Source of the DNA: Candidatus Eiseniibacteriota bacterium
Lineage (GTDB): Bacteria; Eisenbacteria; RBG-16-71-46; JABDJR01
Direction of reading: 5' to 3'
Assembly: GCA_963762255.1 (NCBI GenBank)
Contig: CAVXKA010000001.1
Coordinates: 32,001 to 96,000, forward strand
Length of the DNA stretch: 64,000 bases
The position numbers were made by a program, and so were the translations under genes. Below, one piece after another: positions 1-64,000 of this stretch. The notes below the pieces were generated by a model, which saw only the letters and a program-made list of their open reading frames with translations, ran no database searches and was not told the origin of the DNA. Each line of letters begins with the position of its first letter. The first letter of the stretch is position 1.

Positions 1-549
1 CCGCTGCCGCCCGGATGGTTCAACACCGACATCGTCCTGCACCTCGGCGTGCTCGACGCGTCCGGCGTGGGCACCGTCTACTCGCAGGTGAACGGCGGCG
101 TCTGGCTCCGCGGCGGGCCTCTGCGCTTCGACACGCGCGCCGACCACTCCCTGGACGGCTGGTACACCGTGAAGGCGTACAGCAAGGACGCCGCCGGCAA
201 CCAGGAGCCTACGGCACAGACGATCGAGTTCGGCATCGACACCCTGCCTCCTACGGCCGTCGCCGCGGCTCCCGCCGTGACGCGCCCGGGCCGGCCGGCG
301 ACGCTTCACTTCACAGTGCGCGATCGCGCGCCGGGGTCTGGTCAGGCGCGAGCGCGAATCGTCGTCTTCGACCGCCGCGGCCGGCGGGTCCTCCGGCTCG
401 CCGCGGCTCCGGTCGTCGTCGGCGCGCCGGCTACCCGGAGCTTCGTCTGCCACCTGTCGCCGGGACGCTACCGCTATCAGGTCATCGCGATCGACGGGGC
501 CGGCAACCGCAGCGTCCGGCCGGCCACGGACAGCCTGGTGGTCAGATGA
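1..549 (+). CDS. 3' part of a secreted protein with Ig-like (OmpL47-type) repeat and basic C-terminal Ig/FlgD-like domain (5'-truncated by window)
   Basis: Frame +1 is open from base 1 (PLPPGWFNTDIVL...). Motifs YSKDAAGNQE and DTLPP; C-terminal CHLSPGRYRYQVIAIDGAGN...LVVR*. Stop overlaps the next ATG (ATGA at 546-549). Confidence 0.7.
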   Translation, partial: PLPPGWFNTDIVLHLGVLDASGVGTVYSQVNGGVWLRGGPLRFDTRADHSLDGWYTVKAYSKDAAGNQEPTAQTIEFGIDTLPPTAVAAAPAVTRPGRPATLHFTVRDRAPGSGQARARIVVFDRRGRRVLRLAAAPVVVGAPATRSFVCHLSPGRYRYQVIAIDGAGNRSVRPATDSLVVR

Positions 550-3500
550 GCCGCGGCAAACGGACCTTTGCGCGGCCGCGGCCGGCGGCGGCGGTCGCGA
601 TCCTCGTCGTGCTGGTCTTCTTGCTCTGGTGCGGCGGAGCCCAGGCGTCCCCACCCAACTTCGTCTACGCCCCCGGAGGCGACGGCTGGTTCTGGCAGAA
701 CCCGATCTGGCCGGCGCCGAACGACTTCAGCTTCGTCGACCGTGACACCGGGTGGGCGGTAGGCAAGCACGGCGCCATCCTGCACAGCATCGACGGCGGG
801 TCGTCGTGGGGGACCCAGCGTTCCCCCGTCACCGCCGACCTGCTGGGGGTCGACTTCTCCTCGGCGCTCGCCGGGCTGGCGGTCGGCGCGAACGGCACGC
901 TCCTGCGCACCGGTGACGCCGGCGTGACGTGGACGGCCGGGAGCCTGCCGGGAGCCGGCGACCTCACGGCCGTCCTGGCGCGCACCGGTCTCGACGCCTG
1001 GGTGGTCGGCGCGAACGGCCTCATCGCCCGGACGAGCGATGGGGGCAGCACCTGGCACGAGCAGCCCTCCGGGACGAGCGTCACGCTGAGCGCGATCACG
1101 CTCGCACCCGACGCCTCACTCTGGGTCGCCGGAGCCACCGGCGTGATCCTGCGCAGCACCGACGGAGGCGCGTCGTGGTCGCGGCACGATGCTCCACTGC
1201 AGGAGGACCTGGTCGGCATCAGCTTCGGTAGCGGGGACACCGGCTGCGCGACGGGCGCCGAAGGAGCCATCTACTGGACCACCGACGCGGGCCTGACCTG
1301 GCGCATCATGCAGAGCAAGGGGGCAGCCTCGGCAGACGTGCTCTACTCAGCGGACTTCGTCGATCCGCTGCATGGTTGGGCCACGGGCGTCGGCGGGGAC
1401 GTGTTCCGCACGGACGACGGCGGCGCGACTTGGACCAAGCAGCCCACAGTGGCGAACATGCCCCTGCTGGATGTCACGATGATCGACGTACAGCAGGGAT
1501 GGGTGGTGGGACAGGGCCGCAACGTCCTGCACACGACCGACGGTGGCGGTACCTGGTCCCAGCAGTCGCTCCCGCCGGCCGTCACCAGCCTGTCCGGGAT
1601 CGCCGGCATCGACTCGTCGTCGGCCTGGGCCGTCGGCGCGCGACGGGATCATCATCCACACCTCCGACGGCGGCGTGACGTGGTCCCTGCAGCCGAAGTC
1701 GACGACGAAGGGTCTCACGGACGTCGCCTTCGTCGACGCGCAGCACGGCTGGGCGGTCGGCGACGGAGTCATCCTGGGGACAAGCAACGGCGGGCAGAGC
1801 TGGGGCGTCCAGTACACGGACAGCTACGTGACCCTTGCCTCCGTCTCCTTCGTGAACGCGCTCGAAGGCTGGGCCGTGGGCAGCAGCTGGAAGGCCGGCC
1901 ACCCGTACGTGCTCCACACGACGAACGGCGGGGCCACCTGGTCCGCGGCCGGCCAGTCGCTCCCCCACCTCGAATCGGTCACGTTCGCGGACGCCCAGCA
2001 CGGCTGGGCGGTCTGCGACGGGTTCTCCATAGACTCGGGACCGGCCAGCGCCGTGTACGCGACCAGCGACGGCGGCGTCACCTGGCAGGCCGGCGGCGTG
2101 GTCCCCGGGCTGCTGCAGGGCGTGACCTGCCTCGGCGCCGACCGGGTCTGGGCCGTCGGCGACGGTGGGACGCTCGAGTACTCGCCGGACGGGGGCGCTC
2201 ACTGGATGACCCGGACCGGTCACATCTCGCGACTCAATGACGTCTCCTTCTCCGGCCCGTCGACGGCGATCGCCGTCGGCGCCTCCGGCACGGTCATGCG
2301 CTCGTCGTCGGACGGGACCTTCTGGACGTCCGTGGGCCCGCCGACGAGGGGAGAGTTCTCCGAAGTCGAGCTCGCCGGCGCCGACGCGGGCTGGATCGGT
2401 GGAAGCGACGGCAGTCTGTATCGCAGCACGGACGGCGGCTCCTCGTGGTCGCTGGTCCCAGGGACGAAGCCGCTCGCCCTCGGCACGCTGCGCGCCGTCG
2501 CGTGCGTCGACGACCAGACGGCGTGGGCGACCGGATCGGACGGCACCGGGTCGATCGTCCACACGACCGACGGGGGCCACACCTGGGTGCGCCAGTACTC
2601 CGGGGAGCTGCACACCTCGGGCACGGGGTTCGAATGGCCCTCGGCCATCGCGTTCCCGACGGCGGACTCCGGCTGGGTGGTGGGGGACTCGGGGCTGATC
2701 CTCCACACCGGGGACGGCGGGCAGACCTGGTCGAAGCAGTCCTACGGCGACGACCGGCTGCAGAGCGTCGCGTTCGCAGACGACCACAACGGCTGGGCGG
2801 TCGGCAACTACGGAGCCATCCTCCACACCACCGACGGGGGCGCGACCTGGGTGAGGCAGACGGCGCCGACCGTGGCCGGCACGTCGCCGTGGTACTTCAG
2901 CGTCGCCTGCACCGACTCCGCCAACGCCTGGATCGTGGGCACCGGCGGCGCCATCATGCACACCAGTGACGGGGGAGCCAGCTGGCGACAGCAGACGTCC
3001 GGCATCGGCTGGGATCTGTACAGCGTGACGTTCACCGACGCCTCCACAGGCTGGGCGGTCGGCGACTGGTGGATCCTTCGCACCGTGGACGGCGGCCTGA
3101 CCTGGGAACGGCTGCAGCTGGACCCACCGGTGCGGCTCGCGAGCGTCAGCTTCGCGGATGCGCGCAATGGCTGGGCAGCCGGCGCGCAGGGAGTGCTGCT
3201 GCGCACCACCGACGGAGGGTCGACGTGGAAGGCGCAGGACACGGGGCTCGGCGCCGACACCGATCTGCGCGCGGTCACCGCGGCGAACACGTACACGGCC
3301 TGGGCCATCACGCCGAACCTGATCCTGCACTGCGGCGACAGCGGCCGTCCCACGGGAAGCGTGGACACGACCGACACCACCGCCCCCATCACGACGGCGG
3401 CGGGGATCCTCGACGGATGGAGCAGGACCGCGTTGGCGATCGACCTCGAGTCACATGACGGGGACGGCGTCGCCTACACGGAATGGCGCCTTGACGGCGG

Positions 3501-3924
3501 GGGCGCCGGCTGGACGGTGGGCAACCACGTCGTCGTGGACCGCCAGGGACGGACCATCCTCTCCTACCGCTCAGTCGACAACCGAGGGAACATCGAGGCC
3601 ACGCGGACGGCAGTGATCGACATCGACGGCCTGCCGCCGGCGACGGCCGCGAGCTCCGCTCTCCGCGTCCGCAGACTGGCGACGGCTACGTTCAAGGGCC
3701 GGCTGACCGACCCTGCCGCCCCCACCTGCGCCGTGCGCCTGCAGATCCGGCGAGCGGGCAAGATCGTGAGGACGGTGGATCTCGGCGCCAAGGCTCCGGG
3801 GACGATCGCCGTCCGTTGGCGCTGTCGTCTGGCGCGCGGCAAGTACACGTACCGCTTCCTGGCGACCGATCTTGCCGGTAACCCGCAGAGTACCGCTACC
3901 TCAAAGACGCTGACCATCCGCTGA
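546..3924 (+). CDS. Secreted Ycf48/BNR (Asp-box) repeat beta-propeller protein with C-terminal Ig-like domains; one frameshift at ~1640
   Basis: Signal peptide MSRGKRTFARPRPAAAVAILVVLVFLLWCGGAQA. Many GWAVG..G.ILHT.DGG.TW repeats continue from ORF 15..2240 into ORF 1543..3924. Confidence 0.85.
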
Positions 3925-3975
3925 CTTGCGCGAGATCGCTTCGCCCTCGCGCTCTCAGAGCGTAGACTGACGCCC

Positions 3976-4957
3976 ATGGCCGATCCGACTCGAAGGCATC
4001 CACTTCCTGGTCACCTACCGGTGCACCTACGCGTGCGACCACTGCTTCGTGTGGGGGTCGCCGGACGCCGAGGGGACGATGACGCTGGCGCAGCTCACGA
4101 GCGTCATCGACCAGGCCGCGGAGCTGGGGCTCGCCGACGTCTACTTCGAAGGCGGCGAGCCCACGCTCGCTTACCCCATCGTGCTCGCGGCGGCGAAGCA
4201 TGCCCGCGAGCGCGGCTTGGACGTCGGCATCGTCAGCAACTGCTTCTGGGCGACGTCCATCGCCGACGCAAAGATCTGGCTGGCGCCCCTCGCCGAGCTC
4301 GGCCTCGCCGACCTCTCGCTCTCGTCCTACGCCTACTTCGTCGAGGACGCGGACGAGGAACGCCTGCGCAACGCCGTCCTGGCTGCGCAGGACCTCGGTA
4401 TGCCGGTAGGTGTGCTCGAAGTGGGCGCACCCGCTGAGATCGGCGTTTCCGACGCCTGCTCCGGCGACGTCTGCGAGGTGATGCACAAGGGGCGCGCGGC
4501 CGTCGCGCTCGCGCCGGCCAAGGCCTCGCGGCCGCCCGAGACGCTCACCACCTGCCCCTTCGAGGACCTTGCCGACCCGGGCCGCGCCCACGTCGGCCCG
4601 GACGGAGAACTGCAGGTATGCCAGGGCATCAGCGCCGGCAACGTCTTCGCCGCAGGCGACGGGCCGCCGGCGCCCGACGACGTCGCGGCCCCGCGCGCAG
4701 GCGGCCTCGCCGCCGTGCTCGACGCGTACGACCCGCACACCCGCCCCGTCATCCGCGACATCCTCGCCGGCGGCCCCTGGGCCCTCGCCCAGGCCGTCGG
4801 CCACACGCCGGAGCGTCCCTTGTACGCCGACGAATGCCATCTGTGCTACGAAGTCCGTGCGGCGCTGCGCCGCGCCGGCCGCTTCCCCGAAGTGGTCGCG
4901 CCGGGCCAGTGCTACGCCGAGAACGAGCCCAAGGAGGGGGAAGACCATGGCGTCTGA
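3976..4957 (+). CDS. Radical SAM protein with C-terminal Cys-rich (SPASM/twitch-like) region; frameshift at ~3990
   Basis: In the frame of ORF 4049..4957 the upstream sequence reads GIHFLVTYRCTYACDHCFVWG (CxxxCxxC), then FEGGEP. C-terminal CP..., CQG and CHLC motifs. ATG 3976 is out of frame by one indel. Confidence 0.8.
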
Positions 4958-5387
4958 GTGCGAACGATTCTGGGACCGTGACAGCTACGCGATCGTCGGC
5001 CACGAGGGCAGCAAGAAGCCCTTCCCGAAGATCGCCTACGGGGCGCTCAAGGAGCGGGGCAAGACCGTCTACCCGGTCGACGAAGGCGGGGCCACGATCG
5101 ACGGCGACAAGTCGTATCCCGACTTCACAGCGCTGCCGGCCCCAGTCGAGGCGGCAGTGCTGGAGCTCCCCAAGGAGGAGACCGCCGCCTGGGTCGCCAG
5201 GGCGGCGGACGCCGGCGTCAAGGAGATCTGGATCCACCAGATGACCGACACACCCGAGGCGCTCGCCGAGGCCGAGAAGCGCGGCCTCAAGGTCATCACC
5301 GGCCACTGCGCGGTGATGTACAACAAGCCCGGCATGAGCATGCACGCGCCGCACCGCTGGATCTGGAAGCTCGTCGGCAAGTACTGA
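4947..5387 (+). CDS. CoA-binding domain protein (YccU-like)
   Basis: RBS AAGGAGG; YAIVG...K.VYPV...SYPDFTALPAPVE...WIHQ...GHCAVM fits the CoA_binding_2 pattern. Confidence 0.85.
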   Translation: MASECERFWDRDSYAIVGHEGSKKPFPKIAYGALKERGKTVYPVDEGGATIDGDKSYPDFTALPAPVEAAVLELPKEETAAWVARAADAGVKEIWIHQMTDTPEALAEAEKRGLKVITGHCAVMYNKPGMSMHAPHRWIWKLVGKY

Positions 5388-5519
5388 CGACCCACGATCG
5401 AACGCCGCCGCGCGCGATGGGGCGGGAGACCCATCCGTACATGGGCCTCCCGCCCGCGCCCGTACGGAACAAGGGCGGCGGACGCCTCCCGGCGCCCGCC
5501 GCCCTCAGGGGGACGAGGA

Positions 5520-5720
5520 TCAGCGCATCGTTTCGGGCGGCGTCGCCCGCTGCTTGGCCGGCAGGATCGCCACGATGATGAGGATCAGGATCGGGAAGAA
5601 GATGCAGAGGATGATCCAAAGGGCCCGGTTGAGATCCTTGCGGTCGACCATCCGCCACACGAGCCACAGGCAGATCACCCAGATGACGAACCAGATCGTC
5701 CCGTAGACTACCCAACTCAT
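5520..5720 (-). CDS. Small two-helix membrane protein (PLDc N-terminal-like)
   Basis: RBS GGAGG; 66 aa with two hydrophobic helices, ...RALWIILCIFFPILILII. Confidence 0.7.
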   Translation of the reverse strand: MSWVVYGTIWFVIWVICLWLVWRMVDRKDLNRALWIILCIFFPILILIIVAILPAKQRATPPETMR

Positions 5721-5920
5721 GTGATCGCCTCCTCCGAGTGCGGCCTCCGCCGATGGCGGCATGGCTGCTCACGGTGGGTCTACCCCCTCCGGGGGCAGAA
5801 TCCTTCGCGGCGAGACGTTGCCGTGACCGGAGCAGTGCGGGAAGACGCCGCCCGAGGCCTGCGCGACGTCTGCGCCGTCGCCGCCGTGCGGGGTGATGCG
5901 ATTCGGCGGCGAACGTCCAA

Positions 5921-5964
5921 GCGTACGTCCAGACACCCCATGGGGTGTTCAGGCGTACGCCTGA
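5921..5964. repeat. Nested palindromes (REP-like or operator-like)
   Basis: Perfect ACACCCCATGGGGTGT (5933-5948) flanked symmetrically by GCGTACG/CGTACGC (5921-5927, 5954-5960). A second perfect palindrome TCAGGCGTACGCCTGA lies at 5949-5964. Confidence 0.6.
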
Positions 5965-6125
5965 GCGTACCTGTGCCGACCGACTGCAGCTGGCGCCGTG
6001 CGAAACGCCCTTTGCCCTGCACACCCTTCGCAGGCGCGAACCAAGCGCCACGCGACCCAGGCCCGGAGGGACCTCAGTGTGAGGTGCTCCTGACGGCGCC
6101 CCTCACGTTGACTCCGCTGCGCCGG

Positions 6126-7798
6126 TCAATCGATCAGGCCGTCGGCGGCGGGGAGGTCCGGCGGCTGCGGAGGGATCTCGTCCTCGGGCAGGCCGCGGAC
6201 GTGCTCGAGGGCGCGCTCCGCGGCGGCCGCGCCCTCGCGCAGGCAGTCGCCGATGCCGATGCCGTGGTACGCGCCGCCGGCGAGCTCGATGCCCGGCACG
6301 CGGGCGACGGCGGCCTCGATGTGCCCGACGAGCTCGACGTGGCCGACGCGGTACTGCGGCATGCCGCGCGGCCAGCGGAAGATCTGCACGAACTCCGGCT
6401 CCGCCGAGATGCCCATGATCTCGCGCAGCTCGGCGCGGACCACGGCGGCCATCTCGTCGTCGTCCAGCTGGGCCGCCGCCTCGCGGCCGGCGCGGCCGAG
6501 GAAGCTGCGCAGCAGCACGTGGCCGTCGGGCGCGCGCCCGTCGAACTTGCTCGAGCTCCAGGTGGTCGCCATGACGGGGCGGTTCTCGGCGCGAGGCACG
6601 ACGAAGCCGAAGCCCTTGAGGTCGTGCCCCACCTGGTCGGCACGGTAGGCGACCGACGCCGTGGCCGTCGTCACGTACTCGATGGACGAGAGGTCGGCGG
6701 CGGCGAGCGGCGCGACCGGGCGCAGCAGGTCGCCGCTCGCCCACGCCGGAGTCGCGAGCACGACGGCGTCGGCCACCACGCGGGAGCCGTCGCTCAGCTG
6801 GAGCGCGAAGGCGCCCGACCCGGCGCGGGCGCCGCAGCCGGCGCCGCACTCGGCCATCGTCTTGACCCCGGTGCCGGGGTGCAGACGCTCGGCCGGCAGG
6901 GTCGCGACGATGGCGTCGCTCAGGTCCTGTAGCCCGCCCTTGAACGAGTAGAAGTAGGACTTCGGGCCGGGCGGCCTCTCGCCGGCGGTCGCGCCTGAGG
7001 CGCCACCCGGGGCGGCGGCGCCGGGGCCACGGCGCCGCCGCGCGCCGCCGCGGCCTTCTGGCGCGCCTTGCGGCGCTTCAGCATCGCGAGGATGAGGCTG
7101 CGGTGCTCGCGCTCCATGTCCAGGAACATCGGGAACGTCGCGCGCACGCTCATCTGCTCGGGGTCGCCGGCGTGGATGCCGGCGACGATGGGCTCGGCGA
7201 TGCGCGCCAGCGCCTCGTTGCCGAGCCGGCGGCGGACGAAGTCGCCGAGGCTCTCGTCGAGGGCCGAGCCGATGGCGCCCGTCGGCCCTCCGGTCGCCGC
7301 GCCGCCTCGCGGGAGCAGCAGGTCGAGGCCCATGCGGACCTTGCCCGGCCAGCTCATCAGGCCGCTCATCGCGAACGGGACCATGCGCGTCGGGACCATG
7401 AGGATGATGCCCTCGGGCAGCTCGTGCAGGCGTCCGCGGGTGTAGACGAAGCTCTTGCGGATGTCCTCGTTGCAGTCGAGGAACCGGTCGCCGATGCCGA
7501 CCTCGCGGGCGGCGGTGATCGGCCAGTGCTTCTCGATGATGGCCGAGTCCGGGCCGCCCTCGACGACGAACCCGTCCCTGCGGATGGTGTGGACCTTGCC
7601 GCCCAGGCGCGGGTCCTGCTCGTACAGCTGCCAGTCGACCGAGGGGTCCTGGGCGCGCGCCGCCTCGAGCACGCGCGCCGCGCCCAGCCCGGCCATGCCG
7701 CCGCCGACGACGACGATCCGGAAGGGCCGGTCCGCCGCGTCGCCGGCCTGCCCGGCCGCGCCGTTCGGGATCGCTCTGGAGTCGTCCACCGCCGTCAC
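6126..7798 (-). CDS. hemY: Protoporphyrinogen/coproporphyrinogen oxidase (HemY/CgoX family); frameshift at ~6990-7050
   Basis: IVVVGGGMAGL FAD motif, LGGKVHT...EGGPDS, IAEPIVAGIHAGDP, FYSFKGGLQDL, RWPRGMPQYRVGH, GIGIGDC. GTG start overlaps the hemH stop. Confidence 0.9.
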
Positions 7799-8761
7799 CG
7801 GTGAGAGTGCGGGCCGTCCGGCTGCTTCAGAGCCCGCTCGACCGGCCGGTGCGCGAGGTAGTCGGTGACGACGTCGGCCAGCGCCTCGATGAAGAACGGC
7901 GAGTCGTTGGGGGCGTGTGAGCGCCGGTACTCGATGCCGAGGTCCTCGATCTGCTGGCGGAGCACGATGTCGAGGTCGAAGAGCGTCTCGACGTTGTCGC
8001 TCACGAACCCGACCGGCACGACGAGGATCTTCTTCCAGCCTTCTTCGGCGAGGACGCGCACCGCGTCGTCGGCCTCCGGCTCCATCCACTCGCCGCCGCC
8101 GCGACCCTTGCTCTGGAAGCCGAAGCGCCAGTCGCCCGGCATGATCTGGGGGACCAGCTGGGAGATGGTCTGCTGCAGCTGGTCAACGTACGGGTCGCCC
8201 TCCTCGATCGTCTCGACCGGCACGCTGTGCGCCGTGAAGAGGACAGCCCACTCGCTCACGTCGCAGCCGTCGAGCGCCTCGGCGACGCGGCGGCTGATGG
8301 TCCGCACGAAGCCCTGGCTCGCGTACCAGCCCTCGAGGAGCGGGACGTCGCGGCCGCGACCGCCGGTGGTGGGGTCCTCGGCCGCGGCCAGCTGCGCGAG
8401 GTACTTGCCGCTGGTCAGCCGCGAAGCGAAGGGACTCATGGGCAGCGCGACGACCTCGTGCGCGTCCAGCGAGCGGACGCAGTCGACGACGCCAGGCTGC
8501 GTGTAGAGGAAGCCGTGGCGGACGCGGATGGGGAACGCCGAGCTCCTGGACGAGCTTGGCCTGGAGCGCGAGCGCCTGGCGCGCGGTGATGGCCGGGAGC
8601 GGCGAGGCGCCGCCGATGAGCGCGTAGCGCTCCTTGACGGCGGCGACCGTCCCCGGATCTGGCGTGCGCCCCATGAGCCGCTCCAGGAACGGCACGATCT
8701 GCTCGGGGCTCTCCGGCCCGCCGTAGGCGAGCAGGGCGACGTCGACGAGGCTCTCGGTCAT
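7795..8761 (-). CDS. hemH: Ferrochelatase (HemH/CpfC); frameshift at ~8530
   Basis: LLAYGGP, RYALIGGASPL, LFTAHSVP, GDPYVDQ, FQSKG, VPVGFVSDNVETLFDLD across ORFs 8183..8761 and 7795..8439. Confidence 0.9.
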
Positions 8762-8779
8762 GCGTTCATCCTCCGGAGC

Positions 8780-9814
8780 TCAGATCGGGGCGGCCGAGAG
8801 CCGGTGCACGGCGTCGACCAGGTACTTGACGTTGTCCGGCGGCACCTGCGGGATGAGGCCGTGGCCGAGGTTGAAGATGTGCCCTGGGCGGCCGCCGGCG
8901 CGGCGCAGCACGTCGGCCACGCGCTCTTCGATGGCCTTGGGCGGTCCGAGGAGCGTGATCGGGTCCAGGTTGCCCTGGATGGCCACATCGCCGAGCTGAT
9001 CCCAGGCGCGGTCGAGCTCGATGCGCCAGTCCACGCCGTAGACGTCGCTGCCGGCCTTGCCGACCAGGTCGAGCATGGCCGAGGCGCCGTTGCCGAAGTA
9101 GATGAGCGGCGCCCCCAGGCCCTTCACGTTGTCCACCACGTAGCGCACGTGCGGCAGCACCAGCAGCTCGTAGTCGAAGGGGCTCAGCCAGCCGACCCAG
9201 GAGTCGAAGAGCTGCACCACCTGTGCGCCTGCGGCGATCTGCGCCTTGAGGTAGTCGACGACGACCTCGGAGATGACGCTCATGAGGCGCCCGAAGGTCA
9301 CCGGGTCCTCGTACATGAGCTTCTTCACGTGCGCGTAGTTGCGCGAGTGGCCACCCTCGACGATGTAACTCGCGAGCGTGAACGGGGCGCCGGAGAAGCC
9401 GATGAGCGGGATGCCCGGGTCGAGCTCGTGGCGCACGAGCTTGATGGTGTCCATCACGTACTGCAGGTCGGCCGCGGCGTCGATGCCGTGGACGCCCTCC
9501 AGGTCGCGGGCGCCGCGGATGGGCCGCTCGATGACGGGCCCGTCGTCCTTGCTGAAGTGGAACCCGATCCCCATCGGCTCCAGCGGCAGCAGGATGTCGG
9601 CGAACACGATGGCCGCGTCCAGGTCGAAGCGGCGGAGCGGCTGCAGCGTGACCTCGGCCGCCACGTCCGGCCGCCGGCACATCTCCACGAAGCTCATCTT
9701 CTCGCGGATGGCGCGGTACTCGGGCAGGTAGCGGCCGGCCTGGCGCATGAGCCAGACGGGCGTCGCGTCGACGGGTTTGCGGGCGCAGGCATCGAGGAGG
9801 CGCATGGGCATCAC
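8780..9814 (-). CDS. hemE: Uroporphyrinogen decarboxylase
   Basis: PVWLMRQAGRYLPEY, AAIVFADIL, LIGFSGAPFTLASY, QGNLDP, HIFNLGHG. Confidence 0.97.
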   Translation of the reverse strand: MMPMRLLDACARKPVDATPVWLMRQAGRYLPEYRAIREKMSFVEMCRRPDVAAEVTLQPLRRFDLDAAIVFADILLPLEPMGIGFHFSKDDGPVIERPIRGARDLEGVHGIDAAADLQYVMDTIKLVRHELDPGIPLIGFSGAPFTLASYIVEGGHSRNYAHVKKLMYEDPVTFGRLMSVISEVVVDYLKAQIAAGAQVVQLFDSWVGWLSPFDYELLVLPHVRYVVDNVKGLGAPLIYFGNGASAMLDLVGKAGSDVYGVDWRIELDRAWDQLGDVAIQGNLDPITLLGPPKAIEERVADVLRRAGGRPGHIFNLGHGLIPQVPPDNVKYLVDAVHRLSAAPI

Positions 9815-9854
9815 CTGAGTAGATGGAACAGGCTTACAGGGACGGTGATTGTAG

Positions 9855-9879
9855 CAAACGGGAGCCCTTGGGCTCCCGT
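9855..9879 (-). terminator. Hairpin/terminator between the small Zn-finger gene and hemE
   Basis: Stem ACGGGAGCC/GGCTCCCGT with a 4-nt loop and a short U run on the minus strand. Confidence 0.5.
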
Positions 9880-9959
9880 CGACGGAGGGGACGCAGGCCG
9901 GCGCCGGTTCATTAGTCGCAGCATGCCAACTAACTGGCGGTGCACCGCAGGGTCACCGG

Positions 9960-10193
9960 CTACTCGGCCGGCCTGTATCCTTCGCCCAGCGCCGCCTTGC
10001 GGCACGTGTGGCACACCGTGATCATCTCGCAGCGCTGCGGCGAGACGACGTGGTAGCGAAGCGCCCTGGCGCTGAGCTTGGCGCCGCACAGACCGCAGTG
10101 GGCGCTGTCGATGGAGCGGACTGTGGCAGGTGGACTGGGCGCGACCGCGTCGCGACCATCCGACTGAGCCGGCATCGGGTGGACCTGGCCCAT
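9960..10193 (-). CDS. Small 77-aa putative zinc-finger protein
   Basis: Strong RBS GGAGGGAGGA; CGLC...CHTC pair of CxxC motifs. Confidence 0.65.
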   Translation of the reverse strand: MGQVHPMPAQSDGRDAVAPSPPATVRSIDSAHCGLCGAKLSARALRYHVVSPQRCEMITVCHTCRKAALGEGYRPAE

Positions 10194-10435
10194 GGAGTCC
10201 TCCCTCCGATGTGCTGCAGCTTCCGGGGCGGGGGCCGGCAAGCTCATGCAACGTACACACAACCTGCCCCAAATCGGCCGCGCGATAACGCTCCCGGGCA
10301 CCGTGCGGCCTAGCCGGCGTTGCCACCGGCAGCGACACTTCGTCCCGCCGGTCCGTGGCGTGCCGTACCCCAGTCACAGTAGGATGACGGCAGGGCACGC
10401 GGGCCTCCCCGGTCCGCACCAAGGAGGAGATGGGT

Positions 10436-11816
10436 ATGAGACGTCTGTTCGCCGCGGCGACCGTGTGCGCCGCAATCCTGCTGATCACCGGCGTGGCCGC
10501 GGCAGCGCCGCGGTACGCGCCCAACACCGCCGGCCTCAAGGCGCACAACGCCGTCGCCCGGGACCACGGGCAGCGAGCACCGGTCGGCTACGAGCCGCTG
10601 GCGCGGCGCATCCTGAGCGGCACCGGCACCATCAACCTCAACGTGTACTCGTGGAACAGTGTCCCGGAGGTCGGCGCCACCGTGGACTGGTACGTCTTCA
10701 CCGACACCGGTGACGGCACCGGCGAGGGCACGACCGACGGCGACGGGCACGTCGATCTGACCGGGGTCCCTGCCGCGAACAGCGACAACGGCGAGATCTC
10801 CGTCGCCCTCGACGCCACCGACGGTGGCACCTACGACCTGTCGAACATGTCTTGGGGCGACGCCGGCATGACCGGCGCTCTGCAGGCCGGCCGCCTCCCG
10901 GTGACTCTCGGGCGCAGTTCCCAGAGACGGGTGGAATACGTGGGACTACGCGCGCGTGTGGCTCTGGGCGCACCAGTCCAGTGGTAGCCAGGTGCATCAG
11001 GCGGCGTCCAACATCGCCCGCTCGGGCTCCTTCGCGGACGGCTACGTCCGCACGATCCAGACCGGTCCGGAGACGCTCGGCAGCGGCGCTGCGTACTTCT
11101 GGGACAACGAGGGTGTGGAGCTGGCGGTCGACGGCATCCAGGTCGCACCCGGCCAGACCGCCACATCCGGACCGACCGCCTACGAGGCAGACGCGCAGCG
11201 ACTGCTGATGGGGTACTGGGGCTCCGGCAAGCCGGGCTCGGCTGCCTGGGTCGTCATGGACAACTACCCCGACGGCTGGGTGAACGACATCTCCGGTGTG
11301 GCCGACTACCCGGCGACCGCAAAGCAGAAGTACTTCGGCTCCTTCACCTGCGACGGCGCCCAGTACGACTCCAAGAAGATCACTATCCCCAGCACGGCGG
11401 CCCCAGGCTACGCCTACTGGATCGACGCGAGCCACACCTCCGGACCTCTCGACCTCTGGGCGTCGTTCCAGGTCTGCACGCTCAAGCCGAGCAAGTCGGC
11501 GGTGTCTCCCAGCGCATCGATCTCACTCAGCGGTGTCGTGCCGATCAAGGGCCACTACGGCAGCAAGAGGGGCACGCCCAAGTACGTGACCATCTACAAG
11601 ACGACGTCGGCCAAGACCGCCAAGGCCCAGCCCGCCGTCAGCGGCGGCAAGACGGTGAAGGGCTGGTCCAAGGTCGGCAGAGTCCGCACGGACGGCCTCG
11701 GCAAGTACAAGCTCTCGACGCGGCCCGGCAAGACCGCGTGGTATTGCGTGTGGTACGCGGCCGACGCGTGGTACTGGGGCGCCTGGACGTCGGTGGCCAA
11801 GGTGACAGTCAGGTAG
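10436..11816 (+). CDS. Secreted hypothetical protein, paralog A; frameshift at ~10920-10950
   Basis: RBS AAGGAGGA, signal peptide MRRLFAAATVCAAILLITGVAAA; continues in ORF 10956..11816; similar to the downstream gene. Confidence 0.75.
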
Positions 11817-11857
11817 CAGCAAGCACCAGAGATCGCGCGCGGAGGCGCGAACGACAC

Positions 11858-11893
11858 CGAGGGCCGGGGCTGTGGAAGCAGCCCCGGCCCTCG
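11858..11893 (+). terminator. 15-bp perfect hairpin between the paralogs
   Basis: CGAGGGCCGGGGCTG-tggaag-CAGCCCCGGCCCTCG, no U-tract. Confidence 0.6.
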
Positions 11894-11971
11894 CCCTCGT
11901 TCGCATCCTGCCCGCGATAGGATGACGAAGGAGAGCGCGGGAGGGCGCCTCCGGTCCTGGAGGAGGAACCA

Positions 11972-13349
11972 ATGACTCGACCGTCCGTCCTGCTCGGCGT
12001 TTGCCTGCTTGGGCTCGCGCTGCTGCCCGCCGCGGCGCTCGCTGCAGCCCCGCGTCCGGGGTCACCGGCCGTCAGCGCAGGTGCCGTCACCCGGCTTCTG
12101 GCGCCCGTGAGGGTGACCGCACCCGCCGCGAGCGCGTCGATCGGACCCGTGCGAGCCGCCGCGGGCGCCGTCATCCACGGCAGCATCACAAACCCCAACG
12201 GGTTCGCTGTCCTGCCGGCCAGGATCCACTGGATGTCGCCGGGCGGCAGTCCGCGTACCGGCTCGATGCTTGCGGACCAGTCCGGCGCCTACGCCTTCTC
12301 GGCAGTCCCCGCCGCCGCCGGAAACGGAGAGCTCTGGGCCGTCTTAGAGCCGGACAACGGCGCGTGGGAACGCGGCCACTACGGGATGACCTGGGCGGAC
12401 GGCGACGACCTGACGGTCGATCTGCGCGCCGGCGACGTCAGCGTCGCAATCTACCGCGGAGGCCCTTGGTACGCGTGGAAGAACGCCGTGCTCCAGGTCT
12501 GGACGAAGCCTGCGGACGGCAACGGGACCTGCTACACCTTGTCGGATATCAAGAGCACCGACGTAGAGGGCGATGGCTTCGCCGCCGAGCTGCCGGTGGA
12601 AGCAGGCACGGGGGATGGCGCAGTCGTCTACTTCTGGTCCAACGAGGGGATGGAGGTGCCGTTCGCCGGGGAGGTGCAGCCCGGCTCCTCGTCCGTGCCG
12701 AGCCTGACGGCATGGGAGGAATCCGCCAGCCGCGCCCGCGTGCTCGAGCCGCTGTGGAGCTCCGGACGGCCCGGCAAGGCCGTCATCCTCAACCTCGCCG
12801 GCTTCGACACGGGATGCGATCAACCAGATCCGCGGCCAGTCCGACTACCCGGGCGGCGCGACCTGGAAGAACATCACGCGCATGACCATGAAGGAGTCCG
12901 AAGCAAATCTCAAGGTCACTATCCCCAGCACGGCCAAGCCTGGCTACTTCTACTGGCTGGCCGCCGACCACATGAACGGGATGGGAGCCCTCAGGCTCCT
13001 CGTCCCCTTCCAGGTCGCCACCCTGAAGCCGACTAGCGCGAGCGTCGTCCGCGGGAGCTCGGTGAGTCTCAGCGGTGTCGTGCCGGTCAACGGCCACCGG
13101 GGCACCAAGCGCGGCACACCCAAGACGGTGACGCTGTACAAGGGGCCGAACTCCCAGCCGCAGCCCCGCACGTGGGAACCATCGCGCTCCGACTACATGA
13201 AGGTGGGCAGCTTCCGCACCGACGGCTACGGCAGGTTCCACACCTCCGCCGTGCGAGTGAACGGCACGACCACGTTCATCGTGCGCTACCCGGGAGACGC
13301 GACCTACTGGCGCGCCTACACCACGCCGGTGCTCGTGAAGGTGAAGTAG
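11972..13349 (+). CDS. Secreted hypothetical protein, paralog B; frameshift at ~12815
   Basis: RBS GGAGGAGG, signal peptide. Shares YFWxNEG, WxSG(K/R)PG, TIPSTAxPGYxYW, FQVxTLKP, SLSGVVPxxGHxGxKRGTPK and RTDGxG with paralog A. Confidence 0.75.
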
Positions 13350-13452
13350 GCTCGAAGCGCTCGTGGGTCCGACGAGGGCCGGCGCCGCTCAGCGCGGCGC
13401 CTCCCAGCTCGCCGACTCAACCTCGGTGATTCCACCCGCGCTCCCCGCCGAC

Positions 13453-14451
13453 TCACCGCCGTCGCGCCCCACCGCGCGCTACCGCGGAGACGATCAACCG
13501 CTCTACCAGATCCTCGTAGCTGATGCCATGCGCGCGCGCGGCCATCGGAACGAGGCTCGTCTCCGTCATGCCTGGAACGGTGTTGGCCTCCAGGAAGTAC
13601 GGCCGATTCTCCGGGGTCAGCCGGAAGTCGACCCGTGCCACGCCCGCGCATCCCAAGGTCGCGAACGCGCGCTCGCCCAGGCGCGAGACCTCGGCGGCGA
13701 CCTCCGCCGGCAGCTCCGCCGGCACGACGTACCGCGTCTGCCCCTTCGTGTACTTGTGACGGTAATCGTAGAAGCCCGCCTCGGGGATGATCTCCACGAC
13801 CGGCAGCGCCTCGCCGTCCAGCACCGCCACCGTGACCTCGCGACCGGGGATGAACTCTTCCACCAACACCGCGCCGTATTGAAACGCGTCGTCCAGCGCC
13901 GCCTCCAACTCGGAGGCTTCGACCACGATGTGTACACCGACGCTCGAACCCTGAGCGTTCGGCTTCACAACCACCGGATAGCCGCCCAGCGCCTGCACGT
14001 CCACGCCAGCGGCATCGCGCCGCTCCAGGAGAATCTCTCGCGGGGAAGGCACACCCGCCGCGCGCAGCAATGCCTTCGCTCTCGACTTGTCCATGGCGAG
14101 CGCGCTCGCCAGCATCCCCGAACCGCTGTACGGCACGCCGGCCAGATCGAGCAGCGCCTGAAGCGTCCCGTCCTCTCCGATCCCTCCGTGCAGCGCCACG
14201 AACACCGCGTCGCACGTTCCGATCTCGGGGTTCTCGGCCAGAACCAGGCTTCGCTCTTCCGCTTCCGGCGGCGGGGCCTCACCGATGCGATGCTGTGCGA
14301 GATGATCCAGCTCCAGCCGCCGCCCTGCCGCGGGGTCGAGCGGCACCACCGCGTGCCCGCGCGCGGAAAGCGCCTTCGCCACCCCGCGTCCGGTGGCAAG
14401 ACTCACGTCCCGCTCCATACTGCTGCCGCCCATGAGCACGACCACCCGCAT
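13453..14451 (-). CDS. ddl: D-alanine--D-alanine ligase
   Basis: VVVLMGGSSMERDVSLATG, ALHGGIGEDG, GSSVGV, FYDYRHKY, EANTVPGMTETSL. Confidence 0.96.
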   Translation of the reverse strand: MRVVVLMGGSSMERDVSLATGRGVAKALSARGHAVVPLDPAAGRRLELDHLAQHRIGEAPPPEAEERSLVLAENPEIGTCDAVFVALHGGIGEDGTLQALLDLAGVPYSGSGMLASALAMDKSRAKALLRAAGVPSPREILLERRDAAGVDVQALGGYPVVVKPNAQGSSVGVHIVVEASELEAALDDAFQYGAVLVEEFIPGREVTVAVLDGEALPVVEIIPEAGFYDYRHKYTKGQTRYVVPAELPAEVAAEVSRLGERAFATLGCAGVARVDFRLTPENRPYFLEANTVPGMTETSLVPMAARAHGISYEDLVERLIVSAVARGGARRR

Positions 14452-14452
14452 G

Positions 14453-14953
14453 CTAGCTCTCGCCTCCCTCGATCGAAACCAATGCCACCGCTGAAGCCGC
14501 CGCGCCCTCACCGCGTCCGATGAAGCCCATACCTTCGGTGGTCGTGGCTTTCACCGAGACGCATTCGCCCGGCACGCCGAGAGCTTCCGCCAACCGCGCC
14601 CGCATCGCCTCGACGTGCGGTGCGATCTTCGGGTGCTCGAGGTAGAGCGTGCAGTCCACCTGCTCGGCGCGCGCGCGTCGTCCCGCCAGGAGCCCCACCG
14701 TCCGGCGCAGGAGATCGATGCTGTCCGCGCCGCGCCATTGTTCGTCCGATGGCGGGAAGTGCCGGCCGAGATCCCCCAGCGCGACCGCGCCCAGGAGCGC
14801 GTCGATCACCGCGTGGGTGAGTACGTCGGCGTCGGAGTGTCCCTCCAATCCCTGGCCGTGCGGGACGCGCACCCCGCCGAGAATCAGCGGCCGCCCGGTG
14901 ATGAAGCGATGCGCGTCGAACCCGTGTCCCACGCGAAACGGCAACCCGCTCAT
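14453..14953 (-). CDS. ispF: 2-C-methyl-D-erythritol 2,4-cyclodiphosphate synthase
   Basis: RVGHGFDAH, GHSDADVLTHAVIDALLGA, KATTTEGMGFIGRGEG. Confidence 0.97.
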   Translation of the reverse strand: MSGLPFRVGHGFDAHRFITGRPLILGGVRVPHGQGLEGHSDADVLTHAVIDALLGAVALGDLGRHFPPSDEQWRGADSIDLLRRTVGLLAGRRARAEQVDCTLYLEHPKIAPHVEAMRARLAEALGVPGECVSVKATTTEGMGFIGRGEGAAASAVALVSIEGGES

Positions 14954-15005
14954 GATCGCCTCCGCCCGTTCCGCGGGCCGCGGTCCCCTCCGACCCCGGC
15001 GCCGC

Positions 15006-15707
15006 TCATTCCCGATACCCCCGCATGCGCAGGATCGCCTCGGCGAGGAGGAGATCGCTCGGCACGGTGATCTTGATGTTGGTCACTTCGCCCTCGACCC
15101 AGGACACCGGATGATTGATGCGCAAGACGAGGGACGCTTCGTCGGTGCCCCTGAAGTGCTCCGCCCGCGCGCGCTGATGCGCGTACTCGAGGACCGGCCG
15201 ATGAAAGCCCTGGGGCGTCTGCACCGCGAGCAGCTCGGAGCGATCCACGTAGGCCTTGAGCCAGGTTTCATATCCCACGCGGGCCACGCTGTCACGCAAC
15301 GGAAGCGCAGGCACCAGCGACTCGCCGCCGTCCAGCCGGTCGAGCACGCGGCGGATCAGATCGCGCGACACCAGCGGCCGCGCCGCATCGTGAACGACGA
15401 TCCAGTGCGGCTTGCCGCCCAGCGCATCGATGCCGTTGAACACCGAGTCCTGCCGCTCCGCTCCACCCGCCACCAGATCGACGTCGCGCTGCAAGTGCAG
15501 CGGCGCGATCACCTGCTCTCGGAACAGGGCCTCGCTGCCGGGGGGCACCACGACCACGCGCTCCACGATCTCGTGGAAGTCGTCGAAGGCCAGCAAGGTC
15601 CACGCAAGAAGAGGATGACCCAGGAGAGGCACCAACGCCTTGGGCTCCGGGCGCCCCAGACGTTCGCCGCGCCCAGCGGCCACGATCACCAGACCGACGT
15701 CGTTCAT
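15006..15707 (-). CDS. ispD: 2-C-methyl-D-erythritol 4-phosphate cytidylyltransferase
   Basis: AAGRGERLG..PK, GGAERQDSV, VHDAARP, VQTPQGF, NIKITVPSDL. Confidence 0.95.
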   Translation of the reverse strand: MNDVGLVIVAAGRGERLGRPEPKALVPLLGHPLLAWTLLAFDDFHEIVERVVVVPPGSEALFREQVIAPLHLQRDVDLVAGGAERQDSVFNGIDALGGKPHWIVVHDAARPLVSRDLIRRVLDRLDGGESLVPALPLRDSVARVGYETWLKAYVDRSELLAVQTPQGFHRPVLEYAHQRARAEHFRGTDEASLVLRINHPVSWVEGEVTNIKITVPSDLLLAEAILRMRGYRE

Positions 15708-17200
15708 CGCTCGCGTCCTCCAGGCATCTGTGCGTGCGCCCGCCGAGGCCCACCCGCCGACCCGCGTCCACCGCCCGCCATCCCTCGTCCGCCACCCGGC
15801 GCGTCGCGATGCCCCGACCGCGGCGCCCCCGATATCCCCAGCGCCTTCTCCAACGCCTCGTCCACCCGCGCCACCGGCACGAGCGTGAGCGGGGCCGCCT
15901 CCATTTCCTTGACCGCGCGGGCCGGAACGATCGCCTGCGTGAAGCCGAGCTTGGACGCCTCGTGCAGGCGATGCTGCAATTGCCCTACCCGACGGACCTC
16001 GCCGCCCAAACCGACCTCGCCCACCACCACTGTACGCCCGTCCAACGGAATGTCGTGATACGAGGAGGCGACCGCCATCGCCACCGCGAGGTCGATCGCG
16101 GGCTCGACGACTCGGAACCCTCCCGCCACGCTCACGAACACGTCGCTGGTCGAGAAGTCCAACCCGGCGCGCTTCTCGAGCACGGCCAACAGCACCGCGA
16201 GCCGGCGCGCGTCCACCCCGGTGGCCACGCGACGCGGCACGCTGAACCCGGCGCTGCCGACCAGTGCCTGCACTTCGAGCAGGATCGGCCGCGTCCCCTC
16301 CAGAGCGGGCGAGACCGCCGATCCCGACATGCCCTCGCGGCGTTCCTCCAATAGGAACTCCGAAGGATTCGAGACCGCTCGTAATCCATCGTCCCCCATC
16401 TCGAACACGCCGACTTCGTGGGTCGGACCGAACCGGTTCTTGGCCGCCCGGAACAGTCGATAGTGATGATAGCGGTCGCCTTCGAGGTAGAGCACCGCGT
16501 CCACCATGTGCTCCATGACGCGCGGGCCGGCCACCATGCCTTCCTTGGTCACATGCCCGACCAGGATGACCGGGATCTGCGAGCGCTTGGCGAGTTCCAG
16601 AAAGTAGAGCGTGTTGTCGCGCACCTGGGCCACGCTTCCCGGCGCGCTGTCCGCCTCCGCGCTGTGCAGCGTCTGCACCGAGTCGACGATGATCACGTCC
16701 GGAGAAGCGGCCTCCAACGCCGGCGCCACCGTCTCCACCCGGGTCGAAGCGAGCACTTGCAGGCGCTCGTCGATCCCGCCGAGTCGCCGGCTGCGCAAAC
16801 GGAGTTGGCGCTCCGATTCCTCCGCGCTGACGTAGAGCACCACGAGACCCTGCGCGGCGTAGGCCGACGCCGCCTGCAAGAGCAGCGTGGACTTCCCCAC
16901 TCCGGGATCGCCGGCCACGAGCACGAGGCTCCCCGGCACCAACCCTCCGCCCAGCACGCGGTCGAACTCCTCGATGCCGGTGCGATAGCGGGGGAGGTTC
17001 TCGGCGTCGATGTCGCCCAGCGCCTTGACCGTCGGGGACTGCGCACCGGCCGGTGAACCGCCCCAGGCGCGCCCTCGCGTGGGGGCTTCGACCTGGCGCT
17101 CCTCGAGCGAGTTCCAGGCCTTGCAGCCGGGACACTGTCCCATCCACTTGGGGGCGATGTGGCCGCACTCGCGGCAGACGAAGCGCGACTTGACCTTCAT
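15704..17200 (-). CDS. radA: DNA repair protein RadA/Sms
   Basis: CRECG..KWMGQCPGC zinc finger, GDPGVGKSTLLLQ, KNRFG motif. Confidence 0.97.
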   Translation of the reverse strand: MKVKSRFVCRECGHIAPKWMGQCPGCKAWNSLEERQVEAPTRGRAWGGSPAGAQSPTVKALGDIDAENLPRYRTGIEEFDRVLGGGLVPGSLVLVAGDPGVGKSTLLLQAASAYAAQGLVVLYVSAEESERQLRLRSRRLGGIDERLQVLASTRVETVAPALEAASPDVIIVDSVQTLHSAEADSAPGSVAQVRDNTLYFLELAKRSQIPVILVGHVTKEGMVAGPRVMEHMVDAVLYLEGDRYHHYRLFRAAKNRFGPTHEVGVFEMGDDGLRAVSNPSEFLLEERREGMSGSAVSPALEGTRPILLEVQALVGSAGFSVPRRVATGVDARRLAVLLAVLEKRAGLDFSTSDVFVSVAGGFRVVEPAIDLAVAMAVASSYHDIPLDGRTVVVGEVGLGGEVRRVGQLQHRLHEASKLGFTQAIVPARAVKEMEAAPLTLVPVARVDEALEKALGISGAPRSGHRDAPGGGRGMAGGGRGSAGGPRRAHAQMPGGRER

Positions 17201-17335
17201 TCCGACTCCCTTCCGACGGGATCACCGGCGGGTTGGAGGGAGTTTAGGCTATGGACGCGGGGGCGGGAAGCGCGCGCTGCGCCGCCTCGCGGATCGCGCT
17301 CGCCGCGCCGCCTTCCCGATCGCGCGCGTCGCGCA

Positions 17336-18238
17336 CTAGAACACGCTGACTTTGAAGTACCGGCGCGGGTTCTGCTTGACGTCGTTGAGCAGCGCGCGAG
17401 TGTCCTGCACGGTGATCACCAGCTCGTCGTAGAGCGCCCGGTCGTGAATCACTTGCGAGAGAGTTCCCTGCGAAGAGTCCACCGTGGCAATCATGGCGTC
17501 CATGTGCCCCAGGGTCTGCTGCAGCATCACCAGGGTGGTGTCGAGCCGGCCCGAGGCCTTGGCGGCGCCATCCAGGAGCTGCCCCAATTCGTCGCCGCGT
17601 CCATCCATACCGACGCGCAATTCGTGGGTCGCCGCCTGCATATCTTTGAGCATCACCGCGATGTCGTCGTGATTGCGCTCGAGGATCTGCGCGAGCTGCT
17701 CGGTGAGCCGCTCGGTGTTCTGGAGGGTGCGGGTAAGCACTTCCTGGTCGCCCTGGTCGAACGCCGCAAGAAGCGTGTCGAGGCGCGTCGCCAGCCGCTC
17801 GAAGGTCGCGAGACTTCCCCCCAGGCTCGACATGAGCTGCGGAATGCCGGCCTGGTACTCGCCCTGCAACACCGAGCCGGGCGGGAGCACCTCGGCGGGC
17901 GGACCCGGATACACCGCCACCAGCTTCTGTCCCATGATCCCGACGTTCTCGAGCACGACCCGGGTGTTCGGATAGAGCTTGATGCTCTCGTCGAGCTGCA
18001 TGGTGACCACCGAGCGTCCGTTCTCGAACGTGATGGCGGCCACCTTCCCCGAGGGCACGCCCTGCACCTCGACCGGGTCCCCCTTGATGAGCCCGCTCGC
18101 GGTGGCGAACTCCACCTTCATCTCGTAGGTGGTCCCGCGAATCTTGAAATCCTTGAACCAGAGCACGCCCCAGATGAGGACGATGATGGCCAGGATGAAG
18201 ACGACACCGACCTGGACTTGGTATCGCTGCTCGGACAT
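17336..18238 (-). CDS. mlaD: MlaD/MCE family protein
   Basis: N-terminal TM helix, GLIKGDPVEVQGV..GKV MCE motif, helical tail ending NPRRYFKVSVF. Confidence 0.9.
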   Translation of the reverse strand: MSEQRYQVQVGVVFILAIIVLIWGVLWFKDFKIRGTTYEMKVEFATASGLIKGDPVEVQGVPSGKVAAITFENGRSVVTMQLDESIKLYPNTRVVLENVGIMGQKLVAVYPGPPAEVLPPGSVLQGEYQAGIPQLMSSLGGSLATFERLATRLDTLLAAFDQGDQEVLTRTLQNTERLTEQLAQILERNHDDIAVMLKDMQAATHELRVGMDGRGDELGQLLDGAAKASGRLDTTLVMLQQTLGHMDAMIATVDSSQGTLSQVIHDRALYDELVITVQDTRALLNDVKQNPRRYFKVSVF

Positions 18239-18247
18239 CGGGCTCTC

Positions 18248-19039
18248 CTACCTCCGCCGCGCACCGGCGGGGCCGGGACGTGCGGCGCGATCGGGCTCGC
18301 TGGTGAGCGGACCTTCAGCCGACGCGGTGATGAACTGGCGAACCACCGGGTCGTCGCTCTTCTGAATCTCCTCGGGGGTGCCGTCGAAATAGATCTTGCC
18401 GTCGTGCAGCAGGGTGAGGCGATCCCCCACGAAATAGGCGCTGTGCAGATCGTGGGTCACCACGATCGAGGTCACCCGCAGCCGCTTCTGCATCTCGCGG
18501 ATGAGCTCGTTGATCTGCTGCGCGGTCACCGGATCGAGCCCGGTCGTGGGCTCGTCGTAAAGAATGTATTCGGGCTCCATGGCGATGGCCCGCGCCAGCC
18601 CGACGCGCTTGCGCATGCCGCCCGAGAGATCCGAGGGCTTCTTGATTTCCGCCCCGGCGAGCCCCACCATGTCGAGCTTCTCGGCCACGATCGCCGCGAT
18701 CTCCGCCGGGCTCTTCTTGGTGTGCTCGCGCAGGGCAAGCCCCACGTTCTCCCCCACCGTCATCGAGTCGAAGAGCGCCGCTCCCTGGAAGAGCATGCCG
18801 AACTTCTTGCGCAGCTCCGCGAGATCGTTGTACTTGAGCCGCGTGACCTCCTGCCCGTCCACCGACACCGTGCCCCGATCGGGCTTCATGAGACCGATGA
18901 TGTGCTTCAAGAGCACGCTCTTGCCGGTGCCGGAGCGGCCCAGCACCACGATGCACTCACCCTTGCGGATATCGAGATCGATGCCGTCGAGGACGGTCAG
19001 CGGCCCGAATCGCTTGTGAAGATCGCGGATCTCGATCAC
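18248..19039 (-). CDS. mlaF: MlaF-type ABC transporter ATPase
   Basis: GRSGTGKS, FQGAALFDSMTVGENV, LSGGMRKRVGLARA, YDEPTTGLDP. Confidence 0.93.
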   Translation of the reverse strand: MIEIRDLHKRFGPLTVLDGIDLDIRKGECIVVLGRSGTGKSVLLKHIIGLMKPDRGTVSVDGQEVTRLKYNDLAELRKKFGMLFQGAALFDSMTVGENVGLALREHTKKSPAEIAAIVAEKLDMVGLAGAEIKKPSDLSGGMRKRVGLARAIAMEPEYILYDEPTTGLDPVTAQQINELIREMQKRLRVTSIVVTHDLHSAYFVGDRLTLLHDGKIYFDGTPEEIQKSDDPVVRQFITASAEGPLTSEPDRAARPGPAGARRR

Positions 19040-19051
19040 GGTTTCGGTTTC

Positions 19052-19900
19052 CTATACCGGCGCGAAGATGATGCGGAAGATGACCTCCGCCAGGAAGTAG
19101 TCCGCCACCAGGATCAGCACGCAGCTCGCCACAACGGCCTTCGTGGTGGCGATCCCGACCCCCTCCGCACCGCCCGTGGTCTGGAACCCGTAGTAGCACC
19201 CCTCGATGGCGATGATGGTGCCGAAGACGAAGGACTTGAGAAGCCCGCCATAGATGTCGTCGGGGTTGAAGAGGATCTTCATGCCCCGCGTGAACATGTC
19301 GGTGGAGATGCCGACCCGCGTCACCGCCACCGTCATGCCGCCGAGGATGGCGATGGTGTTGGCGAACACGGTGACGACGGGGAGCATGAAGAACGCGGCC
19401 ACCAGCCGCGGCACCGCAAGGAACCGCACCGGGCGGATGGCCAGGGTCTCGAGCGCGTCCACCTGCTCGGTCACCCGCATGGTGCCGATCTCGGCCGCGA
19501 ACGAGGCCCCCACGCGGGCGCCGACCACGAGCGCGGTCAGGACGGGGCCGAGTTCGATGAAGACCGACTTCGCGATGAACGTGCCGACGAAGACGAGCGG
19601 CACCGCTCCCTGAAACTGATAGGCGCTCTGCAGCGCGGACACGCCGCCCACGAAGAGCGAGGTCAGAAAGACGAGCGGGAGCGAGCCCACCCCGATGAAG
19701 CGGGCCTGGGCCATGATCAGGCGGAAGTAGCGCAACCCGGGCAGGAGTTCGCGGGTCAGCTCGATCAGGAAGAGCGCGAAGCGCCCCGCGGCCGATACCG
19801 ACCCCGCCACCGTCGTACCCACCCAGCGCAAGGGCGCGTACCACGCGGTCGCCCACTCAGCGTCCCGGACTTCTGCCAACGCGTTCCCTTTCGTTGCCAT
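19052..19900 (-). CDS. mlaE: MlaE-type ABC transporter permease
   Basis: ELGPVLTAL, AAEIGTMRVTEQVDAL, GGAEGVGIATTKAVV. Confidence 0.95.
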   Translation of the reverse strand: MATKGNALAEVRDAEWATAWYAPLRWVGTTVAGSVSAAGRFALFLIELTRELLPGLRYFRLIMAQARFIGVGSLPLVFLTSLFVGGVSALQSAYQFQGAVPLVFVGTFIAKSVFIELGPVLTALVVGARVGASFAAEIGTMRVTEQVDALETLAIRPVRFLAVPRLVAAFFMLPVVTVFANTIAILGGMTVAVTRVGISTDMFTRGMKILFNPDDIYGGLLKSFVFGTIIAIEGCYYGFQTTGGAEGVGIATTKAVVASCVLILVADYFLAEVIFRIIFAPV

Positions 19901-20009
19901 CCGTAATTAGATCGGCACGGCGGGGGGGAAGTTCCAGCCGCGCCGCTCCCGCGAGCATAACGGCAATCGGGGCAAGTGGGTAAGCCCGGGAGCGGGGGCG
20001 TAAACCGCC

Positions 20010-21386
20010 CTAAATCGAGGGTTCCTGCGCCGACGTGAAGCTCTCGAACCGGGTGTAGTCGGCGATGAAGGCCACCTTCACCACCCCCACCGGGCCGTTG
20101 CGCTGCTTGCCGATGATGATCTCGCCCATGCCCTCGTTCTCGTCGAGCCGCCGGTAGTGCTCTTCGCGGTAGACGAAGCAGACGAGGTCGGCGTCCTGCT
20201 CGATGGCGCCCGACTCGCGCAGGTCGCTCAGCATCGGCCGGTGATCGGTGCGCGCCTCCACCGCACGCGAGAGCTGGGAGAGCGCCAGCACCGGAACTTT
20301 AAGTTCCTTGGCCAGGGCCTTGAGACCCCGCGAGATCTCGCTGATCTCCTGCTGGCGGCTCTCGATCTTGCCGCTCCCACGCATGAGCTGCATGTAGTCG
20401 ACGACGATGAGGCCCAGGTCGCACTCGTTCTTGAGGCGGCGGGCCTTGGCCCTCATCTCGAGCACGCTCATCGACGCGGAGTCGTCGATGTAGATCGGGG
20501 CCTCGAAGAGTTCCCCCGCGGCGGTGTTGAGGAGGGGCCACTCCTTGCCCTGGAGGTATCCGGTCCGCAGCCGGTGCGCGCTCACGCGCGCCTCGCTGCA
20601 CAGGAGCCGCACCAGGAGCTGCTCCGTGGCCATTTCCAGACTGAAGATCCCCACGCCGCGTTTCCCGCGCAGCGCCACGTGCGAAGCGATGTTGAGCGCC
20701 AGCGAGGTCTTTCCCATCGACGGCCGGCCTGCGAGAACGATGAAGTCCCCGTTCTGGAAGCCGCTGGTCATGTGATCCAGGTCGACGAATCCGGTGGCGA
20801 GCCCGGTGACGGACGCCTTCTCCTCGTAGAGTTTCTCGATCCGCTTGATGGTGGAGGCCATCAAATCCTGGACGCGCACGAACCCCTTGCGCACCCGCGC
20901 GTCCGAGATGTCGAACATCGCGCGCTCGGCCTCGTCGAGCAGATCGGCCGCGTTGTCGCGACCGTCGAAAGCGCGGGAGGCCATCTCGGTCGAGACCTCG
21001 ATCAGCCGCCGCAGGATCGCCTTCTCTTTGATGATCTGGGCGTGGTACTCGACGTTTGCGGAGGTGGCGACCGTGTCCATGAGCCCGGCGAGGTACGTGG
21101 CGCCGCCCACCGACTCGAAGTCGCCCTGGCGACGCAGCTCGTCCGCCACCGTGATGGCGTCGATGGCGTCCTCCTTGCGCTGCCACAAGGTGACCAGAGC
21201 GTTGAAGATGCGCCGATGCGCGGGGCGATAGAACGCGCTCTCCTCGATCACCTCCAGCGCGCGGGCAAGAGCCTTCGAGTCGAGGAGCGCGGCCCCCAGC
21301 ACGGAGCGTTCGGCTTCGAGCGCCTGAGGTGGCACACGCAAGCCCTCGCCCATCGTGTCGCGCAGTTGACTATCGGTGGTGCTCAA
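20010..21386 (-). CDS. dnaB: Replicative DNA helicase (start TTG 21386 or ATG 21353)
   Basis: PPQALEAERSVLG, AGRPSMGKTS, VDYMQLM, LSQLSR, DLRESGAIEQDAD, KQRNGP. No intein seen. Confidence 0.97.
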   Translation of the reverse strand: MSTTDSQLRDTMGEGLRVPPQALEAERSVLGAALLDSKALARALEVIEESAFYRPAHRRIFNALVTLWQRKEDAIDAITVADELRRQGDFESVGGATYLAGLMDTVATSANVEYHAQIIKEKAILRRLIEVSTEMASRAFDGRDNAADLLDEAERAMFDISDARVRKGFVRVQDLMASTIKRIEKLYEEKASVTGLATGFVDLDHMTSGFQNGDFIVLAGRPSMGKTSLALNIASHVALRGKRGVGIFSLEMATEQLLVRLLCSEARVSAHRLRTGYLQGKEWPLLNTAAGELFEAPIYIDDSASMSVLEMRAKARRLKNECDLGLIVVDYMQLMRGSGKIESRQQEISEISRGLKALAKELKVPVLALSQLSRAVEARTDHRPMLSDLRESGAIEQDADLVCFVYREEHYRRLDENEGMGEIIIGKQRNGPVGVVKVAFIADYTRFESFTSAQEPSI

Positions 21387-21494
21387 GCGGAATCCCCCAT
21401 CTCCCCGCGACCTGCCGTTGGTGCGGGAACACCGCGCGAATCTAGAAGACGGGGGAAGGACTGACAAATGATAACCCCGACCGGTCGCGCGATG

Positions 21495-21760
21495 CGGGGG
21501 AAGGTTGTGGATAGGAGATGGTTGAAATCAGCGCGGGGCGGCGCGAGCCATCCCGGGCCCGATCCGTGAAGAATTGTCACCATCACTCCTTTTTCCACTT
21601 CTCCCCCACCGAATGGGGAAAACCCGCGCGGTGGGTCGGCACGGATTCTGGTTTTGGGGGCCGCTTCGTAACCGATTGAACTACAATACGTTAAGAACAA
21701 CGTGTTGCAGGGTCGCAGGCCGTCGCAACCACGGACTGCGGAAAACCCGGTGGATAATGG
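21495..21760. promoter_or_regulatory. Cluster of DnaA-box-like 9-mers upstream of dnaB
   Basis: TGTGGATAG 21506-14, TTTTCCACT 21591-99, TGGGGAAAA 21614-22, TGCGGAAAA 21737-45, GGTGGATAA 21749-57 versus consensus TT(A/T)TNCACA. Confidence 0.5.
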
Positions 21761-21847
21761 GGTTAGTGGACCGGGTTAACAAGGCGAGTCAGGCGCTCAG
21801 CTTTCGGCTCGGGCCCGGGCGCGACTGCAACATGTCCGCAATCTCTT

Positions 21848-22702
21848 TCAGCCCAAGTACTCGCGCCGCAGGAGCTGGAAGTCCTCCCACACGACCCGCT
21901 TCCAGTCCGGGTTTCGCAAGAGCGCCGCGGGGTGATACGTCGAGAGCACGGGGATGCGGTCCTGATACTTGAGGATCTTCCCTCGCAGGCTGCCCATCGG
22001 CGCGCCGAGCTGGCCGGTCAGGAAACCGGCGGCGAATCGCCCGAGCGCGCAGATGATCTTCGGGTTCACGAGTTCGATCTGCTCCGCGAGGAAAGGCGTG
22101 CACGCGGCGATCTCGTCGGGATGCGGATCGCGGTTGTTGGGCGGGCGGCACTTGAGAATGTTGGCGATGTAGATCTCGTCGCGACGAAACCCCGCCGCGT
22201 CAAGGATCTGATCGAGGAGCTTTCCCGCGCGGCCGACGAAGGGCTCGCCGAGGCGGTCTTCATCCGCGCCGGGCGCCTCGCCGATGAACATCACGCGGTT
22301 CCGAGCGCGGCCGCGGCCGAAGACGACCTGTGTGCGCGTCGCGCAGAGCCCGCACTTCTCGCACCTGGAGGCGATCGCGGCAAGTGCGCCGAGCTGCGCC
22401 ATGCGCGCTTCGAAGTCCGGGGCGGCGGGCTCGATCTCGATGACCGAGAGCTTCTTGCCGCGGCTCTCCGCGGGGACGGCCGGCTGGGACGCCGCCGCGG
22501 CTTTCGCCGGGGCCGCGGGTCGCGCCGGGGCCGCGGGTCGCGCCGCCGCCGCGGGCCTTGCCGTACCCTCGACACGCGGGCGATCGAGCGCCTCGCGCAG
22601 CCCGGCCGAAGTCAGGTGCGTGCGGCCGCGATCCTTCTCGCGCTGCACGTGCGCGCAGAGCTCAGCGCTGAGCGCCGCGAGCTCGTCGCGTGGGTCGCTC
22701 AC
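21848..22702 (-). CDS. Uracil-DNA glycosylase family 4
   Basis: [48 protein letters not shown]. Confidence 0.95.
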
Positions 22703-23942
22703 TGGGCGTCCTCCGAGGGGTCACGCTACGCCGCGCGACCACCCAATCGAGAATGCGTTGCGCCACTTCGCGCTTGGGCAGCACGGGCAGCCGCCGCCCC
22801 GTCTTGCCGCGCTCGAGAAGCCACACCACATTGGTGTCGCCGCCGATCGCCGCGCCCGGCACATTGGGGTTGTTGACCACGATGAGGTCGACGTTCTTGC
22901 GCTCGAGCTTCTCGCGTCCCTTCTCCTGCGGGTTCTCCGTTTCGAGGGCGAACCCGACCAGGATCTGCCCTTCGCGCCGCTGTCCGGCGAGCGCGGTCAG
23001 GATGTCGGGGTTCGCCTTGAGCGTCAGGTCGAGATCGCCCTTTCCGCGGTGGAGCTTGGTCGGGCTGACCTTCGCGGCGCGGAAGTCACCCACCGCGGCC
23101 GCCATCACCAGCACGTCGCACTCGGCAAAGAGCCGTTCGGCGGCGTCCGCGAGCTCGACCGCACTGCCGATGCGCTCGACGGAGACGCCCTCGGGGGGCG
23201 GCACGTCCATCGGCCCGGCCAGCAACGTCACATGAGCGCCTCGGGCCAGCGCCTCCTCGGCCAGCGCCACACCCATCTTGCCGCTCGATCGATTCGTGAT
23301 GACGCGCACCGAGTCCAACGGCTCCTCGGTGCGGCCCGCCGTGACGAGCACGCGCACGCCGGCCAGATCCTGCGGCGAACCGACCAACTCTACCACGCGG
23401 CCGAGAATCGCAGCCGGATCGGCCATGCGCCCGACCCCGTACTCGCGGCAGGCCATCCATCCTTCTTCGGGGTCGACGACCTGATGGCCGAGGCGGCGCA
23501 GCCGCGCGAGGTTGTCCTGCGTGATCGGGTTCTTCCACATGCGATGGTTCATGGCCGGAGCCCAGAGGATCTCGGTTCCCGCCGCCACGAGCACCGTGCT
23601 CAGGGCGTCGTCGGCGAGACCCCACGCGGCTTTCGCAAGCGTGTTGGCGGTGGCGGGAGCGACCACCACGAGGTCCGCATCCTTGACGATCTCGATGTGA
23701 TCGACGCCGGTGTCGTCGCTCTCACCGGTGGGCGCGCCGTCGCCGGCCCAGAGCGAGGTCAGCACCGGGTGCCCGGAAAGGGCGCGAAAGGTGAGCGGAG
23801 CGACGAAGCGCGCGGCCGCCGGCGTCATCACCACGCGCACGTCGGCGCCTTCCTGCATGAGCAGGCGCAGCAGCTCCGCCGCCTTGTACGCGGCGATCCC
23901 CCCGGTGACTCCGAGCACGATTCGTTTTCCCTTGAGCTTCAT
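22662..23942 (-). CDS. coaBC: Phosphopantothenoylcysteine decarboxylase/ligase
   Basis: [39 protein letters not shown]. Confidence 0.97.
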
Positions 23943-24009
23943 GGCTTTCGTCCCGCCTCCGTTTCCGTTCGGCGCTCCGGGCGCCCCGACGAGCGCGCCC
24001 CACCCTCAT

Positions 24010-24045
24010 AAAATAGCAAAAGGCCGGAGGGTTCACCTCCGGCCT
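24010..24045 (-). terminator. Intrinsic terminator after rpoZ
   Basis: Stem AGGCCGGAGG/CCTCCGGCCT followed on the minus strand by TTTGCTATTTT. Confidence 0.75.
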
Positions 24046-24077
24046 CGATCCGGCGCGCGAGGCGTCCGGCAAAGGGA

Positions 24078-24299
24078 TCAACCTTCGGAGTCGCCCATGT
24101 CCTCGCCGAAGGGGAGTTCAGGGGCGGTGGGCGCCTCGGGCCCCGCCTCTTCCCACGTGTACTTGATCTTGCCGTCGTGCAGGCGCTCCCAGGCGAGAAG
24201 GGTGGGGCGGCGCTTGAGTTCCCGCCCGTAGCTGCGGGCCACGTCGTTCAGGCGGCGCGCCTCGCGGGAGGCGATGACGACCATCTCGTATTTGTTCAT
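24078..24299 (-). CDS. rpoZ: RNA polymerase omega subunit
   Basis: NKYEMVVIASREARRLN...RRPTLLAWERL; canonical gmk-rpoZ-coaBC order. Confidence 0.85.
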   Translation of the reverse strand: MNKYEMVVIASREARRLNDVARSYGRELKRRPTLLAWERLHDGKIKYTWEEAGPEAPTAPELPFGEDMGDSEG

Positions 24300-24371
24300 C
24301 CGTGTCGAACCTCCGGTGGCTCGCGCGAGGAGATGCGCCGGGCCAGCGTGAAGGGAAAAATGCGGCCCAGT

Positions 24372-24401
24372 ACTGTAGCAGGAGTGGGGACTCCGAGGCA
24401 A
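24372..24401 (-). promoter_or_regulatory. sigma70-type promoter for rpoZ
   Basis: TTGCCT-N18-TACAGT with extended TG before the -10. Confidence 0.5.
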
Positions 24402-24448
24402 GCGATACGGCAGGGGGGAACGGAGTCCGACCGCTCCGACGGTAACTT

Positions 24449-25081
24449 CTATCCCCGCCCCTGGATGAGCCTCGCCACCCGCCCGCGCTCGGCCCGGATC
24501 ATGGCCGCCACGTCGCGTACGGCGCGCTGCAGGACGTCGTTGACCACGACGAAGTCATAGTGCCGCCACTCGGCCAGCTCGCGCGAGGCGTTGGCCAACC
24601 GCACCCGCATCTCGGCTTCGCTGTCGACCGCGCGCCCGCGCAGGCGCGCTTCCAGCGCGGCCATCGTGGGGGGCGCCACCAGCACCAGCACCGACTCCGG
24701 CATGAGGCGCTTCACGGAGTGACCGCCCTGCACGTCCACGTTCAGGATCGGGCACTTCCCCACCGCGAGCAACTCTTCGATGCGCGCACGCGGGGTGCCG
24801 TAGCGATGACCGTGCACCTCGGCCCATTCCAGAAAGTGGCCCTCCCGCACGCCCTCGTCGAACCGCTCCTCGGACCAGAAGTAGTAGTCCACACCGTCGT
24901 GCTCGTCGCCGCGCAACGGCCTCGTGGTGGCCGACACCGAACGCACCAGCGACGGATCGTCCGCGAGAAGGCCCTCGCAGATCACGCTCTTCCCCACCCC
25001 GCTCGGGCCGGAAATCACGATGACGAAAGGCGGGGCGGGCGGGATGCCGAGATGCGAGACGGGTTCGTGGGTGCTGGCCAT
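24449..25081 (-). CDS. gmk: Guanylate kinase
   Basis: SGPSGVGKS, SVSATTRP.R..E.DGVDY, FLEWAEVHG..YGT. Confidence 0.97.
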   Translation of the reverse strand: MASTHEPVSHLGIPPAPPFVIVISGPSGVGKSVICEGLLADDPSLVRSVSATTRPLRGDEHDGVDYYFWSEERFDEGVREGHFLEWAEVHGHRYGTPRARIEELLAVGKCPILNVDVQGGHSVKRLMPESVLVLVAPPTMAALEARLRGRAVDSEAEMRVRLANASRELAEWRHYDFVVVNDVLQRAVRDVAAMIRAERGRVARLIQGRG

Positions 25082-25090
25082 GGCGCCCCG

Positions 25091-25972
25091 CTACTCGATG
25101 TTCTGAACTTGCTCGCGGACGATTTCGATCTCTTCCTTGAGCTGGATCGTGTCGCGAGCGATGGATGCGTCGTTGGCCTTGGAGCCGATCGTATTGGCCT
25201 CGCGGTTCATCTCCTGGGTGAGGAAGTTGAACTTGCGACCGACCGGGCCTCCCTCGCGGAGCAGCGCCTCGAACTGATCGATGTGCGAGCGCAACCGCAC
25301 GCACTCCTCGGTGCAGTCCATGCGATCCGCCTGGATCGCCGCTTCGATCAGGAGCCGGTCCTCGTCCACTTCGGCCTCGCCCTTCAGGATCTCGGCCACG
25401 CGCTGACGCATCCGCTCCTTCGCCTCGCGCACCCGCTCGGGGGCGCGGGTCTCCACCGAGGCCACCGCCGCTCGCATGCGCTCGAGGCGAGCGGTGAACT
25501 CCCTGGTGAGGGACTCCCCCTCCACCTCGCGCATCACGATGAGATCCTTGACCGCGCGGTCCACGCCGTCACGCAACAGGCTCCAGGCCTCTTTCGCGTC
25601 GAGATCGGGTTCGTTCCACACGAACACGTCGGGGAGCGAGGTGATCTGACCGAGGGTGACCGCCTCGCGGAAGCCGAACTTGCCGCGCAGCTCCTGCAGG
25701 ATGTCCACGTAGCGCTGCGCGAGATCGAAGTTGACCGAGAGAACGCCGCCTTCCTCGCTCGCCCCTTTCCACGAGACGGTGAGGTTGATCTTGCCGCGGG
25801 AGAGCATCTCCTGAAGGTGGGAGCGGAGCTTGTCCTCATGAGCTTGCAAGCCGCGGGGTAACCGCGAGGACAGCTCGAGGAATCGGTGGTTCACCGAGCG
25901 TACTTCGGCCACCAGGACGCGGCCGTTGCGCTCGACCTCGGCGCGGCCGAAGCCGGTCATGCTGCGGATCAC
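25091..25972 (-). CDS. yicC: YicC/YloC family endoribonuclease
   Basis: IRSMTGFGR, EVRSVNHRFLE, GRKFNFLTQEMNREANTIGSK, REQVQNIE. Confidence 0.96.
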   Translation of the reverse strand: MIRSMTGFGRAEVERNGRVLVAEVRSVNHRFLELSSRLPRGLQAHEDKLRSHLQEMLSRGKINLTVSWKGASEEGGVLSVNFDLAQRYVDILQELRGKFGFREAVTLGQITSLPDVFVWNEPDLDAKEAWSLLRDGVDRAVKDLIVMREVEGESLTREFTARLERMRAAVASVETRAPERVREAKERMRQRVAEILKGEAEVDEDRLLIEAAIQADRMDCTEECVRLRSHIDQFEALLREGGPVGRKFNFLTQEMNREANTIGSKANDASIARDTIQLKEEIEIVREQVQNIE

Positions 25973-25997
25973 GGAACCTCCTTATGTGGGTTCCGAA

Positions 25998-26026
25998 AAG
26001 CTACGCGGCCCCGCCGATCCTGTCAA
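25998..26026 (-). promoter_or_regulatory. sigma70-type promoter for yicC-gmk
   Basis: TTGACA-N17-TAGCTT, followed by RBS AAGGAGGT. Confidence 0.65.
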
Positions 26027-26053
26027 ACGAGGGGTTTGCTAGACTCTGTCCGC

Positions 26054-27805
26054 ATGAACAGTCTCGTATTGCGCGCCGTGGCGGCGGAGCTCCATCCCTA
26101 CCGCGGTCTTCGCGTCGAACGCATCGCCGCCGCCGATCCGTGGGAGTTCCACATCGTCCTCGAGAAGGGCGCGGTGCTGGTGGCGTGCGTGCATCCGGAG
26201 CACAACGCGCTCTTTCCCGCGCCGTCCGACGCGGTCCCCGCCGAGGCCTCGGCGGGGTTCACGCACGCATTGCACAAGTTCCTGGACGGCTGCCGGTTCG
26301 CCGGTGCGACGCAGGCCGGATTGGACCGCGTGATCGCACTCGCCTTCGAGCGGCGCGACCGACTCGGGGATGCCAAGCTCTGCCACCTGGTGCTGGAGCT
26401 CACCGGCAAGGGAGGCAATCTCGTGCTGGTGGACGGTCCGGAACCGTGGTCGGGCAAGATCCTCGATCGTTTGCGCGAGGAGCGATCGCATCGCTCCCCT
26501 CGCCGACTTGCTCCGGGTGAGCGCTACGCGCCACCGGCCGGACGTCGCGCCGACGCCGCGAAGGACGACGCCGAACATCTCGCGGCCGCGCTCGCCGAAT
26601 CGTTCAAGACTCGCGGTGCTTCGCCGCGCGCGCTGGTGGACGCGTGGGTCGGCCTGGGGCCGATCACCGCGGAGGAGGTCTGGAGGCTGGCCGGCGCTTC
26701 GACCGATCCCGAGCTTCTCGCGCGGACCTGGCTCGCGTTTGCGCGCGACACCGCGCCCGGAGGGCCGCGTTTCCAGCCCGTCGTGATCGCGCCGTCCGAC
26801 GGACGCGCGGAAGCGTCCTGCTTTCGGCCGAGCGAAGCAACGCAGCATGCCCTGGGGCTCACGATCGGGCACGAATACCCCACCGCGGCCGCTGCGGTGG
26901 CCGCGTCGCATCGCGCGTTTCGCCGGCGCGTCGAGGGCGAGACGCACGCACCGCTCCTGCGTCCGGTGCGCCAGGCGGTGGAGCGCACCGAGCGCGCGAT
27001 CGTCTCGCTGGATGCGGACGTGAGTGACGCAGCGAATGCCCCGCTCTGGCGGCGCATGGGCGAGGCGATCCTCGCTTCCACGCAATCGCTCCCGCGGGGA
27101 ACGACGCAGGCGTCGGTCACCGATCACCACAGCGGAGAAACGCTGGAGGTCGCGCTCGACCCCTCGCTGAGCGCGAACGAAAACGCCGATCGCTATTTTC
27201 AGCGCGCGCGCAAGGCGGATGCGGCGCAGGGCCAGCTTCCCCGGCGCCGGCGCGAACTCGAGAAGCGATTGGAGGCTCTGCGGGGTCTGGCCCGCGATCT
27301 CGACGCGGCGCCCGGCGGCGTGCCCGATCGCGAGTGGGTGGAGCGCGCGGGGAACCTCGGCGTGAAGCTCCCCGAGGAGGAGATCCCGGCCTTCGAGGAC
27401 GCGCAGCCCGAAGAAAAGGTCGCCTCCGCGCTACGCCCCCGGCGCTACGATCTGGGCGACGGGTGGGAAGCGCTGGTGGGCAAGAGCAACCGGGGAAACG
27501 AGGTGCTCACCCACGAGATCGCCAAGCCGCAAGACACGTGGATGCACGCGGACCAGTCGCCGGGTTCCCACGTGGTGCTCCGCCATCACGAGAAGGGCAG
27601 GGAGCCGACGCGGGACGTGGTGCTACGAGCGGCTGCGATCGCGGCCCACTTTTCGAAGGCGCGCACCTCGGGCAAGGTCTCGATCCTCGTAACGCTCAAG
27701 AAGCACGTACACAAGCCGCGCCGCGCGCCGGTGGGCACGGTCACGGTAGGACAGCACAAGACGGTCATGGTCTCGCCCATGGATCCGGACAAGAGGAAGG
27801 GATGA
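26054..27805 (+). CDS. NFACT/RqcH (Rqc2/FbpA) family ribosome quality control protein
   Basis: LDRVIALAF, LELTGKGGNLVL, LDPSLSANENADRYF.RARK, VGKSNRGNE.LT, WMHADQSPGSHVVL. Confidence 0.92.
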   Translation: MNSLVLRAVAAELHPYRGLRVERIAAADPWEFHIVLEKGAVLVACVHPEHNALFPAPSDAVPAEASAGFTHALHKFLDGCRFAGATQAGLDRVIALAFERRDRLGDAKLCHLVLELTGKGGNLVLVDGPEPWSGKILDRLREERSHRSPRRLAPGERYAPPAGRRADAAKDDAEHLAAALAESFKTRGASPRALVDAWVGLGPITAEEVWRLAGASTDPELLARTWLAFARDTAPGGPRFQPVVIAPSDGRAEASCFRPSEATQHALGLTIGHEYPTAAAAVAASHRAFRRRVEGETHAPLLRPVRQAVERTERAIVSLDADVSDAANAPLWRRMGEAILASTQSLPRGTTQASVTDHHSGETLEVALDPSLSANENADRYFQRARKADAAQGQLPRRRRELEKRLEALRGLARDLDAAPGGVPDREWVERAGNLGVKLPEEEIPAFEDAQPEEKVASALRPRRYDLGDGWEALVGKSNRGNEVLTHEIAKPQDTWMHADQSPGSHVVLRHHEKGREPTRDVVLRAAAIAAHFSKARTSGKVSILVTLKKHVHKPRRAPVGTVTVGQHKTVMVSPMDPDKRKG

Positions 27806-29217
27806 GCATGAATGCCCGCACCCTCGGATGCGCTCTGATGCTGGCCGCTGCAGCGGGCTGCGGGGGCGACGGTCCGACCTCGAGCAAGAACCGCCCTCCG
27901 GAGATCCGCGACGTGGTGGTGGCCCCGCAATCGGTCGTCCTGGGCGGTCAGGTTCGGGCAACCGTGCTCACAGCGGATCCGAACGGAGACCCGGTGACCG
28001 TGCTCTGGCGCGCGGCGGCGGGCACCTTCGACAACACCGCCGTCGTCTCGGCAGTGTGGTCCGCTCCTGAAGTGCCGGGCGACTACTCCCTGATCGTCAC
28101 GGCTGCCGACGCGGAGTTCACCGTCACCGACTCCGTCTTGGTGCAGGTGGGTAACTCATCGCTGGTGGTGCTCTCCGAGCCCCCCGGCGCCTTCATCGAA
28201 CTGGACGGCCAGCCGCTGGGCGCGCGCACGCCGCACCGTTTCCCGCTGATCGCCGCGGGGTTCCATACGATCCGGCTGACCAACCCGTATTACGAGTACG
28301 ATCGTGCCGGGATCTCGTTGGAACTCGTGCACGGACGCGAGGACAGCGTTCGTTTCGAGACCGCTGCCGCCGCGACCTCGACTCTCAATCTTGGCCGCAC
28401 GGACCTTATCGAGATCGGCGGCATCGCCTTCCTCCCGGGAGGAACCGGGCTCATCTACACGGGCCGCACGGAGTCCGGCACCGGGATCTTCAATACCACC
28501 CTGAGCCCGGTTCCCAAGCCCGGCAACGGCGCGCTCCTCATCGCCGACGTGCGGCTGAACGAGCCGCTGGCGGTCTCTCCCGACGGCACCCGGATCGTGT
28601 TCGTGCTGGCGGACGGTCGTCTCGCGGTCGCGCGCGTCCGCGACGACCAGAGCGACGGGATCCTGGACGAGGTCGCCGACATCCGGCTCCTCGATTTCAG
28701 CTCGCGGTACGGGCCCGCGTTCTCCTCCGACGGCCGCATCGCGTTCACGAGCACACCGTCGGACGAACCGGCGGGAGCGCCCATCTTCTGGAGCACGTTC
28801 CAGGACACCGTGCTCTCGGGGATTCGTCTGGCCACCACGACCGTGGGGAAGATCCCGACATGGGAACCCGACTCCGATCGTCTCGCCTACGCACGCGACG
28901 GCGTCATCGTGTACACGTCGGTGGACGAGTCGGCGCTCTCGCCTTCGGACACGCTGGTTGCGGACGGCTATAGCACCGCGCCGGCTTGGGGTCCGTACGG
29001 TCCCAAGCACGTTGCGTTCCTTGCGGGCGAATCCGAGGATCAGGTCCACAAAGTGCGCTTGGCCGCCGTCGGCACGCCCTACGCGCTCACGCTGGTGGAG
29101 GGTATCGATGACCCGCGGTTTCTAGCCTGGAGCCCGACGCAACGCATGATCGCGCTCACGCGAAACCGCGCCGGACACGGCGAAGTGGTCCTGATCTCGG
29201 GGCTGCCGATTCCCTAG
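27802..29217 (+). CDS. Lipoprotein with Ig/PKD-like, PEGA and TolB-like propeller domains
   Basis: Lipobox LAAAAGC; NRPP..., DPNGD; SEPPGAFIELDG...TP (PEGA); SPDGTRIVF, PAFSSDGRIAF, PAW repeats. Confidence 0.75.
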   Translation: MSMNARTLGCALMLAAAAGCGGDGPTSSKNRPPEIRDVVVAPQSVVLGGQVRATVLTADPNGDPVTVLWRAAAGTFDNTAVVSAVWSAPEVPGDYSLIVTAADAEFTVTDSVLVQVGNSSLVVLSEPPGAFIELDGQPLGARTPHRFPLIAAGFHTIRLTNPYYEYDRAGISLELVHGREDSVRFETAAAATSTLNLGRTDLIEIGGIAFLPGGTGLIYTGRTESGTGIFNTTLSPVPKPGNGALLIADVRLNEPLAVSPDGTRIVFVLADGRLAVARVRDDQSDGILDEVADIRLLDFSSRYGPAFSSDGRIAFTSTPSDEPAGAPIFWSTFQDTVLSGIRLATTTVGKIPTWEPDSDRLAYARDGVIVYTSVDESALSPSDTLVADGYSTAPAWGPYGPKHVAFLAGESEDQVHKVRLAAVGTPYALTLVEGIDDPRFLAWSPTQRMIALTRNRAGHGEVVLISGLPIP

Positions 29218-29226
29218 CGCGCGGAC

Positions 29227-30243
29227 CTACGCGTTTCGGAAGGTCAGATACTCTTCGACGTCTTCCGTGCTCCCGATCACGAGCGGGATGCGCTGGTGGA
29301 GTTGCACCGGTTCGACGTCCATGATGCGACCCTGCCCGTCCAGCGCCATCCCTCCCGCCTGCTCCACGATCCAGGCCAGTGGCGACGCTTCGTAGAGGAG
29401 CCGCAGCTTCCCCTGGGGATGCTTGCGGTCGGCGGGGTAGAGATAGATGCCGCCGTAGAGCAGGGTGCGGTGGAAGTCGGCGACGAGGCTGCCGATGTAG
29501 CGCGACTTGTAGGGATGCCCCTTGTCGTCCTCGCTCCGCAGATGCTCGATGTAACGTTGCGTTCCCTTGTCCCAGCGGGCGAAGTTCCCCTCGTTGACAC
29601 TGTAGATGCTCCCCCGCGAGGGGATGCGGATGGTTTCGTGGCTCATCAGGAACTCACCCACGCTCGGGTCGTACGTGAACCCGTGCACGCCCTGGCCGGT
29701 GGTATAGACCAGCATCGTGCTGGACCCGTAGACGAAGTACCCGGCGCAGACCTGCTTGCGGCCCGGCTGCATGCAGTCGCGTTCCGACCCGTTTCCATCG
29801 CCCGGGGTGACGCGCTTGTGGATCGAGAAGATCGTCCCGATCGAGACGTTGGCGTCGATGTTGGACGACCCGTCCAGCGGGTCGAAGTTCAGCGCGTACT
29901 TCCCGCAGGGGTACTGATCCGGGATGTGGAGGATCGCCTCGTTCTCCTCCGACGCCATGACGCACAGAAGCCCGCAGTGATCGAGGGCCTGGAACATGGC
30001 GCGGTCGGCGAACTCGTCGAGCTTCATCACCTCCTCGCCCTGGATGTTCACCTGCCCGGTCTTGCCGAGCACTTCGAGGAGTCCCGCCTTGCTCACCTCG
30101 CGGTAGATGAGCTTGGCGGCCAGGATGATCTCGCTGAGCAGGTTCGACAGCTCGCCGGTCGCCTGCGGGTACAGGCGCTCCTGTTCCATGATGTATCGGG
30201 CGACGGTTACGACTTTCCCTTGCATCTCGCGAGAGAGCGCCAT
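29227..30243 (-). CDS. fbp: Class 1 fructose-1,6-bisphosphatase
   Basis: ASEE, FDPLDGSSNIDANVSIGTIFSI, RYIGSLVADFHRTL, GKLRLLYEASP. Confidence 0.97.
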   Translation of the reverse strand: MALSREMQGKVVTVARYIMEQERLYPQATGELSNLLSEIILAAKLIYREVSKAGLLEVLGKTGQVNIQGEEVMKLDEFADRAMFQALDHCGLLCVMASEENEAILHIPDQYPCGKYALNFDPLDGSSNIDANVSIGTIFSIHKRVTPGDGNGSERDCMQPGRKQVCAGYFVYGSSTMLVYTTGQGVHGFTYDPSVGEFLMSHETIRIPSRGSIYSVNEGNFARWDKGTQRYIEHLRSEDDKGHPYKSRYIGSLVADFHRTLLYGGIYLYPADRKHPQGKLRLLYEASPLAWIVEQAGGMALDGQGRIMDVEPVQLHQRIPLVIGSTEDVEEYLTFRNA

Positions 30244-30274
30244 GGGGATCCTCCTGGCCGCCTCGGCCAACCGG

Positions 30275-31621
30275 TCAGAGCGTTTTTTGGATTGCCCGAT
30301 CGAGAATCTCGATACCGCGCGTGATCTCGGCGTCGGTGACGTTGAGCGTGGGCCGGAACCGGACGGATCGGGTCCCGCAAGCCAGGGCCAGGAGCCCGTT
30401 GTCGCGAGCCGTGGCCAGCACGCTTCCGCGCACGTCGGCGTCGGGAAGGTCGAACGCCGCCATGAGCCCCCGCGCCCGCGCCTGGGTCACGCCGGCATGG
30501 CGGGACTCGAGGTCGCGCAGGCCCTTGAGCAGCGTCTCACCGCGCCGTCGCGCGTTCTCGACGAGGTTCTCTTCCTCGATGATCTCCAGGTATCGGTGCC
30601 CGCGCACCATGTCGACCAGATTCCCGCCCCAGGTGGAGTTGATACGACTCGATTCGACGAACACGTTGCGATCGACTTCATCGAACCGCTTGCCGGCGAT
30701 GAAGCCGCAGATCTGGAGCTTCTTGCCGAAGGCCACCGCGTCGGGTTCCACCCCCTGGAAATGCTCGTAGCACCAGAACTTCCCGGTGAGGCCGACGCCG
30801 GTCTGCACCTCGTCGAAGATGAGGATGAACTCGAACTCGTCGGCCAGCCGGCGCAGCTCGCGCAGGAACTCGCCGCGGAAGTGATTGTCGCCGCCTTCTC
30901 CCTGGATCGGCTCGATGATGAGGGCGGCGATGTCGTCCCCGTAGCGCGCGCACGCCTCGCGGATTTCCGCCACCGCGCGCTTCTCCGCCGCGGCCACCAG
31001 ATCGGTGTTCGCTTCGTTCATCGGGAACACGCACTTGGGGTTGTCGATCCGAGGCCAGTCGAACTTCGGGAAGTACATCGTCTTCCGCGGATCGGCGGTG
31101 TTGGTCATGCTGAGCGTGTACCCGGTCCGGCCGTGGAACGCCTGCCGGAAGTGGATGACTCGGCTGCCAAGCTCGCTGCGGATGCCCTTGGCCAGGTTCT
31201 TCCGCACCTTCCAGTCGAACGACGCCTTGAGCGTGTTTTCCACGCCAAGCGCGCCGCCGGCCACGAAGAAGGCGTGCGGCAGATAGGGACGCTGGGCGAG
31301 CCGCCGGAACGTCTCGACGAACTCCGCGTACTCGACGGTGTAGACGTCGCTGTTGGCAGGATTCGCGATCGCCGCCCGCATGAGCTTCTCCAGGAACTCG
31401 GGCTCCCTCATCCGTGGGTGGTTGTGCCCGACGGGGAGGCTGGCGAAGTAGGTGTAGAAGTCGAGGTACTCCTTGCCGTCGCGGGCGTCGACGAGGATGG
31501 AGCCGTGGCTCTTCTCGAGGTCGACTACCACATGGTAGCCGTCGACCAGAATGGACTTCTTGAGGCTGTCGAGAACCGCCTCCGGGGCGACGCGAGTGCG
31601 AATATCGGTGGGCGTCGTCAT
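30275..31621 (-). CDS. lat: L-lysine 6-transaminase (class III PLP aminotransferase)
   Basis: PANSDVY, GGALGVENTLKASFDWK, AFHGRTGYTLS.TNT, FPKFDWPRI, EPIQGEGGDNHF, SSRINSTWGG. Confidence 0.93.
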   Translation of the reverse strand: MTTPTDIRTRVAPEAVLDSLKKSILVDGYHVVVDLEKSHGSILVDARDGKEYLDFYTYFASLPVGHNHPRMREPEFLEKLMRAAIANPANSDVYTVEYAEFVETFRRLAQRPYLPHAFFVAGGALGVENTLKASFDWKVRKNLAKGIRSELGSRVIHFRQAFHGRTGYTLSMTNTADPRKTMYFPKFDWPRIDNPKCVFPMNEANTDLVAAAEKRAVAEIREACARYGDDIAALIIEPIQGEGGDNHFRGEFLRELRRLADEFEFILIFDEVQTGVGLTGKFWCYEHFQGVEPDAVAFGKKLQICGFIAGKRFDEVDRNVFVESSRINSTWGGNLVDMVRGHRYLEIIEEENLVENARRRGETLLKGLRDLESRHAGVTQARARGLMAAFDLPDADVRGSVLATARDNGLLALACGTRSVRFRPTLNVTDAEITRGIEILDRAIQKTL

Positions 31622-31750
31622 AGGATTTCCTTTCCGCTACGGAACGCATCGGGTTCCGAAAACACGGCGGGCCGGGGCCCGCGCAATTCGAAGGCGAACC
31701 GGACGCTCACGAGCGCCGGCGCTGTCGATCGGCTGGTGGGCCGCTGGGGG

Positions 31751-31831
31751 CTAGCCCCAACCCCGGAAAGGGGAATACCGGAACGAGGTCGCAGGCTTGA
31801 GGATGTTGAATGTCAGAAGGCTCGACTGCAT
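31751..31831 (-). CDS. Putative 26-aa leader peptide upstream of lat (MQSSLLTFNILKPATSFRYSPFRGWG)
   Basis: Hand translation; RBS GAGGT 6 nt before the ATG; lies between an extended -10 element and lat. Too short for the ORF track. Confidence 0.55.
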   Translation of the reverse strand: MQSSLLTFNILKPATSFRYSPFRGWG

Positions 31832-31861
31832 GGCGCCACCTCGACCGGAAAAGTGAACTCA

Positions 31862-31870
31862 ATAATACCA
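31862..31870 (-). promoter_or_regulatory. Extended -10 promoter of the leader-lat-fbp transcript
   Basis: TGgTATTAT on the minus strand, 30 nt upstream of the leader ATG. Confidence 0.55.
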
Positions 31871-31981
31871 GGAAACGGGAGGGCCGGTCCACCCCTCGGG
31901 TATCGGCAGGCATCGCCGCAAGCTTTTGCGGGATAGTCGATTAGACCATAATGGCCGGGGGTTTCAGAGGGGAAGAGAGGA

Positions 31982-32488
31982 CTACGTCGACCGATAGTTG
32001 CCGAATTTCAGTTCCACTTCGAGGTCCATTCCTTTGAGTAGGTGAATTACTTCCTGAAGGTCGTCTCGCTTGGGGCCTGTCACCCGAACCTGGTCTTCCA
32101 TGATCGCGGCCTGGACCCGTTTGAGCTTGGCATCCTTGATGGCCTTCACGATCTCGCGGGCAAGCTCGGAGGAGAGTCCCTGCACCAGCTCCAGCTTCTG
32201 CCGGACCGTTCCCCCGGCGGCGTCCTCGATCTTCCCCGGTTTGACGTTCTTCAGAGGAACGCTGCGTCGAATCAGTTTCCCCTGCAAGACGTCCCATATC
32301 GCGCTGACCTTGTAGCTGTCGGGCCCGTGGATATCGATGGTGGCGGCTTTGCGATCGAATTCGATCGAGAACTTCACCGCCTTGAAATCGTAGCGGGTGG
32401 TGAGCTCCTTGAGCGTCTGGTTGACCGCGTTGTCGATCTCCTGCAGGTCGACCCCGGTGGTGACGTCGAACGATTCTTTGGATGCCAT
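31982..32488 (-). CDS. yajQ: YajQ family nucleotide/c-di-GMP-binding protein
   Basis: SFDV...VDLQEIDNAVNQ, RYDFK, VQAAI..DQVRVTGPKRDDLQ, FGNYR. Confidence 0.95.
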   Translation of the reverse strand: MASKESFDVTTGVDLQEIDNAVNQTLKELTTRYDFKAVKFSIEFDRKAATIDIHGPDSYKVSAIWDVLQGKLIRRSVPLKNVKPGKIEDAAGGTVRQKLELVQGLSSELAREIVKAIKDAKLKRVQAAIMEDQVRVTGPKRDDLQEVIHLLKGMDLEVELKFGNYRST

Positions 32489-32552
32489 GGCAGGTAGACT
32501 ACGCCAAGTGCGGCCTTGTTTCCACCGGGGGCCGCGGGGTAGGCTACGGGCC

Positions 32553-34067
32553 ATGAAACCCCCGTTTCGCAAGGTCCTTGTCGCCAATCGCGGCGAGATC
32601 GCGGTCCGGGTGATCCGTGCCCTTCACGAGCAGGGCGTCGGCGCGGTGGCGGTGTTCAGTGAAGCAGACCGGAACTCAGTCCACGTGCGTTTCGCGGACG
32701 AGGCGTACTGCATCGGGCCGCCCCCGTCCAGCGAGTCCTATCTGAACCAGGCGGTCATCCTCGAGACCGCGCTCCGGTGCGGCGCCGAGGCCATCCATCC
32801 GGGCTACGGCTTCCTCTCCGAAAACGCAGGGTTCTCGCGGGCGTGCGCCGAGGCGGGGTTGGTTTTCATCGGGCCCTCGGCAGAGTCCATCGCCGCGATG
32901 GGCGACAAGCTCGAAGCGCGCGCCGTGGGGCGCGCGGCCGGCATCCCCATCGTCCCGGGAAGCCCGGGGCCGGTGGCGGACCTGAGCCAGGCGTTGCAGA
33001 GCGCGGAGACGATCGGCTACCCGATCATGCTCAAGGCCTCCGCGGGGGGCGGTGGCAAGGGCATGCGGGTGGTGAGGAGCGCCAAGGATCTGGCCACCGC
33101 GTTCGCTCTCACTCGAGGAGAGGCGGAGAGCGCGTTCGGCAACGGGAAGCTCTACATCGAGAAGTTCATCGAGAAGCCTCGCCACATCGAGATCCAGGTC
33201 TTCGGCGACGGCAAAGGGAACGTGGTGCACCTGGGCGAGCGCGAGTGCTCGCTTCAGCGTCGTCATCAGAAGGTCATCGAGGAAGCGCCCTCGGTGGTGA
33301 TCGACGCCGCGAAGCGCCGCGCCATGGGCGAGGCGGCGGTGAAGCTGGCGAAGGCGGTCAACTACCGCAACGCGGGCACGGTCGAGTTCATCTACGGCGC
33401 GGACGGTGGCTTTTACTTCCTGGAGATGAATACGCGGCTCCAGGTCGAGCATCCGGTCACCGAGTTGGTCTACGGCGTCGATCTCGCCCGCGAGCAAATC
33501 CGGGTGGCGGCAGGCCTGCCGCTCTCGTTCAAGCAGGACGAACTCGTGCCCAAGGGATGGGCGATCGAGTGCCGGATCTACGCCGAGGACCCCTACAACA
33601 ACTTCTTCCCTTCGCTGGGGCGCATCACCCGGCTGCGTCTGGCCTCCGGTCCGGGGGTGCGTAACGACTTCGGGATCCTCCAGGGATACGAAGTCTCCCG
33701 CTTCTACGATCCGATGCTGGGCAAGCTCGTCGTGCACGGGGCCGACCGCGAGGAGGCGCGCCGCCGGATGCTGCGCGCGCTGCGAGAGACGGTGGTCGAA
33801 GGGGTGCGCACGAACATCCCCTTTCATCGCTGGATGCTGGCCCGCGAGGAGTTCATCCGCGGCGATTTCGATACCAGCTTCATCGAGAGCATGTTCACTG
33901 GGGTCGAGCGGTCGACGGATCCTGCGGCCGAGCGCGCCGCCGTCATCGCCGCGGTGATCGCCACCCATGTCGAGGAGCAGCGGGTTCGCCCGCCGGCGGC
34001 GGGTGACAGCGGGATGGACCCGTGGCGGCTCATGGGTCGTCCCGGCGCCACGAACCGAGGCCGCTGA
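32553..34067 (+). CDS. accC: Acetyl/propionyl-CoA carboxylase biotin carboxylase subunit
   Basis: ANRGEIA, HPGYGFLSEN, GGGGKGMR, RECSLQRRHQK, EMNTRLQVEHPVTE, YDPMLGKL. Confidence 0.93.
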   Translation: MKPPFRKVLVANRGEIAVRVIRALHEQGVGAVAVFSEADRNSVHVRFADEAYCIGPPPSSESYLNQAVILETALRCGAEAIHPGYGFLSENAGFSRACAEAGLVFIGPSAESIAAMGDKLEARAVGRAAGIPIVPGSPGPVADLSQALQSAETIGYPIMLKASAGGGGKGMRVVRSAKDLATAFALTRGEAESAFGNGKLYIEKFIEKPRHIEIQVFGDGKGNVVHLGERECSLQRRHQKVIEEAPSVVIDAAKRRAMGEAAVKLAKAVNYRNAGTVEFIYGADGGFYFLEMNTRLQVEHPVTELVYGVDLAREQIRVAAGLPLSFKQDELVPKGWAIECRIYAEDPYNNFFPSLGRITRLRLASGPGVRNDFGILQGYEVSRFYDPMLGKLVVHGADREEARRRMLRALRETVVEGVRTNIPFHRWMLAREEFIRGDFDTSFIESMFTGVERSTDPAAERAAVIAAVIATHVEEQRVRPPAAGDSGMDPWRLMGRPGATNRGR

Positions 34068-34587
34068 TGTCGACACGCTACATCGTCCACCTGGGTGACC
34101 GGCAGCAGACGGTATCCATCACCAAGGAAGGGAACGGCTACCGCGTGGAGATCGACGGCGAGGCGATCGCGGTCGACAGTCTCTCCGTGCCGGGGAGCCC
34201 CACGCGCTCGCTCCTCATCGAAGGGCGTTCCTTCGAGGCGGCCACCATGCCGTCGCGAGACGGTCTCGACGTATACGTTTCCGGCGACGTGTTTCACGTC
34301 CGGGTCACGGACGAATTGTGGGCGCGCGCCGAGAGCGCCGCGCACGGCGCCATCTCCGGCGAGGAGGTGGCCTCCCCCATGCCCGGCTCCGTGGTGCGCA
34401 TCTCGGTGGAGATGGGCCAGGTGGTGGAGGCGGGCCAGACCGTGGCGGTGGTCGAAGCCATGAAGATGCAGAACGATCTTGCCGCGGTGCGCGGAGGCAA
34501 GGTCGAGCAGATCCGTGTGAAGGCCGGCGATATCGTGGAGCAGGGAACGGTGCTGGTGGTGCTCGGGGCCGCAGCGGCGGAGGCGTG

Positions 34588-34588
<1 letters not shown>
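34067..34588 (+). CDS. Biotin carboxyl carrier protein
   Basis: SPMPGSVV and EAMKM biotinylation motif. Confidence 0.93.
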
Positions 34589-36342
<1,754 letters not shown>

Positions 36343-36367
36343 GAAGTTCGGCTCGCGGAGGATTCAG

Positions 36368-36571
36368 ATGCCGATCCAGAGATTCCGCAGTCATGACGAG
36401 GCCCGGCGGGCACTCTGGACGGACTCGTCCGATCCGGCGCTCCCCATGCGGATGAGACGGTTGTGGGCTTTCATGGATAGGCTGTGCCGCCGCCGGCCAC
36501 CACGGGGAGTGCAGAGGTTCAAATCCATCGAGGAGGCCAATCTCGAACGCGCGTCGTGGCCCTACGATTGA
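36368..36571 (+). CDS. Small 67-aa hypothetical protein (possible antitoxin partner of the nucleotidyltransferase)
   Basis: RBS GGAGG; MPIQRFRSHDEA...GVQRFKSIEEA with internally repeated QRF(R/K)S motif. Confidence 0.55.
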   Translation: MPIQRFRSHDEARRALWTDSSDPALPMRMRRLWAFMDRLCRRRPPRGVQRFKSIEEANLERASWPYD

Positions 36572-36805
36572 GGCCCGAGCCGGTTTCGAGTGGATAGGAA
36601 TTGTGCATTGCCCCCCTGGACTCGCGGGGTTGCGCCTCGCGGTCAGATCGTTGAGATGCGCGCGAGCAGTCAGTCCGTGGTCAAGAACGAGGGGGCGCCA
36701 GCGTACGTCTCCCTCCCCACGTGTTCGGCGCGGTTTCCTCAAACGAACACGGGGGCCGACCCATCTCCGGGCCAGCCCCGTGTGCAATCCGTGACCGCCC
36801 GTCGG

Positions 36806-37789
36806 CTAGTAGAGCGTCTTGATCCGACCCCAAGTGGTCGTCTCCACGGAGACCGGTACTTCGCCGAACTTCTGGATGCGGTTGTTGTCGTGTCCGCGAC
36901 GTAGATGTTGCCCGCCGCGTCCGTCGCCACTCCGCGGGGACGACCGAACTGCCCGTTGCCGCTGCCGAATGACCCCCACTGGGTCAGGTACGCGCCCGTG
37001 CCGTGAACTTCTGGATGCGGTTGTTGCCCAAGTCCGCGACATAGACGTCACCCGCGGCGTCCGTCGCCACTCCGACGGGACTGGTTGAACTGCCCGTTGC
37101 CGCTGCCCGGCGAGCCCCACTGGGTGAGGTAGGCGCCCGTGCTCGTGAACTTCTGGATGCGCGAGTTGCCCGCGTCCGCGACGTAGACGTCGCCGGCTGC
37201 GTCCGTCGCCACTCCGTAAGGGTAGTTGAACTGCCCGTTGCCGCTGCCGAGCGAACCCCACTGGGTAAGGTAGCCGCCCGTACTCGTGAACTTCTGGATG
37301 CGGTTGTTGCCGGGATCCGCGACATAGACGTTGCCCGCGGCGTCCGTCGCCACTCCGCAGGGATAGATGAACTGCCCGCTGCCGGTGCCGTATGACCCCC
37401 ACTGGGTGAGGTAGCCGCCGGTACTCGTGAACTTCTGGATGCGGTTGTTGTCCTTGTCCGCAACGTAGACGTTGCCCGCGGCGTCCGTCGCCACCCCGTA
37501 GGGGTACGTTGAACTGCCCGTTGCCGGTGCCGAACGAGCCCCACTGGGTGAGGTAGGCGCCGGTGCTCGTGAACTTCTGGATGCGGTGGTTGGAGGTGTC
37601 CGCGACGTAGACGTTGCCCGCGGCGTCCGTCGCCACTCCGCAGGGATAGCTAAACTGCCCGTTGCCGCTGCCGGACGCCCCCCACTGGGTGAGGTAGGTC
37701 GGAGGTTGTGCTCCAACTGCCGCCGGCAGGATGGATGCGAAACCGAGAAGCGCGAGCGTGATCCCAAAGCGTTGGAGCCAGGAAGTCAT
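36806..37789 (-). CDS. Secreted six-bladed NHL-repeat beta-propeller protein with C-terminal TWG tag; several frameshifts
   Basis: Signal peptide MTSWLQRFGITLALLGFASILPAAVGA; six YLTQWG..GSGNGQF..P.GVATDAAGNVYVAD..N.RIQKF repeats; ends VPVSVETTTWGRIKTLY*. Confidence 0.85.
   Translation of the reverse strand: MTSWLQRFGITLALLGFASILPAAVGAQPPTYLTQWGASGSGNGQFSYPCGVATDAAGNVYVADTSNHRIQKFTSTGAYLTQWGSFGTGNGQFNVPLRGGDGRRGQRLRCGQGQQPHPEVHEYRRLPHPVGVIRHRQRAVHLSLRSGDGRRGQRLCRGSRQQPHPEVHEYGRLPYPVGFARQRQRAVQLPLRSGDGRSRRRLRRGRGQLAHPEVHEHGRLPHPVGLAGQRQRAVQPVPSEWRRTPRVTSMSRTWATTASRSSRHGRVPDPVGVIRQRQRAVRSSPRSGDGRGGQHLRRGHDNNRIQKFGEVPVSVETTTWGRIKTLY
36866..37700. repeat. Six tandem ~141-bp coding repeats (NHL blades)
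   Basis: GAACTTCTGGATGCG at 36866, 37005, 37147, 37288, 37429, 37571 (spacings 139, 142, 141, 141, 142). Confidence 0.9.
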
Positions 37790-37858
37790 GGGGGTATCTC
37801 CTTGATGGTTGCTTGTTCCAAGATCCTGGACGGGTCAGGGACGGGCACCCCGTGCCAA

Positions 37859-38601
37859 TTAGTAGAGCGTCTTGATCCGGCCCCAAGTGGAATCTTGCGT
37901 CGGTACCGGCTGCTGGGGAAAAGCGTCCTGGAAGGTCGTTCCGACACCCAGGTCATCGATGTCGAACTTCCACGCCACCCCGGTCCCGGTGTTGCTCTCC
38001 CGCAAGGCGAAGGCCGAGACATCGACGGGCGTGGCGGCGGGCTCATACAACGACATGTAGCTGCTCGACTCGTTGACTGGGTCCACCCACACTGAAACCG
38101 TCTGGGCCGCCGCGTCATACTTCGTGACGATCGTGTACCACGAGTTGTAGCTGCGGAGACCCTGAGTGTTGCTGGGTGTGTCCCGGCCACCGAAACCCCA
38201 AAGTAGAATGTGGTAGTCGAGGAGCCCGCCCCCATGACCCAGATCTTGGCTCGGGCGTTGGACGTGCCGGTGTCCTTCATGTGGGCGAAGTAGTTTCTCC
38301 TCGGCACGCCGCTGACCGGCTGCAAGATTCTGACCCTGAAGCTGGAGTAGGTCACGCCGGTCAGTCCTTGGGCAGGGAACGCAAGTTCGTCGGCGCGGAC
38401 TTGGTTCATGTCACCCTCAGCATAGTTGCCGATGACCTGAATATCCGTGCCGATGCCGCTGGACGTGGCCCACCCCCCATTCGGGACCAAGTTGCCGTTG
38501 AGGTAGCTGAACGGTTCACTCACGAAGTTGGTCGCGAGGGCGGGCGACGCAAGGATCGCCGCACTGCTGAGCGCTAGGAGCGCGTGAACAGTCTTATGCA
38601 T
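37859..38601 (-). CDS. Secreted beta-rich hypothetical protein with C-terminal TWG tag; frameshift at ~38150
   Basis: RBS GAGGAG, signal peptide MHKTVHALLALSSAAILASPALA; continues in ORF 37859..38092 ending QPVPTQDSTWGRIKTLY*. Confidence 0.75.
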
Positions 38602-38764
38602 CGTAGGGTCTCCTCTTGGTGCTTGGATCGGCCAGCGGACTCTGAAGCGGCGGACGACGCCTGACTCAGAAACGAAAGCGTGATCCCCAAGCGTCGTAGC
38701 CGGGAAGTCATGCGGTATCTCCTGGTTTGTCCGGCCTCGGGAAGGAAACATGAAACCGGTCAAG

Positions 38765-38835
38765 AACGATCAACACAGTAGCTTATATAAAGACTAACCA
38801 TGATATACATTATTCATAAGAGACTAGATCTGTAC
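38765..38835. promoter_or_regulatory. AT-rich divergent promoter region
   Basis: CTTATATAAAGACTAACCATGATATACATTATTCATAAG stands out in otherwise GC-rich DNA between divergent secreted-protein genes. Confidence 0.4.
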
Positions 38836-39098
38836 GCTTTGTCGGTCGCATCCAGACCACAGCGTAACCAGCACTATCACTGCACGTTACCCAAACCGGA
38901 GCGTCCAGCGAGAGGCGTCCGTTCCCCTTGACCCCATCGGGCTTCGGCTCCCCAATGTGGTCTGGAAGCTCTTCGGGGGCATCCGAACCCTGACGTAATA
39001 CGACTAGAATAGTTGCAGTCAACGTCCTCCACGGGGCAGCTCAGCGAGCGGAACCCCGTCTCTCGTGCAATCACCCAATGCGATCGGAGGGTCCGGCG

Positions 39099-39728
39099 AT
39101 GAGTTCTCTGCTACCGGCTTCCACCATCCAGCGCCTCGTTCGGCATCTCGGCGTAATGGCCCTCGTTCTTCTCGGCACGATTGCCCTGCCCGTTGCGTCT
39201 GGAGCCCAGCCATGTCCCCTCCCGCCGCAGTACACCAACAGCGCCAGCGTGATGGTAGGTGACGTTCGATTCATCCTCGCCACGGAGACCTACCTGTACG
39301 CCGTCGGCGATCCGGTCAGCATCATCATGACCGTGGAGAACACCGGCTCCGGTTCAGTGACCATTCCGAATCCCTCGATGATCTCGCCGCTTCAGGCGCT
39401 GTGGGTAGTTGCCGATACGTGCGCTACCTTTTACGTGGACGACTGCCCCTCCGTCTCGCCGTTCGCTTGGCCTCAGAGCCACTACTACTTCGGCGTGTCG
39501 ATCGTTCTCGCTCCCGGCGAATGCCGCACCTACACGCAGACCTGGAACGGTGTGCCATGGCAGGGCGGGACTACACAGCCGGGTCCTTATGCCGTTCTTG
39601 GCGGCATGAGCAGGGGGTCGACACTATTCATGCCCCAAGGCGGTGTCCGGCTTCCGATCCTGGTCGGCATACAGGGTGTTCCTACGGACCAGCGTACCTG
39701 GGGAGCGATCAAAGCGCTGTACCGGTAG
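39099..39728 (+). CDS. Secreted Ig-like (BsuPI-like) protein with C-terminal TWG tag
   Basis: RBS GGAGG; signal peptide ...LVLLGTIALPVASGA; YAVGDPVSIIMTVENTG...LAPGEC.TYTQTW...PGPY; ends GVPTDQRTWGAIKALYR*. Confidence 0.75.
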   Translation: MSSLLPASTIQRLVRHLGVMALVLLGTIALPVASGAQPCPLPPQYTNSASVMVGDVRFILATETYLYAVGDPVSIIMTVENTGSGSVTIPNPSMISPLQALWVVADTCATFYVDDCPSVSPFAWPQSHYYFGVSIVLAPGECRTYTQTWNGVPWQGGTTQPGPYAVLGGMSRGSTLFMPQGGVRLPILVGIQGVPTDQRTWGAIKALYR

Positions 39729-39744
39729 CCAGTCTCGGCTGCAG

Positions 39745-39975
39745 TCAGTCCGATCCACCCAGGGTCCAGACCTCGCGTCCGCTCTTGAGATGCTTCTTAT
39801 GGATACTCACGTCGTCGGCCCCCTCCGCCTCGGCAATCGAGCGGAGTTCGGCGATGTCTTCGGGACTGCCGTCGCAGAATCCTATCGGACGCGGATTATT
39901 GGGCAGTTGGAGCTGGACTTTGAACTCGCCACGGTCCCATCGAGTCTGAGTCGCATTGTTGTAGGGGTAGATCAT
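39745..39975 (-). CDS. Small 76-aa hypothetical protein
   Basis: Protein-like ORF MIYPYNNATQTRWDRG...IGFCDGS...KSGREVWTL filling the gap between two genes. Confidence 0.6.
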   Translation of the reverse strand: MIYPYNNATQTRWDRGEFKVQLQLPNNPRPIGFCDGSPEDIAELRSIAEAEGADDVSIHKKHLKSGREVWTLGGSD

Positions 39976-40007
39976 GATGTTGCAGAGTCTAAGCGACCCG
40001 CCCCGGC

Positions 40008-41188
40008 CTAGCTGGTGAATTCCACGCGCACTCCGCGCTTCGCGTGCCGGGCCAGCGTGGCGGCGTCCCAGTTCGTTAGGCGGATGCAGCCGTGGGACGC
40101 CGCGTAACCGATCGTCTGCGGGGTGGCCGTGCCGTGGATCCCGTAGTTCTCCTTCGAGAGCTGCATCCAGACCACGCCCACCGGTGAGTTGGGGCCGGCC
40201 GGCAAATTGGCTTCCGGCTCGTCGTCCGACACGTCGGCGAACAGTTTCGGCTGATAGTGGAACGTGGGATTCCGCGCGATGCCGATGATCCGGAGGTTAC
40301 CCTCGGGTGAGGGGTCGTACTTGGACCCCAGCGTCGACGGAAAGTGGAAGAGAATGCTTCCATCGCTATCGATGGCATGGGCATAGAAGCCCCGGCGCGA
40401 CACGATGATCCGGTCGATGACGCGGGTGGAATCGACCGCTCCCTCCGCCGTCCAACCCGGGTCGACATTGGGGACGAGCAGATCCTCCCCGCCGTCAGGC
40501 TCCCGGCGTGGATGCCGGAATTGAGTGAGGTCAGGAACTCCGGTGTCGTGTGGAATTTCTCGCCAATGGCCTCGAGAAGCGACTCGTAACACAGGCAGGA
40601 CTGCCTGGCCTTGTCGTACATGTCCTTGCCGAGCGGCACGAACTTCTGATCCGCGTCGGCGGCCGTCACCCGGTAGGGGACGACCGGCTCCCATTGCGCT
40701 GCCAACCGTTCGAGAAGCCGACTCGTCTCCGGATCGAGATCGCCCGTCGGCTTCAAGCCGTACGCGTCCTGGAACCAGTAGAGCGCCTTGGCCGTGTTCT
40801 TCCCCCCCGGCCGTCTATGACCCCCGGCGAAAAATGAAGCCGATCCAGCCACACCTGGAGCGTCAACGCCGGCAGACTGTCAGACGGCGCGCCGGTCCGC
40901 GGTGACGAGTCGACCGGTATCGCCCGGGCACGTCCCGCAGCCCGCTTCGTCAATTCGTACCGCGCCGCCGCCCGCCACGAGGTATCCCCGCGCGCCGCCT
41001 CGAGGGCAGCCGCATCGTATACATCCACATCGATCATCGGAGCGGACGCATCGATCGGCAATGTGTCGCCGGGAGCCGGCGTCAGAATTCGATGCCGCAT
41101 TCGAGCGGGTGTCCCGCCGTTCGCATCCGACGGCTCCGAGGACCACCAGCCCGAGCAAGAATATTGCATTCCGTCCCATGCTACGCAT
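40008..41188 (-). CDS. L,D-transpeptidase (YkuD) lipoprotein with peptidoglycan-binding domain; several frameshifts
   Basis: Lipobox LGAVGC; LQVWLDRLHFSPGVIDG..GKNTAKAL..FQ...GLKPTG; PAGPNSPVGVVW, YGIHGT, SHGCIRLTNWD. Confidence 0.85.
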
Positions 41189-41428
41189 ATAAGCTCCTCC
41201 ATCAAGTCGACAGTTCAAGAGTGTACTCTGGTCCGATCTGCGCGGTTACGATCGGCACAGGTGGCCGGACCGGCGGTTTTCGAGCGGGCGGGAATTGCGC
41301 GCTGTGCCTGATTGTGGCAATAAACTTGATTCCTACCCGGCAAATCTGATAATTTCTCACGCTTGGCGGCCTGCCAGAGCCTCGGCCAGGCCGAAGTGAG
41401 ACTCCATCTAAACCATGAGGAGACCCCC

Positions 41429-42105
41429 ATGCATCGTAGATTACCAATGCTCTTGTCCACGCTCACTGCGCTGGCGCTCTGCCTCGGTTTCGCGCCCTCC
41501 CCCGCCAGCGCAAGCGGTGAAGAGATCGCCAACTTCTTCATTACACCCGGCGGGGAAATCACCCGGCTCGAGCCGATGTCGACCACTGCGGAGACCGACA
41601 TCTTCCTCAACGAGGATACCGACTTCGCGCTCGGTTTCGTCGCGCAGCAGGGCGAGGAATGGGCCGAGGACATCCACGGGACTGCCTCCGGTCCACTCGT
41701 GGGATTCGGAGTGGGATTCGTCGGTAACGCGCCGGACTCGTTCGACGTCACCGTCACTCTGTACGAGTGGTCCGACGACGCCGTGGCGCCGGGCACCGTC
41801 ATCTTGGGTCCCTGGGTCTTCCGGGTCGCCTCGACCACCATCGGCATCGGAGTCAGCTTCGGGGAGGCCCGGTGGTCGGCCCCGATCTCTGGATGGGTGT
41901 CTCCTTCAGCGACCCGAGTGTTGGCATGTGGCTCCACGACACGCCCCAGATCGGCACGAGCGACGACCTCTACTGGAACATCACGACGGGAGCGCAGGAG
42001 AGCTTCGTGGGCGGCCCCGTTGCGAACTTCGTCACGCGGGTGACTGTGGATCTTCCAACCCCGGTCGAGTCGACGACATGGGGCAAGGTCAAGAGCCAAT
42101 ACTGA
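41429..42105 (+). CDS. Secreted hypothetical protein with C-terminal TWG tag; frameshift at ~41890
   Basis: RBS GAGGAG, signal peptide MHRRLPMLLSTLTALALCLGFAPSPASA; continues in ORF 41767..42105 ending LPTPVESTTWGKVKSQY*. Confidence 0.75.
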
Positions 42106-42148
42106 GGTCCTGGTCGTGTGACCCGGCGAAGTCGAGTCCGGCAAACCG

Positions 42149-42187
42149 AGGGGAGGAACGCGAGGGCGTTCCTCCCCTTTGTCTTGT
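42149..42187 (+). terminator. Intrinsic terminator
   Basis: AGGGGAGGAACGC-gagg-GCGTTCCTCCCCT followed by TTGTCTT. Confidence 0.8.
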
Positions 42188-42208
42188 CTGTGTAGGGCGG
42201 GCGGGCCG

Positions 42209-45034
42209 CTACGAATCCAGCACCTCGCGCACCTTGTGCGTCAGGTCTGCGACCGAATACGGCTTGCCGATGAAGTTCACGCCTTCGTCGAGTACTCCAT
42301 AGTGCACGATGGCGTCATCGGTGTAGCCGGACGTGAAAAGGACCTTCATCCCGGGATGACTGTGGTGGAGTCGTTCCGCCAGTTCCCGCCCGCCCATATC
42401 GGGCATTACCACGTCGGTGAGCAGAAGCTGGACAGATCCCTCGTGGCTCTCCAACAACTTCAACGCCCCGTTGCCGTTCGCCGCATCGAGGACGGTATAG
42501 CCGTGCTCTTCGAGTACATCCCGGACCAAAGCGCGAATGTGCTTCCTCGTCCTCGACGACGAGAATCGTCTCAGTACCTCTTTCAGAAGCTACCGCAGGA
42601 GCCGGCTCGGACTCTCGTACGGTTTCCATAGTTCGTGGGAAGTAGATCTTGATCGTGGTGCCCTTGCCGACCTCGCTGTAGACCCAGATACTGCCGTCGC
42701 ACTGTTTCACGATGCCGTATACCGTGGCCAAGCCGAGTCCCGTTCCCTTTCCCGACACTTTCGTCGTGAAGAACGGCTCGAAGACTCTCCGTTGGGTCGC
42801 GTCGTCCATCCCGTACCCGGTGTCGCTGACCGCGAGCATCACGTGAGGGCCCGGCGTGCACCGTGGTGTGACCTCGCATACAACTCGTCCACCATGACGT
42901 TCTCCGTCCTAATGGTCAGCGTGCCGCCGTCCGGCATGGCGTCACGGCTGTTGCTGGCCAGGTTCAGGAGAATCTGCTCGACTTGCGTGGGATCGATGCG
43001 GACGTTCCCCAGGTCCGTGGCCAGTTGCACGCTGACGTGAACATCCTCGCCAATGAGACGCCGAAGCACCGGCTCAACCCCCACTACGGCGCTGTTGAGG
43101 TTCACGACAACGGGCTGGAGAATCTGGCGCCGGCTGAAGGCCAGAAGCTGTCGGGTCAGGTCGGCTGCCCGCTTGCCGGCACTTCGAATGTTGTTCAACT
43201 GCTCGCGCAGGCGATCTGTCCTCACGCAGCCCCTGTGCCGCCAGTTCGGCCGTACCGTTGATGACCGTAAGCAGGTTGTTGAAATCGTGGGCGATTCCGC
43301 CGGCAAGCCTGCCGACGGTTTCCATCTTCTCTGCTTGCCGCAGGCGATCCTGCAGCTGCACGCGGTCGGTGACGTCATAGTAGGTCCCCAGAAGACCGAC
43401 GATCGCCCCGCCCGCCGCCCGGAGCGGCACCTTGCTTGTCAGCAGGTGAATGCACTCGCCCGAAGGCGTCGTCTGCGTCTCTTCGAAGAGAAGCTTCGCT
43501 TCCCCGCTCTCGATCACAGCACGGTCATCGGCCTGGTAGAGGTCGGCTTGCTCCCGCCAACACATGGCATGGTCGTCCTTACCAATGACGTCCTCCGGTT
43601 TCTCGAACCCGGCGTCCCGGGCAAACGCCACGTTGCAGCCCCGGTACATCAGGTCTCTGTCCTTCCAGAAGACTCGCACCGGTATGGAGTCGAGGATTCC
43701 ATGAAGCAGCTCGCGCGATTCCCGCAGCGCCTCCTCCGACCGCTTCCCCTCGGTGATGTCATGAACGATGGAATGCAGAAACGCCCTTCCCCCGATATCA
43801 ATCCTGCTGTTCCATACCTCCACGTCTCTGACGGAGGCCAGTCGGTGGCGGAACTCGAGGAGGCTGCGTTCCTTGCCCCCGACCGTCTTCAGCGCCGCTT
43901 CGACCCCTTCAGGTGGGGTGATGTCGATATCCTGAATTCGTCTTCCCCGCAGTTCTTCCACCGACCATCCATAGAAATTCGCCGCCGCTTCATTGGCTTC
44001 GACAATCTCGCCGGTGTCCGGATCAGTGATGAACTTGACGGCCATGTGGTTCTGGAAGAGGGAGCGGAACTTCTCCTCGCCCGCGCGCAACGTTTCGTTG
44101 GCCTCGACCAGATGTCTCGTCTTGGCTCACCTGCTTGCGAAGCAGCACGATGGCGCCGAACGCCAACACGAGGAACCCACTGATGCCGCCCATGATCCAG
44201 GCGAGGTACCGTGGCAGGACGACCTTTTGGGGCCTTTCCGATCCAGAGCGCCAATTCGGCGTAGAACACGGAGCCGGCCTCGGACTTCATGATTCGCAAT
44301 TCGTGGTCGATGGCCTCGAGCAGATCCTGGTTCGTCCCGCGCGCGGTCGCGAAATGCAGCGATACCGCGTTGAACACGATCCCCGTCCGAGACAGTCCGT
44401 ACTTCTGATAGTGGTAGTCTCCAAACAACTGGTTTGTGACAACCGCATCGACCATGCCATTCGCGGCAAGGGTGAAGACTTCCTCGTAGGAGTATGCCTC
44501 GACCACAGACACGCGATAGCCGAATCCCCGTATCATCTCTTCCAATACTGTTTGCTGAATCGAATCCTTGAGCAAGCCAAGCCGCAAACCGTTCAGATCG
44601 GACAGCTTGGTCATGGGCTTCTTGCGCACCGCGTATACCTGCGACCAGCTATCGACAACCGTCTCTTCATTGAAGTCGAATCTTCTAGTTCGCTCGACCG
44701 AGAAGGCGACATCCGGCATCAAGTCGATGCGGCCCTCTTCGAGAGCGTCCAGGCACTCGGACCATTCACAAGGTACGTACACCAGGTTCCACTGTTCCCG
44801 GCGGGCAATGTCTTCCAAGATGCCGACAAAAATGCCCGAGGGTCGGCCCGCCTCGCTGGTGAAGACCTTGGGCTCGTTCTCGTAGAACCCGACGCGTACC
44901 GTGCGGTCCCGAGCGCGGTCGTGCACTTGAACTTGGGCACTGCATGGAGAGACAAAGACGATTGGGGGACCTATGAGTACTATTGCGACGGCTGCGATCA
45001 TCGAGCGGAGCGAGAGAGTCCCGTTGGCAATCAT
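42209..45034 (-). CDS. Hybrid sensor histidine kinase (extracytoplasmic SBP_bac_3 sensor, 2 PAS, HisKA, HATPase, receiver); about 5 frameshifts
   Basis: [11 protein letters not shown]...[10 protein letters not shown]; [17 protein letters not shown]; [15 protein letters not shown]; [10 protein letters not shown]; [16 protein letters not shown]; [13 protein letters not shown]...KPYS. Confidence 0.88.
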
Positions 45035-45238
45035 GAATACCTCGCGATCGATCGTCTCTTGGGCAACCAACCCGTAGCTTACACCGACCCGGCCGGTTCT
45101 ACGATCCCAGCAGTCCTATCCACTGTCGGTCCATTGTCACCCCCCGATGGCCGGCCCCTCGGCTATCATGTGGGCGCCTGCCGGGCCCTGATTGACCGAT
45201 AGCGAGTGTCCACTTCGGGAGTTTCCACAGGAGGGGTG

Positions 45239-46085
45239 ATGCGAGACCGGAGAGAGGAAATCGGCCGACTCGCGGACCGCATCCTCCGGAACAACCTGAG
45301 TTTCTCGGAACTTGCGACCCGGGTTTCACAGGGTGACACTGACTTCCTGAGACTGGACGCGGAGCAGAACGCGGTGCGCTGTCTCCGCATCCGGGACATC
45401 GTGCTTCAGCGTCAGATCTCTCTTGCAGGATCACCGGGGCGGCCCCTCGCCGTTCTTGAGACGGGCATCGGCTACGGCTACGTCACGACATGTCTTCGAG
45501 AGAGCCTCGGCGATTCGAGTCGCGATTTACGCCCTGGAACATCCCGGCCGTGAGTACATCGAACGTCCGGCCTTCCAGGAGTATCTGACCGAGGAACGGA
45601 TTCAGCTCCAGGCCCGAGATCTGCTTGCCGACGAAATCCCGTGGGGCGAGCTGGCCTTCGACGTCATCATCCTCTCCGAAGTCTTGGAGCACATCCCGCC
45701 GACCGCCGCTCCCGATCTTATTCGCCGCCTCGCCCGGCGCCTTACCCCCGAGGGAAGGCTGGTGATGACTTCCCCAAACCTGCACTCACTACATCGAAGG
45801 ATCGGCTTCGCGCTGGGGCGGGGTAGGCTCTTCGACCTGGCCACGCCCCTGGAATTCGCTCCCGGCACCTATGGCCACATCATGATCTACGGAAGGCCCG
45901 AGCTATCTGCTCTGCTCGATCATGCCGGACTCAGGCTATCCAGTTTTGGTTACCTCAACTGGGAGCACATCTATCTGCGGGGGAGTGGATTCGAAGCGAA
46001 GGCCCTTCATTGGGCACAGAAGCACCTCCCGATTCTCATGCCTCAACTCTCCACGACCTGGATTGCGGTGGCCGCGGCGCACTGA
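45239..46085 (+). CDS. Class I SAM-dependent methyltransferase; frameshift at ~45520
   Basis: VLETGIGYG motif I; FDVIILSEVLEHI...RRLTPEGRLVMTSPN. Confidence 0.8.
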
Positions 46086-46093
46086 CCGGCTCC

Positions 46094-46992
46094 CTACGGC
46101 AGAAGGCCTTTCAGACTCGCCAGGTCGGTCCCGCGCACGAACTCACGCACGAACTCGGGTTTGTCCTTGGGCCCGGTGAAGGTGAGCGCCATGCCGCGCA
46201 CTTCGGTTGGCACGCCCAGGTCAACTTCTGGAAGCTGGTAGAACGTATAGCCGCTGATCTTCTTGACCTTCTCGAAGGGTCCGATGAAGACGGTGATGCA
46301 GTAGCTGTCATAGCTCTGGCACTCGTCGGTTCTGCTCGAATCCCGGGAAGCCCCCATCGATCGCAATCGGGCAACGCCTTGTCGGTGAGGCTCACATCCT
46401 GATTGATCCGGACCCAGATGGACAGTTCCTTGGCCGGGAGCGCGTCCTTGATGTCCTTGGCCCCAGTAGTGGTGCCTCCGGACGTGAGCCAGGCCTGATA
46501 CCCGGCCACGATCTCCTCGAGCAGCTTGTCAATTTCGGCGCTGAGTGCTTTGCGCTCAGCCTTGATCTTGTCCTTCTCCGCGGGATCCTTAGCGTTCTTG
46601 CGGGCCTGCGAGAGTTCGGCATCCTTGGCATTCAGTTCGGCCATTCTGGCCTGTTGCTCGGGAGTCCCCTTGGTCCGGTCCACGAAGTAGGCCGTTTGCT
46701 CCTCCTCACGCACTTTCTCGTCCCGGGTGTACCTTGCCATGTACGCCATTTGGAACATCTCGTTGGGTTTGATCGCCTCCGGGACCATCCCCGCGTCGAA
46801 GTCGCTCTGGTAATTCAGCGTGAACACATAGTCCTGCGGAGCCTTGGGCAGCGCGTCTTGGATTGTGCTTCGCACGCTGCTGAAGACCGATGCCTCCTTG
46901 TCGGTCATCTTCCTCTGGGGTCCGGGGCCGTCGGCCATAGCGGAACTGGAGGGGATAAGAAGACAGAACAGCGCGGCCAGTAGTCGTTTCAT
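46094..46992 (-). CDS. Secreted hypothetical protein with central charged coiled coil; frameshift at ~46360
   Basis: Signal peptide MKRLLAALFCLLIPSSSAMA; K/E-rich helix; continues in ORF 46094..46366. Confidence 0.65.
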
Positions 46993-47259
46993 CGGGCGCT
47001 TCCTCGTGGTAAGAATGAGGTCCGCGAAACGGTCGGCGATCTGTCGGCCCGCCCGGACCTGCGCGCGAAGATCACAGCATACAGCTTTGGAGAAAAAGCG
47101 GCTGGATTCCACGCCACCACGAGAAACGCGCTCCGTGTGCCGGCTTCGCATGGCCTCGCGGCGCGGAGATCCACGTCAAGGCCTTGCTTCCGACCGCCCC
47201 TTCTCGTACCGTTGAAGCGAAGTGTTCCCGCTGGGGGTCGAAGGGAAGGGTGGTTCGTG

Positions 47260-48981
47260 ATGAGAAGATTCGAGATGCGGGTCGATCCTCTGACCCACGA
47301 GATCTATTACGCCGTTCCGCTCAAAGGCATTTCGTTGCTGCAGGATCCCCTGCTCAACAAAGGACATGCCTTCACCGCGATGGAGCGGACCGAGCTGGAC
47401 CTGCACGGTCTCCTTCCGGATATGGTGGGAGCGCTCCATTGGCAGGTCGAACGCAATTACGGCATCTACCAGATGAAGACCAGCGACATGGAGCGGTACG
47501 TGACTCTGAACGGTCTTCTGGACCGGAACGAGACCGCGTTCTACTCGTTGGTGACGCAACACATCGAAGAGACCCTCCCCATCATCTACACACCCACAGT
47601 CGGGCAGGCGTGTCTCACCCTGTCCCACATCATCCGCCGCTATCGCGGGGTGTACGTCACGGCGGCCAACGTGGACCGGATCGAGGACATGCTCAGGGCG
47701 GTCGGGCTGCCGGAGATCTCCCTCCTCGTCGCGACCGACGGTGAGCGCATCCTCGGCCTCGGCGATCTCGGCGCCGACGGGATGGGCATCCCCATCGGCA
47801 AGATCTCACTCTACGTCGCCGCGGCCGGCATCCATCCCGCCTCGACGTTGCCGGTCTGCCTCGACGTCGGCACCAACAACCAACGCCTTCTGGAGGACCC
47901 GCTCTACATCGGGGTGCGGCAGCCGCGGTTGACCGGCGAAGCGTACTACGACGTCATCGAGCGATTCGTGCAAGGCGTGCGGCGCGTCTTCCCCCGCGCC
48001 CTCCTGCAGTGGGAGGACATCGGGAAGCACCACGCGTTCACGCTGCTGGAGCGCTACCGGAACCGGATTCCGAGCTTCAACGACGACATCCAGGGAACGG
48101 GCGCCACTGCGGCCGCGGCCCTGCGAGGCGCGCTGCAAGCATGCGGACGACCGTTGCGCGACGAGCGCATCGCCATCTACGGATTCGGCCAAGCGGGAAG
48201 CGGCGTCGCCAACGCGATCGTGACCTTCCTCGAGATGGAGGGAGGAGTCACGACCGAGGAGGCCCGTCGGCAGGTCTACGCCGTCGATATCGACGGGTTG
48301 CTGATGGATGGAATGTCGGTCACGCCCTATCAGGAGCGCTTCCGGCAACCTAGAGAGGCCATCGCCGGCTGGCCGGTTCCCAAGGACAGAGCTCCCAACC
48401 TGGCCGAGGTCATCCGCCACGGCAAGATCACGACGCTGATCGGTGTCTCCGGACAGTGCAACGCATTCCAGCGAGAATTGCTGGCCGACCTGGCCAAGAA
48501 TGTCGATCGCCCCATCGTCTTCGCTCTCTCCAACCCGACATCCTGCTCGGAGACGACGCCCCAAGAGGTGGCGGACGCCACCGCCGGGCGGGCGCTCATG
48601 GCGGCGGGCAGCCCGTTCCCGCCGGTCCACCTGCCCAATGGCCGCGTCTTTCGCACATCCCAGTGCAACAACCTCTACGTCTTCCCGGGCATGGGGCTGG
48701 GCGCCATCGTCTGTCAGGCTTCCAGCATCACCCACCGGATGTTCCATGCCGCGACCTGCGCGATCTCCGATCTGGTGACCGACGACGAACGCGCCGCCGG
48801 ATTGCTCCTGCCGCCTCTTGCCGAGATTCGGCGCGTGTCGTATCACGTCGCGCTGGCTGTCGCCAAACAAGCCCGCGAGGAGGGGTTGGGAATAGCCGAG
48901 TCGGACGAGCGGCTGGGGGAATTGATCGCCGCCGCCATGTGGCAGCCGCGGTACTACCCCTATCGATACGCCGGCTGCTGA
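47260..48981 (+). CDS. maeA: NAD-dependent malic enzyme (large, MaeA/SfcA type)
   Basis: LLNKGHAFT, PIIYTPTVG, TDGERILGLGDLG, DVGTNN, FNDDIQGTG, FALSNPT, QCNNLYVFPG. Confidence 0.95.
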   Translation: MRRFEMRVDPLTHEIYYAVPLKGISLLQDPLLNKGHAFTAMERTELDLHGLLPDMVGALHWQVERNYGIYQMKTSDMERYVTLNGLLDRNETAFYSLVTQHIEETLPIIYTPTVGQACLTLSHIIRRYRGVYVTAANVDRIEDMLRAVGLPEISLLVATDGERILGLGDLGADGMGIPIGKISLYVAAAGIHPASTLPVCLDVGTNNQRLLEDPLYIGVRQPRLTGEAYYDVIERFVQGVRRVFPRALLQWEDIGKHHAFTLLERYRNRIPSFNDDIQGTGATAAAALRGALQACGRPLRDERIAIYGFGQAGSGVANAIVTFLEMEGGVTTEEARRQVYAVDIDGLLMDGMSVTPYQERFRQPREAIAGWPVPKDRAPNLAEVIRHGKITTLIGVSGQCNAFQRELLADLAKNVDRPIVFALSNPTSCSETTPQEVADATAGRALMAAGSPFPPVHLPNGRVFRTSQCNNLYVFPGMGLGAIVCQASSITHRMFHAATCAISDLVTDDERAAGLLLPPLAEIRRVSYHVALAVAKQAREEGLGIAESDERLGELIAAAMWQPRYYPYRYAGC

Positions 48982-49026
48982 GACCCGCAAGGCCAAGCCT
49001 CGCCAGGTGCGGCGCCCCTTGCCTAA

Positions 49027-49047
49027 ACATGACTATTTCAGTCATGT
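49027..49047. promoter_or_regulatory. Palindromic operator, IscR/Rrf2-type-like
   Basis: ACATGACT-ATTTC-AGTCATGT perfect 8-bp inverted repeat just after a TTGCCT -35-like hexamer (49019-24). Confidence 0.6.
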
Positions 49048-49233
49048 GCTGTTCGGATGATATGTTCACCTTACTTCCAGGCGACTCCTCCTTCCGTTTG
49101 TTTCAGGACCCGCGCTGGGTTAGGCTTTCCCGAAGGAATCGCCCTCGCCCGGCCGTGCTTGGCCGCATGCGTGGCGGCATATGGGGACGGCCGGCCTGGG
49201 CTCGCCCGCGCGCCGGCGGAAAGGACTTCCGGA

Positions 49234-50088
49234 ATGGCGTCGCGCACGGCGTTTCTCGCGGTTTTGTTGGGGCTTCTGATTCAGACGGCCATTCCTTCGG
49301 CCTGGGCCGGGCGACCCGAAGATGCCGCTCAGGCCCTGGCTCGCGGGAACACGATGCTTGCGCAGAACGACTGGCAGCAGGCTGAGGTTGCGTTCGCCGA
49401 GGCCGCTCGGCTCGACCCCGCCAATGCCGCCTACCGCGGCGAGCTCGACGTTCTCCGCCGCGTGATGAAGCTGCGGACGGACCTTGCCGGGACTGCGGAT
49501 GCCGCGCAGTGGGATCGTACCGCCGCCGCCTTGCGCGCCTATTACTACAGCAAGGGGATCTTCGGCGAGGCCCTCGCCCTCGATCGAGAGGCGCATCAGC
49601 GGACCGGTTCTCCCGCGAGCGCGGCACTCCTGGCGGAGAGCCTGCTCGAGCTGAACCGCGATGTCGAAGCGGCATCGCTCCTCGCGCAACAGCCCGTTGC
49701 CAGGCTCACCCCATCCGCCCGCATGCTCCACGGCATCGCGCTCGCGCGAACGGGCGACATCGCGAAGGCGAAGCTGATCGCCACGGAAGTCTCGCTTCCC
49801 TTCGCCGCCACGCCCAACCTCCTCATGATCCGCGCCCGGCTCCTGGCCGGCACCGGCGACCACGCCGGCGCGGTGAAGCTTCTCAAGCAGGCCTTCGAGA
49901 CGACGACGCCGAGTCTTCTCGGGCAGACCCGCGACAGGGTGAAGACGTGCAGCGACTTCGCCGCGCTGGGGACGAACAGCGCGTTCACCCAGGTCATGGA
50001 CACAGCGTCCAAGATGTCCGAGTCCTCATGCAGCAAGGGTCCGAGCTGCGGCGCCTGCCCTTCGCGCACCGCCTGCGGTTCGAAGTAG
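49234..50088 (+). CDS. Exported TPR-like protein with Cys-rich C-terminal tail
   Basis: RBS AAGGA; signal peptide ending SAWA; helical repeats (AFAEAARLDPANAAY); tail CSKGPSCGACPSRTAC. Confidence 0.75.
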   Translation: MASRTAFLAVLLGLLIQTAIPSAWAGRPEDAAQALARGNTMLAQNDWQQAEVAFAEAARLDPANAAYRGELDVLRRVMKLRTDLAGTADAAQWDRTAAALRAYYYSKGIFGEALALDREAHQRTGSPASAALLAESLLELNRDVEAASLLAQQPVARLTPSARMLHGIALARTGDIAKAKLIATEVSLPFAATPNLLMIRARLLAGTGDHAGAVKLLKQAFETTTPSLLGQTRDRVKTCSDFAALGTNSAFTQVMDTASKMSESSCSKGPSCGACPSRTACGSK

Positions 50089-50103
50089 CCCGCAACGCCG
50101 CAC

Positions 50104-51270
50104 GTGCGCCTGTCGTTGCGTAGCTCCGTCCAGTTGGGATTCCTTGCGCTCACCGTGGCGGCGGTGTTCCTCGTGCGCGGAAACGCCGAGCGGTGGTGCC
50201 CCTTCGGCGGGGTGGAGAGCCTCTACACGTACGTGACCGAAGGGAACATGCCCTGTTCTCTTGGGGTCTCCAACCTGTACATCCTCCTCGGGATACTGGG
50301 CGCGACACTTCTCGCGCGACGCGTCTTCTGCAGCCACGCCTGTCCGATCGGCACCGTTTCCGCGTGGATACGCCGGTTGGGAGCGCGGGTGGGGTTGCCC
50401 GCGCTGAAGGTCTCGCGGGTTGCGGATCGCGTGCTCTCGCTGGGGAAATACGCCGTCCTCGGGGTGATTCTGTGGTTCACGTATCGAACCGCCGAGCTGG
50501 TCTTTCGCGGCTACGATCCCTGTTACGCGCTGATCAGCCGGAACGGCGAGGACATTACGATCTGGGCGTACGTGATCTCGGGCGGCATCGTGGTCGCCTC
50601 GCTGGTGGTGGCGCTTCCCTTCTGCCGCTGGCTCTGCCCCTTCGCCGCGATCTTGCAGCCGTTCTCAGCGGTGGGCTTGTTGCGCATCCGCCGCAGCGAC
50701 GCGGGCTGCGCCGAGTGCGGCCGCTGCTCGGACACATGCCCCATGGGTATCCCCGTCGACACGATGAAGGAAGTGACCTCGGCGAGCTGCACCGCCTGCG
50801 GTGAGTGCATGAAGGTGTGCAAGGTGCGCAAGAACCCTCCGCTTCGCTGGGCGCTTCCGCGAGGCGCCGGCGCGCGCCTGCCGAAGTGGATACCGGTTCC
50901 GATCCTCCTCGCAGGCATCGGGCTCTCGGTGGGTGCGGCGCAATTCTTCCCGGCGCCGTCCTTCACGTATGCGCGCGGAGACGAACCCGCGACGACCGCC
51001 ACCGTCGATCTGGAAATCGCCGGCCTCGATTGCCGGGGGCGCGCGACGCTGCTCGTCTTCTTCCTCGACCGGGACGACGAGTTCGCGCTTCCCGGGTACG
51101 TGAGTCTCGAGGCGTGGCCCGGGCCGAAGCAGGGACGCGCGCGCATCACCTACGATGCGGCGAACCTCACCCCCGACCTCGTGCGCAGAAGCCTGAGCGA
51201 GCCCTACTTCAACCTCGCCGAGAACCTCTGGTATTCGTCCCCGTTCACGGTGCAGGCGGAGAAGCCGTAG
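50104..51270 (+). CDS. Membrane 4Fe-4S binding polyferredoxin (NapH/RdxA/YccM-like) with C-terminal HMA-like domain
   Basis: WCPFGGVE, RRVFCSHACPIG, PFCRWLCPF, CAECGRCSDTCP, CTACGECMKVC; VDLEIAGLDCRGRA...ARITYD. Confidence 0.85.
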   Translation: MRLSLRSSVQLGFLALTVAAVFLVRGNAERWCPFGGVESLYTYVTEGNMPCSLGVSNLYILLGILGATLLARRVFCSHACPIGTVSAWIRRLGARVGLPALKVSRVADRVLSLGKYAVLGVILWFTYRTAELVFRGYDPCYALISRNGEDITIWAYVISGGIVVASLVVALPFCRWLCPFAAILQPFSAVGLLRIRRSDAGCAECGRCSDTCPMGIPVDTMKEVTSASCTACGECMKVCKVRKNPPLRWALPRGAGARLPKWIPVPILLAGIGLSVGAAQFFPAPSFTYARGDEPATTATVDLEIAGLDCRGRATLLVFFLDRDDEFALPGYVSLEAWPGPKQGRARITYDAANLTPDLVRRSLSEPYFNLAENLWYSSPFTVQAEKP

Positions 51271-51694
51271 CGCGGATCTGCACGCGGGAGTTCTTCCCCG
51301 TGGATACACCGCCCCAGATGGCGCCCAACGCCGCCCCGGCGCCCATCAAGTACCAGGCCTTGCGTTCTTCCCATAGCCCGCACCAGCTCCCGAGTGCGCC
51401 GACGGAGAGGCCCGCGAAACCGGCCGCGTCCGCGCCGTAGGCGATTCGCCCGAGTCGGGTCAGCTCGATGGTGGGAGGGCGGGTCGGAAAGCTTGCCGAG
51501 TTCGGGACCTTCAAGAGTCCCGGAGTGCGTAGCGACGGACGAAGGGACTCGTAGAGCAGGCTGACCTGGGGTCGCGGCATCCACTGGCGCCGGGCTTCGA
51601 CCCGCACCGTGTCGGGAACGTCGAAGACCGGGATGTCGGCTTGAGCGGTTGCCAGGATCAGCCCCAGAGCGATCGCCATCCCGCCCGGATTCAT
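51245..51694 (-). CDS. Hypothetical exported/membrane protein
   Basis: Signal-like N-terminus and two Gly-rich hydrophobic segments; directly follows the deaminase gene. Confidence 0.55.
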   Translation of the reverse strand: MNPGGMAIALGLILATAQADIPVFDVPDTVRVEARRQWMPRPQVSLLYESLRPSLRTPGLLKVPNSASFPTRPPTIELTRLGRIAYGADAAGFAGLSVGALGSWCGLWEERKAWYLMGAGAALGAIWGGVSTGKNSRVQIRATASPPAP

Positions 51695-51695
51695 G

Positions 51696-52916
51696 TCACT
51701 CTCCCAGCAAGTCCCGCTCGAGCTGCTCGTAGCGGTCGATCACCCGGCGCACGTACGCGCGCTTGGAGCGATAGCTGCCGGGGTAGAAGCTCCCCTTGAA
51801 CCCCGCCACCACGAGATTGCGAAACTGGGATCTCGTGATCTGGAGTTTGTCCGCGACCAATTCCAGCTCCCGGCTGACCGTCGTATTGGAGACGAGCCGG
51901 TTGTCGGTGCAGATCGTCACCGACATGCCGTAGTCGATCATCTTGAGCACGGGATGCTCGGCCATGCTCCGAATCTCCGGCGTGGTCTGAAGATTGCTGG
52001 TCGGGCACACCTCGATGGTTATCCGTTGGCTCGCGATGGTCTCCGCGAGCAGCCGGGTGTAGGCGACGGGATCCTCGATGTCCGAGTCCCGCACCATGTC
52101 GGCGGCGAAGAGAAACGTCCCGTGGCCGATGCGATTCGTGTGGCATTCGGTGATGGCCTGGAAGATGGACTCTGGGCCGTAAGCTTCGCCGGCGTGCACC
52201 GTCTTCTTGAGGAAGTTCTTGTGCGCGTACTGATACGCCTCGCGGTGGTCGATGGCCGGGTATCCCGCCTCCTCGCCGGCCAAATCGAAGGCCACGACCG
52301 GAAGCCCCACGTCCCGCGCGAGGTGGGCCGCCGCACGCGCCAGCTCCAGCGACGCGGTCGCGAAGACGCGCTTGCGCGGCGTGTAGGCGAGGGACCGCAA
52401 CATCTGAGCGAAGTATGGGCCCATGTCCTCGTTGAATGAGCGCATCGCGCACAGGATGAGACCGTACTCGAACGGGATGTCGTGCCCCGACTGCACGACG
52501 GCGGACGCATCGTGCTCCGCCTTCGCCCGGCTCATGCCGTCCGATACCGCGCGCACGACTCGCTCCAGGCTCAGACCGTCACGAACGTGCAACTGGGGCG
52601 CGAAGCGGACTTCGACGTAGCGGACGCCCTCCGCCAGGCAGTCCTCCGCGAGTTCGTACGCCGCCCGCTCCAGGTTCTCCGCGGACTGGAGCACCCCGCA
52701 GGTATATGCGAACCCCTGCAGGTACTCCCCCAGGCTCTTGTACTTCTCCTTGAAGACCAGCTCGCGCATGCCCGCTTCGTCGCTGGACGGCAGCGTGACG
52801 CCGCAGGAGGGGGCGAGTTCGATCAGGGTGGCCAGCCGAAGCGATCCGTCGAGATGGACGTGCAGGTCCGTCTTGGGGATCGCCCGGATAAACTCCCGGG
52901 TGACGTTATGCAGCAT
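51696..52916 (-). CDS. add: Adenosine deaminase family protein
   Basis: PKTDLHVHLDGS, YVEVRFAP, DLAGEE, TVHAGE, RIGHG, EVCPTSN. Confidence 0.88.
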   Translation of the reverse strand: MLHNVTREFIRAIPKTDLHVHLDGSLRLATLIELAPSCGVTLPSSDEAGMRELVFKEKYKSLGEYLQGFAYTCGVLQSAENLERAAYELAEDCLAEGVRYVEVRFAPQLHVRDGLSLERVVRAVSDGMSRAKAEHDASAVVQSGHDIPFEYGLILCAMRSFNEDMGPYFAQMLRSLAYTPRKRVFATASLELARAAAHLARDVGLPVVAFDLAGEEAGYPAIDHREAYQYAHKNFLKKTVHAGEAYGPESIFQAITECHTNRIGHGTFLFAADMVRDSDIEDPVAYTRLLAETIASQRITIEVCPTSNLQTTPEIRSMAEHPVLKMIDYGMSVTICTDNRLVSNTTVSRELELVADKLQITRSQFRNLVVAGFKGSFYPGSYRSKRAYVRRVIDRYEQLERDLLGE

Positions 52917-52994
52917 GGAGTACGCTCCTCGTTTTGCGTAACAGTTTACCGAGGCGCGCACCCGAGCGAAAGTGGGGATATTGCCGAGGCGGGG

Positions 52995-53570
<576 letters not shown>

Positions 53571-53602
53571 CGCTCCTTTCGATCGGGCTGATTGATTGTC
53601 GA

Positions 53603-56293
53603 TCAGGTCAATTGCTTGACCGCCAGCACGGTATCCTCATCGTCCTGGACCGTGGTGGCGAACCCAAGCCGCTCAAAGACGCGCCGCATCCGCGCGTTCC
53701 CGGTGGAGGTCTCGGCGATGATCCTCTTCACCCCCCAGTGCGCCGCAAGTTCCACGCAGTACTCGGTGAGGATCGTCCCCATTCCCTGACCCTGCCACGG
53801 ATCGGCCACCAGGACCGCGAAGTCGGCCGACTGGAGGTCGGGGTCGGCAACGAGCCGTCCCACGCCTGCCAGTTTGCGGTCCGCGCCTTCGCCGACCTCC
53901 ACCACGATGGCCAGTTCGCGATCGTAATCGATGTAGCAGTAGCGAACCGCGATCGGATGAACGTCCCACTGAATGAACCCGCGGAAGCGCGCGTAGATGC
54001 TCTCGCGGGAGCACGAGGCTAACATCTCCATCCAGCGCGGCTCGTCTTCGGGACGGATCGGGCGCATCGTGACCGCTTCCCCGTCGGCCAGGACCGCGGG
54101 TCTCACGTATTCCTCGGGATACGGCCGCAAAGCGAGATGGGCGTAAGGACGCGCCGGATCCCACACCACCGTTCGGTCGACCAGCACCCGCGCGTCCAGT
54201 GCGCAAGCGCCGCCCGGCCACACCAGAAGCGGGTTCACGTCCAACTCGCGAATCTCCGGGAAATCGGAGGCCAGATACGAGAAGCGGATGAGGATCTCGA
54301 TCAATCGCTCCAGATCGATCGCGGGCCGGTTGCGATATCCCTGGAGGAGGGGCCAGATGCGCAGCGACTCCAGCATTCGCCTCGCCAACCGCTCGTTGAG
54401 CGGGGGAAAGCCGAGGCTCGTATCGCGCAGCACCTCCGCCGTGATTCCGCCAAGTCCGGCCAGGATCACCGGTCCGAAGACGGGGTCGCGGCGCATGCCG
54501 AGAATGAGTTCGAGCGAGCCCTCCGCACGTACCATGGGCTGCACGGTGACCCCGTCGATGCGACCCGCGCCGGCGCCGCGCGCTCCCGCGATCAGCGCGT
54601 CGAAGGCCTCCCGCGCCGCGCGCTCCCCGCGCACGTCGAGGATCACGCCCCCCGCATCGCTCTTGTGAGTGATGTCGGGCGAGGCGATCTTCATCACCGC
54701 CGACGTGTCGAGTGCGCCGACCAGATCCGCCGCCTGGTCGGCGGTGCACGCGAGCCAGGTCTCGGCGACCGGGATACCGTAGAACTGGAGCAGCGACTTC
54801 GAGGCCGACTCGGAGAAAACGTCGCCTTCGCGGGCGAGCATGGCGGTGAATGCCGACCGCACCTCGTCCCGATCGACGGTGAAGTCGACGGGCACGTCAC
54901 GGGGGACCTCGTAGAGGATCTCGATGTTGCGCGCGTGCGAGGCCAGCGTCATGAACGCTTGCACCGCCTGCTCGGGCGTGGCGTAGGTGGCAACTCCCGC
55001 CCGATTGAGAAGATCGATCCCCTCGCGCATGCTCCGTCCCCCGAGCCACGCGGCCAGGATCGGCTTGTGCGACGATGCGGCGAGTTCGGCCAGCGATTTC
55101 GCCGCCTGGGTGGGCTTGGTCATGGCCTGCGGCGTGAGGATGACGAGAATCGCATCGACGCCGGAGTCGGCCAGCGTCACCTCGACCGCGCGCGCCATGC
55201 GCTTGGGGGGCGAGTCGCCGAGGACGTCCACAGGATTGCCGTGCGACCACGAGGGAGGCAGGAGTTCTTCCAGCGCCGCGAGCGTGGACGCGGAGAGCTG
55301 CGCCGGCGTCCCGCCCGCCGCCATCAGAGCGTCCAGCGCCATCACCCCGGGGCCGCCGGCGTTGGTGACGATGCCCAGTCGGTGCCCGCGCGGAGAGGGA
55401 TGGCGCGCGATCAATTCCGCGCAATCGAAGATGTCGCCGATCTCGTAGACGCGGGTGATCCCCGCCCGCTCGAAGGCGGCCTGGTAGATCGCGTCCTCCC
55501 CCGCCATGGCCCCGGTGTGGGAGCCGGCGGCCTTCGCCGATTCCTCGAAACGCCCCGCCTTGTACGCCACGATGGGCTTGGTCCGCGCGAACGCGCGCGC
55601 CGCGGAGAGGAACCGGCGCGCATCCTTGAGCGATTCCATGTAGAGCAGGATCGACGCGCACTCCTCGTTCTCGCCGAAGTAATCGATGAGATCGCCGAAG
55701 TCGACGTCGAGCATGTTCCCGACCGATACGAAGTGGGAAAAGCCGATGTTCTCGTCGAGCGCCCAGTCCAAGACAGAGGTGCAGAGCGCCCCCGACTGCG
55801 AGATGAACGCCACGTCCCCCTTCTGCGGGGCGGAAGCGGCGGAGGCGAAGCTGGCGTTGAGGCCAATATGCGGGACGAGGACGCCGAGGCAGTTGGGTCC
55901 CATGACGCGCATGCCGTCGAAGCGCGCGATCTCTGCGCGGAGTCTCTCCTCGAGCGCGACGCCGTCGGGACCCGCCTCGCGAAATCCCGCGGAGACGACG
56001 ATCACGCCGCGGATTCCCGCCTCACCGCAGTCGCGCACGACTTCCGGGACGGCGGCGGCGGCGGTGCAGATCACGGCGAGGTCGGGCACGCGGGGGAGTT
56101 CACCCACCTTGCGATAGCAGTGCACGCCCTGAGCCGCCTCGAGCGTGGCATGGACCGGGTAGACGACGCCTCGGTATCCCCCACCGATCAGGTTTCGCAG
56201 AACGGTCGAGCCGACGCTGCGCGGGTTTTCATTGGCGCCCAGCACCACGATGCGCTGGGGCTTGAAAATACGATCGAGGTTGTGAACATCCAC
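53603..56293 (-). CDS. Bifunctional acetate--CoA ligase (NDP-forming) family / GNAT N-acetyltransferase (Pat/YfiQ type)
   Basis: GPNCLG, SQSGAL, SHTGAMAG, TNAGGPGV, NPVDVLGD, HKSDAGGV, ELDVNPL, RPIRPEDE, IDYDRE, WQGQGMG. GTG start with RBS AGGAGG. Confidence 0.93.
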   Translation of the reverse strand: MDVHNLDRIFKPQRIVVLGANENPRSVGSTVLRNLIGGGYRGVVYPVHATLEAAQGVHCYRKVGELPRVPDLAVICTAAAAVPEVVRDCGEAGIRGVIVVSAGFREAGPDGVALEERLRAEIARFDGMRVMGPNCLGVLVPHIGLNASFASAASAPQKGDVAFISQSGALCTSVLDWALDENIGFSHFVSVGNMLDVDFGDLIDYFGENEECASILLYMESLKDARRFLSAARAFARTKPIVAYKAGRFEESAKAAGSHTGAMAGEDAIYQAAFERAGITRVYEIGDIFDCAELIARHPSPRGHRLGIVTNAGGPGVMALDALMAAGGTPAQLSASTLAALEELLPPSWSHGNPVDVLGDSPPKRMARAVEVTLADSGVDAILVILTPQAMTKPTQAAKSLAELAASSHKPILAAWLGGRSMREGIDLLNRAGVATYATPEQAVQAFMTLASHARNIEILYEVPRDVPVDFTVDRDEVRSAFTAMLAREGDVFSESASKSLLQFYGIPVAETWLACTADQAADLVGALDTSAVMKIASPDITHKSDAGGVILDVRGERAAREAFDALIAGARGAGAGRIDGVTVQPMVRAEGSLELILGMRRDPVFGPVILAGLGGITAEVLRDTSLGFPPLNERLARRMLESLRIWPLLQGYRNRPAIDLERLIEILIRFSYLASDFPEIRELDVNPLLVWPGGACALDARVLVDRTVVWDPARPYAHLALRPYPEEYVRPAVLADGEAVTMRPIRPEDEPRWMEMLASCSRESIYARFRGFIQWDVHPIAVRYCYIDYDRELAIVVEVGEGADRKLAGVGRLVADPDLQSADFAVLVADPWQGQGMGTILTEYCVELAAHWGVKRIIAETSTGNARMRRVFERLGFATTVQDDEDTVLAVKQLT

Positions 56294-56777
56294 CGCCCGG
56301 TCCTCCTGGGGACCGAGCATAGCGCCGCCGCACCGCGAAGCGGACCGCGCTTTCCTGGATTCTGCGTTTCGCGATGCCCTCTCCGTTCCCGGCCCCCGAG
56401 GAGGAGGCCGCCGGCCTGGGGAGCCGGGAAGCGGAGCGGACACGTGCGCCGCCGATGTGAGGCCCGGGCGGCCCGAGCCCGAGGAGGGCAGTGGGCGCCG
56501 GGGCGGCCGGGCCACACCGCGATCCGGCCGCCGTGTTGCGTCTCGTGCTGCGATGTCGGGGCGACCGGTATCGCGTGGCGATGGGACGATGAGCAAGGAC
56601 GGGGCCAAGCGGTGCGCGCGCGTAACGCGTTGTCTCGTCGAGGCGACGCGACTCGACCGCGACGAGCGAGCGACGGGCGCCCGACTTTCGCCGACGAGGA
56701 CTCGTCGCCGGCCCGCCGCCGGCCGCGTGGTATTCTTGCCGGCGCCGTCACCTTAACCGCCCGCGCAAGGAGCCCGC

Positions 56778-57182
56778 ATGATCCGTCGACTCGACCACAT
56801 CGGCATCGCCGTCCGCGATCTGGAGGCCGCGGTGCGGATCTACACCGAGGGCCTCGGCCTCGCCTGCGACCATCGCGAAACGGTCGAGGATCAGCAGGTG
56901 CGGACCGCGTTCCTTCCCGTCGGCGAGACGCACGTGGAGCTGCTCGAATCGCTTTCCCCCGAAGGTCCCATCGGCCGCTTCATCGACAAGCGCGGCGAGG
57001 GCATCCACCACCTCTGCTTCGACGTTGCCGACATCCGCGAAGCGATGGCGGCTTGCGAGAAGGCGGGCCTCGTCCTCATCGACCGCGAGCCGCGCGTGGG
57101 GACGCACAACAAGTGGGTAGCGTTCGTCCACCCCAGGAGCACGCACGGCGTGCTCATCGAGTTGAGCCAGGACCGCGGATGA
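56778..57182 (+). CDS. mce: Methylmalonyl-CoA epimerase
   Basis: LDHIGIAV, ELLE, FIDKRGEGIHHLCF, FVHPRSTHGVLIEL. Confidence 0.93.
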   Translation: MIRRLDHIGIAVRDLEAAVRIYTEGLGLACDHRETVEDQQVRTAFLPVGETHVELLESLSPEGPIGRFIDKRGEGIHHLCFDVADIREAMAACEKAGLVLIDREPRVGTHNKWVAFVHPRSTHGVLIELSQDRG

Positions 57183-58057
57183 CGGCCGAACGCGGCAAGG
57201 CGGTCCCGGACCGCGAGGTTCCCGATCACAGCAGCGCCGACCTGCACCGCGGCGGCATGTTCTCGCACCGCGGTCGGGTCGTGGCGATCACGGGCGGCGG
57301 CACGGGCATCGGCCTCGCCTCCGCGCGCGCGTTCGTGACGCAGGGCGCCCACGTCCTCATCTGCGGACGCCGCGAAGAGGTGCTGAAGCGCGCCGTGGTG
57401 GAGATCGCCGCCGAGGCCTCGGCGGGGCCCGCCCCCGTCGGTGTCACGCCGGGCACCATCGCCTCGCGCACCGCCGACGTCACCCGCTACGAAGAGCTGC
57501 TCGCCGTCGCCGACGATGCCCGGACGCGCTGGGGCGCGCTCAACGTCTGGATGAACGCCGCGGGAATCCTCGAACGCCGGTCGCTCCCCGAAGCGGACAC
57601 CGATCATCTCCGCCGCCTCTTCGAAACCAACGTCGCCGGCGTCTTCAACGGATGCCGCGTCGCGGTGGAGCGCATGCAGGAGACGGGAGGCGTGATCCTG
57701 AACGTCTCCTCATACCTCACACACCACGCGGGAGCGAGCGCCTCGCTCCCCGCCTACGCGGCCACCAAGGGCGCGGTGAGCGCGCTCACCCGTTCGCTCG
57801 CGGTGCGGCACGGGCCGGAGGGGATCCGCGTCAACGCGATCAGCCCGGCGCTCGTGCTCACGGATCTGAACCGCGAGATCTGGGACGGGCGCGAGGACCC
57901 GCAAGCGCATGTGCGGGCACTCGGCGAGCGCTACCCGCTTCGCCGCGTGGGCCGCCCCGAGGACGTGGCGGCGACCGCGGTGTTCCTGGCCAGCGACGAG
58001 GCGGGCTGGATCACCGGTCAGGAGATCTTCGTGGACGGGGGGATAAGCGCCGTATGA
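57179..58057 (+). CDS. SDR family oxidoreductase
   Basis: TGGGTGIG, NAAG, YAATK, IRVNAISP, ITGQEIFVDGG. ATGA overlap with mce. Confidence 0.92.
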   Translation: MTAERGKAVPDREVPDHSSADLHRGGMFSHRGRVVAITGGGTGIGLASARAFVTQGAHVLICGRREEVLKRAVVEIAAEASAGPAPVGVTPGTIASRTADVTRYEELLAVADDARTRWGALNVWMNAAGILERRSLPEADTDHLRRLFETNVAGVFNGCRVAVERMQETGGVILNVSSYLTHHAGASASLPAYAATKGAVSALTRSLAVRHGPEGIRVNAISPALVLTDLNREIWDGREDPQAHVRALGERYPLRRVGRPEDVAATAVFLASDEAGWITGQEIFVDGGISAV

Positions 58058-58497
58058 CACCGGTAACGGCATCGTGGCAGAGTGGCATGGAGTTCAGGGT
58101 CGACTTCCCCGAGGGCGAGACGATCACGCTGGCCAGCGTGCCGCTTCGCAAGCGGCCGGGGCCGGGGCCGTCCCCCATGCAGGCGGTGCTGGCCGCGCTG
58201 GCCGGGTGCACCGGCATGGATGTGGTGATGATCCTCACCAAGATGCGGAAAGAGCCGCAAGCGCTGCGCATCGAGGTGGCCGCGGTGCGCCGCGAGGAGG
58301 AGCCCCGCGTCTACACGCACATGACGCTCACCTATCACGTGGAGGGGACGGAGGTGGACGCGGCGTCGGTGCGGCGAGCGGTGGCGCTCTCGCAGGAGAA
58401 GTACTGCTCCGTATCGGCGATGCTGCGTCCCGCCGTCGCGCTCGACTACCGGATCGTGCTGAACGGCGTCGAAGTGGATCTCACCGCGGCGGATTGA
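58054..58497 (+). CDS. OsmC family protein (YhfA-like)
   Basis: GPSPMQ...ALAGCTGMDV...LSQEKYCSVSAML. Confidence 0.92.
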   Translation: MTPVTASWQSGMEFRVDFPEGETITLASVPLRKRPGPGPSPMQAVLAALAGCTGMDVVMILTKMRKEPQALRIEVAAVRREEEPRVYTHMTLTYHVEGTEVDAASVRRAVALSQEKYCSVSAMLRPAVALDYRIVLNGVEVDLTAAD

Positions 58498-58515
58498 CCG
58501 GGCGGCACGGAAGTC

Positions 58516-59655
58516 TTAGCTCTTCGCGTCCTTCCCCGGCACGTCGCGGCCCACCAACCCCTTCTCGTAGTCGCGGAAGAGGCGCCCCCAGTCGGTATCG
58601 TTCAGCGCGTGCTCGACGCGCCTGCGGCCGTGGACGGGGAACCAGTAGACGTCGTGGTAGAGCTTGGAGGCGGCATAGGACCACGGCACGATCGGGCTCC
58701 TGAGCAACAGTTTCTCCAGCGGCTTGAGCGGTCCGTGATAGATGGCCTTCTGTCCGCGCGAGGCAAAGGTGTCCTCGCCGCCGCGAAACCCGAAGTTGAT
58801 CTTCGAGAGATCCTCGCCGCGCACCTCGATGTCGCGCACATCCCCCGTGCCCAGGCCGGCTTCGTGGGCGAGCCGGATGAACTTGAGAGAGAGAGGATCG
58901 AACCCCATCATCTTCGCGCTGACCGCGTCGATCGCCACCTGGTCCGCGCTCGCCAGCATGTAGCCCTTCACATGCGGTCGGATCGCCCGAGGTCCCGGTC
59001 CGTCGCCGCAGAACGATCCGTCGGTCACCGCGAACACTCCGGGGTGGATGTCCTTCTGGATGCGAAGAAGGTCCACCAGCGTCTCGTGGATCACCGAGTG
59101 CGTCCAATGCCGGTTGAAGTGCAGGAGTCCCCCGAACGCGTTCTTCATGGCCCCGGTCATGGTGGTGAAGACGTGGGTCTTCACCGTGGGGAGGTGAATG
59201 ATGTTCTTCCCCACCAGGAACTTGGGGATGCGGATGCCGTCCTTCTCGAACACCTTATCGAGGACCAGGAGCTTGCCTTTCGGTTCGTACTGAACCCATT
59301 CCTGATCGGGATCGTTGAGAAACACCCGCCGCACGCCGTATTTGTCGCAGACCGGCTTGTGCTTGTTATGGATCTCTCCGACGCGCGAGTCCACCACCAC
59401 GGTATCGTTGTGCACGCCCCAGAGCTTCTCCGAGCGGAAGCCGTCCTCGAGCAGCGTACGCACGACCCCTTCGATCTGCCACGGCGTGGTGGACACTCCC
59501 GGCATATAGACATGCCACGACACGTTGATCTTGAGGCAGGTGTCGTGGACGGGATCCAGCACGTCGCGATAGCCCGCGTCCCGCATGGCCTTGCCGATGT
59601 CGCCCAGCACGGTCTCCGGGTTCGATTTGATGATCGTGACGATGCTCTTGGCCAT
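58516..59655 (-). CDS. DUF362 domain-containing protein
   Basis: LKINVSW, HLPTVKTH...TGAMKNAFG, DG...GDGPGP, ASADQVAIDAV..KMMGFDP. Confidence 0.85.
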   Translation of the reverse strand: MAKSIVTIIKSNPETVLGDIGKAMRDAGYRDVLDPVHDTCLKINVSWHVYMPGVSTTPWQIEGVVRTLLEDGFRSEKLWGVHNDTVVVDSRVGEIHNKHKPVCDKYGVRRVFLNDPDQEWVQYEPKGKLLVLDKVFEKDGIRIPKFLVGKNIIHLPTVKTHVFTTMTGAMKNAFGGLLHFNRHWTHSVIHETLVDLLRIQKDIHPGVFAVTDGSFCGDGPGPRAIRPHVKGYMLASADQVAIDAVSAKMMGFDPLSLKFIRLAHEAGLGTGDVRDIEVRGEDLSKINFGFRGGEDTFASRGQKAIYHGPLKPLEKLLLRSPIVPWSYAASKLYHDVYWFPVHGRRRVEHALNDTDWGRLFRDYEKGLVGRDVPGKDAKS

Positions 59656-59663
59656 GGTGTTCC

Positions 59664-60815
59664 TCAGATTCCGTGCTCGCGCAACCATGTGCGGGCAATG
59701 ACAAGCCGCTGGATCTCGCTCGTGCCTTCGTAGATCTCCGTCACGCGCGCGTCGCGGTAGTGCCGCTCGACGACGTAGTCCTCAGTATAGCCGTATCCGC
59801 CGTGAATCTGGATAGCGCGGTGAGCTATGAACGTAGCCGCCTCGGAGGCGTAGAGTTTCGCCATGGACGACTGGCGGGTGAACGGCTCTCCCGCGGCCTT
59901 CAGGGCCGCCGCGCGATAGACCAAGAGCCGCGCCGCGTCGAGTCGCGTCGCCATGTCGGCGATCATCCACTGGATGGCCTCGAACTCTGCGATGGGCTGC
60001 CCGAACGCCACCCGTTCCCGCGCATACTTCACCGAGCGCTCGAGCGCGCCCTGGGCGATGCCTACCGCCTGCGCACCGACCCCGATCCTCCCGCTGTCCA
60101 GCTCCGTCATCGCGATCTTGAAACCCATCCCCTCGCGGGCGAGGAGATTCTCCGCCGGGACCCGGCAATCGACAAGGGATAGGGAGACCGTCTCGCTGGC
60201 CTTGATCCCCATCTTCTTCTCCGGCTTGCCGATGGTGAGACCGGGTGTGCCCTTCTCCACGATGAAGGCGCTGATGCCGCGGTTGCCCGCCGAGGGATCG
60301 GTCTTCACGAAGATGATGAAGAGATCGGCCTGGGCACCGCTGGTGACCCAGTTCTTCTCGCCGTTGAGCACGTAGTGCGCGCCGTCGCGGAAGGCCGTGG
60401 TGTGCATGGCGGCTACATCGCTGCCGGCGCCCGGCTCGGAGAGGCTGAAGGCGGCGATCCAGTCCTGGGTCAACTGCGGCAGATACTTCCGCTTCTGCTC
60501 GTCCGTGCCGTGCTCGGCGATGAGCTGCACGCCGACCGAATTGTGCACCGAGACGATGATGCTCAAGGACGGCCAGATGCGGGCCAGCTCCTCCACCACG
60601 AGCACGTACGAGACGGGATCGAGGTCGATGCCGCCGTACGCCTCGGGACAGAGCATGCCGCCCAGCCCCAGTTCCTTCCACAGCCGCACGATGACTTCGC
60701 GCGGGTAGCGCGCCTCCCGTTCGTACTCGGAAACAAGTGGGGCCAGTTCCGACTCGGCAAACTCACGAATCGTATCGCGCAGGAGCTTCTGCTCCTCGGC
60801 AAGTCTAAAATCCAC
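59664..60815 (-). CDS. Acyl-CoA dehydrogenase (short-chain type)
   Basis: FSLSEPGAGSD, LNGEKNWVT, KMGIKAS, QIHGGYGY, YRDARVTEIYEGTSEIQR. Confidence 0.95.
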   Translation of the reverse strand: MDFRLAEEQKLLRDTIREFAESELAPLVSEYEREARYPREVIVRLWKELGLGGMLCPEAYGGIDLDPVSYVLVVEELARIWPSLSIIVSVHNSVGVQLIAEHGTDEQKRKYLPQLTQDWIAAFSLSEPGAGSDVAAMHTTAFRDGAHYVLNGEKNWVTSGAQADLFIIFVKTDPSAGNRGISAFIVEKGTPGLTIGKPEKKMGIKASETVSLSLVDCRVPAENLLAREGMGFKIAMTELDSGRIGVGAQAVGIAQGALERSVKYARERVAFGQPIAEFEAIQWMIADMATRLDAARLLVYRAAALKAAGEPFTRQSSMAKLYASEAATFIAHRAIQIHGGYGYTEDYVVERHYRDARVTEIYEGTSEIQRLVIARTWLREHGI

Positions 60816-60833
60816 AACCTCCCCCAATCCCCT

Positions 60834-61973
60834 CTAGTGCAACAAGTTTCGAGCCACCACCATTCGCTGGATCTCGCTGGTTCCCTCGTAAAGTTCGGTG
60901 ATCTTGGCGTCGCGGTAGTGCCGCTCCACCGCGTATTCGCGGACGTAGCCGTATCCGCCGTGGATCTGCACCGCGCGGTCGGCCACCACCACCGCGGTTC
61001 GCGACGCGGCGAGCTTTGCCATAGAGGCCTCGACCGAGTACCGGTCGCCGCTGTCCTTCTTCAACGCCGCGCGCCAGGTCAGAAGCCGCGCGGCATCGAT
61101 TTCGGTCACCGAGTCCGCGATCATCCACTGGATCGCCTGCAGATCGGCGATGGGCTTGCCGAAGGTGGTCCGCTCCTGGGCGTACTTGGTCGCTTCGTCC
61201 AGGGCGGCCTGGGCGATGCCGAGCGCCTGCGCCGCGATCCCGATCCGCCCGCCGTCGAGCGTGGCGAGCGCGATCTTGAACCCCTCGCCTTCCTTCCCCA
61301 GCAGGTTGCCAGCCGGCACCTTCACGTTGCTGAAGAAGAGCGTGCAGGTCGAGGAGGCGCGGATGCCCATTGTGTGCTCTTTGTGCCCCCGCGTGAGCCC
61401 GCCGCTCTCCGCCTCCACCAGGATCGCGCTGATCCCCTTGTGACCGGCGGAGGGATCGGTCTTGGCATAGACGATGTAATAGTCGGCTACCTGACCGTTG
61501 GTGATGAAGTTCTTCGTCCCGTTGAGGACGTAGTGATCCCCATCCCGCACGGCGGCCGTGCGCAGGTTCTGGGCATCCGAACCGGCTTCCGGCTCTGTCA
61601 GGCAGTAGGCGCCGAGCTTCTCCCCCCTGGCCAGAGGCTTGAGAAATTTCTCCTTCTGCTCATCCGTTCCGAACTTGGCGATCGGGTCGCACACGAGCGA
61701 GTTGTTCACCGACATGATCACGCCGGTGGAGGCGCAGGCCTTGGAGATCTCCTCCATGGCCAGCACGTAGGCGAGCGTGGAGAGACCGGCCCCCCCCCAT
61801 TGCTCCTCCACGCACATCCCCAGGAAGCCCAGCTCGGCGAGCTTCTTCACGTTGTCGTGCGGAAAGGCCATCGTCTCGTCGAAGTGGGCGGCCCGGGGAG
61901 CGATCTCCTTCACCGCCAGCTCGCGCGCCGCGTCCTGAATGAGTTTCTCGTCTTCGCTCAGCGTGAAGTCCAT
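60834..61973 (-). CDS. Acyl-CoA (butyryl-CoA-type) dehydrogenase
   Basis: YCLTEPEAGSDA, LNGTKNFITNG, TLDGGRIGIAAQA, YRDAKITELYEGTSEIQR. Confidence 0.95.
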   Translation of the reverse strand: MDFTLSEDEKLIQDAARELAVKEIAPRAAHFDETMAFPHDNVKKLAELGFLGMCVEEQWGGAGLSTLAYVLAMEEISKACASTGVIMSVNNSLVCDPIAKFGTDEQKEKFLKPLARGEKLGAYCLTEPEAGSDAQNLRTAAVRDGDHYVLNGTKNFITNGQVADYYIVYAKTDPSAGHKGISAILVEAESGGLTRGHKEHTMGIRASSTCTLFFSNVKVPAGNLLGKEGEGFKIALATLDGGRIGIAAQALGIAQAALDEATKYAQERTTFGKPIADLQAIQWMIADSVTEIDAARLLTWRAALKKDSGDRYSVEASMAKLAASRTAVVVADRAVQIHGGYGYVREYAVERHYRDAKITELYEGTSEIQRMVVARNLLH

Positions 61974-61984
61974 GCATCCTCCCC

Positions 61985-62848
61985 CTACGACCCGTACACG
62001 TAGAATCCGCGGCCGGACTTGCGCCCGAGGTGGCCGGCGCGGACCATCTTGCGCAGCAGCGGGCAAGGCCGGTACTTGTCGTCTCCCAATCCCTCGTGAA
62101 GCACGTTCATGATGGCGAGGCAGGTATCGAGACCGATGAGATCGGCCAGAGCGAGCGGCCCCATGGGATGGTTCATCCCGAGCTTCATGACCTCGTCGAC
62201 CGCTTCCGGCTTCGCGACCCCCTCCATCACGCAGAACACCGCCTCGTTGATCATCGGCATCAACACGCGGTTGGAGACGAAGCCGGGATAGTCGTTCACC
62301 TCGACCGGGGTCTTTCCCACCCGCTTGGCGGTGTCGACGGCCAGCGTGCGGGTCTCCTCCGAGGTCGCGAGCCCGCTGATGATCTCCACCAGTTGCATGA
62401 CCGGCACCGGGTTCATGAAGTGGATGCCGACCACGCGCTCCGGGCGCTTCGTCTGCGCCGCGATCTCGGTGATGGAGATCGACGAGGTGTTGCTGCCGAA
62501 CGGCACTTCCGGCGGGCAGATCGCGTCGAGCTTTCGGAAGAGCCCGAACTTGACCACCGGATCCTCGGTGATCGCCTCGATCACCAGATCCGCTTCGGCG
62601 GCCGTCTCCAACTCGGAACCGGTGGCGATGCGGCCGAGGGTGGACTTCATGTCCGCTTCGGTCAGCTTCCCCTTGGCTACGATTCGCCCCAGATTCTTCT
62701 CGATGGTGGTGAGCGCCCGGTGTAGGAGCGCGGGCTCCAGATCCACCAGCGTCACCTCGTATCCGCTCTGGGCGAAGACGTGGGCGATGCCGTTCCCCAT
62801 CGTGCCCGCCCCGATCACCGCCACACGCTTGACGTCGTTCGCTTGCAT
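61985..62848 (-). CDS. hbd: 3-hydroxybutyryl-CoA dehydrogenase
   Basis: [50 protein letters not shown]. Confidence 0.95.
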
Positions 62849-62860
62849 GACTTCCCCTCC

Positions 62861-64000
62861 CTACATCTCCACGGCCAGCGCCACCGCGTTGCCGCCCCCC
62901 AGACAGAGGGTGGCCATGCCCTTCTTCGCTCCGCGATCCTGCATCGCATAGAGCAGCGTGGTCAACACGCGCGCGCCGCTCGCGCCGATCGGGTGGCCGA
63001 GCGCCACCGCGCCGCCGTTCACGTTCACCCGGTTCCAATCCCAGCCGAGCTCACGGCCGTCCGCCAGCGCCTGAACGCTGAAGGCCTCGTTGGCCTCGAT
63101 CAGATCCCAGTGGTTGATGCCCACACCCATCTTCTTCATGAGCTTCTGCACCGCCACCACCGGCGCGTAGAACAGCCACTGCGGTTCGGTGCCGCCGGTC
63201 GTGTAATCCACGATGCGCGCGATCGGGGTCTTGCCCAACTCCTTCGCCCGCTTCTCGCTCATCACGACGAGCGCGCTCGCGCCGTCGTTGACGCTCGGCG
63301 CGTTGCCTGCGGTCACGGTGCCGTCCTTCTTGAAGGCCGGCTTGAGCCGTGCCAATCCTTCCAGCGTGGTGTCTTCGCGGGGACCCTCGTCGGTGTCCAC
63401 GACGAGGGCGGCCCCCTTGCGCTGCACCACCTCCACCGGGACGATCTCGGACTTGAACCTTCCTGCCTTGATCGCAGCCGACGCCTTTTGCTGGCTCCCG
63501 AGGGCGTACACGTCCTGATCTTCCCGGCTCACCTTGAACTTCTCGCCGATCAGCTCCGCCGCCACGCCCATGTGATAGTCGTTGTATACGTCGGTGAGGC
63601 CGTCGGCCACCATGCAGTCGATGAGCGTGCCGTGACCCAGCCGGTAGCCGTTGCGCGCACCGGGGAGAAGGTACGGCGCGTTCGACATGCTCTCCATGCC
63701 GCCGGCCACGAGCACGTCATGATCGCCGGCCTTGATAGCCTGTGCGGCGAGCATCACCGCCTTGAGCCCCGAGCCGCAGACCTTGTTCACGGTGAACGAC
63801 CCGATCTCGTCGGGAAGCCCGCCCCAGTGCGCGGCCTGCCGGGCGGGGTTCTGCCCCACGCCGGCCTGGAGCACGTTGCCCATGATGCACTCATCGACCT
63901 CCTTGGGATCGATGCCCGCCCGTTTCACCGCCTCGGCCACGACAAGCGCGCCGAGTCGCCCCGCGGGGAACGACGAAAGCCCGCCCATGAACTTGCCGAC
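62861..64000 (-). CDS. Acetyl-CoA C-acetyltransferase (thiolase), 5'-truncated by window
   Basis: [31 protein letters not shown]. Confidence 0.96.

Follow-up and report, generated by a model that had tools for sequence, protein, structure and literature searches.

A polycationic C-terminal Ig-like module as a putative surface-retention tag on secreted proteins of an uncultured Thermoleophilia-type lineage

Known pairs of wall-binding domain and ligand include SLH domains with pyruvylated SCWP and CWB2 domains with PSII. In Lactobacillus S-layer and SLAP-type proteins, a basic wall-binding region on an acidic surface protein is thought to attach electrostatically to anionic wall polymers. Knowledge about Thermoleophilia-type actinobacteria is almost exclusively metagenome-derived, and we know of no means by which these organisms hold enzymes at the cell surface. 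SLH, CWB2, LysM, GW/SH3-8 and WXL have been tabulated as non-covalent wall-binding modules of monoderm bacteria; no Ig-like wall-binding module is listed with them, and SLAP is mentioned in the same source (PMC5817068).

Here we describe a strongly positive, Ig-like module of about 105 aa that terminates two adjacent secreted proteins in a 64,000-nucleotide stretch of bacterial DNA (contig CAVXKA010000001.1, hereafter the window). Like the T9SS C-terminal domain and the FlgD Ig-like domain, which are beta-sandwiches of ~80-100 aa, this tail is found at the very end of proteins that carry a signal peptide and whose passengers differ widely. The job that we propose for the tail is that of the non-covalent wall-binding modules, namely to hold Sec-exported proteins on the wall, binding by the tail being putative. 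The tail resembles WXL also in its C-terminal position, clustered genes and restriction to one lineage, whereas its Ig/PKD sandwich sets it apart from the SH3, LysM and SLH folds of known wall-binding modules. The Lactobacillus S-layer and SLAP-type regions, unrelated in sequence and organism, would be comparable by analogy only.

Tail-bearing proteins and their neighbors

The 3' end of the first gene occupies positions 1-549 of the forward strand. The whole gene (G000:C1:30714-32549) begins 1,286 bases ahead of position 1 and codes for 611 aa, in which a signal peptide, 'DGDxVVW'-type repeats and Big_13/OmpL47 Ig domains precede the tail. The Ig-like domain immediately before the tail lies at 58-219 (+ strand; NF047446, E 6.4e-7, residues 20-73 of P0001), and the Big_13 match of this protein (27.2 bits, residues 39-81) falls on this domain and not on the tail. 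Tail 1 (217-546, + strand) comprises the final 110 aa of the open reading frame, carries a net charge of +13 and gives a local profile match with an E value of 2.7e-46.

The second gene begins with an ATG at 546 that overlaps the stop codon of the first (ATGA). Its N-terminal part (546-1637, + strand, frame 3) codes for a signal peptide and Ycf48-like BNR propeller blades. The C-terminal part (1642-3924, + strand, frame 1) continues with more blades (PSII_BNR, E 1.1e-55), an OmpL47-type Ig-like domain (3460-3624, + strand; NF047446, 49.7 bits with a cut-off of 40, residues 640-694 of P0002), the tail and a stop codon. Alignment to the intact orthologue P0003 (1114 aa) locates a break from frame 3 to frame 1 at 1638-1641 (+ strand), within a GC-rich run: residues 19-358 of P0003 align with 600-1637, and residues 360-1114 align with 1642-3921, the C-terminal part showing 66% identity. 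Tail 2 (3601-3921, + strand; net charge +15) is supported by pairwise and profile matches and by an AF2 model.

A first-pass annotation of the window had proposed that both proteins finish with a common module behind an Ig-like repeat. Our comparison agrees on both counts: the last 107 residues of the two proteins align with 35% identity (E 1e-8), and the similarity extends back across the preceding Ig domain, which is of the OmpL47/Big_13 type (31% over 185 aa in all, E 1e-10). The motif originally read from these two tails holds in an alignment of 16 tails, with C75, G80, Y82, A88, D90, A92, G93 and L104 invariant.

Two further secreted proteins, A (10430-11816, + strand) and B (11972-13349, + strand), are both frame-broken (frame 2, then frame 3). 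They are true paralogues (46% identity over 151 aa, E 2e-37) with basic C-terminal domains of a second type (11484-11813, net +18, in A; 13017-13346, net +13, in B). The same annotation had rightly set this domain apart from the tail; the similar terminal strand that it had seen in both is superficial, because hhalign finds no detectable relation between the two domain types (probability 0.4%). All four proteins possess signal-peptide-like N-termini, and their strongest hydrophobic 19-mers are found only there. As had been remarked, they lack LPxTG or transmembrane anchors: none contains a C-terminal LPx[TSA]G motif or a C-terminal hydrophobic segment, and the LPXTG sortase-substrate signature (LPxTG, hydrophobic segment and basic tail at the C-terminus) is absent from these four proteins.

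A polycationic family at the C-terminus

Scanning the tails with Pfam and NCBIfam returned only sub-threshold FlgD_ig and Big_13 matches, and neither tail protein matched the Pfam models of SLH, CWB2, LysM, GW or WXL at E <= 1. A full-text literature search, judged mostly from listings and abstracts, found no description of the module. By its sequence, the tail is a distinct family for which Pfam and NCBIfam hold no model. A curated family model is warranted, given that the Ig matches from present libraries stay below threshold. As a definition of membership we propose a score of 46 bits or more against profile A2, an end at the stop codon and a strongly positive net charge. Both window tails end at a stop codon, are strongly positive and match the local tail profile; their E values against profile A1 (3.8e-48 and 2.7e-46) are such by construction, since A1 was built from them.

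A four-tail profile found 4520 matches at E <= 1e-3 among 1.84 billion representatives. The best 150 of these contain 12 near-full modules at the C-terminus that score 64-146 bits, and 205 internal modules with 38 bits or less (median 14.7). The internal relatives are acidic repeats within giant repeat proteins and are annotated as Big_13. Internal occurrence, which the first-pass annotation would have taken as evidence against a display domain, is thus confined to distant Big_13-type repeats. Word-index searches with single tails retrieved the orthologues P0003, P0004 and P0005 only; P0006 and P0007 from the same searches were discarded as spurious.

Genomic loci were recruited with one peptide pattern derived from a six-tail alignment and were ranked by similarity, a procedure that favors typical members; these independent members score 52-130 bits. 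The expectation that the module is always C-terminal is true of 88 of the 89 genomic copies (77 loci), which end within one residue of the stop codon, and for 24 of the 28 database proteins scoring at least 46 bits. The four non-terminal database proteins continue for ~190 residues (P0163 and P0165) or 62-79 residues (P0180 and P0196) beyond the module, and at genomic locus L037 a C5-epimerase domain follows it. Pairing with signal peptides, also anticipated, was seen by eye in all seven complete representatives, and a hydrophobicity rule recovered it in 48 of 77 5'-closed frames; many of the frames that fail this rule may be frame-broken.

Charge divides the terminal modules from their internal relatives. 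The 89 genomic modules have net charges of +3 to +28 (median +17), and 75 of 88 end in K or R. Twelve representative tails carry +10 to +27, on passengers with a pI of 4.1-5.0 in the ten cases whose passenger exceeds 100 residues; two are short fragments. By comparison, none of the 205 internal relatives reaches +5, and all are at +2 or less. K or R is found in at least 60% of the sequences at 12 alignment columns, and 84% of the modules contain a nearly invariant cysteine, usually as their only one.

With Big_13 (PF19077) and the OmpL47 type (NF047446) the tail has in common its fold and the terminal signature 'Y.Y.v.A.D.AGN', but relatives of the Big_13 type form acidic tandem repeats inside their proteins, whereas the tail is single, terminal and basic. 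Tail 2 stays below the Big_13 gathering cut-off (19.6 versus 27 bits). Other members pass this cut-off on the tail itself (P0154 with 40.5, P0148 with 33.2 and P0127 with 31.7 bits), which makes a superfamily relation to Big_13 likely. The FlgD_ig model (PF13860) gives 18.8 bits for tail 2 (E 1.6e-3; cut-off 27 bits) and at best 26.4 bits for any family member (P0127).

An AF2 model of tail 2 computed with alignment A2 (pLDDT 83) has eight strands and resembles 232 PDB chains at Z >= 8, as would be expected for a generic PKD/Ig beta-sandwich. The tail superimposes best on 4xed, an M14-like peptidase, where it matches the PKD domain over 93 residues with Z 11.7 and an rmsd of 2.1. Also among the neighbors are 4u7k (Z 10.7), 8wac (Z 9.6) and 2c4x (Z 9.4), which represent carbohydrate-binding and PKD modules from glycosidases and collagenase, and the C-terminal region of PorU (6za2_B), the latter with Z 10.2 but an rmsd of 7.6. 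A single-sequence AF2 model of 3388-3921, with a poor N-terminal half (pLDDT 58.7), returned nothing from Foldseek at E <= 1e-3; the ESM Atlas gave generic Ig clusters only (score 0.84), at the level of a lead. Taken by sequence and predicted structure, the tail is a strictly C-terminal, polycationic offshoot of Big_13-type bacterial Ig repeats.

Host lineage and passengers

Positions 1-13,443 of the window are DNA of a Thermoleophilia lineage, joined to an unrelated genome rich in T9SS tails. Composition and synteny place the right edge of this compositionally foreign block at 13444-13448, and the part of the window to its right shares synteny with relatives of the assembly itself. The block fills roughly the first 45 kb of the contig, holds both tail genes and abounds in frame breaks, which also affect hemY and hemH; together with the rest of the contig it probably forms an assembly chimera. 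Public runs contain the junction region at small shares only (0.12 or less), and the contigs of right-side relatives diverge left of about 13,375-13,448. This divergence lends weak support to the block boundary and does not prove the chimera. The runs with relatives of the neighboring DNA are labelled as soil, sediment and groundwater metagenomes, with small word shares only.

The tail block and the remainder of the assembly come from different phyla, and inferences drawn for these genes from the assembly's "own" genome would be wrong. The latter contains 33 PF18962 places at E <= 1e-3 (whole-assembly search), and no sortase, SLH or LCP protein was found in it. Since the block is foreign, we ruled out this envelope as host context. 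A single-tail query of 60 relatives of the assembly gave only weak matches, which were rejected as FlgD itself and T9SS/FlgD_ig-type tails, and did not find the family.

Restriction to a lineage, as predicted, is borne out by the presence of the tail in 62 of 301 genomes of the class versus 4 of 301 across the phylum. Five Thermoleophilia-labelled MAGs (G061-G065) contain 7-26 copies each; every one of them also has a single sortase and two or more LCP ligases, and SLH yields no more than one weak match per genome. To our knowledge, LCP ligases are near-universal in the phylum of these hosts, and therefore their presence in tail-bearing genomes does not discriminate; the sortase means that an alternative anchoring route exists. 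The module has spread over unrelated passengers: among the 73 of 89 ORFs scanned with Pfam we found Ycf48/BNR, FG-GAP, RCC1 and NHL propellers, TIG domains and peptidases of five families (C1, A4, S8, M10 and C39-like).

Surface retention and competing readings

As the best explanation we propose, with a probability of roughly one half, that the basic tail retains secreted proteins non-covalently on the anionic cell surface as a putative display tag. N-terminal Sec-type signal peptides would export these proteins, and the basic tail would keep the acidic passenger on the cell by binding anionic envelope polymers, for which wall glycopolymers installed by LCP ligases are the likely candidates. 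The tail would then act as a general surface-display tag in one uncultured Thermoleophilia-type actinobacterial clade. Charge, position and modularity are what suggest binding to the wall or to an S-layer; charge and position alone are not proof of anchoring.

A basic sandwich might instead bind anionic matter in the surroundings, be it clay, humic surfaces, extracellular DNA or polysaccharides of plant or microbial origin with an acidic character, in a CBM-like manner and not on the cell's own wall. We consider this role in adhesion or substrate binding unlikely. It would suit the hydrolases among many passengers, the structural neighbors 4u7k, 8wac and 2c4x, and the environments of the runs described above, but these structural matches are generic and no sugar-binding motif was identified in the tail. 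Moreover, propellers without a known function, TIG proteins and five peptidase families all carry this tail, a distribution that a general localization tag fits better than a single substrate. It is also quite unlikely that the tail is a plain structural domain that ends an Ig stalk and whose charge balances the acidic passenger or aids solubility without targeting. The generic fold, the Ig domain that always precedes the tail and the homology to common Big_13-type repeats, with the partial matches of P0154 and P0148, are consistent with such a role; however, ordinary repeats of the superfamily are internal, tandem and acidic, whereas members of the basic subfamily stand alone at the protein end and have been shuffled among unrelated passengers, with 7-26 copies per genome.

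The similarity to 4xed and the several secreted peptidases among the passengers could also point to a C-terminal pro-domain of the PPC/PKD type that aids folding or wall passage and is removed from the mature enzyme. This is improbable given that most passengers are not peptidases and that no conserved cleavage motif or linker was found ahead of the tail, where the junction 'ID..P' looks like a normal Ig-Ig joint; a pro-domain would also leave the strong conservation of surface K/R columns unexplained. We give least credence, and very little, to a secretion signal like the T9SS C-terminal domain, which the main organism of the assembly would recognize through an outer-membrane translocon. Fold class, extreme C-terminal position behind a signal peptide, the PorU match and the 33 PF18962 matches in the assembly had made this export role attractive, and the first-pass annotation had suggested it. 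The comparison does not support it: none of the 33 Por_Secre_tail (PF18962) places lies at C1:32217-32546 or C1:35601-35921, the two tails, which form a set separate from the T9SS tails of this assembly and also remain below the FlgD_ig threshold. Furthermore, the family was not found in the 60 relatives queried with a single tail, and the lineage that owns the block has sortase and LCP ligases, like monoderm actinobacteria.

Returning to surface retention, a stronger form of this reading, which we regard as doubtful, would make the tail the main surface-display system of the clade and a new wall-targeting domain specific for a lineage-specific anionic wall glycopolymer. If so, tail and glycopolymer would form a new domain-ligand pair beside SLH/SCWP and CWB2/PSII. 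The tail would also define the surface proteome of the clade and provide a simple rule for its prediction, covering in each genome 7-26 tagged secreted proteins, with proteases and numerous propeller proteins of no assigned role among them. The module could also find use as a tag for display or affinity work. Attachment might be aided by the nearly invariant lone cysteine.

The tail on two adjacent secreted proteins

The two adjacent proteins ending at window 549 and 3924 had been described in the first-pass annotation as sharing a basic C-terminal module. We confirmed that both carry the same polycationic, Ig-like module of about 105 residues (the tail), since pairwise alignment of the two tails gave 35% identity over 107 residues (E 1e-8). 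Protein 1 is read from an open frame of 611 aa in total on the plus strand, with 1,286 bases of the gene upstream of the window and its 3' end at 549. This protein contains a signal-peptide-like N-terminus, 'DGDxVVW'-type repeats and Big_13/OmpL47-type Ig domains. The start codon of protein 2 (546-3924) at 546 overlaps the stop codon of protein 1 (ATGA). Protein 2 consists of a signal peptide, a long Ycf48-like BNR propeller with Pfam PSII_BNR matches on its two halves (E 2e-36 and 1.1e-55), an OmpL47-type Ig domain (49.7 bits against a cut-off of 40) and the tail. A frame break lies between 1637 and 1642, as shown by alignment with the intact orthologue P0003 (1114 aa), which matches frame 3 up to 1637 and frame 1 from 1642. 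A 302-aa ORF directly 3' of protein 2 (4049-4957, plus strand) matches no Pfam family at E <= 1e-5. Its region recurs with 84% DNA identity beside hem genes in G065, one of five Thermoleophilia-labelled MAGs (G061-G065), and a CoA_binding_2 protein comes next in the window, within 4569-5387.

Relatives, charge and predicted fold of the tail

Neither Pfam nor NCBIfam has a model for the tail; FlgD_ig and Big_13 reached 18.8 and 19.6 bits against a cut-off of 27 for both. We found no description of the tail in the literature, and the consulted portion of the review PMC5817068 lists no Ig-like binder among wall-display domains. With a profile of four tails, 4520 of 1.84 billion representative proteins matched at E <= 1e-3, and giant repeat proteins fill the top of this list. 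When the best 150 of these proteins were scored per domain, the scores divided terminal from internal modules cleanly: 12 C-terminal, near-full-length modules scored 64-146 bits, and 205 internal modules scored at most 38 bits (median 14.7). The internal repeats are Big_13, Big_3_2 and similar domains by Pfam. Charge was distributed likewise, with the 12 C-terminal tails at net +10 to +27 and the internal relatives at net -19 to +2 (none of the 205 reaching +5). The passengers, i.e. the rest of the protein ahead of the tail, have a pI of 4.1-5.0 in all proteins with more than 100 passenger residues (10 of 12). Judged by these comparisons, the tail is a family of its own.

A genomic survey with one genome per species, based on the pattern YA[TV]DxAGNxQ, provided 176 relatives, of which the best 77 were taken as loci. 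By record title almost all of these loci come from Thermoleophilia, Actinomycetota or Actinomycetes MAGs, with one from Eubacteriales and one from Slackia. They contain 89 modules with 52-130 bits and net charges from +3 to +28 (median +17), and in several loci two or more tail genes adjoin, as in the window. The C-terminal position that the first-pass annotation had assigned to the module was recovered in 88 of the 89 genomic copies, where the module ends at most one residue from the stop codon, and in exact form in 24 of the 28 modules that a 16-tail profile (A2) scored at >=46 bits among all fetched proteins. In the other four, 62-191 residues lie beyond the module. P0163 and P0165 continue with about 190 residues of additional basic Ig-like sequence, and P0180 and P0196 with an extension of 62-79 residues. 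The single genomic exception (locus L037, 3233-5638) has a C5-epimerase C-terminal domain after the basic module. The expected pairing with signal peptides was borne out in part: among the 77 frames preceded by a stop codon within the locus, 48 show a strongly hydrophobic stretch close to their beginning. Of the frames that fail this rule, several evidently start inside a domain, and some have obvious signal peptides just under the threshold.

A Pfam scan of 73 of the 89 ORFs identified propellers (Ycf48/BNR, FG-GAP, RCC1, NHL), TIG domains, peptidases (papain-type C1 with a lectin-like domain; A4, S8, M10 and C39-like), and CarboxypepD_reg and cadherin-like domains as passengers. The consensus of 88 modules retains three Asp and one Cys, the latter present in 84% of modules; 57 of the 88 contain exactly one Cys. 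Lys or Arg occupies 12 columns in >=60% of sequences and the last position in 75 of 88. AlphaFold2 with alignment A2 predicted an eight-strand sandwich (pLDDT 83, pTM 0.72), with the PKD domain 4xed as the closest solved structure (Z 11.7, with 93 residues superposed at rmsd 2.1) and the PKD-like domain of ColH next (4u7k, Z 10.7); the top Foldseek match is at E 5e-5. Since 232 chains reach Z >= 8, this predicted fold is a generic sandwich.

Origin of the block and distribution of the tail

Composition, synteny and HemE identity delimit a foreign block that comprises the first ~45.4 kb of contig C1 (G000:C1:1-45443, window 1-13443; G000 is the assembly GCA_963762255.1). GC content ranges from 0.69 to 0.75 in this block, the genome averaging 0.667 (sd 0.024), and no DNA synteny was found in relatives of the assembly, short hem-gene matches excepted. 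The block HemE shares 95, 86, 85, 83 and 76% identity with HemE of the five Thermoleophilia-labelled MAGs, only 43-55% with relatives of the assembly and 51% with the second HemE copy of G000, and the hem region is conserved with 84-86% DNA identity in G065. Frame breaks recur in the block: in protein 2, in the two further secreted proteins at 10430 and 11972, and, on the minus strand within 6126-8761, in hemY, which is divided between 6126-6857 and 6920-8089, and in hemH, which covers positions 122-315 only of the Ferrochelatase profile. RecQ without its N-terminal helicase half and RlmL, whose match is confined to the beginning of an 809-aa frame, are both seemingly split as well (locus L001, 6659-8077 and 9599-12028). 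The split genes suggest consensus indel errors or decay.

Because of its GC content, missing synteny, HemE identity, conserved hem locus and frame breaks, we conclude from sequence comparison that the block represents Thermoleophilia-lineage DNA. Most likely it was joined to C1 by misassembly, probably as a chimera at the contig end; a 45-kb transfer that included duplicate housekeeping genes is less likely. In public runs, contigs of relatives cease to match the window to the left of about 13,375-13,448, which agrees with the block boundary as weak evidence. Beyond it, window 13,444-16,000 shares 99% identity with the end of contig C2, and relatives show synteny over window 20-36 kb. The start of this native part (13444-16000, 20001-36000) repeats the C2 end (G000:C2:1404987-1427581) at 99% and then 72-90% identity. 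This repeat could stem from a duplication or from the presence of a second strain. The native part opens with a D-Ala-D-Ala ligase gene (13453-14511, minus strand).

G000 as a whole is not actinobacterial. The assembly contains 33 Por_Secre_tail (PF18962) matches, and no match to sortase, SLH or LCP was found at 93.6% completeness; therefore, the C-terminal tag system of the main organism differs from that of the block, which holds the only two tail copies in G000. Between 7 and 26 tail matches (E <= 1e-5) were counted in each of the genomes G061-G065; each also encodes one sortase, gives two or more matches to LCP ligases and no more than a single weak one to SLH. The proposed taxonomic restriction stood up: in an even sample of the class, with no more than 16 candidates scored per genome, the tail occurs in 62 of 301 genomes, usually in many copies, versus 4 of 301 across the phylum, G065 itself included. 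G633, a small genome of ~1.5 Mb from elsewhere in the phylum, has 11 tail matches (loci L101, L105), some in open frames longer than 3000 aa, and is a second lineage with tail-family expansion.

Possible role of the tail and a second basic domain

The best explanation for a terminal polycationic domain found in many copies, on varied acidic passengers and in a monoderm lineage with LCP polymers is that the tail serves as a non-covalent envelope-retention tag, whose binding and ligand we infer. A single such domain is found shuffled onto many acidic extracellular passengers and has multiplied to dozens of copies in a lineage that makes LCP-attached wall polymers. Alternatively, the tail may mediate adhesion to an external substrate, form a plain structural Ig unit or be a cleaved pro-domain. 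A T9SS-like signal is the least supported of these possibilities: FlgD_ig remains at 18.8 bits on the tail against its cut-off of 27, and G061-G065 encode sortase and LCP ligases.

The secreted proteins at 10430 and 11972 form a paralogous pair. As the first-pass annotation had noted, they end in a different basic domain (11484-11813 and 13017-13346; net +18 and +13), and profile comparison detected no relation between this domain and the tail. The second domain is C-terminal and beta-rich, with a weak Big_3_5 match (E 0.013). In 11 of 101 genomes of the class it occurs in 22 copies, terminal and with net charges between +8 and +19, and each of those 11 genomes has the tail as well. The copies seem to be orthologous over whole proteins and not a shuffled module. 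One of them adjoins hem genes in G065.

Follow-up and report, generated by a model that had tools for sequence, protein, structure and literature searches.

To our knowledge, every prokaryotic C-terminal sorting signal catalogued so far is either a folded domain or a tripartite signal that includes a membrane helix. Dockerins are folded calcium-binding domains of 60-70 amino acids, the wall-binding repeats of Gram-positive bacteria (choline-binding, GW) measure 20-80 amino acids and are needed in several copies, and Braun's lipoprotein (Lpp) ends in K-Y-R-K. The type A C-terminal domains (CTDs) of the type IX secretion system (T9SS) are folded, span ~70-80 amino acids and belong to proteins of considerable size (median 792 aa). 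The LPXTG/sortase, PEP-CTERM/exosortase, GlyGly-CTERM/rhombosortase and MYXO-CTERM/myxosortase systems place a short terminal motif on unrelated signal-peptide proteins, and such tripartite signals consist, in the outline given in bioRxiv 10.1101/2023.06.07.544157, of the motif, a hydrophobic helix and an Arg cluster. Four genes in the window, the whole 64,000-nucleotide stretch analyzed here, end in a tag that shares this distribution on unrelated exported proteins and is built differently (Table 1).

As the initial annotation had proposed, there are exactly four TWGx(I/V)KxxY tails in the window, each 0-1 residue before its stop codon, with no further six-frame match, no match to the reversed motif, and a plausible Sec signal peptide at each gene start. 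Gene 1 matches Pfam NHL at 37.9 bits, while the BsuPI match of gene 3 (E=0.019) lies under the Pfam cut-off and the ESM Atlas gave leads; gene 4 is without a match in either Pfam or NCBIfam. Genes 2 and 3 have paralogues, the former at C2:352302-353042 and the latter on contig 2 at 95% identity.

Table 1. Tagged genes and their C-terminal tails, in positions of the window
Feature	Position	Strand	Basis or motif position
Gene 1: NHL-repeat beta-propeller, signal peptide and TWG tail	36806..37789	-	ORF and three-frame reading
Gene 1 tail: EVPVSVETT-TWGRIKTLY-stop	36806..36862	-	motif 36809-36835
Gene 2: small exported protein, no known family	37859..38601	-	ORF and three-frame reading
Gene 2 tail: QPVPTQDS-TWGRIKTLY-stop	37859..37912	-	motif 37862-37888
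Gene 3: 216-aa exported protein, intact, weakly BsuPI/Ig-like	39078..39728	+	ORF
Gene 3 tail: GVPTDQR-TWGAIKALY-R-stop	39675..39728	+	motif including R 39696-39725
Gene 4: small exported protein, no known family	41429..42105	+	ORF and three-frame reading
Gene 4 tail: LPTPVEST-TWGKVKSQY-stop	42052..42105	+	motif 42076-42102

Three of the four tagged genes are not intact in the assembly, with four frame changes in gene 1 and one each in genes 2 and 4, which the initial annotation had missed; the L,D-transpeptidase and histidine-kinase genes that adjoin tagged genes have broken reading frames as well. These breaks are most likely consensus errors or strain differences and not decay, because contigs of related strains show one-base length differences in gene 2 and in the transpeptidase gene. 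One such contig has an extra base after 38181, next to the frame change of gene 2, and contigs from public runs differ by one base in the transpeptidase gene at 40486, 40801 and 41084, the difference at 40801 being found in three runs.

The tag is used throughout the proteome. With the pattern [ST]WG.[ILVM][KR]..[YFW], and its reversal as control, the genome (G000) yields 55 matches against 2 for the reversed motif. Fifty-three of the 55 lie at most 9 residues before a stop codon, one of which (SWGRVRPSW, in a 77-aa ORF) looks like chance, leaving 52 tails with only 0-9 residues after the motif; of the two non-terminal matches, one sits at a mature N-terminus and the other is chance-like. Trp (51/51) and Lys (50/51) are conserved, R or K occupies position x in 27/51, and the proposed Pro/Val linker is visible at positions -7 to -4 (P22/50, V30/50, P32/51, V28/51). 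Carriers are small, with a median of 245 aa, and 49 of 51 have a single copy of the motif. BLAST comparison without the tails sorts 47 carriers into 27 unrelated groups. A home-made heuristic, applied uniformly and with a background rate of 30%, predicts an export signal for 36 of 43 carriers and for 799 of the 2652 remaining genes (Fisher p = 8e-13). Both results support a real tag that marks otherwise unrelated signal-peptide proteins across the proteome. The carriers have NHL, beta-helix, CARDB, LTD, CBM20, cupredoxin or unknown soluble domains; 28 of 38 carriers have no Pfam domain, and most are annotated as hypothetical.

The tail itself matches no model in Pfam or NCBIfam, and literature searches returned no description of it. 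It also lacks a transmembrane helix and basic tail and is far shorter than the T9SS CTD, in agreement with the view that it fits none of the known tags. Carriers combine the motif with a signal peptide as tripartite systems do, and no hydrophobic helix or Arg cluster, as these are defined for such systems in the source cited above, follows it: R comes directly after the Y/F in 12/41, and no tail has more than one R or K beyond the motif. In this the tag departs from the tripartite class, as it also does by occurring N-terminally and in tandem and by implying no intramembrane protease. Nor does it match an outer-membrane protein beta-signal, in which hydrophobic residues alternate and an aromatic last residue closes a beta-barrel: an aromatic residue is last in just 10/52 tails, and the carriers have the domains listed above.

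The cargo nonetheless resembles that of tripartite systems. Among 42 proteins scanned, four match choice-of-anchor models above curated cut-offs, the domains being cargo and not the tag: two carriers in G000 match choice-of-anchor X (NF041940; 43.9 and 44.6 bits, cut-off 25) and two in genome family f9 match choice-of-anchor V (NF041895; 107.9 and 65.2 bits, cut-off 42). Weaker similarities link other carriers to ScyF and PepA, both PEP-CTERM proteins, and to a MYXO-CTERM protein. From these homologies, the tag appears to sit where anchors sit in homologous proteins of other bacteria.

Use of the tag extends across the phylum, with the pattern present in 200 of 206 genomes (a tally that includes one unpublished genome, G081) and control matches at 0-1 per genome. 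Matches also come from records with titles such as Latescibacterota, Krumholzibacteriota and Zixibacteria, and record titles confirm the occurrence in Eisenbacteria and Krumholzibacteria that the initial annotation had named. The terminal position holds for 30/30 unbiased matches in records of those other lineages, and 117/120 database matches lie within 7 aa of the C-terminus. One genome, G056, has no exact W-G match, and all nine C-terminal tails inspected in it read [ST]-W-S-[SAT]-[ILV]-K; eight of these, compared by BLAST, belong to seven unrelated groups. Homologues of one G056 carrier in the eight sister genomes inspected keep W-G in all 13 distinct tails (13 loci). The change from W-G to W-S-S in one lineage is thus concerted, and a lineage-wide switch of this kind implies one co-evolving partner.

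Position is not strict. In G000, a membrane protein with a signal peptide and C-terminal hydrophobic helices (C1:1218194-1218859) carries the motif 4-6 residues past the signal-peptide cleavage site, where it is the best-conserved block in 6/6 orthologues that are otherwise 28-57% identical; its gene always adjoins that of an S11 DD-peptidase without an anchor of its own. A library search with a weak 45-residue profile gave 379 clusters (50% identity) above a strict threshold, and among the best 150 of these the motif is C-terminal in 143, the others including arrays of as many as four tails in tandem, duplications of the form [domain-TWG][domain-TWG] and a lipoprotein with the motif near each end. 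The placement at the extreme C-terminus claimed initially therefore describes most genome matches, and not the copies at mature N-termini, in tandem or between duplicated domains. Such copies argue for a short linear docking motif over a sortase-type cleavage signal, and the lack of a strict position favors the earlier option of scaffold docking over that of a processed export or anchoring signal. They also weigh on the notion that the tail is a removable pro-peptide or a degron read by a tail-specific (PDZ) protease, which would suit the position near the C-terminus in most carriers and the aromatic residue close to the end. Given the variable number of residues after the motif, the N-terminal and internal tandem copies, conservation on stable structural domains and the concerted switch, we consider this very improbable.

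A further alternative is an in-plane membrane anchor of the kind that low-molecular-weight PBPs have in their C-terminal amphipathic helix. The terminal position, the Trp, Tyr and Lys residues, the flexible linker and the pairing of the N-terminal version with an anchorless DD-peptidase would all fit. The tail had indeed been called probably amphipathic, but the mean helical hydrophobic moment of the 9-mer (0.33) is not above that of shuffled 9-mers (z = -0.1) and its mean hydrophobicity is ~0; structure models, with pLDDT 27-41 over the motif region, are uninformative on its bound shape. Nine residues are also short for such an anchor, lipid binding would not need a lineage-wide G-to-S switch, and some proteins with the motif are anchored by a lipid or a transmembrane segment anyway (at least one G000 carrier is lipobox-like). 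Membrane anchoring by the tail thus seems highly unlikely.

Another alternative is type IX secretion, for which the tail could be a minimal alternative signal or a surface-retention peptide left after CTD removal. Like the tag, type A CTDs are C-terminal addresses on exported proteins, and they occur in every tag-bearing genome examined (206/206 in the phylum and 5/5 with other titles), with 82-90 matches in G000. However, the two are never combined in G000: the motif is upstream of none of 100 CTD regions, none of 46 called tagged genes overlaps these regions, and the CTD family models (TIGR04183, PF18962, FlgD_ig-like) match none of 42 scanned carriers. The tag, at ~17 aa, is no folded domain, and the terminal tails of the database and of the other lineages are not what a peptide preceding a CTD would give. 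Numbers are uncoupled as well, since genomes of family f9 have 13-97 CTD candidates each and only 0-5 tags, whereas those of family f12, of similar size, have 7-28 tags. Tagged genes are not enriched within 2 kb of CTD genes (7 versus 4.8 expected), no Bacteroidota-titled record is among 39 taxon-named loci, and an N-terminal motif on a membrane-anchored protein is at odds with a secretion signal. We regard a role in type IX secretion as unlikely.

No machinery gene adjoins the tag in the window or at 51 tagged loci, consistent with the suggestion that the machinery is encoded elsewhere. Among the neighbors of 46 called tagged genes in G000 nothing recurs beyond chance and shared CTDs, nothing recurs beside the sole tagged genes of tag-poor genomes, and neither a receptor nor an enzyme for the tag was found among these neighbors. 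The initial interpretation is thus supported in part: the tag is real, matched by no model and lacking local machinery, amphipathicity and strict C-terminality fall away, and the dedicated system that it proposed is hypothetical. One neighbor is the L,D-transpeptidase gene (40008-41218) between genes 3 and 4, which raises the possibility that the conserved Lys is joined covalently to peptidoglycan, as in Braun's lipoprotein. There, too, an envelope protein has a conserved Lys close to its C-terminus, and the K-x-x-Y-R end of a tail loosely recalls the Lpp end. Unlike in Lpp, however, the tag Lys is never the last residue and stands at least 3 residues from the end, and the 95% identical paralogue of gene 3 has no transpeptidase neighbor. 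In G000 one of five YkuD matches is near a tagged gene, which is a ~1-in-5 chance event. A search for the YkuD domain of L,D-transpeptidases at E<=1e-5 came up empty in 21 of the 125 genomes with a completeness of >=90%, including the tag-rich G059, G060, G065, G020, G026 and G011, which makes an Lpp-like wall linkage unlikely and, with the other points, exceedingly so.

The partner of the tag might instead be a polymer of the envelope, for instance peptidoglycan, LPS or an anionic polysaccharide, to which the tail would bind like a one-unit wall-binding repeat. Choline-binding repeats and GW modules resemble it in being aromatic and basic, in non-covalent surface retention and in forming tandem arrays; the conserved Trp and Lys, the frequent R/K at position x, the arrays of up to four and the absence of a receptor gene near tagged genes all agree with this, and the change from W-G-[RK] to W-S-S could in principle be a sign of a changed non-protein ligand, tracking altered polymer chemistry. 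On the other hand, the TWG unit mostly occurs alone and in diderm bacteria, nine residues make a very small glycan-binding site, and a near-invariant T/S-W-G and K across phyla better suits a shaped protein pocket. A polymer partner is accordingly, in our judgement, unlikely.

We give about an even chance to a reading in which [ST]-W-G-x-[ILV]-K-x-x-[YF], as a rule behind a linker of the P-V-P-V type, serves as a short linear docking motif for the envelope. After Sec export, a small envelope protein would expose the motif at a flexible end, and a single envelope partner, specific to the lineage and most likely a protein accessible from the periplasm, would bind it non-covalently; as the motif also occurs on membrane-tethered proteins (the N-terminal case and the lipobox-like carrier), the partner must be reachable by these too. 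Binding would keep the carrier at, or route it to, a particular site of the cell envelope, with the tag standing where homologues in other bacteria have a PEP-CTERM, MYXO-CTERM or T9SS C-terminal domain and needing no membrane helix and probably no sortase-like cleavage. Docking of this kind would resemble the dockerin-cohesin system, in which a modular terminal tag plugs many proteins into one partner and multivalency is possible, except that the TWG tag is a 9-residue linear motif without a known cohesin-like partner. More tentatively, Eisenbacteria, Latescibacterota, Krumholzibacteriota and their relatives may run a proteome-wide envelope sorting system in which a receptor reads the motif at either end and multivalently, a possibility that we rate as less likely than not. 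Bacteria would in that case have an equivalent of the short-linear-motif targeting of eukaryotes, with a mechanism unlike those of the sortase, exosortase and T9SS types, and the W-G and W-S-S lineages would offer a natural specificity switch for finding the receptor.

This uncultured bacterium of soil type has some fifty small exported proteins that share a 9-residue peptide at a free end, as do many more in related uncultured phyla, and the peptide looks like an undescribed envelope docking label. Across whole uncultured phyla, 1-2% of the proteins bear this tag, whose design differs from the catalogued ones, so that a sizeable share of cell-envelope biology there is now unannotated. With a simple model of the tail, envelope targeting would be annotated for hundreds to thousands of proteins, and the motif switch, together with the tandem and N-terminal variants, makes the question of the receptor directly testable.

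A six-frame scan of the 64-kb window for [ST]WG.[ILVM][KR]..[YFW] returned exactly four matches, each with a stop codon 0 or 1 residue beyond it, and no match for the reversed motif (coordinates are collected in the table below). The matches end the four genes for which the initial annotation had proposed a common C-terminal tag on secreted proteins, and a Sec-type signal peptide is present at the start of all four, as it had also stated. Gene 1 encodes an NHL propeller (Pfam NHL) and gene 3 an intact, weakly BsuPI/Ig-like protein of 216 aa; the small products of genes 2 and 4 match no known family. Elsewhere in the genome lies a second copy of gene 3 together with the small gene after it, which encodes a 76-95-aa protein starting ...IYPYNNATQTRWDRGEF; the gene 3 copies are 95% identical in DNA with no gaps, the mark of a recent segmental duplication. 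The DNA identity of gene 2 to its paralogue is only 62%.

Coordinates of the tagged genes, their motifs and associated features. Positions without a contig name are those of the window; C1, C2 and C3 are contigs of the same genome.
Feature	Location	Strand	Remark
Gene 1	36806-37789	-	
TWG motif of gene 1	36809-36835	-	six-frame scan
Gene 2	37859-38601	-	
TWG motif of gene 2	37862-37888	-	six-frame scan
Gene 3	39078-39728	+	
TWG motif of gene 3	39696-39722	+	six-frame scan
Gene 4	41429-42105	+	
TWG motif of gene 4	42076-42102	+	six-frame scan
Gene 3 with downstream small gene	39078-39975		copy at C2:1149272-1150402
L,D-transpeptidase gene	40008-41218		between genes 3 and 4
Sensor kinase gene	42209-45070		PAS/histidine-kinase-receiver
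Region of low G+C	36800-45100		dense frame changes
Upstream intact genes	32397-36342		assigned from translations only
N-terminal-motif protein	C1:1218194-1218859		
Locus L251	C1:1212000-1223000		surrounds the N-terminal-motif gene
Relatives of SPENVLxNLxxAY lipoproteins	C1:935165-937121		in tandem
Locus L053	C3:700700-720700		lamin-tail-domain carrier

Three of the four tagged genes are not intact in the assembly, with four frame changes in the NHL gene and one each in genes 2 and 4, and the L,D-transpeptidase and downstream sensor kinase genes are also broken. Frame changes are unusually dense in this region, whose G+C content is lower, at 0.61-0.63 against 0.65-0.72 elsewhere. Upstream lie intact biotin carboxylase, biotin carboxyl carrier-like and methylmalonyl-CoA mutase-like genes, assigned from translations only, which show that nearby housekeeping genes are free of frameshifts. 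Contigs from public soil and sediment runs match parts of the sequence at 90-99% likeness (small sequencing-run shares, at most 0.10). Related-strain contigs from four public runs, which cover neither gene 4 nor most of gene 1, differ in length by a single base at 38181 (gene 2), 40486, 40801 (in three of the runs) and 41084. Because of these one-base strain differences, and because the NHL repeats stay well conserved across the frame changes of gene 1, we take the breaks to be probable long-read consensus errors or differences between strains rather than signs of gene decay, more tentatively so for gene 4 and most of gene 1.

Across the genome (4.14 Mb, 3 contigs, 66-67% G+C) the motif occurs 55 times against 2 for its reverse. 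A stop follows within 9 residues in 53 of the 55, one of which looks like chance; the other two comprise an N-terminal case and another chance-like match. The consensus of 51 tails is P-V-P-V-[EQ]-x-[TS]-[TS]-W-G-[RK..]-[IVL]-K-[TSA]-[LRQM]-[YF], followed by 0-9 residues, often a single R; all 51 tails have the W and the G, and 50 of them the K. The proteins bearing these tails (carriers) have a median size of 245 aa by our own gene calls. Using a crude signal-peptide heuristic applied uniformly across genes, 36/43 carriers pass as against 799/2652 other genes (p = 8e-13), so that the proposed tie between motif and export extends genome-wide. The carriers are also otherwise unrelated, as had been claimed: with the tail removed, BLAST sorts the 47 that exceed 120 aa into 27 groups, of which the largest has 11 members. 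Only 10/38 have any Pfam domain (CARDB, beta-helix, NHL, CBM20, X25, lamin-tail or cupredoxin), and no Pfam or NCBIfam model covers the tail, for the window proteins even at E up to 10. The lamin-tail-domain carrier is retained in tag-poor genomes more often than any other tagged protein and accounts for 4 of the 8 tails from five genomes of family f9; in the genome of the window its gene adjoins those of a multihaem cytochrome and an aminotransferase.

The tag is widespread in the phylum of the window, Eisenbacteria, which consists of a single class. A back-translated DNA pattern for T-W-G-x-[ILV]-K-x-x-[YF] was found in 200 of 206 genomes (tallies that include the unpublished genome G081); its count per genome ranges from 1 to 74, and the reversed control gave 0-1. 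The stricter TWGxIKxLYR-stop, sought in a set with a single genome for each GTDB species, matched at least 126 stretches. The 80 titled loci among the matches listed are distributed over Eisenbacteria (22), Latescibacterota (7), Krumholzibacteri- (5), Gemmatimonadota (2), Zixibacteria, Limnocylindria and Gammaproteobacteria (1 each) and records naming no taxon (41), with no Bacteroidota title among them; the occurrence in Eisenbacteria and Krumholzibacteria that the initial annotation had named is thereby borne out. Five other, differently titled genomes hold 1-54 tails each, terminal in 30/30 matches inspected. Two records titled Gemmatimonadota and Limnocylindria (G209 and G210, loci L085 and L127) carry 54 and 33 tails and 65 to more than 150 type A C-terminal domains (CTDs) of the type IX secretion system (T9SS), which suggests that their titles do not match their true lineage. 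Additionally, a profile of 40 tails from the genome (45-aa segments) was run against 5.8 billion proteins. Among its best 120 matches the motif is present in 119, lies at most 7 aa from the C-terminus in 117 and accompanies a signal-peptide-like start in 101; their median length is 214 aa and none has an informative name. At E <= 0.001 there were 379 cluster representatives (of 1.84 billion).

Full-text searching of the literature found no description of the tail. The catalogued sorting signals are defined as tripartite, with a motif followed by a transmembrane helix and a cluster of Arg residues (bioRxiv 10.1101/2023.06.07.544157); the TWG tail has neither the helix nor the cluster. The initial view that the tag is unlike known C-terminal sorting tags stands: whichever catalogued signal could be tested, the tag lacked its defining features. 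That it represents a categorically new motif-based sorting system is possible, though we hold this only tentatively. The further suggestion that the tag is amphipathic found no support, and neither did an amphipathic membrane anchor: its helical hydrophobic moment (0.33) is not above that of shuffled tails and its mean hydrophobicity is about zero.

A role linked to T9SS is one possible explanation, since the genome has 82-90 type A CTD matches and such CTDs occur in all 206 phylum genomes and in all five other tag-bearing genomes. We nevertheless consider it unlikely. No tagged gene of the genome holds a CTD, the motif lies upstream of 0/100 CTD regions, CTD proteins are large (median 792 aa), and tagged genes show no enrichment beside CTD genes (7 lie within 2 kb, where 4.8 are expected). 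Tag and CTD numbers are also uncoupled: in family f9, 0-5 tags accompany 13-97 CTD candidates, and genomes of family f12, which are of similar size, have 7-28 tags. An Lpp-like link through the conserved Lys, a reading prompted by the L,D-transpeptidase gene in the window, is a minor possibility: among 125 genomes with a completeness of at least 90%, a search for the YkuD domain drew a blank in 21, some of which are tag-rich, only 1 of 5 YkuD matches in the genome lies near a tagged gene, and the Lys is never terminal.

Gene neighbourhoods name no machinery. For the 46 called tagged genes of the genome, the only neighbours that recur up to 3 genes away are CTD proteins and two-component genes. 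The sole tagged genes of tag-poor f9 genomes neighbour ABC transporter, kinase/regulator, cytochrome, thioredoxin-like, epimerase, LexA and CTD proteins. Comparing genomes of the phylum with and without the tag is uninformative because essentially all of them keep it.

The position of the motif is more varied than the initial annotation, which placed it at the extreme C-terminus, had allowed: the terminal location holds for most copies, and others are tandem, internal or at the mature N-terminus. Of the best 150 of the 379 library representatives, 143 have it plainly at the C-terminus. Among the exceptions are proteins in which two to four tails stand in tandem, duplicated [domain-TWG][domain-TWG] lipoproteins, and a lipoprotein with a motif about 18 residues past the lipobox Cys and a second at the C-terminus. 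One lipoprotein family (...SPENVLxNLxxAY...; library proteins P0164, P0263, P0149, P0163, P0202, P0214 and P0239) has two to four motifs, in tandem or one per duplicated domain. The N-terminal case carries P-T-x-x-TWGGVKRLY a few residues past the predicted signal-peptide cleavage site, followed by a domain of roughly 90 residues and then C-terminal hydrophobic helices; in 6/6 orthologues of 28-57% overall identity, no block is as well conserved as the motif. An anchor-less S11 DD-peptidase gene always lies directly after it (6/6 genomes of family f1), and in the genome of the window the genes after these are for a Memo/PqqD-like protein, an S9/S33-type hydrolase and a B12-binding radical SAM enzyme. 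Co-folding of peptidase and N-terminal-motif protein scored 0.00, counting neither for nor against a pairing. In a model of the latter from a 6-row alignment (mean pLDDT 59.6, motif region 31-41) the motif is not docked on its own domain, giving no clue to a binding domain. Occurrence at either end, internally and in arrays marks a short linear docking motif; it is neither a signal that needs C-terminal threading or cleavage nor a PDZ-type C-terminal ligand.

Two choice-of-anchor domains appear above cut-off, X on two carriers of the genome and V on two from tag-poor relatives; other carriers have weak similarity to the PEP-CTERM proteins ScyF and PepA or to a MYXO-CTERM protein. The tag occupies the position where anchors sit. 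G056 (92% complete), the one near-complete genome of the phylum with no exact W-G match, uses a W-S variant, with nine C-terminal tails that are all [ST]-W-S-[SAT]-[ILV]-K; the eight tailed proteins compared by BLAST have signal peptides and form seven unrelated groups. Homologues of one of them all keep W-G (13 distinct tails at 13 loci in eight same-family sister genomes inspected). A structure model for this family (10 rows) was unusable at mean pLDDT 42. The same two positions switched across unrelated proteins of one lineage point to a common reader with changed specificity, without which the switch is hard to explain.

The original observation is thus confirmed and extended, and among the options it had offered docking fits best, given the position-independent motif and the concerted W-S switch. 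With confidence that is evenly balanced, we propose that the flexible terminal peptide of each carrier docks non-covalently to a single envelope partner that is specific to the lineage and probably a protein; that the partner would be an envelope polymer we judge quite improbable. As some carriers are tethered by a helix or lipid, such a partner should be reachable from the periplasmic side.
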